Positions 1-32,000 of a DNA stretch of 32,000 bases are shown here, in pieces. Source of the DNA: Dehalococcoidia bacterium (GTDB lineage: Bacteria; Chloroflexota; Dehalococcoidia; Lucifugimonadales; UBA3495); the NCBI GenBank assembly GCA_965204685.1, contig OZ242004.1:1569757-1601756 (forward strand). Direction: 5' to 3'. Below the pieces are notes generated by a model. It searched no databases. It was not told the DNA's origin and was given only the letters and a program-made list of their open reading frames with translations. The position numbers and the translations under genes are program-made. Every line of letters begins with the position of its first letter. Position 1 is the first letter of the stretch.

Positions 1-272
1 GACTTCCAATAAGGGGTGTTGACGATGACCGTAGTGGTACAGGAGCTTCGTCGCCGCGGCTCCAACCCCAGGGTCCACGGGCTGGCGCCCTCCGACCCGT
101 GCCCCTCCGACGTTCGCGTCGGCAAGCCGATTCGGGTAGATCTTCAGAGACATCTGAGCAGCTTCCGAAACTTTGGCGCGATGACGCTTACCTCCGCGGC
201 CTGGCGCAACGGCTTACCAGGCACTCGCTACGGTGGTTGAGCCGTTAGCCGTCGCCACGGCCGGGCGTTGCC

Positions 273-482
273 TTACTTGGCGCCCAATTTCGCCCGCACT
301 TCGTCAACTTCGGCGTTGCCCAGGATGCGGAACACGTTGATGCTCCGATCCTCCACGGCTACGCCCCTGATGGCGTGGCGGCCGTTCTTCATCGTGACTA
401 ACTCCATGGAGTCCTCGGCGATGTCGACCTTCCGCTTGAGCTTGACCGAGTAGGCTTGTAGGGGCCATTCCATGATTTTCAC
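273..482 (-). CDS. hypothetical small protein (69 aa)
   Basis: Track ORF MKIMEWPLQAYSVKLKRK...; I cannot name any motif. Lies just outside the left end of the IS4-like element. Confidence 0.3.
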   Translation of the reverse strand: MKIMEWPLQAYSVKLKRKVDIAEDSMELVTMKNGRHAIRGVAVEDRSINVFRILGNAEVDEVRAKLGAK

Positions 483-625
483 TCCTTTGATGAGGTGGAT
501 TTCGCGCCGGCCGGAGCCGAGATTTCCCCGGCGGCATCGCGGTCTGCTTTGCTGGCGGGAACGGGTCGCCCCCGGAGCGGCAGATCGTTTTACGCCAACC
601 TTTGCTGACTCGTCAACATGGCCGC

Positions 626-1814
626 GCCCTCACGCGTACCCGGTTTGGTGGCGTTTGATGGTGAAGAGGTTGTGAGGTGGGTCGGGTGTAGCGAGGTAGA
701 ATTCGTAACCCAGGTGCAGGATGCCCAACTTCCCACGGGAGCACACCTGGCGTCGGAAGGTTGGAGATGCCCGCATCCCCATCAATATCAGCAGGCAGCA
801 GGCCAAAAGCAGGGCCACCAGCAACCGTTGCAGCCGGTCGGTGGTGGTTACGGTGCTCCGGTTCAGCGCGAAGCGTTGCTTACCATCCTTGAAGTACTGC
901 TCCGGCTGCATCCGCTTCCGATACATGCGCACCGCCTGGCGAGGGTCAGCCAAGGATGTGGCCAGATACCAGGGCTCCCGATGTCCTCGAGCCCAGTAGA
1001 GCACCAGATTGATCACCACCGCGCCGTCGGATCGGTAAAGGGTGCGAGGCCAGAACAGGATACGGCCTTTACGCAGCCGATAGTCTCGTAACCGACCCCG
1101 ATAGTCGGCGCCCTGGACCACCACATCGCCCCTGAGGCGAACCACGTAGTCCACGGGGTAGCCGGTGTGGCGGGGCATCCGTTGCAGAAAGTGGATGAGG
1201 CTGGCCCGTCCGAAACCGCGGTCAGCCAACAGCAGCGGGCGGATGGTGGAGGGCAAATGGCGTAACAACCGCCCGATGAAGAACTCCTCCACTCGGTTCT
1301 GGGAAGGATCCAACTCTGCCGGCGTGGACACCCAGCTGAGCAGGGGCAACCCCCGACCCCGAAAACAGACCGCAGCGAACAAACCGTTTCGCCCCTGACC
1401 CAGATCGGACCAGTCGATCATCATCGGAACCCGCCCCTGCAATCCGGCCGCCTGACAGATTGGTTCCAACAGCGCCGTCTGCACCGCCATGGTGTCAAAG
1501 CCGGTGTTGGACAGAAAGCGAAACGGTCGCTTCTTACGCTGATGATGCGAATAGGGTAATTGGGTCCGCCAGGCCCGCACCAACACCGATATAGCCAGGG
1601 CACGACGCTCCAGAATAGCCACCGTGAGCAGGGCCAGATTGGTCCGACGGGTGGCGCGAAATTGCGGCAATGCGTCGTTCAGAAAGGTGGCGATGCGGTG
1701 ATACCATGACATGGGCGGCCTCCCCAGGGCAGGAATGTGGCGGGTAACCCATTCCCTACCTGGAGAGACCGACCTTTTTCAACCCCTCAACTCAAACTGG
1801 GTACGCGTGAGGGC
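626..1814 (-). mobile_element. IS4-superfamily insertion sequence (about 1.19 kb), apparently intact
   Basis: Terminal inverted repeats read directly: GCCCTCACGCGTACCCGGTTTG at 626-647 and CAAACTGGGTACGCGTGAGGGC at 1793-1814 (21/22 complementary). A single transposase ORF fills the interior, with its stop codon inside the left repeat. Confidence 0.85.
630..1712 (-). CDS. DDE transposase, IS4/IS701-like
   Basis: 360 aa. Contains LLADRGF and the C-terminal YRKRMQPEQYFKDGK, which fits the Y-x2-R-x3-E-x6-K signature of IS4-type DDE transposases. Confidence 0.9.
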   Translation of the reverse strand: MSWYHRIATFLNDALPQFRATRRTNLALLTVAILERRALAISVLVRAWRTQLPYSHHQRKKRPFRFLSNTGFDTMAVQTALLEPICQAAGLQGRVPMMIDWSDLGQGRNGLFAAVCFRGRGLPLLSWVSTPAELDPSQNRVEEFFIGRLLRHLPSTIRPLLLADRGFGRASLIHFLQRMPRHTGYPVDYVVRLRGDVVVQGADYRGRLRDYRLRKGRILFWPRTLYRSDGAVVINLVLYWARGHREPWYLATSLADPRQAVRMYRKRMQPEQYFKDGKQRFALNRSTVTTTDRLQRLLVALLLACCLLILMGMRASPTFRRQVCSRGKLGILHLGYEFYLATPDPPHNLFTIKRHQTGYA

Positions 1815-2025
1815 CCCGCCCCGCCACGTTCTGGCCTGGTTTATCTCGGTTGTAAAGATACCACTGCCGACCGGTCAGGGGATGTGACTGCACGTTGCCT
1901 ATCGGAAATGTGGTTCTTGCCGTACGATTGCGATGCGCCGGCCCTCTGCGGTCGCCGGCCGATTCAACCTTTAGCCCCAATCCACCGAAAGGGCGAGTTT
2001 GTCGACGTAGTCAGGGGATCAGAAA

Positions 2026-3474
2026 GTGCTCCCGGCTTCGGGGATAATGGTTTTTGACAAAGAAAACCACCCTGCAACGAGGAGCACCCAACGGATGCTA
2101 CCACCTGAGTGCCTGGACCGCATCCATATTGCCTTCGACGATCACCGCCTGGTAGCCAATGCCGGACTGATTTTGCCCATCACCCTGGCCCATCATCTGG
2201 GATTGGGTGAGCTGGCGGAGGGTCATGTTAACCTGGGGGATGCGCCGGGTCGGGCCAATGTTGGCGACAAGTTGCTGACGCTGGTGGCGTCGGCGTTGGC
2301 CGGTGGCGACTGCATTGATGATGATGCCGATACGTTGCGCGCTGGCGGGACGGGGCAGGTGCTGGGCTGTACTATGAAGGCGCCGTCCACGCTGGGCACG
2401 TTCCTGCGGAGTTTCCAGTGGGGCCATGCGCGCCAATTGGATCGGGTGAGCCGTGAGTTGCTGACCCGAGCCTGGGGTGCTGGTGCAGGTGTCCCGCGTC
2501 AACCAGATTTGCCGAATTGTCGTCGATTAGTTTTGCCGGTTCACCCCCTCTGACTGGCCCCGCTGTTAGGCTACATCAGTACGGTAGCTGGGGACGTCGA
2601 ATTCCAGGATGACGGCGTGGTGCACCACCCGGTCAATCGCCGCGGCGGTGGCCATGGGGTTGGCGAAGATGCGCTCCCACTCGGAGAAGACCAGATTGGA
2701 CGTGATGCCCAGCGACCTCCGCTGGGGGCGCGACGCACTTCCTGAGTGAAACCATCAGCCGAGTGCGCTACGCCAAAGCCAAAGGTCAACTCATCCGCAT
2801 CAGGTTGACGGGCCGACAGCGGGTTCTACTCCCACCCCATTGTGGCCATCTGCCCCGATAAGGGTGTCCGCTTTCCCACCACCATTCGCCAGCACCCAAG
2901 CGTGGACCATCTCATCGAGGCCAATACCCCAGGCGGAGTGGACGCCCGTACCATAATGGATGGGCAGCGCCGCCGACGTGGCCAAAACTGAATACACACC
3001 ATTGGGCAGTGAACCCGACGCCGTGCCCGTGCGTCTCATCGTGCGAAGGGTGAAACCCACTCCCGGCTCGCAACTGATCCTTTTCTCAACTACAGCTACC
3101 ACGCCTTCATCACCGACCGGGAAGGCAGCACCCTGGATGTGGAGGCCGATCGTCGCCGCCACGCCGAGATCGCCATTCGCGGTCTGAAGTACAGCGTGGG
3201 GCTCAACCATCTACCGTCGGGCCGTTTCCACGCCAGCGCCGCTTGGCTGACCGTCCAAGTGATGGCTCACAACCTGGCACGCCGGACGACGCGCATCGGC
3301 CTGGGCGAGCCGGTGGTCACCACCAAGACCCTCAGACGGCGCTTCTTCTCCTTGGCCGGACGCATCACCAGCAAGGCCCGCCGGCTCACCCTACATCTGC
3401 CCCAAGGCTGGCCCTGGCAAAACCAGCTCATCTCCGCACTGGCGAGACTGCGTGGCCTCCCACTCCCTTCTTGA
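2026..3474 (+). pseudogene. IS1380-family transposase, disrupted
   Basis: The N-terminal ORF (DRIHIAFDDHRLVANAGLILPITLA...GGDCIDDDADTLRAGG) stops looking IS1380-like near 2490. Homology resumes near 2806 (RADSGFYSHPIVAIC...) and needs at least two frame changes to reach the C-terminus (HAEIAIRGLKYSVGLNHLPSGRF...RLTLHLPQGWPW, ends 3474). Confidence 0.8.
2489..2730 (-). mobile_element. IS21-family remnant nested in IS1380 copy A (terminal end plus 3' end of an istB-like gene)
   Basis: The minus-strand frame reads ...RRSLGITSNLVFSEWERIFANPMATAAAIDRVVHHAVILEFDVPSYRTDVA*, with its stop at 2566-2568. This is the typical IstB C-terminus. The sequence from 2489 starts TGTC like the intact IS21 end in this window. 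Confidence 0.6.
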
Positions 3475-3910
3475 CTGCGCCCTCGGCCTTTGACCTGCCC
3501 ACCATGACGCCACACTCTTGGCCCAGGCGCGCCCAGGTTGGACTCCTGACGGTCTCCGCCTGCAATATGCGCTGAAAATCGCCCAGCCCCGCTACTACAG
3601 GCCGTCAACATCCCTCTGGCGTGGGTCGTCACGCTCCGCATCGTCCATTTCATCGGCATCGGGTCTCCGCCAGCCCGATCCCCGGTCCCTCATCCCTTGT
3701 CTGACGGCCGCCGCGATATTCCTTCGGTGGATTTGGGTTTAGGGGCTGGTCGACATCGTCACGGGCGGATCTCCCGAGGGCGATTTCAGGGCACGAAAGA
3801 TGCACGACAACTTTGAACTAACGGAACACAAGAGATGGACTGCAAGACATGATCTCCGTTTGTCTTCCGGGCATGTTGAGAATACCGATATCAGAGAAAC
3901 CCGCGGTTGC

Positions 3911-3940
3911 TTGACCAATTATCGGTAAACGGTGTAAGTT
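3911..3940 (+). promoter_or_regulatory. possible sigma70-like promoter for the ABC importer operon
   Basis: TTGACC (3911-3916), an 18-nt spacer, then TAAGTT (3935-3940), about 65 nt upstream of the SBP start. Pattern match only. Confidence 0.3.
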
Positions 3941-3965
3941 GATGCGGCATTAATCGTAATCACTG

Positions 3966-3982
3966 AAATGCATAATGCATTT
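3966..3982. promoter_or_regulatory. perfect 17-bp palindrome AAATGCATAATGCATTT, candidate operator
   Basis: Read directly. Lies between the putative -10 box and the GGAGG ribosome-binding site (3994-3998) of the SBP gene. Confidence 0.35.
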
Positions 3983-4004
3983 TTCCGTCAGTTGGAGGCG
4001 TCGA

Positions 4005-5690
4005 ATGTCGTTGAAAGCGGTTCTGGCCGGTTCCGCGTCCCTGCTGTTGGCTTTGGTAGTGGCTTGTGGTGGCGCCGCCCCTGCAGGGCCAGTAACGCCC
4101 GCAGAGCCGGTTGTGATTGAGAAAGAGGTCATCAAAGAGGTCCCGCGTGACGTCGTAGTCGAGAAGGAAGTAGAAGTAATCAGGGAAGTGACCAAGGAAG
4201 TGCCAGTAGTCAGAGAGGTGGTGCGGGAAGCTCCGAGCGAACCGGACCGTCGCCCGGGGAAAATCAGTTGGACCTCCGGTCAGTCCCTGGCCTCTCCTGA
4301 TTCTCACGTTTGGGCTGTAGGCGGTGATTTCCAGATATTCAGGAACACGTTTGAAGGGATTACCCAGGACACGGGTTACGGTACCTCCGGACCTGCCCTT
4401 GCGGAAGACTGGTCACTCGACCCGGACGACGTAACCTGGACGTTCAACCTGCGGAGAGACGTTAACTTCCACAATGGCGATCCGGTTACCGCCGAGGACG
4501 TCCGGTTCTCGATCTTGAGACTCAGGGACAGCCCCACCGGCAACTTGAAATTCCAGGCGAGGCATGTCGAGGACGTTATTGTCGTAGACCCCGACACGAT
4601 ACGTCTTGTGACCACAGCGCCTAGTCCCACTAACCTGCTCTTCATCGACGCCGGGCGAGTATATAGCGCCAAGCAAGCTGAGCAGGACGGGGAAAGGTTC
4701 TTCGAGAGTTTCATCGGCACCGGCCCCTGGAAGTTCGACGAATGGGTCCCGGGCACCAAGTTCAGTTGGACGCGAAATGATGATTGGTGGGGAGAGTTCG
4801 CCGATGGTGCGGCCACCACTCTCGAGCATCGACCGATCCCGGAACCCGCCACTGCGGTGGCTGCCGTGCTCTCGGGCGGTGTGGACATCGTGATCCGGCT
4901 GGCCAACGAACCCGCCGAAAAATTTGACGAGGCCGCCGGGTACCACTCGGTGTCCCGACCTTCAAATGCCAACACCGCCTTTTGTGTAAAGGCGGATACC
5001 CCTCCATTCAATGATGCGAAGCTGAGGCTCGCAATGGACTACGCAATCGATAGGAAAAGCATCGTCGAGGACATCACCGGGTTCGGCACGGCGCTGGCGG
5101 TTCGATCCTCGCCAGACTCCCCCTGGACTCCGCCGGAACTGGAACCCCGGTTCTTCGACGCCGAAAAGGTGCAGCAACTGGTCTCCGAGTCCAATTATGA
5201 CGACATGGAATTCAGGTTCATTACTCGCACTCGTCGTACCCCGAAGGACGTGGAGATCGCCGAGTTTATGACTGCAACCTGGAAGCAGCTTGGCCTGAAC
5301 GCGACCCTCGAGGTACTGGGCGACGCGGCGTTTTCGCAACGGCGTAAGGGAGGCGATTACGAGATCTTCCTCACGTCGTGGGGACTTTCTAATCCTCCAC
5401 ACAATTTCAACGCTCACATGATCGGCCATCAGATCGGGTACCACGCCACGCATCCCGACTTCCAGGAGTTGACTGAGGCGATGGCCACGGAGATGGACCC
5501 GGTGAAGTTCGATGCGATGGTGCAGGATATCCAGCGTTACCTTTACAACGACCCGGCCTGCTATCACATCTTCACGTACCCCAACCTCTATGGGGTCTCA
5601 GACCGTATACAGGAGTTGGTCAACATCCCCGGGGAGATATACATCCAGTACGACCAGACCGTGTTGGCGCCGCACGCCCGAGGCCAATAG
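4005..5690 (+). CDS. ABC transporter substrate-binding lipoprotein, family 5 (peptide/nickel, DppA/OppA-type)
   Basis: I prefer the start at 4005 (GGAGG 6 nt upstream) over the track start at 3975. Signal peptide with lipobox LVVAC-GG. Length and order (SBP followed by DppB/DppC-like permeases) fit the family. Confidence 0.9.
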   Translation: MSLKAVLAGSASLLLALVVACGGAAPAGPVTPAEPVVIEKEVIKEVPRDVVVEKEVEVIREVTKEVPVVREVVREAPSEPDRRPGKISWTSGQSLASPDSHVWAVGGDFQIFRNTFEGITQDTGYGTSGPALAEDWSLDPDDVTWTFNLRRDVNFHNGDPVTAEDVRFSILRLRDSPTGNLKFQARHVEDVIVVDPDTIRLVTTAPSPTNLLFIDAGRVYSAKQAEQDGERFFESFIGTGPWKFDEWVPGTKFSWTRNDDWWGEFADGAATTLEHRPIPEPATAVAAVLSGGVDIVIRLANEPAEKFDEAAGYHSVSRPSNANTAFCVKADTPPFNDAKLRLAMDYAIDRKSIVEDITGFGTALAVRSSPDSPWTPPELEPRFFDAEKVQQLVSESNYDDMEFRFITRTRRTPKDVEIAEFMTATWKQLGLNATLEVLGDAAFSQRRKGGDYEIFLTSWGLSNPPHNFNAHMIGHQIGYHATHPDFQELTEAMATEMDPVKFDAMVQDIQRYLYNDPACYHIFTYPNLYGVSDRIQELVNIPGEIYIQYDQTVLAPHARGQ

Positions 5691-5809
5691 GGCACGATGG
5701 GCGTCGGAGAAACAACGCGATCTGCCGGTATCGGGTTCGCCAATCGTAAGCGTCAAAGACCGGATGATGCCGTCGTGTCCGCTTCCGGGTTCGGATAGGG
5801 GAAAAGCTT

Positions 5810-6745
5810 ATGTTGCGCTATGCGCGGAGGAGAGCTCTTACCAGCGTGATATCGATCCTGGGCGTTTCGGTCATCGCTTTTCTCCTCCCGCGTTTGGCCC
5901 CCGGAGACCCCGCGTTAATTCTCATGTCGGACGACGCTACTGACGAGATCATTGAGCAAACGCGGGAATTCTGGGGGCTGAATAAGCCCCTGTACGAACA
6001 GTATTACGTGTTCATCGTGCGCGCCGTTCAGCTCGATTTGGGCACGTCGTTGGTCACGGGAAGGTCAACTATCGAAACCGTGAAGGACTTCTTCCCCAAT
6101 ACCATCAAGCTGGCTCTGGTGGCTTGGGTCTGGTCCGTCATCGTGTCTATCCCGCTGGGTATCCTGGCCGCCCTGAACAGAAACAAAATCCTCGACATAA
6201 TCATCAGACTGTTCGCAATGTTGGGCCGGGGAATGCCTAACTTCTGGCTGGGGATAATGCTGATTCTCCTGTTCGCCGTAGTCTGGAACATCCTGCCGGC
6301 CTTCGGCATAGGAGAGGGTTTCTTCGATCAGGCCAAGCATCTGATATTGCCGGGATTCGTGCTGGGATCGTCTTTCATGGCGCTCCTTGTGCGCATGGTC
6401 CGTTCGGAAATGTTGGAGGTTCTCAACGAAGACTACGTCAGGACGGCCCGGGCCAAGGGGCTTGCCAACCGGGTCGTCATTTACAGGCACGCCTTGAGGA
6501 ATGCTTTGATCCCGGTCGTCACCATATTGGGGTTGGAAATCGGCGGCCTGATCGGCGGCTCCATCATCACCGAGACCGTGTTCGCCTACCCTGGCCTCGG
6601 CCGGCTCACTGTACAGAGCATCCAGGGGCTCGATTACCCTATGGTCCAGACCTTGGTGCTTATTTTTGCGCTGATCTACATATCGGCAAGCTTCATTGTT
6701 GACATCATTTACGGCTACCTCGACCCGCGCATCCGCTATCAGTAG
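5810..6745 (+). CDS. ABC transporter permease, DppB/OppB-like
   Basis: 311 aa, multi-TM. N-terminal LxRLAPGDP motif typical of DppB/OppB-type permeases. Confidence 0.9.
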   Translation: MLRYARRRALTSVISILGVSVIAFLLPRLAPGDPALILMSDDATDEIIEQTREFWGLNKPLYEQYYVFIVRAVQLDLGTSLVTGRSTIETVKDFFPNTIKLALVAWVWSVIVSIPLGILAALNRNKILDIIIRLFAMLGRGMPNFWLGIMLILLFAVVWNILPAFGIGEGFFDQAKHLILPGFVLGSSFMALLVRMVRSEMLEVLNEDYVRTARAKGLANRVVIYRHALRNALIPVVTILGLEIGGLIGGSIITETVFAYPGLGRLTVQSIQGLDYPMVQTLVLIFALIYISASFIVDIIYGYLDPRIRYQ

Positions 6746-6795
6746 ATCGTTTTGGGGTCGTTGCGTTATCTCAGGGTGCGACCGGTAACGACGCT

Positions 6796-7692
6796 ATGAT
6801 CCAATCGGCGCCTCCTCTTTCTTCCGAAAGGACGGGCAGATCCGTGCCCAGGAACCTGAAGCGGTTCCTGGGCGAACGAAGCCTGCTCCTCGGAGCCGCC
6901 GTGCTGATCGTGGTGGGTCTCATGGCTGTGGCCGCCCCCGTGGTTTCCCCCCACGACCCGAACGCTATGAAGCCGGCGGACAGACTTTCGGAACCGGGAT
7001 TCGCGTCCGGCGGCGACCCGGCCTACCTTTTCGGCACCGATTTTCTGGGACGAGACGTGCTTAGCCGCATCATTTTCGGCGCTCGCGTGTCCCTAGTGGT
7101 GGGAGTGTTCGCAGTCTTGGGCGCTGGATCCATCGGCGTCGTCGTGGGAGCCATCGCGGGATACTACGGCAAGTGGGTCGACGAGGTCTTGATGCGGCTG
7201 GTGGACATGGGGCTTGCCGTGCCCGGACTTCTGCTGGCGTTGGTGGTCGTGATGCTGCTGGGCGCCGGGATGTGGAACGTGGTGCTGGTACTTAGCGCAA
7301 CCGGCTGGTTGGGGTTCGCGCGCGTAACCCGGGGTGTAACGCTGAGCGTCAAAGAGCGCGATTTCATCCTGGCCGCCCGTAGTTACGGGGCGGCGGACTC
7401 CCGCATTATCACCCGGCACTTGATACCAAACCTGATAGCTCCGATTATTGTCCTTGGCAGTCAGCAATTGGGAGTTTTCATCTATGCTGAGTCATCCCTG
7501 TCCTTTCTGGGTCTCGGGGTTCCGCTGGACACCCCAACTTGGGGCAGCATGATTGCCCAGGGCAGGTCGTATCTCGACACGTCCTGGTGGGTGAGCACCC
7601 TTCCCGGAATCGTACTGACCATCACGGTGCTCGGCGCTTTCTACTTCGGTGATGGATTGCGGGACGCGTTAGATCCGCGGCTAAGAAGATAG
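6796..7692 (+). CDS. ABC transporter permease, DppC/OppC-like
   Basis: 298 aa, multi-TM. FGTDFLGRDVLSRIIFGARVSL motif typical of DppC/OppC N-terminal regions. Confidence 0.9.
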   Translation: MIQSAPPLSSERTGRSVPRNLKRFLGERSLLLGAAVLIVVGLMAVAAPVVSPHDPNAMKPADRLSEPGFASGGDPAYLFGTDFLGRDVLSRIIFGARVSLVVGVFAVLGAGSIGVVVGAIAGYYGKWVDEVLMRLVDMGLAVPGLLLALVVVMLLGAGMWNVVLVLSATGWLGFARVTRGVTLSVKERDFILAARSYGAADSRIITRHLIPNLIAPIIVLGSQQLGVFIYAESSLSFLGLGVPLDTPTWGSMIAQGRSYLDTSWWVSTLPGIVLTITVLGAFYFGDGLRDALDPRLRR

Positions 7693-7740
7693 ATACACAC
7701 ATTGCGCGCTTGAGCCCAGCCGTACAACCAGCCCATCACA

Positions 7741-7778
7741 GGTCGATTCCGATAGGGGGCAGAATGGTACGCTAAGGG
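7741..7778 (+). repeat. solo Tn3-family-type 38-bp terminal repeat (copy X1)
   Basis: GGTCGATTCCGATAGGGGGCAGAATGGTACGCTAAGGG matches 33/38 with 12181-12218, which abuts the tnpA 3' end. It ends in the ACGCTAAG motif common to Tn3-family IRs. Similarity stops exactly at the inner boundary. Confidence 0.6.
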
Positions 7779-7792
7779 GAAAGGCGCCAGTT

Positions 7793-8707
7793 GAGTGTGT
7801 ACTAACCATTGGTGCCGGTTAGAGTCAGAGGGTGAAATGAGCAATAGAGCGGTGGATGCGTCCATTAGCGTCTGGTTCCAATCCATTCCATTGCGCCAGG
7901 ATGTTGAAAGCCGCGACGGTGTAGGCCAGATGGGCGCGGAAACCCTCCCACACTCGATGGCGCATCTCTTTGGTGTTCCAGACCACGGACATCATGGAGA
8001 AGGTGGTTTCCACCGCCATGCGCACGTTCCACTGGCCGCGCTTGCAGACCTTGACGTTGGCCGGGTCGCCTTGAGCCCGGTGAAAGCCGGTGTCGGTGAG
8101 GATAATCATTTGACCGTCGTAGCCAGCGAGCAGGAGCCGAAAAGTCTGGTCGTGGACATTGGCGCCAGCGCAGTCCCAATCGGTGATCAAGCCCCACTGG
8201 TTCTGTACGATGCAGAGCTTGCCACCGCTGATCCAACGGTGGTTGGACTTGCCTTTCCGGCCGATCTGGTCCGTCCGTCGCCCATCCCGCACGGGATGGC
8301 GCAGTTCCACCCCATAGCTGTCGGCCACGCCCAGGACGGTGGGTTGGGCCAGGAAGTAGCCGGTCCAGTCCTGTTGGGCTTGTAAGCGGCGGAAGAGCCG
8401 GGTGCGATGGGGCAGTTTGGGAAAGAGGTGGCCATAGTTGTCTTTGAGCCAACGGTAGAAAGGCCGCTGCTTGACGTTCTTCATAGCCCAGAGGACACCG
8501 ATGGTGACCAGTTCGCTGAGCGCGAGGACCGCCTGGGAGTGCTGGGGCGCCCGCGGCAAGGCATCGTCTATTTTGCAGTACAGTTCGGTGATAAAATCGG
8601 CGATGTTCACGAGGTTCCTCCGCTGTGGAGTGTCGTCAACTCACAGCATAGTGGAACCTCGTGGCATTTTCACAATAATCTCAAACCAGCACCAATGGTT
8701 CCTATAC
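7793..8707 (-). mobile_element. IS982-family insertion sequence (boundaries within about 10 bp)
   Basis: Inverted repeats AACCATTGGTGCCGGTT (7804-7820) and AACCAGCACCAATGGTT (8684-8700), 16/17 complementary. Possible 5-bp duplication CAGTT (7788-7792 and 8707-8711). Confidence 0.8.
7825..8610 (-). CDS. IS982-family DDE transposase
   Basis: 261 aa. N-terminal ITELYCKIDD..., SELVTIGVL and an overall layout I recognise as IS982-type. Confidence 0.85.
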   Translation of the reverse strand: MNIADFITELYCKIDDALPRAPQHSQAVLALSELVTIGVLWAMKNVKQRPFYRWLKDNYGHLFPKLPHRTRLFRRLQAQQDWTGYFLAQPTVLGVADSYGVELRHPVRDGRRTDQIGRKGKSNHRWISGGKLCIVQNQWGLITDWDCAGANVHDQTFRLLLAGYDGQMIILTDTGFHRAQGDPANVKVCKRGQWNVRMAVETTFSMMSVVWNTKEMRHRVWEGFRAHLAYTVAAFNILAQWNGLEPDANGRIHRSIAHFTL

Positions 8708-8739
8708 AGTTCGATTTCGGAAATGGAATCTGCGACACG

Positions 8740-8767
8740 CTGACAGCCCGCCGTTGACCGCCGGGGC
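8740..8767 (+). repeat. 28-bp direct repeat, copy Y1
   Basis: CTGACAGCCCGCCGTTGACCGCCGGGGC matches 12088-12115 at 26/28 in the same orientation. Confidence 0.7.
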
Positions 8768-8784
8768 GGGCACTTCTTGCTGCC

Positions 8785-9372
8785 CTATGGTTTCGTTTGC
8801 TGTAGCAACCAAGAAAGGACCCACTCGGCTACAACCACGCCGAATATCACACCGCCGAGCGCGATGAGTTCGGCTTTCCATCCTGCCTGAATAACGAGGA
8901 ATACCAGGATCACCTCCATGGCGACTAGTGCGAAGAGGACAATCCTCCTGTCTGCTTGATTCGCAATGGTGACACCCAAGCCGAGCGCCGCCGCCATCAG
9001 AGCGGCTCCGGCTGTTTGTACTATTGTGCCCCATGGAATCGAGGCCTCGGCCAAGGGTTCCCATCCTGATAGTAGGATCAGAAAGAACCCAAGGACGTAC
9101 GGTACTCCCAAGATGGCGGTCGCACGGTTTTTAGAGTTCGACGGCATTGCCTTCCTCGGCGGCACCAGCAGGTTTGTGGACCAATGGATGGTCCAGATCA
9201 GTGCCACCATCAAGAAGAAGACCACCGTGATCGTCCATAATGCCTTTTCATCCTCGCCTAGTAATGCCAATGTCACCACGATGATGCCGATGGCTATCGC
9301 GGCTCCGATAAGCAGTTTGGCGATGGCTATCAACGTCTCGCGCATGGATATTGTCTGCACTGACCTGCCCAA
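8785..9372 (-). CDS. hypothetical integral membrane protein (about 6 TM)
   Basis: 195 aa with repeated hydrophobic stretches. Starts 6 bp after the stop of the upstream small gene, so probably co-transcribed. Confidence 0.55.
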   Translation of the reverse strand: MGRSVQTISMRETLIAIAKLLIGAAIAIGIIVVTLALLGEDEKALWTITVVFFLMVALIWTIHWSTNLLVPPRKAMPSNSKNRATAILGVPYVLGFFLILLSGWEPLAEASIPWGTIVQTAGAALMAAALGLGVTIANQADRRIVLFALVAMEVILVFLVIQAGWKAELIALGGVIFGVVVAEWVLSWLLQQTKP

Positions 9373-9378
9373 GCGTTA

Positions 9379-9678
9379 TTACGCCCTCTGGCCCCTGCCA
9401 GGTTGATCCTGCACGAACCCTATCTGCCGGTTGGCCTCGTCAACCTCATCTTGCTGATCCTCGGGGCCGGTGACTTCCATGATAATCCTCACCACTTGGG
9501 CAGGGTTGTACAAAACGGCGGGGCGCCCAAAGGCGAACACTCCCATTGTCTGGTCCAGGAACCCTGCTTGAACCCTCCGCGTTAGGTCCCGCCGCAGTTC
9601 AACTTGATTTTTTGGGTCGTCAGGCCAATCGTAAAGATGAACCGTTTTACCACCATCCGTGGTGTGAACCGTCAGTGT
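9379..9678 (-). pseudogene. 3' part of a small gene interrupted by IS21
   Basis: The frame ...TLTVHTTDGGKTVHLYDWPDDPKNQVEL... continues in frame with an ATG plus AAGGAG located at 11990-12028 once IS21 and one GTGT copy are removed. Confidence 0.7.
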
Positions 9679-9845
9679 TGTCAACGCCGACGAAAATATG
9701 ACCCAGGTTCGCCGATCCGGGATTGACCCACCCCCTTCGATCACGCACACGATCGCCGGTTGGAAATTGACCCGCCGGCGTGATCGCGTCGCTTTTTAGC
9801 AAGATTAAATTGACCCACCTCCTTGTTTATTGCTCAGCGACTTTG

Positions 9846-11881
<2,036 letters not shown>

Positions 11882-11989
11882 TTTGTCTGAAGCACCTCCG
11901 CAGTGTGTCGGCGGATGATGCCATTGCCATCGGGTGGGTCAACTCCACTTCGGCGATTTTGCACATTTTAATATCGGCGGTGACAGTGT

Positions 11990-12013
11990 CAAAATCAATC
12001 TTGGTGTCGTCAT
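11990..12013 (-). pseudogene. 5' end (8 codons, MTTPRLIL) of the small gene split by IS21
   Basis: ATG at 12013-12011 with AAGGAG at 12028-12023 (9-nt spacing). Reads in frame into 9678 after in-silico excision. Confidence 0.65.
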
Positions 12014-12087
12014 TCACCGACGCTCCTTGTTTTGAGCCTGATCAAGGGGGATAGGACCTGCTGCGGCGTTATGACGCCTCTGGCCGG

Positions 12088-12115
12088 CTGACCGCCCGCC
12101 GTTGACCACCGGGGC
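12088..12115 (+). repeat. 28-bp direct repeat, copy Y2
   Basis: CTGACCGCCCGCCGTTGACCACCGGGGC; see copy Y1. Confidence 0.7.
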
Positions 12116-12180
12116 CGATTCTGGCAATGGCGGTCTTCACTAACGGTTTGCCCGAACCTCCGTTGCGACTGCGTCAATCG

Positions 12181-12218
12181 GGTCGACTCTGGTAGGGGTC
12201 AGAATCGTACGCTAAGGG
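12181..12218 (+). repeat. Tn3-family terminal inverted repeat (copy X2), adjacent to the tnpA 3' end
   Basis: GGTCGACTCTGGTAGGGGTCAGAATCGTACGCTAAGGG. The tnpA stop codon follows at 12221-12223, the usual Tn3-family arrangement. Confidence 0.7.
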
Positions 12219-12220
12219 CG

Positions 12221-14933
12221 TTATCGACGTTTCGGCCACCGATATTCCCCGGTCAGCAGTATGTGAGCCCAGCCCAGGGGCGAGATGTGGGCCAGCAGCT
12301 CGGGGTCGACCGTCAGGCCGTCGTACTTCCGCTGTCTGATCGCTTCGCTGAGATGCACGGTATTCCAGTAGATTACGATGGCGGCGAGCAGGTTCAGCCC
12401 AGCCATGCGGTAGTGCTGGCCCTCGCTGGAGCGGTCGCGGATTTCGCCCTGGCGCCCGATGCGAAGCGCGTTCTTGAGCGCGTGATGAGCCTCTCCCTTG
12501 TTCAAACCTGTGCTGGCTCGGCGCTGCATATCGGCGTCGAGCAGCCAGTCGACGATGAAGAGCGTTCGTTCGAGCCGCCCGATTTCACGGAGAGCGACGG
12601 CCAGTTCGTGCTGGCGCGGATAGGCGGCGAACTTTCGCAGCAGCTGGCTGGGAGGAAGGGCGCCGCTGGCCAGGGTGGCCGCGACCCGCAGGATGTCCGG
12701 CCAGTTCCGCACGATCACGTCCTCCCGGATCCTGGTGCCGGTCAAACCGATCAACGGTTTCGGAACACGCCGAGGTTCGAACACATGGAGCCGTTTCGAC
12801 GGCAGGTCCCGGATACGCGGGACGAACCGGTAGCCGAGCACGGATGTGACGGCGAAGACATGGTCGGTGAAACCGCCGGAGTCGGCATATTGCTCACGGA
12901 TGCGCCGTCCCGCCTTGGTCATCAGCAACCCGTCGAGGATATAGGGGGCTTCGTTGACCGTGGCCGGGATGGTTTGCGTTGCGAAAGGTCCGAACTGGTC
13001 CGAGACATGGGTATAGGCCTTGAGGCCGGGTTCGCTGCCGTAGCGGGCGTTGACCAGGTTCATGGCTTCGCCCTGGCGCGCGGCTGGAAAGAACTGGCCG
13101 TCGCTGGAGGCGGTAAAGCCCTGGCCCCAGAGCCCGCTCATGGGCAGTTGCGCTTGCGCCTCGATCACCATGGCCAGGGCCTGGTTGATAGCCTCGCTTT
13201 CGATATGCCAGCGCGAGAGGCGCGAGAGCTGGAAGAAGTCATGGATGTTGGAGGCCTCGGCCATCTTGCTGAGACCCAGATTGAGGCCTCCCGCCAGGAG
13301 GACGTTGAGCAGTCCGATGCGGTCTCGGCACGGCGCGCCCGTGCGCAGGTGGGTGAAAGCGTCGGTGAAACCGGTGGCGGCGTCCACCTCCAGCAGGATA
13401 TCGGTGATCCGCACCTCGGGCAGGCGACGGTAGAGGTCGAGCACCAGCTCATCGACGTCCTCGGGCATTGCGCTGGCCGCACGGACGATCCTGAGCTCGC
13501 CCTTCTCGATGGTGCCGCCGGCTATCCTGCCGTGGTGCGCCGCACGGGCGAGGCGTTCCAGACCCTCGCCCAAATGCGCCTTGTGTTCGCCCAACCACTC
13601 CTGGGACTGGTAAGGAACAGCCAGCCGGGCCGTGGTGTGCGCTGCTTCGATGGACACCAGGGCCTGTTTGACATCGTCGTAGCGCCGGGAGTGGGCCAGC
13701 CAGACGTCGCCGGACCGGAAGGCGTCTCGCATATGGAAAAGCGCGGCCACCTCCCAAAGCCGGCGGTCACCGGCGGGCCGGGCGTTCAGATGCTGATGCC
13801 ACCTGGAGTTCGCCGCAGGAAGGTCCGGGGCATGTCCGGCGACCCGGCTGCGATATTTCTCAACGCGGCAACGATGGGTTCGCCGGCGCTGGAAGTCTGC
13901 ATATCCAGCGCGCGCAACATGCGCGGCGCATAGCGCCGGAAGCGGGGCCAGCCCTCAACGACGTGACCCAGGGCATCAGCGGACATGGTGTCAGTGAGTT
14001 GCTCAGCCGCGGCGACAACGCCTTCGAGCTTTTGCCAGCCGCCGGCAGCAGCGACGGCCTCTCCAAGGGGCTGGCCATCTCCTTTTGCCTCAAGAAGCGC
14101 CGCTCCCAGCAGCCTGAAGGAGTGCAGCGTATCCTGCAGCACTGTCCTCGAATCCTGAAGACGCGCATCACAGCGCTGCTTAGCGCTCCGGAAGGTCTGG
14201 CCGACAATCCGGTCGTGGGTCTCGACTACGGCATCGGCGATGGCGCCGCGCCATTCCACGACACAGACGCCAAGGATGGCGAGACGGCGGTTGCTGGAAA
14301 TGTCGCGCAACCCCTCTGCGAAGTAGCGCTCCCCCTGGCGGCGAAGACGGGCAATGCGATGCGCAGGAACGGTTTCCAGAAGATCTGAGGGAAGGTCAAA
14401 CCCCTGCAGGAATTCCAGGCGGTCCAGAAGTCCGTTGATATCGGCCGAGTTCCGCCCCACCTCGAACCGGCGTAACCAGACGAACCGGCTCTTGCCGCCG
14501 TCCACTTCCTCGGTGAGCAGGCAGTCGAGCTGCCGGCGCATGGCGTCGTCCAAGCCCACCGCGATGCGCGTCTCTATCCGCCGTTCTGCGGCAACGAGGG
14601 CGTCGGCGCAAAGACGCTCCAGGACCGACGGTCCCGGCAAGATCACCTGCCGGCGCCGGCACTCCTCAACGAACCGCCGGGCCAGCCCCTCATTGGAGCG
14701 TGCCGGTTCCGCCTCGTCCTCGAGCCAGACCTTCAGGTCCCGGGTGGAACGTCCCGAGAACATCTTGTAGCCGTAGTGCGTCGGAGCTCGGCCAGGTGTT
14801 CCCAGCGTGTTTCCTCCCGTATCGCATACCCATCCAGGTCTTCGACGCCCATGCCAAGCTGGGCGGCAATGAAGCGAAGGACGCTTAGGGGAATGGCCTC
14901 CCCCGCCGCCAGAATTCGCCCCGGATACCGGAA
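12221..14933 (-). pseudogene. tnpA: Tn3-family transposase TnpA, decayed (N-terminally truncated, at least two frameshifts)
   Basis: C-terminal ORF 12221-13750 carries SSDGQ, YADSGGFTDHVF, LNKGEAHHALKNAL and LTGEYRW. The middle part is in another frame (13786-14763). The extreme 5' part (FRYPGRILAAGEAIPLSVLRFIAAQLG...REETRWEHLAEL) is in a third frame inside ORF 14733-15098. Confidence 0.9.
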
Positions 14934-15098
14934 GGCGCTGTCTCCCGTCACCGCGCGCTTGCCGGCCATGATCTGGCTGACGCGATTGGTTGGCACGTCA
15001 ATCTGCCTGGCGAAACTCGCCAGCGACACGCCCCTCTCCTCAAGTTCATCCTTCAGGATTTCCCCAGGGTGAACAGCTCGCTTCAACATGGTCGCCAA
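14934..15098 (-). pseudogene. higA: higA-type (XRE HTH) antitoxin gene fragment fused in frame to the tnpA remnant
   Basis: The first 55 codons (HPGEILKDELEERGVSLASFARQIDVPTNRVSQIMAGKRAVTGDSA) have the HigA antidote layout. They then switch abruptly to Tn3 TnpA N-terminal sequence. Confidence 0.6.
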
Positions 15099-15131
15099 TG
15101 CCTCACGCTTCGAATCCCAACTGACCAGTTC

Positions 15132-15575
15132 TCAATGCTGGGCTTCCACCGACCGGGCCGAGCCACCGAGCTCCATGCTGAGCACATTCGCCACCTCCCT
15201 GATTCGGGACCATTTGGCGGCCACGTAATCCGTGGCTTCGTACTTCTGTATCTGCTGCTCTTTCAGACCCAACCGGTCCGCCAGCTCCCTCTGGGTCAGT
15301 CCTCGGGCGATGCGGGCCTTGATGAGAAGTTCGGGGAGGTTGACAGCCTCCCGCAGCGCCTCCACTGGGAACTCCCCCTCCCTGACCGCCTCGTACTCGC
15401 GCAGTTCGGCCTCCAAATCGGCCAACTGGCTGCTGACCGCGTCCACCTGCGCCTGCGCGATCATGGGGTGCATACCATCGACTCCCTCCGGTCTGCTCCT
15501 GAGACCCTCCAGGGTCCGGGCGAAACGCTCGGCCTGCGTGCGGGTTATCCGGTACTGCCGTTCATTCTTGATCAT
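15132..15575 (-). CDS. XRE-family HTH protein, antitoxin-like
   Basis: 147 aa. C-terminal HTH (ARGLTQRELADRLGLKEQQIQKYE). Overlaps the upstream gene by 14 bp. Confidence 0.75.
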   Translation of the reverse strand: MIKNERQYRITRTQAERFARTLEGLRSRPEGVDGMHPMIAQAQVDAVSSQLADLEAELREYEAVREGEFPVEALREAVNLPELLIKARIARGLTQRELADRLGLKEQQIQKYEATDYVAAKWSRIREVANVLSMELGGSARSVEAQH

Positions 15576-16011
15576 CGGCGCCTCCCAGATTCACTGCGAC
15601 TATGCCCTTACTCCCGCCGGTCTCCCGATCCGTCTGGAAGAATTCGAGAAACGACATCCCCTCCACTGTGGCTCCCAGCGAGGCGGGGAACAACTCACCC
15701 AGATACCTGGTCTTCTGGGCCGCCCTGCCGGCATCGAACTGCAGCAGCACCGGGTCCAGAAGTTCCGGATCCACCCCCTCCTCGTCCCAGCAGACATCGA
15801 AGTCGTTGGGGATCTCCTTGCTCGTCACGAAACTGCCGTCGATGTACACGGTGCGGCAACCGGCCCGCCTTAGGCTGTCCATGGCCATCTCCAGTCCGTC
15901 CAGAAGCTGTCTGCGCCATGGGGTGTTGCCAAACCTTGTCCTCACCTCATCCCATGTGGCCCAGTGAACCCCCGGCGGCAGCAGACCATCCACATCGAAC
16001 TGCGGTATCAT
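15562..16011 (-). CDS. minimal nucleotidyltransferase-fold protein (DUF6932-like), toxin-like partner
   Basis: 149 aa. GLLPPGVHWATWDEV start and YIDGSFVTSKEIPNDFDV, which fits the G-S ... D-x-D pol-beta-type NTase signature. Confidence 0.6.
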   Translation of the reverse strand: MIPQFDVDGLLPPGVHWATWDEVRTRFGNTPWRRQLLDGLEMAMDSLRRAGCRTVYIDGSFVTSKEIPNDFDVCWDEEGVDPELLDPVLLQFDAGRAAQKTRYLGELFPASLGATVEGMSFLEFFQTDRETGGSKGIVAVNLGGADDQE

Positions 16012-16086
16012 GACCCAACGGTAACATTGTGTCGTATTCGGGTCAACAACTCCAGTCGTTCTCGAGGTGAGCCGGCAAAACTATTG

Positions 16087-16515
16087 ATGACAATTCTGCA
16101 GGAACAGTTGACCCAAAACAGCACTGCTTCGCCAAACGGCCGTTACGTCATCGGACGAGGAACCCTCGAATTTGAAACGAATTGGAGCAAAGCATCCAGC
16201 ACCTCCCTCCACGTTTACAACGATCCAGCATCCATCAACGGCGTCGCATTGGGTTCTCGAGAATGGGCGGATATCGACCAAGTGGTTAGGGCCAGATCCT
16301 TGGATTACACTTCGCGCTCCCGAACTGCGCCCCGGGGAAGCATAGTGGTACTCCGCAACGTACATGGCTTCTACGCCGCCATTCAGTTGCTCGATATCAA
16401 GGACGATACACCCGGCGATGACTGCGACGAGCTGCGGTTCCGATACGCGATCCAAGCTGACGGCTCCGACAGCTTTGACGTGCTGAGCGCCGATAGGCCG
16501 CCAACGGGCAATTAA
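16087..16515 (+). CDS. hypothetical protein (142 aa)
   Basis: I prefer the start at ATG 16087, because the track start at 15964 overlaps the divergent gene. No motif recognised. Confidence 0.5.
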   Translation: MTILQEQLTQNSTASPNGRYVIGRGTLEFETNWSKASSTSLHVYNDPASINGVALGSREWADIDQVVRARSLDYTSRSRTAPRGSIVVLRNVHGFYAAIQLLDIKDDTPGDDCDELRFRYAIQADGSDSFDVLSADRPPTGN

Positions 16516-16587
16516 AATTCCAGGCAAAGCCCAGTATGCCGGAGCTCGTGCTACGCAAACTCTCCCGTCAATAGGGCACTAACCGCC

Positions 16588-17142
16588 ATGCGGCTATCCA
16601 CAACCGAACCAATGAACGACCCAGTTGGGCTTTGGTCGCTACAACTGGAGCTAATGTCCACTGCCGAAGCAGTGCTTGGACCCCGGGATGGAGCGAAGAA
16701 AATCTATCAGCCGCAGTTTACCGACAATGGTCCGTTGCTGCGGAATACCCCCGCCATGGATGGGGCCTATGTGGAATTGAGCCGAGCCGGCCAATCATAC
16801 TGGCCCACTGTGGTCTTCGAACTGGCCCATGAAACGGTACACCTCCTCAATCCTATCACCGGGGATACCAACAACCTTGAGGAAGGAATAGCCGTAGCAT
16901 TTTCGTTACACATTCAACCGTCGTATGGTATCCGTATACCAATTTCAATACCGTCGTACGTTCATGCCCTGCAACTCGTCCTTGCATTGCCGGACGATCC
17001 ACTCAAAGCAGCAAGACGCGTGCGCCAGCAAGTAGGAGCCCTGAGTACAGTTACCCCGCACTCACTGTCAAAACTGTTCCCAGCGGCCCCCAGCGCTGTC
17101 TTGGAAGAACTGTCCGGCCAGTTCATCAGGAATCCGTCCTGA
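16588..17142 (+). CDS. putative zinc metallopeptidase-like protein (HExxH)
   Basis: 184 aa. ELAHETVHLL (HExxH) followed 12-13 residues later by NLEEG, a gluzincin-like arrangement. Confidence 0.5.
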   Translation: MRLSTTEPMNDPVGLWSLQLELMSTAEAVLGPRDGAKKIYQPQFTDNGPLLRNTPAMDGAYVELSRAGQSYWPTVVFELAHETVHLLNPITGDTNNLEEGIAVAFSLHIQPSYGIRIPISIPSYVHALQLVLALPDDPLKAARRVRQQVGALSTVTPHSLSKLFPAAPSAVLEELSGQFIRNPS

Positions 17143-17373
17143 AACCTATACGACGCTGACCGAATCGTTGGCTGGAATACCGCCAGCATAGCGGACGCGA
17201 TCCGGAAGCTCGTCCAATGGCCAACCTGCTACAACTCGACGACCAGAGATTGTCCAAACATCGCAACAAGTCCATCGACTAGCCAAACCCTCATCAATCC
17301 ACGAAACTGTGACCTTTGCCTCCAAGACGATGCAGTTCAGCCCGGCAAGTCAGGTTGTCGAACCGAATCGGAA

Positions 17374-17910
17374 GTGCATGAAATGGACCACCACGAGTAC
17401 GGCGACAATTACCAAGCGCATCTGCTGGAGCAATACAAGCTCTACGTGGAAATGGCCGACCGGATCAGTCAGCGCCGGGACCAATCGAACCGCTTCTACG
17501 CAGGGTTGGTGTCGGCAATCATTGCCCTCCTAGTAGTGATGGGCAGGATTGGTGTGTCGGAAAACACGTGGAGCGTTGCTCTGCTCCTGGCCGGGTTGCT
17601 CGGCGGCTCCTTGTCGGTCGTCTGGTTTATCAACCTCGGCTCCTATCGTGCACTCAACTCCGCCAAATTCCGTGTCATAAATGGGATGGAATCGCAGTTG
17701 CCTTACGCTGGATACAGCGAAGAATGGGCCTACCTGCGCCCTCCAGGGGGACCGCCAAGGTACTTCCAGCTCACGAGGATCGGACGATATGTGCCCCTGC
17801 TCACATTGGCACTCTTTATGGGGATCGTAGCCTATTCAATATATTCCATGATCCATGGCTTTGGCACCGCGGCTGAGCCGACTGCCCGCCTCATCGGAGG
17901 GACCTGGTGA
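17374..17910 (+). CDS. small membrane protein, SLATT-like layout (helical head plus 2 adjacent TM plus C-terminal TM)
   Basis: 178 aa, GTG start (an ATG at 17383 is also possible). LLEQYKLYVEMADRISQRRDQSNRFY helix, then two hydrophobic helices, then YRALNSAKFRVINGME and a final TM. Confidence 0.6.
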   Translation: MHEMDHHEYGDNYQAHLLEQYKLYVEMADRISQRRDQSNRFYAGLVSAIIALLVVMGRIGVSENTWSVALLLAGLLGGSLSVVWFINLGSYRALNSAKFRVINGMESQLPYAGYSEEWAYLRPPGGPPRYFQLTRIGRYVPLLTLALFMGIVAYSIYSMIHGFGTAAEPTARLIGGTW

Positions 17911-18061
17911 TAACGTACTGGCCTGTTCGGATTCAAGCACTCGGCCCTTTTGTGGCCTCCTACCTCGACCGAGATAGGCGGAGGTTCACTGACCGGAACG
18001 TCGCCAGAGCGATGATCCGGCACGCATCTGTACAGCAATCCCCGCCACGGGCCTTCAGCAG

Positions 18062-18508
18062 TTACTTGCCGCGGTTCGCCGATGCTGCCGCGAACTTCTC
18101 GGGGTCCCGAAGCATCTGGTTGACGTCTTTCCATCGGTACTTGCAGACAGTCCCGTTCTTGGCGACCAGGCCATAGTTCTGGCCCTGGGGCATCAACTGG
18201 ACCACCGGACACCCCGCTTCGCCGGCCAGACTCAGTTCGTCCTTGACCCCCGGCGCATTGTGCGTGTCGGGCCCCAGAAGCACGATAACGACGTCGGAAC
18301 TTTCCATCCTTTCCTTGACCTCCCGACGCCATTTGTCATCGTGCTGAGCTGAAGGGAGCGATTTGTCCTGGAGGGCAAATTCGCAATTCCGCTTTCCCTG
18401 ATTGATAAAGGCACCCCGCCGTCCACCGTCCTTTTCGAACTCGAAAGACAGAAAGACGGACCGAGAGGGTTTGCTGCGCCCGTGGTTTCGCTGCGCTCGA
18501 TTTGTCAT
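18062..18508 (-). CDS. TIR-like domain protein (DUF1863 type)
   Basis: 148 aa. SVFLSFEFEKD strand, SDVVIVLLGPDTHNAPGVKDELSLA and GCPVVQL fit the DUF1863/ThsB-like TIR layout. Confidence 0.7.
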   Translation of the reverse strand: MTNRAQRNHGRSKPSRSVFLSFEFEKDGGRRGAFINQGKRNCEFALQDKSLPSAQHDDKWRREVKERMESSDVVIVLLGPDTHNAPGVKDELSLAGEAGCPVVQLMPQGQNYGLVAKNGTVCKYRWKDVNQMLRDPEKFAAASANRGK

Positions 18509-18709
18509 TATTCCCTTGCATCCGGCATAGACTTTGCCTGCTCTCCAAGGCGCGGCAGGCCACGATTTCCATCATAACACCATGCCTGTCGCGACCACGC
18601 CAAGATTATTTGCCTCTGCCGGGAGGGTCATCCCCAAGTCGTAATTGTGCGAACGATAAGGGAGCATGGTCGCTCCAGAATTAAACCAGCAGATACGGAC
18701 ATACCGTCC

Positions 18710-20240
18710 CCAGCCTTAAACCCGAATCCACCGAAGGGATACCTCAGCGGCGGAGAGACAAGGATGAGGCGTCTGGGAACGGGTCGGCGGGGATCTGATG
18801 TCAGTGAGATGGACGATCCGGAGTGTGGCTACCACGCCAAGGGGATGTTAGCCGCCGGTGGTGGGGCTGGGCGATTTTCAGCGTAGACCGCAGGCAGAGA
18901 CCGTCAGGACACCAGCCTGGGGGCGGATCGGCCAGGCGTGGGGGTATTGTGGACAGGCCAAACGCCGAGGGCGGCGTCAGGAAGAGAGTGGCAGGGCGCG
19001 CAATCTCGCCAGGGCGGTGCCGAAATGATTTTGCCAGGGCCAGTCCCGGGGGAGATGCTGGGTGAGGCGGCGGGCCTTGCGGGTGAGGCGTCCGGCTAGG
19101 GAGAAGAAGCGTCGCCGGAGGGTCTTGGTGGTGGCGACCGTCCACCCAGGCCGACGCGCGTTGTCCAACGGGCCAGTTTATGGGCGATGACCTCGCATGT
19201 CTCGCATCAAGTGCTGGGCAGGCTATGGACAGCCCGGCGGCATTGACGGGGAAACGGCCCGATGGCAGGTGGTTGAGCCTCACGCCATATTTCAGGTGGC
19301 GGATGGCGTTCTCGATCTCCGCGTGGCGGAGATGGTCCCCTTCCAGATCCAGCGTGTCGCCGTCTTGGTCGGTGATGAAGGTGTAGCAGCTGTAGCTGGT
19401 GAACAGGGCCAGTTGGTAGCCGGGGGTGGGTTTCACCCGCTGGACGATGAGCCGCACCGGCACAGCGTCGGGTCTCACTGGCGAAGGGAGCGTAAATGGC
19501 CTCGGCTACGTCGGCCGCGCCCTCCATCCAGTACGGAATGGGCGTCCAGTCTTCCTTGGGTATGGCCTTGATGAGGTTGCGCATCTGGGTGTGCTGGCCG
19601 ACAGTGACAGAGTAGCGGACCCTCATCTGGCGGCAGATGGCGACAATGGCGTGGGCGTAGAAGCCGCTGTCGGCTCGCACGATAAGTGGTCCGGTGGCTC
19701 CTGCATAGTGCGCTCGACGATGGTTTCACCCAGAAAGCGGGCGGTGCCCCGGGCCGTGTTGGCTCGTCCCTTCCGCAGCCTTGCCATCAATCCGCTATAG
19801 GGAGACCGGTGCTGGCGGCGACGACCAGCACCGGGTGATAGCCCCGCTGTCTGGCGTAGTTGTGGCGCTGTGCGCAGCGCGGTGGCGGCTATGCAGTCAC
19901 CACCGGCCGGCGCCGACGCCACCAGCGTCAGTAGCTTGTTTCCTCCATTGGCCTGACCCGGCGCATCCCCAAGTCAACGTGGCGGTCCACCAACTGGCCC
20001 AGTCCCAGATGACGGGCCAAGGTGACCCGCAGGATCAGCCCCGCATTGGCCACCAAGTGGTGATCGTCGAAGGCGACATGGATGCGGTCAGGGCGCTTAG
20101 ATGGTAGCATACGTCGAGCGCTCCCCGTTTCATGATGGTTTTCGTTGTCAAAAACCATTATCCGAAGTGCGGGAGTACCTTCTCATCCCTTCACCGCGCA
20201 CGTAGCCTCACCCTTTCGGTCGATTGGGATTTAGATTTCG
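18710..20240 (-). mobile_element. IS1380-family element, copy B, decayed, inverted relative to copy A (boundaries approximate)
   Basis: End sequences match copy A: CCAGCCTTAAACCCGAATCCACCGAAGG at 18710 onward and CCCTTTCGGTCGATTGGGAT at 20211 onward. Confidence 0.75.
18977..20158 (-). pseudogene. IS1380-family transposase, multiply frameshifted
   Basis: Fragments lie in several minus-strand frames: DRIHVAFDDHHLVANAGLIL (20158 downward), ADSGFYAHAIVAICRQMRVRYSVT, VPVRLIVQRVKPTPGYQLALF, HAEIENAIRHLKYGVRLNHLPSGRF, and TKTLRRRFFSLAGRLTRKARRLTQHLPRDWPW. Confidence 0.8.
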
Positions 20241-20369
20241 CTCGGGCGCATGGCAAGAATAAGAAACTAACTGTAAGGTTCGGCTTGTTCAGCCGGATAC
20301 GCCAGGTGATTAAAGCTTTGGCCAAACCAACGCTGCGCATCTCGCGAATAACCGGGAGCATCGGCAACA

Positions 20370-20669
20370 ATGGCTACGTACAACTGCAGGCCAATCTCGA
20401 CAGATGGGATCACACTGCCGGCGGAACTTGCAGCGCTCGTCGAGCGCCTTGCAGAAAACAATCACGATCACTGGGCGCGCCAGCGAATTGATGAGGGGTG
20501 GACCTATGGCCTTCAGAGGGACGATGCCCTAAAGACGCATCCAGACCTGGTACCGTATGGAGACCTTCCGGAAGAGGAGAAAGAATACGATCGGACCTCC
20601 GTCGTTGAGACCGTGAAGGTAATTCTCATGCTGGGTTACGAGATCGTGCCCAGGGGAACCCAAGACTAA
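20370..20669 (+). CDS. RyR (ryanodine-receptor repeat) domain protein, 99 aa
   Basis: LAENNHDHWARQRIDEGWTYGLQRDDALKTHPDLVPYGDLPEEEKEYDR...LGYEI is a near-textbook match to the bacterial RyR-domain consensus as I remember it. Confidence 0.85.
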   Translation: MATYNCRPISTDGITLPAELAALVERLAENNHDHWARQRIDEGWTYGLQRDDALKTHPDLVPYGDLPEEEKEYDRTSVVETVKVILMLGYEIVPRGTQD

Positions 20670-20673
20670 GACG

Positions 20674-22512
20674 ATGGCAAAATACCAGTCAGAATCGCTA
20701 AACGAGATCCGCAATCGGAGCGATTGCGCACGGGCGGTGGTCTTCCTGCACGGCTTTTCCGGCAACCGTGATGACACCTGGGATAACCTCCCATTTCGGT
20801 TCGGCACAGCTGATGGGACTTGGGATATCTACACGCTGGGTTACGCGACCACTTTAGGCCCGGACTTACTGGGTTTTTGGTCGGGTGATCCCGATCTTCC
20901 CATCCTCGCTACCATGCTGAGCACCCAATTTGCGCATGATCCGCTCAGGCGTTACCAATCGCTCGCACTCGTGGCGCACAGCATGGGCGGCCTGGTGGTA
21001 CAGCGAGCTTTGATGGACGACTCGGAATTGGCCGACCGTATGCGAACTGTCATCCTGTTCGGGACACCAAGCGCAGGGGCCCGCAAGGCGTCTTGGATGC
21101 AGAAATGGAAACGGCAGCTAAGAAACATGGCGCCCGGTAGCGAGTTCATCACATCGCTGAGACGGGATTGGGATGTCCGATTCGGAATTAACCCTCCCTT
21201 CGACCTCAGGGTCGTCGCAGGCGAGCAAGATCGGTTTGTGTCTGCTGAGTCCAGCCTCGGACCCTTCCCCAAGGAATTTCTTCATGTCATCTCCGGGGAT
21301 CACCACACTATGCTCCGGCCATCCGGCCAACGTTCTCCGACCATGAGACTACTGTTGTCGGCCTTGTGTGGTGAACCTACGGAGGGTGAAACCTCGGAGC
21401 CGTTCACTGCGGTGGCGGAGGTACCGGACTTTGCGGCACCTGCGCTGATCGACGAGCACGGAGAAAAGATGTCGGAGGAGGACATTGTGCGCGCCGCTCT
21501 CGCGTGGGAGCAAAACGGCAGGCGCGACCAGGCAATCGCGCTGCTTCAACGCTATCAAGCACTCGGGACCGACGTCCAGGGCACCCTGGCAGGTCGGATA
21601 AAGCGACTATGGTTGGAAAACGAAGACCCGGGTTCCGCACAGCACGCGCTTGACCTATATCGAGGTGCCCTTGACAGGGCACGAGAGAGCTGTGACAGGG
21701 ATCAGATTTACTACCATGCCATCAACATTGCGTTTCTTGAATTAGCTGCCTTCAACCGCGTCGGCAGCACCAGCAAGATGGCGGCATTGGCTCTTGAAAA
21801 CGCCAGCCTTGTTGAAGCGAGTGTGTGGAGCGTCGCCACTCAGGCTGAGGCAAACCTGTACTTGGGTCGGTTCGAGCGGGCTTTGGAGCTTTACCGCAGC
21901 CTGTCCGAAATCGAAACGGAGCCGTGGCAGTACGCTTCAACAGCTCTACAGGCGGGGCAAATCGCCATCAAACTTGACAACCCCGAACTGGTGGATAGTT
22001 TGGAGGAGATCTTCACGCCCACCGTAAACCAGGCGAACGGGATATTCGTCGGCTACAGTTCGACGGACGCGGAGTGGACAGACCGGCTTCGCCAGATGTT
22101 GGCACCCTTTCTGCGGGACGGCGATATCGAGCTGAAACTGTGGGTCGCCGACGAAGACGCTCAACCTGACGCCCTACGGCGCGAACGGCTTCAGTCCGCA
22201 CTCGAATCGGCAGGTGTTGCGGTCGTTCTGGTCAGCGCATCGTTCCTGGGGTCGGAGTACGTCATGGAGCACGCTTTGTCGCAGATCGAGAGCGTTGCAT
22301 CCGACGGGACCATCCAGCTGGCCTGGGTATACGTATCCCATGCCCCCTATGAGGTCGCGGAGCTTGAGCCGTTCGAGGCGGCTCACGATACATCCCAACC
22401 CCTGTACGCCCTTTCACGCCCGGAGCAGGACGAAATCCTTTTGAACATCGCGCGAGACATCAAGGCTGCAGCACTCGGAGCGACAGGGCGGTTCCGGTCC
22501 CAGGAACTGTAG
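20674..22512 (+). CDS. three-domain protein: alpha/beta-hydrolase, DUF4071-like helical repeats, C-terminal TIR
   Basis: 612 aa.
- N-terminus: VVFLHGFSG, nucleophile elbow AHSMGG, later GEQDRFV and GDHHTM (Ser-Asp-His candidates).
- Middle: LAGRIKRLWLE...ALDLYRGA...YYHAINIAFLE resembles DUF4071 (MAP3K TRAF-binding-like) repeats.
- C-terminus: IFVGYSSTDAEW...VAVVLVSASFLGSEYVMEHAL is TIR_2-like. Confidence 0.8.
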   Translation: MAKYQSESLNEIRNRSDCARAVVFLHGFSGNRDDTWDNLPFRFGTADGTWDIYTLGYATTLGPDLLGFWSGDPDLPILATMLSTQFAHDPLRRYQSLALVAHSMGGLVVQRALMDDSELADRMRTVILFGTPSAGARKASWMQKWKRQLRNMAPGSEFITSLRRDWDVRFGINPPFDLRVVAGEQDRFVSAESSLGPFPKEFLHVISGDHHTMLRPSGQRSPTMRLLLSALCGEPTEGETSEPFTAVAEVPDFAAPALIDEHGEKMSEEDIVRAALAWEQNGRRDQAIALLQRYQALGTDVQGTLAGRIKRLWLENEDPGSAQHALDLYRGALDRARESCDRDQIYYHAINIAFLELAAFNRVGSTSKMAALALENASLVEASVWSVATQAEANLYLGRFERALELYRSLSEIETEPWQYASTALQAGQIAIKLDNPELVDSLEEIFTPTVNQANGIFVGYSSTDAEWTDRLRQMLAPFLRDGDIELKLWVADEDAQPDALRRERLQSALESAGVAVVLVSASFLGSEYVMEHALSQIESVASDGTIQLAWVYVSHAPYEVAELEPFEAAHDTSQPLYALSRPEQDEILLNIARDIKAAALGATGRFRSQEL

Positions 22513-22852
22513 GGGAGCCGATTTGGATCCGCGACAGCGCGTCTTTGACATCTTGATCAACCGGCATGACCACAGAGAACGGACACTCATCCAGGCAATG
22601 CCCTAGCGAGGCAGGCCGATGCACGCCAAGGCCGCGCTCCGGTGAGCGGAGTGAAAATCAGTATCGAAAACATCAGTTGGCGCACGGAGATGATGAACGG
22701 CTGTCCGAGGACGGTTTTCACCGCAAATGTGCTCTGCGGATTTCAGGGCAATCGAAAGTCCTATGTTGTTCCAGCATAGCTTCGCACGTTTTGTGCTATG
22801 TTAGTCAAGCCGGCACGTGCTGCGCTTCTTGGACGTTCATGGGGATCACGCG

Positions 22853-23422
22853 ATGCGCTCACTACCCAACCGCCGAAAGGTTTTCATCAGCTTCCACAGG
22901 TCAGACATGGAGTACAAGGAACGTTTCGTCTCGATGCTGCATGGCCACGTAGTCGACGGATCCGTTGACACAGGCGACATCATCGACAGCAATCTCCCAC
23001 TGGACGAAATCCGGCGCAGGATACGGGACGATTATATAGCCGACGCCAACGTCACGGTGGTTCTGATCGGCCCATGCACCTGGCAGAGGAAACATGTGGA
23101 TTGGGAGATCAGTTCCAGCCTTAGGCATACCCGAAGCAATTCCAGGTGCGGGCTGCTCGGGATTCGGCTGCCGCACCATACCGATTTCCGCAACGAGAAT
23201 TATGATCCTCACTTGTTGCCTCCAAGATTGGCGGACAACTGCGGAGGTCCGGATCCGTACGCTCAAATCCACCGGTGGTCGGGAAGTTCGAACCAAGTCA
23301 ACACCGTCCTTCGCTGGATCGACCAAGCACTGGAAAGAAGCCGGCGGGGCAACCCAGTTAACAACAGGCGTCAGTTCGGGGAGAATCGGAGAGGTGATTG
23401 CAGGTCAGGTTGGCGAAACTGA
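22853..23422 (+). CDS. ThsB-type TIR-like protein (DUF1863), paralog 1
   Basis: I prefer the start at ATG 22853 (GGGGA 7 nt upstream). KVFISFHRSDMEYKERF, VTVVLIGPCTWQRKHVDWEISSSL and GLLGIRLP reproduce the ThsB layout. Confidence 0.8.
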   Translation: MRSLPNRRKVFISFHRSDMEYKERFVSMLHGHVVDGSVDTGDIIDSNLPLDEIRRRIRDDYIADANVTVVLIGPCTWQRKHVDWEISSSLRHTRSNSRCGLLGIRLPHHTDFRNENYDPHLLPPRLADNCGGPDPYAQIHRWSGSSNQVNTVLRWIDQALERSRRGNPVNNRRQFGENRRGDCRSGWRN

Positions 23423-23554
23423 TAACCGGGCGGCTCAGGATCCGCCAGTTGAACCGATCGCACTCCGCAAATTCATAGCATTGCGCGGCGGACCATAGCC
23501 CCTCATACGAGACCCCGCTTGGGACTACCCTGGCAACCACGAAAGGAACGTGCC

Positions 23555-23908
23555 ATGAAAACGCTGGGGCAGAGGATCAGGGAACTGCGGCAAGGGAAGG
23601 ATTTGTCCCTCCGTGAGTTAGCCGGCAAGATCGGCGTGTCGTCCGCGTTTATGTCCGATGTAGAACTCGGTCGTCGGAACCCGTCCGACCAGCACATGGC
23701 GGCCATAGCCCACGTTTTGGAGACCTCGCTGGAAGAGTTACAACAATTCGACACGCGACCGCCCCTGCGGGAATTCCAGAGAGCGACGCTATCGGACCCC
23801 GGCTACGGCATTGCATTCCGGCAGATGATGGAAAGAAATATCAGCTCAGAGGAACTCCTCCAATTTATTCGTGAACGTGATCAGCGAAGGCGGGAAGAAG
23901 GGTACTGA
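23555..23908 (+). CDS. XRE-family HTH transcriptional regulator
   Basis: I prefer the start at ATG 23555 (AAGGAA upstream). LGQRIRELRQGKDLSLRELAGKIGVSSAFMSDVELGRRNPS is a classic HTH_3 motif. Confidence 0.85.
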   Translation: MKTLGQRIRELRQGKDLSLRELAGKIGVSSAFMSDVELGRRNPSDQHMAAIAHVLETSLEELQQFDTRPPLREFQRATLSDPGYGIAFRQMMERNISSEELLQFIRERDQRRREEGY

Positions 23909-23910
23909 CG

Positions 23911-24614
23911 ATGCGGACCTTTCCGGCCGAATCCGGCCCCTTTTTGCAACGGTACCATTTCGCGGCCGAGGAATTTGAGGTAATCGCGTCGCAAGAGCTG
24001 CGCTCGGTTGATCTGCTTCCGGATGTTCCGGCGCCGATACGCGTGGACCGTTTCATCGAGAAACGGTTCGACATCGTCCCGGAATACGACGATCTTCCCC
24101 ACGGATTGGTGGGTTTCACGAGGTTCGATTTGAAGGGCCCGGCAGAGGTGGTAGTCGCGCGCGATCTGGCGGATGACGGTGGCCAGGCCGCGGAGCGGAG
24201 GATAAAAGCACCCTCGCCCACGAGGCAGGACACATTGTTCTGCACGGACAGCTATTCACGTCGCAATTACGGGACACTACCCGTCCACTGATCGAAATCG
24301 ATGTTGACGTTGCCAATCGAAAAGTTCTCTGCCGAGACGACAACGCGAGCAAGCGCCGTTATGACGGACGCTGGTGGGAGTACCAAGCCAACCAGATGAT
24401 TGGGGCTCTCCTGTTGCCTCGTGCGCTGGTGCTCAAGGCTCTGGAACCCCTGATGACCCTACGGGGACAATTGGGAATGGGCATTTTGGAAGAAGCGAAG
24501 CGTGATGAAGCGGCTGAGACTCTGGCCGATACATTCGATGTGAATCCCGTCGTCGCGCGCATCAGGATCGACCAGATATTCCCCGCGTCGATAGGCGGGC
24601 AGTTGCCGCTGTAA
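23911..24614 (+). pseudogene. ImmA/IrrE-family zinc metallopeptidase, frameshifted
   Basis: The first frame ends at 24291. The HEAGH motif (STLAHEAGHIVLHG) and the rest of the domain (WWEYQANQMIGALLLPR...) are in another frame that runs to 24614. Frames reconcile if the A4 run at 24204-24207 were A5. Start is 2 bp after the XRE stop. Confidence 0.75.
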
Positions 24615-24650
24615 AAATTTTTCGACCGTATTTCCACAATGCAAGCGGAC

Positions 24651-24679
24651 TTGCGTTGATATGTATCAAGTGAGATAAT
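24651..24679 (+). promoter_or_regulatory. possible sigma70-like promoter for the ThsB-like/E2-like pair
   Basis: TTGCGT (24651-24656), a 17-nt spacer, then GATAAT (24674-24679). AAGGAG at 24716-24721 lies 9 nt before ATG 24731. Pattern match only. Confidence 0.35.
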
Positions 24680-24730
24680 CAAATGGTGGGAACCCATTGG
24701 GAATCGAAATCTGATAAGGAGCACCAGACA

Positions 24731-25426
24731 ATGGTTGACAAGGTACGTCATCGGACGTTCATAACTTACCACCAGGAAGACCAGGACGAGGTGGACGAGT
24801 TCATCAAGACGTTCGACCACGAGCGCGACGTATTCATCGCTCGGGCGGTCGGAAGCGACGAAACGATGGAAGACCTGGTCGGTGGCGATGATGACGACTA
24901 CATCATGCGCCAGATCAGGGAAAAATACCTGAACGACACCACCGTGACCCTGGCCTTCATCGGGGAGCGCACGTGGACCAGGAAATTTGTCGATTGGGAA
25001 CTGGCCGCCAGTCTGCATCAGGGTCCGTCGGCGGGCAAACCCAATGGGTTGCTGGCGATCTTGTCGCCCAAGCTAACGAAAGCGATCCTGCCGGACCGGT
25101 TCGTGGACAACTGGGAACCCGGATACGCCCACTTTTACCCATACCCCAAGAATCGGACACAGCTCTCCAATTGGATCGAAGAAGCGTTCAAAGCCCGAGA
25201 GGATGAGAAACAGCGAGAACTCATCAAAAACGGCAGGCGCAAGCTCAGGCGGAACCTCTCTCCGGATCAGCCAGCCAGCCGGCCAACCGTGCAGCCCAAA
25301 CCGGACGGATCGTATTCTGATCCCAACAAGGCCGCCAGAACTGCCGCGGTCGCCACAGGAACGGCTGCCGCCACTCGTTCCGCGACGCCCCGACCGCCGT
25401 ACCTCCACCGCGACAAGAAGCGATGA
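24731..25426 (+). CDS. ThsB-type TIR-like protein (DUF1863), paralog 2, with a disordered basic/Pro-rich tail
   Basis: I prefer the start at ATG 24731 (strong RBS) over 24683. RTFITYHQEDQDEVDEF, VTLAFIGERTWTRKFVDWELAASL and GLLAILSP are colinear with paralog 1. Confidence 0.8.
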   Translation: MVDKVRHRTFITYHQEDQDEVDEFIKTFDHERDVFIARAVGSDETMEDLVGGDDDDYIMRQIREKYLNDTTVTLAFIGERTWTRKFVDWELAASLHQGPSAGKPNGLLAILSPKLTKAILPDRFVDNWEPGYAHFYPYPKNRTQLSNWIEEAFKAREDEKQRELIKNGRRKLRRNLSPDQPASRPTVQPKPDGSYSDPNKAARTAAVATGTAAATRSATPRPPYLHRDKKR

Positions 25427-25995
25427 ACTTGACATTGGACGATGTCCAGTGGCTCGAAAAACACCAGCCGCGTCTTGCGGCTGGTTTGATCGCGCCCTCG
25501 ATCGTAGGGACTTTGGATATCTCAGCCTACTACGACAAGGAAGCGCGAAAAATCGTGACGGGCCCTTATTTTGCCTTCGGACGCCAGGATACTTTCATTG
25601 CCGACCAATTCGTTATCGACATACGGCTGGAAGAAAAGGATAACAACGGCTGGCCCAAAGTCTACGAGGTTGGGCAACGGCACCGGTTGATTGCTGCTCG
25701 CGAAGGCATGCCTTCGGTAGATCTGCACTTTTATGCCGACGGGCATGCCTGCCTCGGCTTTGACTACCCATGGGATCCTCCTCTTACCTTGGACCAATTC
25801 ATGGCTAGCCTGGTCGAGCCCTTCTTTTACCGGCTGGCCTATGTGGGCCTCTACGGAATAGCAGCGGCGCGCGCCGATCTGTGGCCCGAACATTCCCATG
25901 GCAAGGCGGGTTATCAGGAGCATAAAAAGATAGTCGCGCGGGGGAATGCATCCATTCGCCGGAATCAGATTGGTGAACGGCCATTCGGTTTCTAA
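25423..25995 (+). CDS. hypothetical protein with E2/UBC-like active-site layout (prokaryotic E2-like candidate)
   Basis: 190 aa. ATGA overlap with the upstream gene. DLHFYADGHACLGFDYPWDPPLTLDQFMASLVEPFF resembles the H-x-N...G-x-C-L...W-x-P...(helix) UBC catalytic region, preceded by an N-terminal helix and beta-strand-like segments. From recollection only. Confidence 0.45.
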   Translation: MNLTLDDVQWLEKHQPRLAAGLIAPSIVGTLDISAYYDKEARKIVTGPYFAFGRQDTFIADQFVIDIRLEEKDNNGWPKVYEVGQRHRLIAAREGMPSVDLHFYADGHACLGFDYPWDPPLTLDQFMASLVEPFFYRLAYVGLYGIAAARADLWPEHSHGKAGYQEHKKIVARGNASIRRNQIGERPFGF

Positions 25996-26400
25996 GCCCG
26001 AATTCGCCGATGTGATTTGGTGTTGAGATTCAAGTGCGTGATGGGAGCCTCGGAAAAGGCAACAGGCCGTGATGCTGACCGGGATAGACGATGAGAGTGT
26101 TGTTACCGCGCGCATCGCCTCAAATCAAATATTGCCGAACTCGGTCGCGCGAGTCTCCTATCGGACCTACCGGCGAAATTGGAGAACTGGACACCGTCGT
26201 CGGAAAGACCCACCGCAACGCATCGGCCAACCCGCTCTGGGCATCCTTCGGGCACCCTGCACCTTATCGATACCCATCTTTGGTTCGCCAAAGGGCTAAT
26301 ATGTGAACTGCTGGCAGGCCGCTTTCGTTCGCCAGGATCACGGCGGCTTTCCTCGGCCCAAGCACCTTCGCCACGCCATTGCCACAACTCTCGTCCAATC

Positions 26401-26704
26401 CTATTCGCAGTAGCCGGCGTGGTCCGCCCTGATCCCCGCCATCGTAACCTCCCCTCGCTCCAGTTGAGCGCGCAACTGCGCCTCCACCGCCCCGGCGCAG
26501 CGGAACGGCCCCCACCGCGTTGGGCACGGTCAGCCGATGCAGGACGGTGTTGGGGCCCGCCATGCAATCGGCGTACCGACGCACCATCCGATCATCGGCG
26601 TTCACCCCGCAGGCCAACGCGAACCACAGGCAGATTTTCATCGCCAGCGTGATCCACAAACGATGCACGGTTATCTGCCCGAGCGTCCTACGACGGGAAA
26701 CCCA
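26401..26704 (-). pseudogene. possible decayed 3' continuation of the 26705-27220 gene
   Basis: The same frame stays open past the TGA at 26705-26707 (WVSRRRTLGQITVHRLWITLAMKICLWF...). Third-position GC bias then moves to another frame near 26505, which ends ...AGIRADHAGYCE* at 26401. Confidence 0.3.
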
Positions 26705-27220
26705 TCAGGGGCGCCCCACATCGCCGAACACGTCGGACGTCGCCACCGCGGCGAACTCAGGATCGACGAAGTAGCTCTGCAGCGGACTGTGGGCTGCCAC
26801 CGGCCGGGACAAGGTCATCCCCCGCTCTCGCTGGAACCTCCGCAGCGCGTGGCCCATCCGCATCAGCAGCGAGCTCAGCTCCCCCGGCGTCAGCTCCGCA
26901 CGCTGACACAGGGCGTTCCTGTGTATGCCCGCCTCCCCGGCCCGCCACACGTGCCGCGCCATCCGTCGGGCCGCCGGTTCCAGTCCTGCCAGGAATTCGG
27001 AGACCAGGGCCTCCGTCCATTCTCCGGCAGCCGTTTCATTGGATCCCGCCACACCTGATGTCCCGGTGGCCGGCGTCGCTTCCTCACCCCTGCCATCAAG
27101 CGTCTCCGTTGATTCGACGTCGCCGCCCGCAGGTGCGTTTCGCCCTGCGTTCCCAAGCTCCCACAGAACCCGGACCACCTCATCAGCGCTGCCCTCAATT
27201 TCCACGCGCATCTGCGTCAC
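26705..27220 (-). CDS. hypothetical protein, probable winged-helix C-terminal half
   Basis: GTG start with AAGGGAG 7 nt upstream. Strong third-position GC bias. RRMARHVWRAGEAGIHRNALCQRAELTPGELSSLLMRMGHALRRF looks wHTH-like. Confidence 0.55.
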   Translation of the reverse strand: MTQMRVEIEGSADEVVRVLWELGNAGRNAPAGGDVESTETLDGRGEEATPATGTSGVAGSNETAAGEWTEALVSEFLAGLEPAARRMARHVWRAGEAGIHRNALCQRAELTPGELSSLLMRMGHALRRFQRERGMTLSRPVAAHSPLQSYFVDPEFAAVATSDVFGDVGRP

Positions 27221-27526
27221 GGTGACACTCCCTTATCGTCGCTATCATCTTCGCAGCTGCGCCGCAGAGGACGCCGCCTGAAGTTTGCCAGACAACTTCC
27301 CCCGCCGCGACGGTTCCGCATCCCTGCGTCCGGACCGGCTTCGAGTATATGGTCAAGGGCCGGGCACATCGGTGAAACCATTGCCTTTTCAGCTTTTCAT
27401 TCCGTGCCGGAGGCGGGAGCGTGGATCGAAGGCGACGCCGGAAGGAACCTCGGACCGGTTCTGCCGATGCCGAACATGGGTCATTCGCCCGAACTCTCAC
27501 AGCAAGCGTGGCCTCTGCCCGCGACG

Positions 27527-28387
27527 CTATCCGTGCGCCAAAACCGGATTTGATGCGGGCCCGTCGCCGAACCCCAGCGCACGTCGCACCGTCTCGTCGC
27601 TCCGCACCAGCCGCACCGCCGCCGTGGGCCAGTCTGGGTTGTTGGGGTTGACCACCTCGTGGCGTTCCACGATCCCAGCCTGCTGGTACTCGTCGACCAG
27701 CCTCCGGCATTCGTGCTCGGTCCAACCCATCCCCCAATCCAACATCCACTGGTTGCACAACATGCTGTAGCCCACGAAGTTCATCCGGCCCTCCAGACGG
27801 TACATCTCCCGCACAAACCGCCCCAGAAGGTCATCAACGCCAGTATCTTCGACTTCAGGAACCGCTGCGACAGGCGCGTCCACGTCGCCGTGCTCCGCCA
27901 GTTGGATGCCCAGCTCGGCCTCCAGGGGAAACAGCGGCGCTGTGGCCAGCATGTCCCGCGACACCGACTGGCTGAAGGCACACAGCACGATGCGACGCCC
28001 GTGGAGCCTGGCCCGGTCCACCAGGACCTGGTAGTCGGCGTCTCCGGAGCCCAGAATGATGGTACCGCAGTCCTCCCGGTCCCGGATCCATTCGTAAACC
28101 TCCAGCAGGATGGCCGGATCAGACCGGTCCTTGCCAGCGGCGGTACGCGGTGCATGATACGGCACGATGTCGTGCTCCGCGAACTCGCGGCCATCGTCGG
28201 GCCGGAGCGACCAGTCGCCGAAGGCCTTGCCTCCCTTCACCTCTCCAAACACGCCGCCCACGTCCGTAATGGCCCGGCACAGGTCGCCCGGGCTGACCCT
28301 GCGCTGGTAGAGTTGCCCGCCCCGACGGATGTTCTCCCAGTCGATGGCGATCTTTACTCCCTGCCGTTGCTGACTCATGGAACCCAT
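27527..28387 (-). CDS. NYN/LabA-like (DUF88) domain protein with C-terminal helical domain
   Basis: I prefer the start at MGSMSQQ. VKIAIDWENI, GKDRSDPAILLEV and IILGSGDADYQVLVDRARLHGRRIVL reproduce the NYN/LabA acidic-residue layout. Confidence 0.75.
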   Translation of the reverse strand: MGSMSQQRQGVKIAIDWENIRRGGQLYQRRVSPGDLCRAITDVGGVFGEVKGGKAFGDWSLRPDDGREFAEHDIVPYHAPRTAAGKDRSDPAILLEVYEWIRDREDCGTIILGSGDADYQVLVDRARLHGRRIVLCAFSQSVSRDMLATAPLFPLEAELGIQLAEHGDVDAPVAAVPEVEDTGVDDLLGRFVREMYRLEGRMNFVGYSMLCNQWMLDWGMGWTEHECRRLVDEYQQAGIVERHEVVNPNNPDWPTAAVRLVRSDETVRRALGFGDGPASNPVLAHG

Positions 28388-28710
28388 TTCCTGCCCTGCC
28401 GCGCGAGGCCAGTCCCCAGGCCTGACGGAGATCTGCCACCCCACCCCAGGCCATAGCATGGCAGCCGACCCGCAGTCCCCGGCCCCGGCCGTAACCTGAC
28501 TGGACAACTGAGAGGGTGACAATACGATAGCCGCCCACAACGGTTATTCTGCGAGCGGCCAAACTGAAGGGGGTGTCGCGTGGGGCCACACCACACGACA
28601 CGATCATTGTAAGTCGCTGGTGGGCACGCCGCAATGTGGGCCGTAGTTATCCGGCATGGTTTCCGGTGGCGATGTGACAGCAGCGAATTTCGCAAGTTGA
28701 CCAGACAATT

Positions 28711-28756
28711 CCACTGCGGGCGGCCAGCCGTTCGTCAGCCGTCACCCCCGCAGTGG
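28711..28756. repeat. 10-bp perfect inverted repeat (stem-loop) CCACTGCGGG ... CCCGCAGTGG
   Basis: Read directly at 28711-28720 and 28747-28756, with a 26-nt loop, in a region with no convincing ORF. Confidence 0.5.
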
Positions 28757-29278
28757 TGAAACCATTGTATGCGCTCCCCTCCCGCCGGCGTAAGGGGCTG
28801 GGTGTCACCAAAATCCAGTTGGCCGGCTGCGGACTGGACCAGGGTCTGCGGCGATGGGTTCAATGCCCCGGCGATTGGGACGAATGTCAGACGAATCGCT
28901 GCCTAGCCCAGCCCTGCTCAAAGGTCGTGTGAAAGATGGGAGCCGATTTCTTGCTCCGATACATCCTCCTGCCGTCAACCCGGATGTATTCCTTCTCGTC
29001 GAGACCGGTCCATCACCGCCGCTCGTCGCCTCCGCGCTTGTGGCTAGGTCCTCCGCGTCTGGCTACTGAAGGTCGGCTACCGGACGATAGCCAGCATCGG
29101 GGGCGGGTCTCGCCGCGCGTGCAGGAGGTGCAACAACTGGCGGGACTCCCGCAGCGGGCCGATCCGCCCCGCCCCGCGATACCTGCGGTGCGGCAGTTAG
29201 GCCTGCCCATGCGCTAGCCTCTCGGTTGGACCGTAGCCGGCAGCCTCGCGCCGGCCCGGCCGCCGAAGGGACGCGCGT

Positions 29279-29362
29279 GTGACGATCCGACACCAGCAGC
29301 GGGAACTCTCGACCGGCATCTCCATGCACATCGCGGAGCAGGGCGACGGGCCACCCCTCTAG
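29279..29362 (+). pseudogene. possible N-terminal remnant of an epoxide-hydrolase-type alpha/beta-hydrolase
   Basis: GTG-TIRHQQRELSTGISMHIAEQGDGPPL-stop resembles the start of many alpha/beta-hydrolases (xV..NGIxMHyAEqGeGP). It terminates after 27 codons. Confidence 0.25.
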
Positions 29363-29515
29363 AGGACGCTCCGCCGCCCTCACCCTCTCGGCGGACAACT
29401 GGCCAGAGGGTGCCTCGCTCGGCTGCGGCGTATACTCCGTGGGTAGTATGCCCTGAGCTTCCCAAGCATCCAACGGGACGACGTCACGGGCCTCTGTTTC
29501 GCGGAGAATGCCCCT

Positions 29516-30655
29516 ATGCCGACGATCTCCCTGCTCCGCCGGTCGGTCGCAATCGACGCGCTCGTCGCCGTTGTAACGACGTCGCTCGCAATCCTCATGC
29601 TGGCGACTGAGGTCGGCGAGGCCGTGCCGACCGCAGCGCCGCTCGCCTACGCGGTTGCGGGTGCTACGGGCGTCGTCCTGGTGGCCCGTCGGCAACGACC
29701 GATCATCGTGCTCGGCCTCGTCGCGCTGGCGCGCGTCGCGGTGCTGCTGGAAGCTGAAAATAGTGTAGCGCTCATCCCGGTCTACTTGGTGGCGTTGTTC
29801 ACTGCGGCCGAGCGGGGTGAGAGCCGCAAAGCCCTGATCGTCGCCATCCCGGCAGCCGTCGCCTTGGCGCTGATCCAGGCAGATCAAGAAGGGGACCCGC
29901 CCGCGATCGAGCTGCTCGCGGAGGTCACGTTAGGTCTCTTGCCAATCGCCCTCGGGGAGGTCGTACGAAGCCGCGCTGAGCGGCTGCGGAGCTTGATTGA
30001 GACGGAGGCGGCGGCGCGCGTGCAAGCCGAACGACTGCGAATCGCACGAGATCTCCACGATGTTGCCGCCCATGGACTGTCTACCATCGCGATTCAGTCC
30101 GGCGTCGCCGCCCGGCTCATCGATCGCGACATCGATCAGGCGAGAACGGCGCTAGAAGTGATCAACGCCGCGAGCAAGCGCTCGCTCGAGGACCTGCGAG
30201 CCATGGTCGGCGTTCTTCGCTCCTCGGATGAAGTCGCGCTCCGGCCAACACCGCGCGACCCCAACGATTTTTCCGGGTTGACCGAGGACGCGCTAGGGAA
30301 CGGGGTCTCCGTGACCGTCGAGGTCGAAGGGTCGTTCCCGGAAGATGTTCACGATGCTCCAGTCGTCGCTGTTCATCGGGTCATCGAGGAGGCGCTTACG
30401 AACGTGTCCCGCCATGCCGGCCCTGTTCCCGCGCGGGTCTCGATTCGACATGCGGCTCAGCAAGTCGAGGTGATGATCCGCAACGAACGCGCGTCGCGCC
30501 CTGGGCCAGAGCCGACGGCGCCGTCGACCGGCGTCGGGATCGTCGGTATGGCGGAGCGAGTTGAGAGTCTCGGCGGGACACTTTCAGCCCAGCCGGATGT
30601 TGACGGTGGATTCGTCGTCGTCGCCAACATTCCGTATTACAGCCGCCCGCAATGA
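29516..30655 (+). CDS. sensor histidine kinase, HisKA_3 (NarL-partner) type
   Basis: N-terminal TM helices, H-box RLRIARDLHDVAAHGLSTIAIQ, and a C-terminal HATPase-like region (GVGIVGMAERVESLGG). Confidence 0.9.
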   Translation: MPTISLLRRSVAIDALVAVVTTSLAILMLATEVGEAVPTAAPLAYAVAGATGVVLVARRQRPIIVLGLVALARVAVLLEAENSVALIPVYLVALFTAAERGESRKALIVAIPAAVALALIQADQEGDPPAIELLAEVTLGLLPIALGEVVRSRAERLRSLIETEAAARVQAERLRIARDLHDVAAHGLSTIAIQSGVAARLIDRDIDQARTALEVINAASKRSLEDLRAMVGVLRSSDEVALRPTPRDPNDFSGLTEDALGNGVSVTVEVEGSFPEDVHDAPVVAVHRVIEEALTNVSRHAGPVPARVSIRHAAQQVEVMIRNERASRPGPEPTAPSTGVGIVGMAERVESLGGTLSAQPDVDGGFVVVANIPYYSRPQ

Positions 30656-31323
30656 AGAAACAAGCGATCCGAGTACTTATCGTTGACGACGAGGAGCTGG
30701 TCCGACGTGGATTCGCAGCGCTGATCGACGCCGAGCCAGGCTTCGAGATGGTCGGAGAGGCTCGGGACGGAGCCGAGGCCATCGAACGAATCCGTTCCAC
30801 TCGGCCGGACGTCGTTCTAATGGACATTCGGATGCCCACTCTCGACGGCATTGCGGCCACTCGCCGAATCGCGCACGACGACACGCTCGCCGCCAGTCGG
30901 GTCCTTGTCCTGACGACGTTCGATCTCGATCAGTACGTCTACGACGCGCTGCGTGCAGGGGCGTCCGGATTCCTCCTAAAGGACACGGCGCCACAGCAAC
31001 TCCTGGACGCCATCCAGGTCGTAGCGAGCGGGGACGCTCTCATCGCTCCGTCGATCACGAGGAGGCTTATCTCCGAGTTCGTTGCGCGGCCCAACCCCTC
31101 CGACGCGACCAGCCGACTTGAAGCGCTCACCGAACGCGAGCGAGATGTGCTCACCGAGGTTGGCCGCGGCTTCAATAACGCAGAGATCGCGGAGCATCTT
31201 TACATCTCGCCGCTGACCGCGAAAACGCATGTGAGCCGCATCCTCGCGAAGCTGGGCGTGCGCGACCGCCCGCAACTCGTCGTCCTCGCCTACGAAACCG
31301 GCCTCGTCTCTCCTGGAAGTTAG
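30652..31323 (+). CDS. NarL/LuxR-family response regulator
   Basis: ATGA overlap with the kinase. Receiver domain (RVLIVDDEELVRRG...VVLMDIRMP) plus LuxR HTH (LTERERDVLTEVGRGFNNAEIAEHLYISPLTAKTHVSRIL). Confidence 0.95.
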   Translation: MKKQAIRVLIVDDEELVRRGFAALIDAEPGFEMVGEARDGAEAIERIRSTRPDVVLMDIRMPTLDGIAATRRIAHDDTLAASRVLVLTTFDLDQYVYDALRAGASGFLLKDTAPQQLLDAIQVVASGDALIAPSITRRLISEFVARPNPSDATSRLEALTERERDVLTEVGRGFNNAEIAEHLYISPLTAKTHVSRILAKLGVRDRPQLVVLAYETGLVSPGS

Positions 31324-31488
31324 CCCCCGACGATCGGTCGTCGACGCCGGCCGGGCGCACGATTTACTCCGAGGAGAGTACGGAACGTCTCCTCGCGGCA
31401 GACGCGGCGTCTTCCGGCTCCGCCCAGACTTGCTTCAGCACGAAATCAAGGAGGGACTCGCGATGACAACGACGACCGAGGTCGAAAA

Positions 31489-32000
31489 TTGACTTTCCTG
31501 ACCGAACTGGCCGTGAGCCGCAAGTCCGTGACCATCATGGTGATGGTCCTGCTGCTGGCTGCCGGCGTCTATTCCTACAACCAGTTGCACCAGGAGATGT
31601 TCCCGGACATCAGCTTCGGCACCATTTTTGTTTATTCTGCCTACCAGCAGAGCGACCCGGCGACCATCGCCGCGGAGGTGACCACTCCCATCGAGGATGC
31701 CATTCTGGGCATGGAGGATGTAGAGGAAGTCACTTCCGTTTCCACGTCCGGGCTGTCGGTGGTCACCGCCAGTTTCACCCCCGGGGCCGACATTGGCGGG
31801 GCCGAGGAAATAATCCGCAGCGGGGTCAGCGGCCTGGACTTGCCCAAAGCCGACTGGGGGCCTACGGTCATCCGCCTCACCTCGGACATTTTCCCGGTGA
31901 TGACGCTCAGCGTCACCGGCCAGCGCGACATTCCCTCCCTCCAGCGCATCCTGGATGCGCAGATTCTGCCACCCCTAGAGGCCGTTGACGGCGTTTATGA
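31489..32000 (+). CDS. RND (AcrB/HAE-type) efflux transporter, 5' part, continues beyond the window
   Basis: Not in the ORF track because it runs off the end. TTG 31489 gives LTFLTELAVSRKSVTIMVMVLLLAAGVYSYNQL...FPDISFGTIFVYSAY...DPATIAAEVTTPIEDAI, the typical RND N-terminus. The start codon is uncertain. Confidence 0.7.
   Translation, partial: MTFLTELAVSRKSVTIMVMVLLLAAGVYSYNQLHQEMFPDISFGTIFVYSAYQQSDPATIAAEVTTPIEDAILGMEDVEEVTSVSTSGLSVVTASFTPGADIGGAEEIIRSGVSGLDLPKADWGPTVIRLTSDIFPVMTLSVTGQRDIPSLQRILDAQILPPLEAVDGVY

What the first reader, a model, noticed from the sequence alone, without database searches (positions are those of the whole stretch)
20370..22512. RyR-domain protein tightly coupled to an alpha/beta-hydrolase / DUF4071-like / TIR protein: candidate uncharacterised TIR signalling module
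Seen in sequence:
- A 99-aa stand-alone RyR-domain ORF stops 4 bp before a 612-aa ORF.
- That ORF combines a Ser-hydrolase elbow (AHSMGG), a helical-repeat middle and a C-terminal TIR-like domain (FVGYSSTD...VVLVSASFLGSEY).

Established:
- Bacterial TIR domains are NAD-consuming enzymes that make cyclic-ADPR-type signals in Thoeris.
- Eukaryotic ryanodine receptors are reported to be modulated by cADPR.

Inference:
- A minimal RyR domain next to a TIR enzyme could be a sensor, buffer or sponge for a TIR-derived nucleotide.
- The hydrolase domain could be the effector or a signal-degrading activity.
- I do not know of this gene pair as a named defence system.
Basis: partly seen in the sequence, partly recalled or inferred. 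Interest (0 to 1): 0.85.

Follow-up and report, generated by a model that had tools for sequence, protein, structure and literature searches.

The report
RyR protein inside a Thoeris-like operon
A small bacterial protein related to a domain of animal ryanodine receptors is encoded in tight coupling with a TIR-type antiviral signalling system, which suggests that bacteria use as a built-in regulator the same kind of protein that phages use to destroy or soak up TIR immune signals.

Summary
ORF 20370-20669 is a 99-aa RyR-domain protein (Pfam E 1.6e-32). It ends 4 nt before a 612-aa protein made of a Ser-Asp-His alpha/beta-hydrolase, a TPR-S domain and a TIR domain.

The interpretation needs three corrections:
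- **Middle domain.** It is TPR-S, the same Pfam family I found in ThsI, the validated effector of type VIII Thoeris.
- **Fused TIR.** In this window the catalytic Glu is Ala534, so the likely signal maker is the ThsB-type TIR gene just downstream (22817-23422), outside the given coordinates.
- **Larger cassette.** The pair belongs to a 6.4-kb cassette: RyR, hydrolase-TPR-S-TIR, ThsB, CapH, frameshifted CapP, second ThsB, E2-like.

RyR sits directly upstream of the hydrolase gene in all 10 related loci examined. RyR is also fused to TPR-S in at least 28 protein clusters, several next to TIR genes. A May 2026 preprint shows that phage RyR-domain proteins cleave or sequester 2'/3'cADPR. The four ligand or catalytic residues it names are conserved here.

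Best reading: a Thoeris-like system whose RyR subunit binds the TIR-made nucleotide, most likely as a buffer or off-switch. A co-receptor role is not excluded. It is a new variant of a known kind.

The parts
20370..20669 (+). Stand-alone single-repeat RyR-domain protein (99 aa), the predicted binder of the ADPR-type nucleotide. His32, Trp35, His57 and Asp74 correspond to RyDEP H75, W78, H100 and D117.
   Evidence: Pfam RyR E 1.6e-32. Alignment to RyDEP and its homologues H1-H8. The four residues are at least 98% invariant in 121 homologues. AF2 model pLDDT 84, TM 0.82-0.87 to 3NRT/6UAG.
20674..21378 (+). Alpha/beta-hydrolase domain of the 612-aa protein (aa 1-235), the predicted effector head. 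Triad Ser103 (codon 20980-20982), Asp186, His210.
   Evidence: Abhydrolase_6, PGAP1 and Abhydrolase_1 hits. Asp186 and His210 are invariant; Ser103 is kept in 115 of the 116 sequences that cover it, out of 121. The model matches lipase B, type II thioesterases and esterases.
21436..22023 (+). TPR-S helical-repeat domain (aa ~255-450), the predicted sensor or transducer module. It is shared with Thoeris type VIII ThsI.
   Evidence: Pfam TPR-S E 1.5e-11. Yersinia ThsI (L213:2695-3981) has TPR-S at E 2.6e-17. Lys310, Asn351 and Trp385 are invariant across hydrolase-headed, ThsI-type and RyR-fused TPR-S proteins.
22036..22512 (+). C-terminal TIR domain (aa ~455-612), with the catalytic Glu replaced by Ala534 (codon 22273-22275). 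Predicted catalytically inactive, possibly a scaffold.
   Evidence: TIR_2 at 27.6 bits. Profile alignments to PdTIR 3H16, 7UXR and AT1G72930 3JRN place the family's Glu at position 534. Glu in 96 of 107 homologues. Ala in the window and eight homologues: its nearest relatives P0001-5, 7 and 8, plus the more distant P0084. Val in P0006.
22817..23422 (+). ThsB-type stand-alone TIR protein (201 aa) that keeps the catalytic Glu (VDWEI). The likely signal synthase of the module.
   Evidence: Pfam ThsB_TIR E 3.9e-17. PADLOC ThsB and PDC-M50B. Alignment to B. cereus ThsB 6LHY/9B7D pairs VDWEI with VRYEI. An intact copy follows the 612-aa gene in 8 of 10 loci.
23519..23908 (+). CapH-like HTH transcriptional regulator.
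   Evidence: PADLOC capH E 4e-12, Pfam HTH_31 and HTH_3.
23911..24611 (+). CapP-like (IrrE/M78 metallopeptidase) gene, frameshifted in this window near 24186-24210.
   Evidence: The intact 234-aa orthologue in L065 (HEAGH motif) hits PADLOC capP at 4.8e-7 and Pfam Peptidase_M78 at 4.7e-5. tblastn splits it over frames 1 and 3 of the window.
24683..25426 (+). Second ThsB-type TIR protein (247 aa), catalytic Glu present (VDWEL).
   Evidence: Pfam ThsB_TIR E 3.3e-14. PADLOC ThsB. Translation.
25423..25995 (+). E2-like (CBASS Cap2-type) protein whose start overlaps the ThsB2 stop by 4 nt.
   Evidence: PADLOC E2 models at E 2.1e-13 and 6.7e-11. No Pfam hit.
19891..26295 (.). Extent of the conserved cassette. 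It is 92% nt-identical and collinear with L065 5216-11623, and the flanks differ. Transposase remnants at 18801-20158 lie on and just outside its left edge.
   Evidence: blastn of the window against L065. DDE_Tnp_1_4 fragment.

Best explanation
The locus is a Thoeris-like TIR signalling defence cassette, related to type VIII Thoeris, with an added RyR subunit.

**Proposed sequence of events (inferred)**
1. On infection, the stand-alone ThsB-type TIR (22817-23422) converts NAD+ into an ADP-ribose-derived signal.
2. The 612-aa protein is the effector. Its TPR-S domain perceives or transduces the signal and switches on the N-terminal Ser-Asp-His alpha/beta-hydrolase, which is lipase-, esterase- or thioesterase-like.
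3. In this window the effector's C-terminal TIR has lost the catalytic Glu. It probably serves only for assembly, or for docking of ThsB.
4. The 99-aa RyR protein is translationally coupled to the effector gene and probably homodimerises into a Repeat12-like module. It binds the same nucleotide and acts as a built-in sink, either a sponge or a RyDEP-like glycosidase. The sink would set the activation threshold and terminate signalling. This is comparable to ring nucleases in type III CRISPR.

**Shown here**
- Domain identities and catalytic-residue status.
- Conserved gene order and the 4-nt coupling.
- Recurrent RyR/TPR-S/TIR association, including fusions.

**Inferred**
- Defence function and the identity of the signal.
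- That RyR binds the signal.
- The direction of its effect.
For: **Domains and residues**
- Domain calls and the Ser103/Asp186/His210 triad.
- RyR H32/W35/H57/D74 match RyDEP's H75/W78/H100/D117 at identical spacing, and are at least 98% invariant.
- ThsB keeps its catalytic Glu while the fused TIR does not.

**Link to validated Thoeris**
- The TPR-S family is shared with validated ThsI. Yirmiya et al. 2025 (bioRxiv 10.64898/2025.12.03.692087) propose that this TPR perceives cADPR.
- More distant hydrolase-TPR-S proteins sit beside ThsI-type TPR-S proteins and TIR genes in Acidobacteriota, Planctomycetota and Bacteroidota.

**Precedent for RyR binding TIR signals**
- PMC13232231 shows that phage RyR-domain proteins bind 2'/3'cADPR at nanomolar affinity or cleave it.

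**RyR association with the module**
- RyR lies directly upstream of the hydrolase-TPR-S gene in 10 of 10 Dehalococcoidia-type loci: a 4-nt gap in every locus with gene calls, except 3 nt in L068. The flanks are unrelated.
- In a Terriglobia locus (L005), RyR follows a ThsI-type gene.
- RyR is fused to TPR-S in at least 28 clusters, and two of three contexts examined have TIR genes adjacent.

**RyR looks accessory**
- Sister clades lack RyR, or carry a PGDYG-domain partner instead. This fits a modulator better than an essential receptor.
Against: - No experiment exists on any host-encoded RyR protein.
- RyDEP's dyad is also conserved in non-catalytic sponges, so sponge and enzyme cannot be told apart.
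- RyDEP targets 2'/3'cADPR, whereas the validated TPR-S effector ThsI answers to canonical cADPR. The signal here is unknown.
- The window's ThsB shows no BLAST similarity to type VIII ThsB.
- RyR fused to SLATT_3, ion channels, TrkA_N and TPR-S-cyclase proteins looks like a sensor domain driving outputs. That favours the co-receptor rival.
- The window RyR is a two-helix single repeat. It lacks the N-terminal helical hairpin of the phage RyDEPs.
- That TPR-S senses the ligand is itself only a prediction.
Confidence: 0.5

Rival explanations
1. RyR is the ligand-binding co-receptor of the effector. A RyR dimer binds the TIR-made nucleotide and, through contact with TPR-S, activates the alpha/beta-hydrolase. 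TPR-S would then be a scaffold or transducer rather than the sensor.
For: - RyR occupies the N-terminal position of at least 28 TPR-S fusion clusters. Some continue into a class III cyclase-like domain and sit next to TIR genes.
- RyR is fused to the pore-forming SLATT_3 effector domain (P0338), and tandem RyR repeats are fused to ion-channel, TrkA_N and peptidase C39 modules.
- A 4-nt coupling is typical of subunits of one complex.
- The fused RyR heads are 52-61% identical to the window protein.
Against: - Closely related hydrolase-TPR-S(-TIR) proteins work without RyR, or with a PGDYG partner instead.
- ThsI has TPR-S and no RyR.
- The only demonstrated activities of free RyR proteins are sequestration and cleavage (PMC13232231).
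Confidence: 0.25
2. One reading: the TIR domain of the 612-aa protein is itself the NAD-consuming signal generator, and RyR senses or buffers its product within a self-contained two-gene module.
For: - Most family members (96 of 107) keep the catalytic Glu in the fused TIR.
- One locus (L067) has only a remnant of the ThsB gene, yet keeps the pair.
Against: - In this window and in P0001-P0008 the Glu is Ala or Val.
- An intact ThsB gene follows the pair in 8 of 10 loci.
Confidence: 0.08
3. The module is not antiviral. It would be a physiological NAD+/ADPR-linked signalling or lipid/ester metabolism unit that merely shares domains with defence systems.
For: - No defence assay exists.
- One locus (L209) is flanked by housekeeping genes.
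- PADLOC has no system model for it.
Against: - In most loci the cassette lies among transposases and other defence-type genes: CapH/CapP, E2-like, extra ThsB copies, SLFN/AlbA_2.
- Flanks vary around a conserved core.
- The TPR-S plus ThsB pairing is validated as defence in type VIII Thoeris.
Confidence: 0.07
4. RyR is a hitch-hiking anti-Thoeris gene of viral or mobile-element origin that happens to lie next to the TIR system, with no role in it.
For: - Viral contigs encode roughly 95-100-aa single-repeat RyR proteins 50-64% identical to it.
- Phage RyR proteins are anti-Thoeris (PMC13232231).
Against: - The position is identical, with a 3-4-nt gap, in 10 of 10 loci over about 60-90% protein divergence.
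- The 612-aa family is absent from viral contigs.
- Fusions to TPR-S exist.
- No TIR or TPR-S genes lie near the viral copies.
Confidence: 0.05

Closest known systems
Type VIII Thoeris (ThsB + ThsI; Yirmiya et al., bioRxiv 10.64898/2025.12.03.692087)
   Same: - A ThsB_TIR-family TIR gene lies next to an effector built as an enzymatic head plus a TPR-S domain.
- I recovered the validated Yersinia locus (L213) and confirmed TPR-S in ThsI.
- Lys310, Asn351 and Trp385 of TPR-S are shared.
   Different: - The head is an alpha/beta-hydrolase, not the CMP-hydrolase-like domain.
- A TIR domain is fused to the effector, and it is degenerate here.
- A RyR gene is added.
- The ThsB sequences are not detectably similar by BLAST.
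- The signal is unknown.
RyDEP, phage RyR-domain defence-evasion proteins (PMC13232231)
   Same: - Same Pfam family, PF02026.
- The His/Trp/His/Asp ligand and catalytic residues are conserved at the same spacing.
- Expected ligand class: TIR-derived cADPR isomers.
   Different: - Encoded in a bacterial chromosome inside the TIR operon, not in a phage.
- A canonical two-helix single repeat (99 aa) without the N-terminal hairpin.
- Only 45% identity, over 51 residues.
- The presumed role is self-regulation rather than evasion.
Bacteroides thetaiotaomicron putative ryanodine receptor (PDB 3NRT, 6UAG) and RyR Repeat12
   Same: - Best structural match: TM 0.82-0.87 and about 50% identity.
- A single repeat that crystallises as dimers mimicking Repeat12.
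- Human RyR3 Repeat12 has been solved with ATP, ADP or AMP-PCP bound.
   Different: - No function is known for the Bacteroides protein.
- The eukaryotic domain is part of a Ca2+ channel.
Ring nucleases of type III CRISPR (Crn1-3, self-limiting Csm6). Analogy from my own knowledge.
   Same: A host-encoded activity that removes a cyclic nucleotide immune signal, in order to set a threshold or reset the system.
   Different: - Unrelated fold and chemistry.
- The analogy is functional only, and untested here.
CapH/CapP-regulated and Cap2-primed CBASS/Thoeris operons
   Same: CapH-like HTH, CapP-like M78 peptidase and an E2-like protein lie in the same cassette. Yirmiya et al. report Thoeris operons with Cap2/Cap3.
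   Different: - CapP is frameshifted in this window.
- The E2-like protein is paired with a second ThsB and no E1 or JAB was seen.

Membership tests
Thoeris (TIR signalling defence) | TIR-domain protein with an intact catalytic Glu that can act as the signal synthase | tested here: met
   ThsB1 (22817-23422) hits ThsB_TIR at E 3.9e-17. Its VDWEI aligns with VRYEI of BcThsB 6LHY. ThsB2 has VDWEL.
Thoeris (TIR signalling defence) | Adjacent effector with a signal-sensing domain | tested here: inconclusive
   The effector candidate has TPR-S, the same Pfam family as in validated ThsI. Ligand sensing by TPR-S is itself only predicted.
Thoeris (TIR signalling defence) | Phage-triggered production of an ADPR-derived signal, and protection from phage | not testable with these tools
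   Needs expression, phage challenge and LC-MS.
Type VIII Thoeris | ThsI architecture: CMP-hydrolase-like head plus TPR-S | tested here: not met
   TPR-S is present, but the head is an alpha/beta-hydrolase and a TIR is fused C-terminally. True ThsI-type proteins occur beside distant relatives.
Type VIII Thoeris | ThsB of the canonical-cADPR-producing clade | tested here: inconclusive
   No BLAST alignment to one of the two published type VIII TIR sequences, the Pseudomonas-scaffold ThsB. Same Pfam family. The product is not testable here.
RyR domain (PF02026) | Profile match and two-helix repeat fold | tested here: met
   E 1.6e-32. TM 0.82-0.87 to 3NRT.
RyDEP (RyR-domain defence evasion protein) | Conserved H75/W78/H100/D117 equivalents | tested here: met
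   H32, W35, H57 and D74, at least 98% invariant in 121 homologues.
RyDEP (RyR-domain defence evasion protein) | Virus-encoded, acts against host Thoeris | tested here: not met
   It lies in a chromosomal cassette, co-oriented and coupled with TIR and TPR-S genes in 10 of 10 loci, including 3-Mb genomes. The partner family is absent from viral contigs.
RyDEP (RyR-domain defence evasion protein) | Binding or cleavage of 2'/3'cADPR | not testable with these tools
   Needs EMSA, ITC, TLC or LC-MS.
Catalytically active TIR NADase/cyclase (the fused TIR domain) | Catalytic Glu on helix alpha-C | tested here: not met
   Ala534 at the position aligned to the Glu of PdTIR, 7UXR and AT1G72930. Glu in 96 of 107 homologues.
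Serine alpha/beta-hydrolase | GxSxG nucleophile elbow plus Asp and His | tested here: met
   HSMGG with Ser103, plus Asp186 and His210. The triad is conserved across the 121 sequences: Asp186 and His210 are invariant, and Ser103 is kept in 115 of the 116 that cover it. The fold matches lipases and thioesterases.
CapH/CapP regulator pair | HTH repressor plus intact M78/IrrE metallopeptidase | tested here: not met
   CapH is present at E 4e-12. CapP is frameshifted in the window, though intact in L065.

The most novel reading that the evidence does not exclude
The 99-aa RyR protein would be the first host-encoded regulator that sequesters or hydrolyses a TIR-derived cyclic ADP-ribose signal. It would be a built-in threshold setter or off-switch of Thoeris-type immunity. 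Such host RyR/TPR-S modules would also be the evolutionary pool from which phage anti-Thoeris RyDEP proteins, and ultimately the nucleotide-binding Repeat12 of ryanodine receptors, were drawn.
Probability: 0.35. Interest if true: 0.85.

Novelty: new variant of a known kind. Interest (0 to 1): 0.7.

Why it matters
TIR signalling is shared by bacteria, plants and animals. In the papers I could search, no host-encoded factor that removes or buffers a Thoeris signal is described. The only enzymes reported to cleave 2'/3'cADPR are phage RyR-domain proteins (May 2026 preprint).

A bacterial RyR protein hard-wired to a TIR/TPR-S effector, and fused to TPR-S elsewhere, has three consequences:
- It gives a concrete and easily testable candidate for such a regulator.
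- It suggests where the phage counter-defence proteins came from.
- It adds a prokaryotic, genetically tractable setting for the old question of whether RyR-type domains bind cADPR-like nucleotides.

The locus also adds an alpha/beta-hydrolase-headed effector, with a degenerate fused TIR, to the TPR-S branch of Thoeris.

Tried and rejected
- **First genome scan.** The genome-contig scan with the single 612-aa protein found nothing. The alignment-based scan worked.
- **JGI metagenome scan.** It returned only distant relatives, because the close clade is in ENA assemblies.
- **PADLOC and NCBIfam.** They gave no system-level name. DefenseFinder models for Thoeris V-XI were not available.
- **Burroughs & Aravind 2020 (J Bacteriol).** This paper defines TPR-S but could not be read. 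I cannot exclude that it already lists RyR among the domains associated with TPR-S.
- **EDS1/PAD4 parallel.** I considered a parallel with plant lipase-like TIR-signal receptors. Foldseek gave only generic lipases and thioesterases and no EDS1-family hit, so I dropped it.
- **Promoter and terminator scans.** Counts were at chance level.
- **Which residue is the TIR catalytic Glu.** I considered E528 or E532. Both vary across homologues. The HMMER alignments to solved TIRs place the catalytic Glu at 534, with a one-residue insertion.
Full report
**1. Observation**

The two ORFs are as described. ORF 20370-20669 (+) encodes 99 aa. ORF 20674-22512 (+) encodes 612 aa. Four nucleotides separate the TAA from the next ATG.

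- The small protein matches Pfam RyR over the whole model (E 1.6e-32).
- Its AF2 model (pLDDT 84, two long helices) superposes on the Bacteroides thetaiotaomicron single-repeat 'putative ryanodine receptor' 3NRT/6UAG (TM 0.82-0.87, about 50% identity). It also superposes on human RyR3 Repeat12, which has been solved with adenine nucleotides bound.
- The large protein has three domains: Abhydrolase_6 (aa 22-177), TPR-S PF20308 (aa 270-355, E 1.5e-11) and TIR_2 (aa 457-555, 27.6 bits).
- Its AF2 model (pLDDT 78) shows an alpha/beta-hydrolase, an all-helical middle and a flavodoxin-like C-terminal domain. Foldseek matches for the hydrolase are lipase B, type II thioesterases and esterases.

**2. 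Catalytic residues**

- **Hydrolase.** In 121 family members Asp186 and His210 are invariant, and Ser103 is kept in 115 of the 116 that cover it. The hydrolase is probably active.
- **Fused TIR.** HMMER alignments of a family profile to solved TIR domains (PdTIR 3H16, 7UXR, AT1G72930 3JRN) put the canonical catalytic Glu at family position 534. That position is Glu in 96 of 107 homologues. It is Ala in the window and eight homologues: its nearest relatives P0001-5, 7 and 8, plus the more distant P0084. It is Val in P0006. The fused TIR of this window is therefore predicted to be inactive as an NADase or cyclase.
- **Downstream TIR genes.** The next gene (22817-23422) is a ThsB_TIR-family protein (E 3.9e-17). 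Its VDWEI aligns with VRYEI of B. cereus ThsB. A second ThsB paralogue (24683-25426) has VDWEL.

**3. The cassette**

Window 19891-26295 is 92% nt-identical and collinear with L065, while the flanks differ. The gene order is:

1. RyR
2. hydrolase-TPR-S-TIR
3. ThsB1
4. CapH-like HTH (PADLOC capH, E 4e-12)
5. CapP-like M78 peptidase. It is intact in L065, with an HEAGH motif, capP at 4.8e-7 and Peptidase_M78 at 4.7e-5. It is frameshifted in the window.
6. ThsB2
7. E2-like protein (PADLOC E2, E 2e-13)

The surroundings hold IS21, DDE transposases and Tn3 remnants.

**4. Conservation of the pair**

- The 612-aa protein has hundreds of homologues. So does the RyR protein, and the two lists share matching contig lengths.
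- I inspected ten Dehalococcoidia-type loci: the window, L001, L065, L066, L067, L068, L209, L210, L211 and L212. In all ten the RyR gene lies directly upstream. The gap is 4 nt in every locus with gene calls except L068, where it is 3 nt.
- ThsB follows intact in eight of the ten.
- The flanks range from housekeeping genes to transposases and dynamin-like GTPases.
- The core is therefore a mobile three-gene module.

**5. Relationship to known systems**

- Yirmiya et al. (bioRxiv 10.64898/2025.12.03.692087) validated type VIII Thoeris. Its effector ThsI is 'CMP hydrolase and TPR' and it responds to canonical cADPR. The authors note that Burroughs and Aravind had predicted this TPR to act in TIR signalling.
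- I recovered the validated Yersinia locus (L213, 100% identical ThsB). ThsI carries Pfam TPR-S (E 2.6e-17) and ThsB is ThsB_TIR.
- More distant hydrolase-TPR-S proteins (30-40% identity; Acidobacteriota, Planctomycetota, Bacteroidota) lack the fused TIR. They sit beside ThsI-type TPR-S proteins and TIR_2 or ThsB_TIR genes.
- An alignment of TPR-S from hydrolase-headed, ThsI-type and RyR-fused proteins keeps Lys310, Asn351 and Trp385 invariant.
- The 612-aa protein is therefore a Thoeris-type effector of the TPR-S branch, with a different enzymatic head.

**6. RyR and TIR signals**

- PMC13232231 shows that phage RyR-domain proteins (RyDEP) either hydrolyse the ribose-ribose bond of 2'/3'cADPR, using the dyad H75/D117 with W78 and H100 contacting the ligand, or sequester these signals at nanomolar affinity. 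That paper treats only viral proteins.
- The window protein has H32, W35, H57 and D74 at the same spacing. These residues are at least 98% invariant in 121 homologues.
- It differs in being a canonical two-helix single repeat, without the N-terminal hairpin of the phage proteins.
- Viral contigs encode roughly 95-100-aa single-repeat RyRs that are 50-64% identical, with no TIR or TPR-S nearby. The 612-aa family is absent from viral contigs.

**7. Independent genomic links between RyR and TPR-S/TIR**

- **Neighbourhood.** In a Terriglobia locus (L005) RyR follows a ThsI-type TPR-S gene, divergent from a hydrolase-TPR-S gene and near a HEAT-TIR gene.
- **Fusions found from the RyR side.** A RyR profile search of 1.84 billion representatives gave 10,020 hits. 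I scanned 20 of the best 150 with Pfam. Four are N-terminal RyR fused to TPR-S. One is RyR fused to SLATT_3. Others are tandem RyR fused to channel, TrkA_N, peptidase C39 or AAA modules.
- **Fusions found from the fusion side.** A search with the RyR-TPR-S profile found at least 28 clusters carrying PF02026 + PF20308. Some also carry a class III cyclase-like domain.
- **Context of the fusions.** In two of three contexts examined, TIR genes are adjacent.
- **Similarity.** The fused RyR heads are 52-61% identical to the window protein.

**8. Mechanism**

All readings share one inferred event: the RyR dimer binds the TIR-derived ADPR-type nucleotide.

I favour a sink role, as sponge or glycosidase, that sets the threshold or resets the system. 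The reasons are:
- This is the only demonstrated activity of free RyR proteins.
- RyR is dispensable in sister clades. One clade has a PGDYG-domain partner instead.
- The effector already carries TPR-S.

The main rival is a co-receptor role. It is supported by RyR fusions to output domains and by the tight coupling. Sequence cannot separate the two, but a delta-RyR phenotype would.

The fused TIR, which is dead in this window but intact in most relatives, may act as an assembly or docking domain. In Glu-bearing relatives it could amplify the signal or deplete NAD+.

**9. Novelty and limits**

- In the searchable literature only PMC13232231 links RyR domains with Thoeris, and only for phages.
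- The Burroughs & Aravind 2020 paper could not be read, so a prior mention of RyR with TPR-S cannot be excluded.
- The system is best classed as a new variant of a known kind: Thoeris of the TPR-S branch, with three additions. These are an alpha/beta-hydrolase head, a fused and degenerating TIR, and a host-encoded RyR subunit.
- No function was tested experimentally.

Noticed in passing
window 23911-24611: The CapP-like M78/IrrE metallopeptidase gene downstream of the CapH-like HTH is split between frames 1 and 3 near 24186-24210. The orthologue in L065 (9244-9948, 234 aa, HEAGH motif) is intact. This is either a pseudogene or an assembly error.
   Followed up: yes
window 24683-25995: A second ThsB-type TIR (247 aa) overlaps by 4 nt an E2-like protein (190 aa; PADLOC E2, E 2e-13; no Pfam hit). 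This may be a Cap2-like priming arrangement for a TIR protein. The pair is conserved in L065.
   Followed up: partly
L069:5534-5998, L009:8815-9204, L070:6835-7290: In the roughly 50%-identical Acidobacteriota-type clade of hydrolase-TPR-S-TIR proteins, the tightly coupled small partner is a PGDYG-domain protein (PF14083, E 4e-4 to 2.6e-9) instead of RyR. It lies upstream in one locus and downstream in the other two. Its function is unknown.
   Followed up: partly
P0338 (442 aa): A single RyR domain 57% identical to the window protein is fused to a SLATT_3 two-TM effector domain. SLATT is the effector type of cADPR-responsive type VII Thoeris.
   Followed up: partly
P0327, P0351, P0408, P0412; L214, L215; GCA_016648615.1: RyR-TPR-S proteins continue into, or are followed by, a class III nucleotidyl-cyclase-like domain (PF00211). 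Between the two lies a conserved 'AACGxD(I/L)' domain that Pfam did not identify. A large sister family is cyclase plus TPR-S without RyR.
   Followed up: partly
L077:4137-6368, L079:3335-5566: These are 743-aa versions of the hydrolase-TPR-S protein with an extra N-terminal region of about 300 aa, not identified. L079 has a TIR_2 gene immediately downstream.
   Followed up: no
L066 1-3812, L068 1-1791: Next to the RyR module in two 3-Mb genomes lie genes with HMUDK_hel, thymidylate synthase and kinase, and MazG domains, which suggest hypermodified-thymidine metabolism. There are also an HTH-Peptidase_M78 fusion and a DUF3368 gene directly upstream of RyR.
   Followed up: no
window 630-1712, 9846-11881, 12221-14763, 18801-20158: The region is dense in mobile-element genes: a DDE_Tnp_1 transposase, IS21 istA/istB, a DUF4158/Tn3-like fragment and degraded DDE_Tnp_1_4 fragments. 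The window is a variable, insertion-rich region.
   Followed up: partly
window 17374-17910: A 178-aa protein matches Pfam 8xMP (octameric membrane protein family, E 7.8e-33). It follows three ORFs with no family match (15069-17142). Any relation to the cassette is unknown.
   Followed up: no
L068 6001-7678: In many homologues (P0102-P0120, about 451 aa) the protein ends after TPR-S. In L068, TIR_2 fragments follow in other frames. The fused TIR therefore appears to be decaying repeatedly within this family, which fits the Glu-to-Ala change in the window.
   Followed up: partly

Follow-up and report, generated by a model that had tools for sequence, protein, structure and literature searches.

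A ThsB-type TIR gene coupled to an E2-only CBASS-type E2 gene: a candidate client exchange

What does a solitary bacterial E2-like enzyme act on when the gene directly upstream of it encodes a TIR protein? The question is raised by a gene pair in a Dehalococcoidia bacterium, found within a stretch of 32,000 nucleotides that was analysed as a whole and is called the window here; all coordinates refer to it. A CBASS E2-like enzyme of this kind normally switches on a cGAS-like cyclase, and to our knowledge regulation by a single E2 has been worked out for one client type only, the CD-NTases. A literature search, with subscription journals partly covered, returned no report of a TIR protein paired with a single E2, and E2-only control of a TIR looks undescribed so far. 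The best explanation, to which we assign a probability of about 0.6, is that the pair forms an E2-only (type II-short) CBASS-type module in which a tail-tagged ThsB-type TIR has replaced the CD-NTase client. On this explanation the same TIR has probably taken over from the effector of the module as well.

Anatomy of the TIR-E2 gene pair

The pair consists of a ThsB-type TIR gene (231 aa; 24731..25426, forward strand) and an E2-CBASS-type E2-like gene (190 aa; 25423..25995, forward strand). The open reading frame of the TIR is listed as 24683/24731..25426 on the forward strand, and 24731 is taken as the real start because the homologues begin M-x-D-x-VRHKTF. The first-pass annotation of this DNA had described the TIR stop and the E2 start as overlapping in ATGA, behind a strong ribosome-binding site and a promoter-like element of their own. 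Both reading frames exist and their TGA stop and ATG start do overlap at 25423..25426 (forward), which indicates translational coupling; the same or a nearly identical ATGA overlap is found at six related loci. The ribosome-binding site was also borne out as AAGGAG at 24716..24721 (forward), 9 nt upstream of the 24731 start, with an equivalent in all 10 upstream regions compared. The promoter stood only in part. A sigma-70 consensus scan of 23400-26400 gave zero sites, and the putative element TTGCGT-17 nt-GATAAT (24651-24679, forward), read by eye, falls below the threshold of that scan. It is overlapped by an inverted repeat, GCAAG-cgga-CTTGC (24641-24654, forward), and both are conserved at three related loci (L001, L002 and L008). 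At the equivalent place, loci further removed show clear TTGACA-17-TATACT promoters. We regard the element and the repeat as a candidate functional promoter and a candidate CapH operator.

The upstream protein was correctly called ThsB-like at first pass. It matches PF08937 (ThsB_TIR) with E=2.9e-14 as well as the PADLOC ThsB models, and its fold is matched in Foldseek by the Bacillus cereus TIR structure 8fz9 and by ThsB 9b7d with a probability of 1.0 each. The globular TIR domain spans approximately residues 1-165 and includes the conserved Trp-Glu, encoded at 24995-25000, whose glutamate (E90) is invariant in alignments; the homologues fall into 144 clusters. Alignment of the homologues sets off a C-terminal tail of about 65 residues (approximately residues 166-231; 25226..25423, forward). 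This tail runs from a basic motif, KNGRRKLRRNLS, through PK.DGSY and an Ala/Thr-rich linker to PRPPYL (25388-25405, forward, from the alignment) and closes with 6 variable residues. The conserved basic part contains the lysines K166 and K171.

The downstream protein matches the PADLOC E2 models PDLC00872 (E=2.1e-13) and PDLC00865 (E=6.7e-11) along with four more E2 models, and has no match among the Pfam or NCBIfam models. Its AF2 model (pLDDT 88.7, pTM 0.84) agrees with the UBC fold proposed earlier: N-terminal helix, antiparallel sheet, Cys loop and long crossover helix follow in the order expected for UBC topology, and the PDB matches in Foldseek are dominated by E2 and UEV proteins (UFC1, Tsg101-UEV, UBE2N, Rad6 and UBE2S), albeit at weak scores (best E=0.02, TM 0.38-0.44). 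The two motifs quoted in the first-pass annotation, DLHFYADGHACLG and YPWDPPLTLDQFMASLVEPFF, are present in the protein, and nowhere is conservation within the family higher than in these two segments. The HPN-type E2 catalytic region that they had been said to mirror did not hold up, as the conserved set is His...Cys...His, made up of His102 (codon 25726-25728), Cys110 (25750-25752) and His159 (25897-25899), all on the forward strand. Across 56 diverse relatives with identities down to 22%, no column other than these three and G29 is invariant, and all three are also invariant in 32 close relatives, so that conservation of the cysteine, on which the earlier proposal depended, is complete across the homologues.

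A protease-like His-Cys-His site is known from SmE2, the E2 of Serratia marcescens, in which cleavage of the tail, formation of the thioester and conversion of the bond all require H87, C101 and H152, and the SmE2 histidines have been reported as specific to E2-only CBASS (bioRxiv 10.1101/2022.05.25.493364). The set H102/C110/H159 appears to parallel it, with 49 residues from the cysteine to the second histidine here versus 51 in SmE2. PDB sequence searches with the single protein, a 32-member profile and a 56-member profile returned nothing or SEC-C motif matches only, with SmE2 unmatched. In this lack of a sequence match to solved structures, as in having no conserved lysine equivalent to SmE2 K159, the TIR-linked E2s differ from the Serratia enzyme, and the homology to the characterised E2 therefore rests on the PADLOC models and the operon position. 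Membership of the 190-residue protein in the E2-only (CBASS type II-short) E2 family is supported by these comparisons.

Relatives of the pair and the C-terminal tail

At least 10 independent loci carry the pair, and every one of them comes from a metagenome of the sponge-symbiont type. Directly upstream of the E2 lies a TIR of about 230 residues, in the window as well as at the related loci L001-5, L007-9, L045, L053-56 and L058-59, and for a further 23 E2 clusters a TIR cluster is found on a contig of the same size. Close E2 homologues are consistently coupled to the same TIR, as the proposal of a linked pair demands, and the pair is kept while TIR identity drops to 62%, E2 identity to 44% and the flanks differ. 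Chance adjacency was rejected on these grounds: linkage and tail motif are conserved, and the same overlapping pair is found in many independent contigs. More distant members of the E2 family (37-45% identity) follow a CD-NTase directly or form a fusion with one in approximately 38 of the 46 genome loci. One of these sister loci, L006, is a textbook type II-short CBASS operon with phospholipase effector, cyclase and E2, and its E2 additionally matches the PADLOC E1-E2 model. In a neighbor-joining tree the TIR-linked E2s form one clade, and the SEC-C motif, present in every CD-NTase-linked member, is absent in all of them. As judged from tree and alignment, the TIR-linked E2s have a single origin and have lost the SEC-C tail.

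The tail of the TIR also bears on the relationship between the two genes. In 84 of 120 TIR homologues the motif P[RK].PYL is followed by 2-11 variable residues, and a TIR variant that lacks the PYL end is not accompanied by an E2. In the sister clade, the stand-alone CD-NTases finish with a low-complexity linker and ..TPRKPYA-R or a close variant (27 sequences listed), and natural CD-NTase-E2 fusions retain P.KP[WY]A within the linker. By this comparison the TIR tail looks like a carrier of the same type of C-terminal tag. The attachment site of the Serratia cyclase SmcGAS is ..Y405-G406|E407, where G406A is tolerated and G406L abolishes linkage (bioRxiv 10.1101/2022.05.25.493364). The TIR tail has a leucine at the position equivalent to G406, and since a leucine there is inactive in Serratia, either the exact site or the pocket must differ. 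The invariant Gly193 of PK.DG|SY is an alternative candidate for the attachment site.

Regulators, neighbors and absent partners

The overlapping pair described in the first-pass annotation does not stand in isolation: it sits behind CapH/CapP-type regulators within a TIR-rich defense island. Upstream lie an HTH repressor and an adjacent gene for an HExxH peptidase, the latter frameshifted in the window. The CapH-like HTH repressor (23555..23908, forward) matches Pfam HTH_31/HTH_3 and PADLOC capH PDLC04142 (E=4e-12); its reading frame is listed from TTG 23519, and the 117-residue homologues correspond to ATG 23555. It is conserved beside the pair at five related loci. The CapP-like metallopeptidase gene (ImmA/IrrE, M78; 23911..24614, forward) was recognized from intact 234-residue homologues at L001, L008 and L058. 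Mapping against L001 and L058 places a 1-nt deletion at 24204 that puts the HEAGH motif out of frame. The L001 homologue matches Peptidase_M78 (1.2e-5), and the PADLOC capP model is matched by the homologues at L001, L053 and L054. Regulators of the CapH/CapP type accompany 9-10 of the 10 TIR-E2 loci. Because capP is frameshifted, the window copy of the module may be stuck in a repressed state and is possibly silent.

Further upstream is a short ThsB-type TIR resembling PDC-M50B (22817..23422, forward; PF08937 3.9e-17, PADLOC PDC-M50B 1.7e-8). It is present in 7 of the 10 TIR-E2 loci, with its M50A partner seen at L053, and is probably a separate module. Pfam also recognizes a RyR-domain protein (20370-20669, forward) and an alpha/beta-hydrolase-TPR-S-TIR protein (20674-22512, forward), which recur together at six related loci. 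Each of the recurrent neighbors (the short ThsB, PDC-M50A, the RyR and hydrolase-TPR-S-TIR genes and a family of proteins of about 175 residues, found in 4 of the 10 loci) occurs in a subset only, and no third gene that could be an effector is conserved with the pair across the 10 loci.

Partners known from other bacterial conjugation systems were also searched for. As stated at first pass, there is no E1 (ThiF), JAB or Ubl nearby: Pfam and PADLOC found none among the window's open reading frames of at least 110 aa, and neither ThiF/E1 nor JAB is present in the neighboring genes of related TIR-E2 loci. Their absence is expected, since E2-only CBASS E2s are reported to process the tail and ligate without E1 or JAB (bioRxiv 10.1101/2022.05.25.493364; PMC12948482). 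The solitary E2, earlier thought to be unusual, is thus normal for its family, and it is the TIR partner that is unusual. A Bil-type or Cap2/Cap3-type system was rejected for want of E1, JAB or Ubl. The locus shares a UBC-fold enzyme and an anti-phage context with Bil, 6E and other bacterial Ubl-E1-E2-JAB systems, but it has none of their other components, and the "modifier" would be the TIR's own tail. No CD-NTase/SMODS or CBASS effector was found among the window's open reading frames, and a CBASS operon with a TIR effector was likewise rejected, as no cyclase is present.

Proposed working and rival explanations

One of the closest described systems is the E2-CBASS of Serratia marcescens (cGAS/CdnG-SmE2). 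In both, a stand-alone UBC-like protein is encoded directly after the client enzyme, matches the PADLOC E2 models and has an invariant cysteine flanked by two invariant histidines; the client tail has a short conserved motif, beyond which lie residues that, in the TIR, are presumably dispensable; E1 and JAB are absent and regulation is of the CapH/CapP type. The nearest E2 relatives are genuine members of such operons, CD-NTase-E2 fusions included. In contrast to E2-CBASS, the client in the window and in all close relatives is a ThsB-type TIR with no cyclase, the pair has no separate effector gene conserved alongside it, the presumed attachment position has Leu versus Gly or Ala, and the TIR-linked E2s are without the SEC-C zinc motif that their sister E2s possess.

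By analogy with that system, we infer the chemical steps, where the tail is cut, which kind of acceptor takes it up and what the TIR then does as follows. CapH would repress the TIR-E2 promoter until it is cleaved by CapP, a peptidase that DNA damage or single-stranded DNA activates, after which translational coupling would see the TIR and the E2 made together. Cys110, helped by His102 and His159, would bind the TIR tail, clip off the variable residues after PR.PYL and hold the clipped TIR as a thioester. Transfer to a lysine would then yield TIR-E2 species, TIR-TIR chains or TIR-target conjugates, and the resulting rise in local TIR concentration or oligomerization would turn on NAD+ cleavage. 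Because the pair has no conserved third gene, the TIR itself is most likely the effector, acting through NAD+ depletion and abortive infection. An AF2 model of the joined TIR and E2, built from a block alignment kept in register with truncation "ladder" rows, left PR.PYL undocked (segment pLDDT <50, pTM 0.45), a weak negative given the unpaired alignments and the single chain. The furthest-reaching version of this proposal is a two-enzyme abortive-infection module in which a protease-ligase E2 stitches TIRs into covalent chains through a portable PR.PY-L/A tag, with no E1, E3, deubiquitinase or separate Ubl; covalent oligomerization would turn on NAD+ destruction, and tag and E2 would serve as an interchangeable cassette for activation, transferred in evolution from a cGAS-like cyclase to a TIR. 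We put this version forward tentatively and consider it less likely than not.

A competing account that we consider unlikely, though one to be taken seriously, is Thoeris-like. The tail-tagged TIR would make a signal (a cADPR isomer or similar) for an effector located elsewhere or unrecognized, and the E2 would only prime or tune the TIR, as Cap2 does with CD-NTases. Known members of the ThsB family are signal producers, and Thoeris operons are on record with Cap2 and Cap3, in which a Gly-tailed ThsB is combined with an E1-E2 fusion, a JAB peptidase and a Thoeris effector (Yirmiya et al., bioRxiv 10.64898/2025.12.03.692087, Fig. 6F, S10A). Like those operons, the present locus couples a C-terminally tailed ThsB-type TIR to ubiquitin-like conjugation machinery derived from CBASS; unlike them, it relies on one E2 from another family, its TIR tail is of the PR.PYL type, and it lacks a recognizable effector. 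Canonical Thoeris shares with it the ThsB-family TIR with a conserved catalytic Glu and the setting in a defense island with several ThsB paralogues, and itself has neither an E2 partner nor a long conserved TIR tail. Other ThsB genes and small proteins abound at the TIR-E2 loci, PDC-M50A/B and the family of about 175 residues (4 of 10 loci) included, and an effector may have been overlooked, but no candidate effector is conserved across the 10 loci, and L005, L009 and L045 are without a second TIR module in the stretches compared. The searches of the window turned up neither SLOG, Macro or SIR2 nor any other known ThsA-type domain, and the pair has no linked effector of the ThsA type or with another signal-binding domain.

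Two further accounts give the E2 a smaller part. It could be purely a cysteine protease that removes an autoinhibitory tail and so activates the TIR, or a covalent brake that traps the TIR 1:1 in an inactive state until it is released by a phage cue. The protease-like His-Cys-His set, the protease activity of SmE2 and its stable 1:1 complex with the cyclase (bioRxiv 10.1101/2022.05.25.493364; PMC12948482) fit such a role, as does the lack of a conserved acceptor lysine in the TIR-linked E2s. The characterized system, however, couples cleavage to thioester, isopeptide and activating chain formation, and mere clipping would leave no use for the long conserved basic stretch of the tail with K166 and K171; we therefore consider this account improbable. 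We give very little credence to the idea that the two genes are mere neighbors, a TIR gene having landed in a decayed CBASS operon of which the E2 is a remnant, with no interaction between the products. Some observations point that way: IS and Tn3 elements have rearranged the region extensively, capP is frameshifted in the window, an IS66 lies inside the TIR at L055/56 and the E2 is split at L045. Against it, the overlapping pair is retained across the divergence and differing flanks described above, all catalytic residues are intact, and the TIR bears the tail motif specific to this E2 family.

With Thoeris operons containing Cap2 and Cap3 already published, E2-only control of a TIR would be the new part, for which no report was found. 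If a TIR has indeed replaced the CD-NTase client with the tail motif kept, the E2 and its tag would make up a portable regulatory cassette, and comparison of the tails would define the minimal tag as PR.PY plus A or L. TIRs as a rule need to oligomerize for activity, and covalent chain formation driven by an E2 would be a new route to TIR activation. Small because it has no separate effector, the module with its regulators would be among the smallest conjugation-dependent immune modules. The TIR-E2 family appears to be limited to lineages of the sponge-symbiont type, a distribution that suggests exchange among members of that community.

Anatomy and linkage of the gene pair

Two ORFs lie on one strand of the window, at 24683/24731..25426 and 25423..25995, and the overlap described in the first-pass annotation, in which the stop of the first gene and the start of the second share ATGA at 25423-25426, is seen directly in the DNA. 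Homologue N-termini (M-x-D-x-VRHKTF) fix the start of the first gene at ATG 24731 in the alignment, with AAGGAG 9 nt 5′ of it at 24716-24721. The same annotation credited the pair with its own promoter-like element. A consensus scan of 23400-26400 gave zero sites; the element itself, TTGCGT-17 nt-GATAAT at 24651-24679, between the preceding gene and the first gene of the pair, was read by eye. An inverted repeat (GCAAG-cgga-CTTGC) overlaps it, and both features are kept in L001, L002 and L008 (L numbers denote related loci compared with the window), while more distant relatives have textbook promoters (TTGACA-17-TATACT) at the equivalent place. The promoter-like element is thus plausible by eye and by conservation, and is not a scan result.

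The first protein (231 aa) is a ThsB-type TIR. It matches PF08937 (E=2.9e-14) and several PADLOC ThsB models, and the model of its N-terminal domain resembles the Bacillus cereus TIR protein 8fz9 (TM 0.70 on target, probability 1.0) and ThsB 9b7d (probability 1.0). The Trp-Glu pair, with the catalytic glutamate usual for TIRs (E90), does not vary among homologues.

The link between this TIR and the 190-aa E2 that follows it holds in both close and distant loci, where the overlapping pair recurs. L001-L004 and L058, whose E2s are 87% and 94% identical to that of the window, respectively, share the full layout of an RyR protein, a hydrolase-TPR-S-TIR, a short ThsB, an HTH regulator, an M78 peptidase, the long TIR, and the E2. 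Only the core, a TIR of about 230 aa followed directly by the E2, is found in L005, L007, L008, L009, L045, L053, L054, and L055/56, with identity falling as low as 62% for the TIR and 44% for the E2 and with differing flanks (restriction-modification and GmrSD genes, integrases, ABC transporters). For 23 further E2 clusters, the longest contig is exactly equal in size to that of a TIR cluster, which served as a proxy for the same contig. When 10 TIR-E2 loci were compared gene by gene, the E2 and the long TIR were present in all 10, an HTH regulator with a peptidase-like partner in 9-10, a second, short ThsB in seven, and the RyR and hydrolase-TPR-S-TIR genes and a family of about 175 aa in four each; no other gene was common to the 10. 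The E2 had been called solitary, and indeed neither the window nor the surroundings of the relatives yielded an E1, JAB or Ubl gene. In L055 and L056 (5018-7717), an IS66 transposase lies within the TIR gene, between the E2 and a TIR fragment of 108 aa, and HTH and M78 are fused in one 350-aa regulator.

A CBASS-type E2

The second protein belongs with the CBASS-type E2s: six PADLOC "E2" models match it (best E=2.1e-13), and it has zero matches in Pfam or NCBIfam. A search of the PDB with the single sequence and two profiles returned zero E2s, the sole matches being SEC-C motifs. The UBC-like fold proposed earlier is supported by a confident AlphaFold2 model built with a 32-sequence alignment (pLDDT 88.7, pTM 0.84), which has the UBC order of elements: an N-terminal helix, antiparallel strands, the Cys110 loop, a long helix, and two more helices. 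The similarity of the predicted fold to solved E2s is weak, with Foldseek scores against the PDB of E=0.02 at best and TM 0.38-0.44, and the better matches are nearly all E2 or UEV proteins (UFC1, Tsg101, UBE2N, Rad6, UBE2S).

The E2 was found in 73 clusters at 90% identity, nearly all from ENA metagenome assemblies, and searching 1.8 billion representatives yielded 554 relatives at E<=1e-3. The proposed catalytic cysteine, Cys110, is invariant in 32 close relatives, and among 56 diverse relatives reaching down to 22% identity only Gly29, His102, Cys110, and His159 are invariant columns. The His-Cys-His set matters because of the roles assigned to its presumed counterparts in SmE2, from Serratia marcescens, the one E2 of a single-E2 CBASS that has been characterised: Cys101 forms the thioester, His87 is needed for tail cleavage and linkage, and His152 governs isopeptide/thioester interconversion, with histidines of the His87/His152 type reported as specific to E2-only CBASS E2s (bioRxiv 10.1101/2022.05.25.493364). 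The Cys and the second His are 49 residues apart in the window E2 and 51 in SmE2.

A tag shared by two unrelated enzymes

The most informative result of the analysis is the TIR tail, which extends about 65 residues past the globular domain. It begins with a conserved basic stretch, KNGRRKLRRNLS, continues through PK.DGSY and a variable Ala/Thr-rich linker, and reaches an invariant P-R-x-P-Y-L; the last 2-11 residues, which overlap the start of the E2, are not conserved. The pattern P[RKS].P[YWF][LAIVM] was found near the C-terminus of 84 of 120 TIR homologues, the exceptions being mostly fragments or single substitutions. CD-NTases that precede E2s of the sister clade, whose fold is unrelated to that of the TIR, end similarly: the 27 stand-alone proteins listed have a low-complexity linker and then ..(T)PRKPYA-R or a close variant. 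That two unrelated enzymes encoded before the same E2 family carry the same tag is hard to explain unless the E2 acts on it. Interest in the pair lies mainly here: with the shared tag, one can test directly whether the E2 cassette is portable and whether TIRs are activated by a covalent route.

In SmcGAS, the cyclase partner of SmE2, the tail reads P400-K401...Y405-G406-E407; the E2 removes E407 and attaches G406, with G406A tolerated and G406V and G406L not (bioRxiv 10.1101/2022.05.25.493364). The Leu at the presumed attachment position of the TIR tail conflicts with this mutagenesis. The attachment site may differ, with Gly193 (cleavage after the Gly of PK.DGSY) as one alternative, or the pocket may have changed. 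In a joined TIR and E2 model (block alignment, rows unpaired; pTM 0.45), residues 202-230, covering the linker and PR.PYL, have pLDDT <50, and PR.PYL is not docked. Residues ~176-200 (window 25256-25330; LSPDQPASRPTVQPKPDGSYSDPN), in which Pro189 and Gly193 are invariant, have a moderately confident pLDDT of 74-79; this conserved part could act as a second element for docking or processing. A 314-aa TIR with an N-terminal HTH (L057 6001-6945; TIR homologue cluster P0137 and five similar clusters) is without the PR.PYL end and has no adjacent E2. A phage-type integrase abuts the L057 gene, which may simply be a truncated remnant.

A scan of one genome per species gave 46 E2 loci. They all come from metagenome-assembled genomes, and the lineages are ones typically found as sponge symbionts (Dehalococcoidia, Poribacteria, Latescibacterota, Entotheonella, Caldilineaceae); the record titles of L007-L052 name these and Spongiisociaceae. 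The E2 follows a TIR in 4/46 loci and in ~38/46 follows a 315-330-aa CD-NTase or is fused to one (540-578 aa). At L006, a patatin phospholipase effector, a cyclase, and the E2 make up a textbook type II-short CBASS. The neighbour-joining tree places the TIR-linked E2s together in a single long-branched clade. All CD-NTase-linked E2s (L006, L010-L049) end in a SEC-C zinc motif (CPCGSG.KYKKC), lost in all TIR-linked E2s (window, L001-L009 except L006, L053-L055). In the simplest history, a TIR replaced the cyclase once. ENA sample ERZ25067264 holds TIR-E2 loci together with a CBASS-E2 locus, which suggests exchange within one community. The fusions (L014, L015, L017, L023, L048, L049; about 5000-6650) keep P.KP[WY]A in their linker, ~15 residues before the first E2 helix. 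They resemble the overlapping pair read through into one protein, which suggests processing in cis.

Proposed mechanism and genomic setting

The analysis shows the anatomy of the pair, the families of both proteins, their linkage, the tag in common, the conserved His-Cys-His set, and one origin for the TIR-linked clade; the mechanism is drawn by analogy with E2-CBASS and CapH/CapP. In it, CapH would repress the promoter until cleaved by CapP, whose peptidase activity single-stranded DNA stimulates (bioRxiv 10.1101/2022.04.27.489752). TIR and E2 would then be made together, and the E2 would bind the tail, remove the residues past PR.PYL, form a thioester on Cys110, and transfer the TIR to a lysine; conjugation or chain formation would promote TIR assembly and NAD+ cleavage. 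Because the pair has no conserved effector beside it, we think that the TIR itself is the effector. TIR-to-TIR linkage is at least possible from the alignments, since K85, K166, and K171 of the TIR are invariant or nearly so and TIR-linked E2s have no conserved lysine.

The HTH regulator matches PADLOC capH and its partners match the capP model. In the window, the CapP-like metallopeptidase gene (23911-24614) lacks one nucleotide, at 24204, that L001 and L058 both have; as a result it falls into two ORFs and HEAGH is no longer in frame. Either an assembly error accounts for the deletion, or the gene is a pseudogene and CapH may keep this copy permanently repressed.

The pair would work as E2-CBASS does, but it is not a CBASS because it has no cyclase; relative to Thoeris, ThsB is present and the Thoeris effector absent. 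The nearest published case, Thoeris with Cap2/Cap3 (bioRxiv 10.64898/2025.12.03.692087), differs in having an E1-E2 fusion, a JAB peptidase, a Gly-tailed ThsB, and an effector. It was the sole primary paper in a full-text search for Cap2 with ThsB, the other matches being reviews, and a full-text search found no paper joining E2-CBASS with TIR.

The RyR-domain protein and the 612-aa alpha/beta-hydrolase-TPR-S-TIR (window 20370-22512), which recur beside TIR-E2 in L001-3, L008, L054, and L058, could form a conflict system of their own or be functionally tied to the pair. The second, short ThsB (22817-23422), the one present in 7/10 TIR-E2 loci, resembles PADLOC candidate PDC-M50B; an M50A partner (E=7e-30) is adjacent to it in L053 (3825-4849) and absent from the window. 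Mobile elements occupy 600-14800, comprising DDE transposases (630-1712, 7825-8610), IS21 istA/istB (9846-11881), and a split Tn3 transposase (12221-14763), and they surround an apparently truncated peptide ABC transporter (3975-7692). Upstream of the island lies an 8xMP octameric membrane protein (17374-17910, E=8e-33), and GC content rises from ~0.57 to 0.64 at ~26000, which marks the island edge. Downstream, an NYN-domain protein is encoded on the other strand (27527-28540, -).
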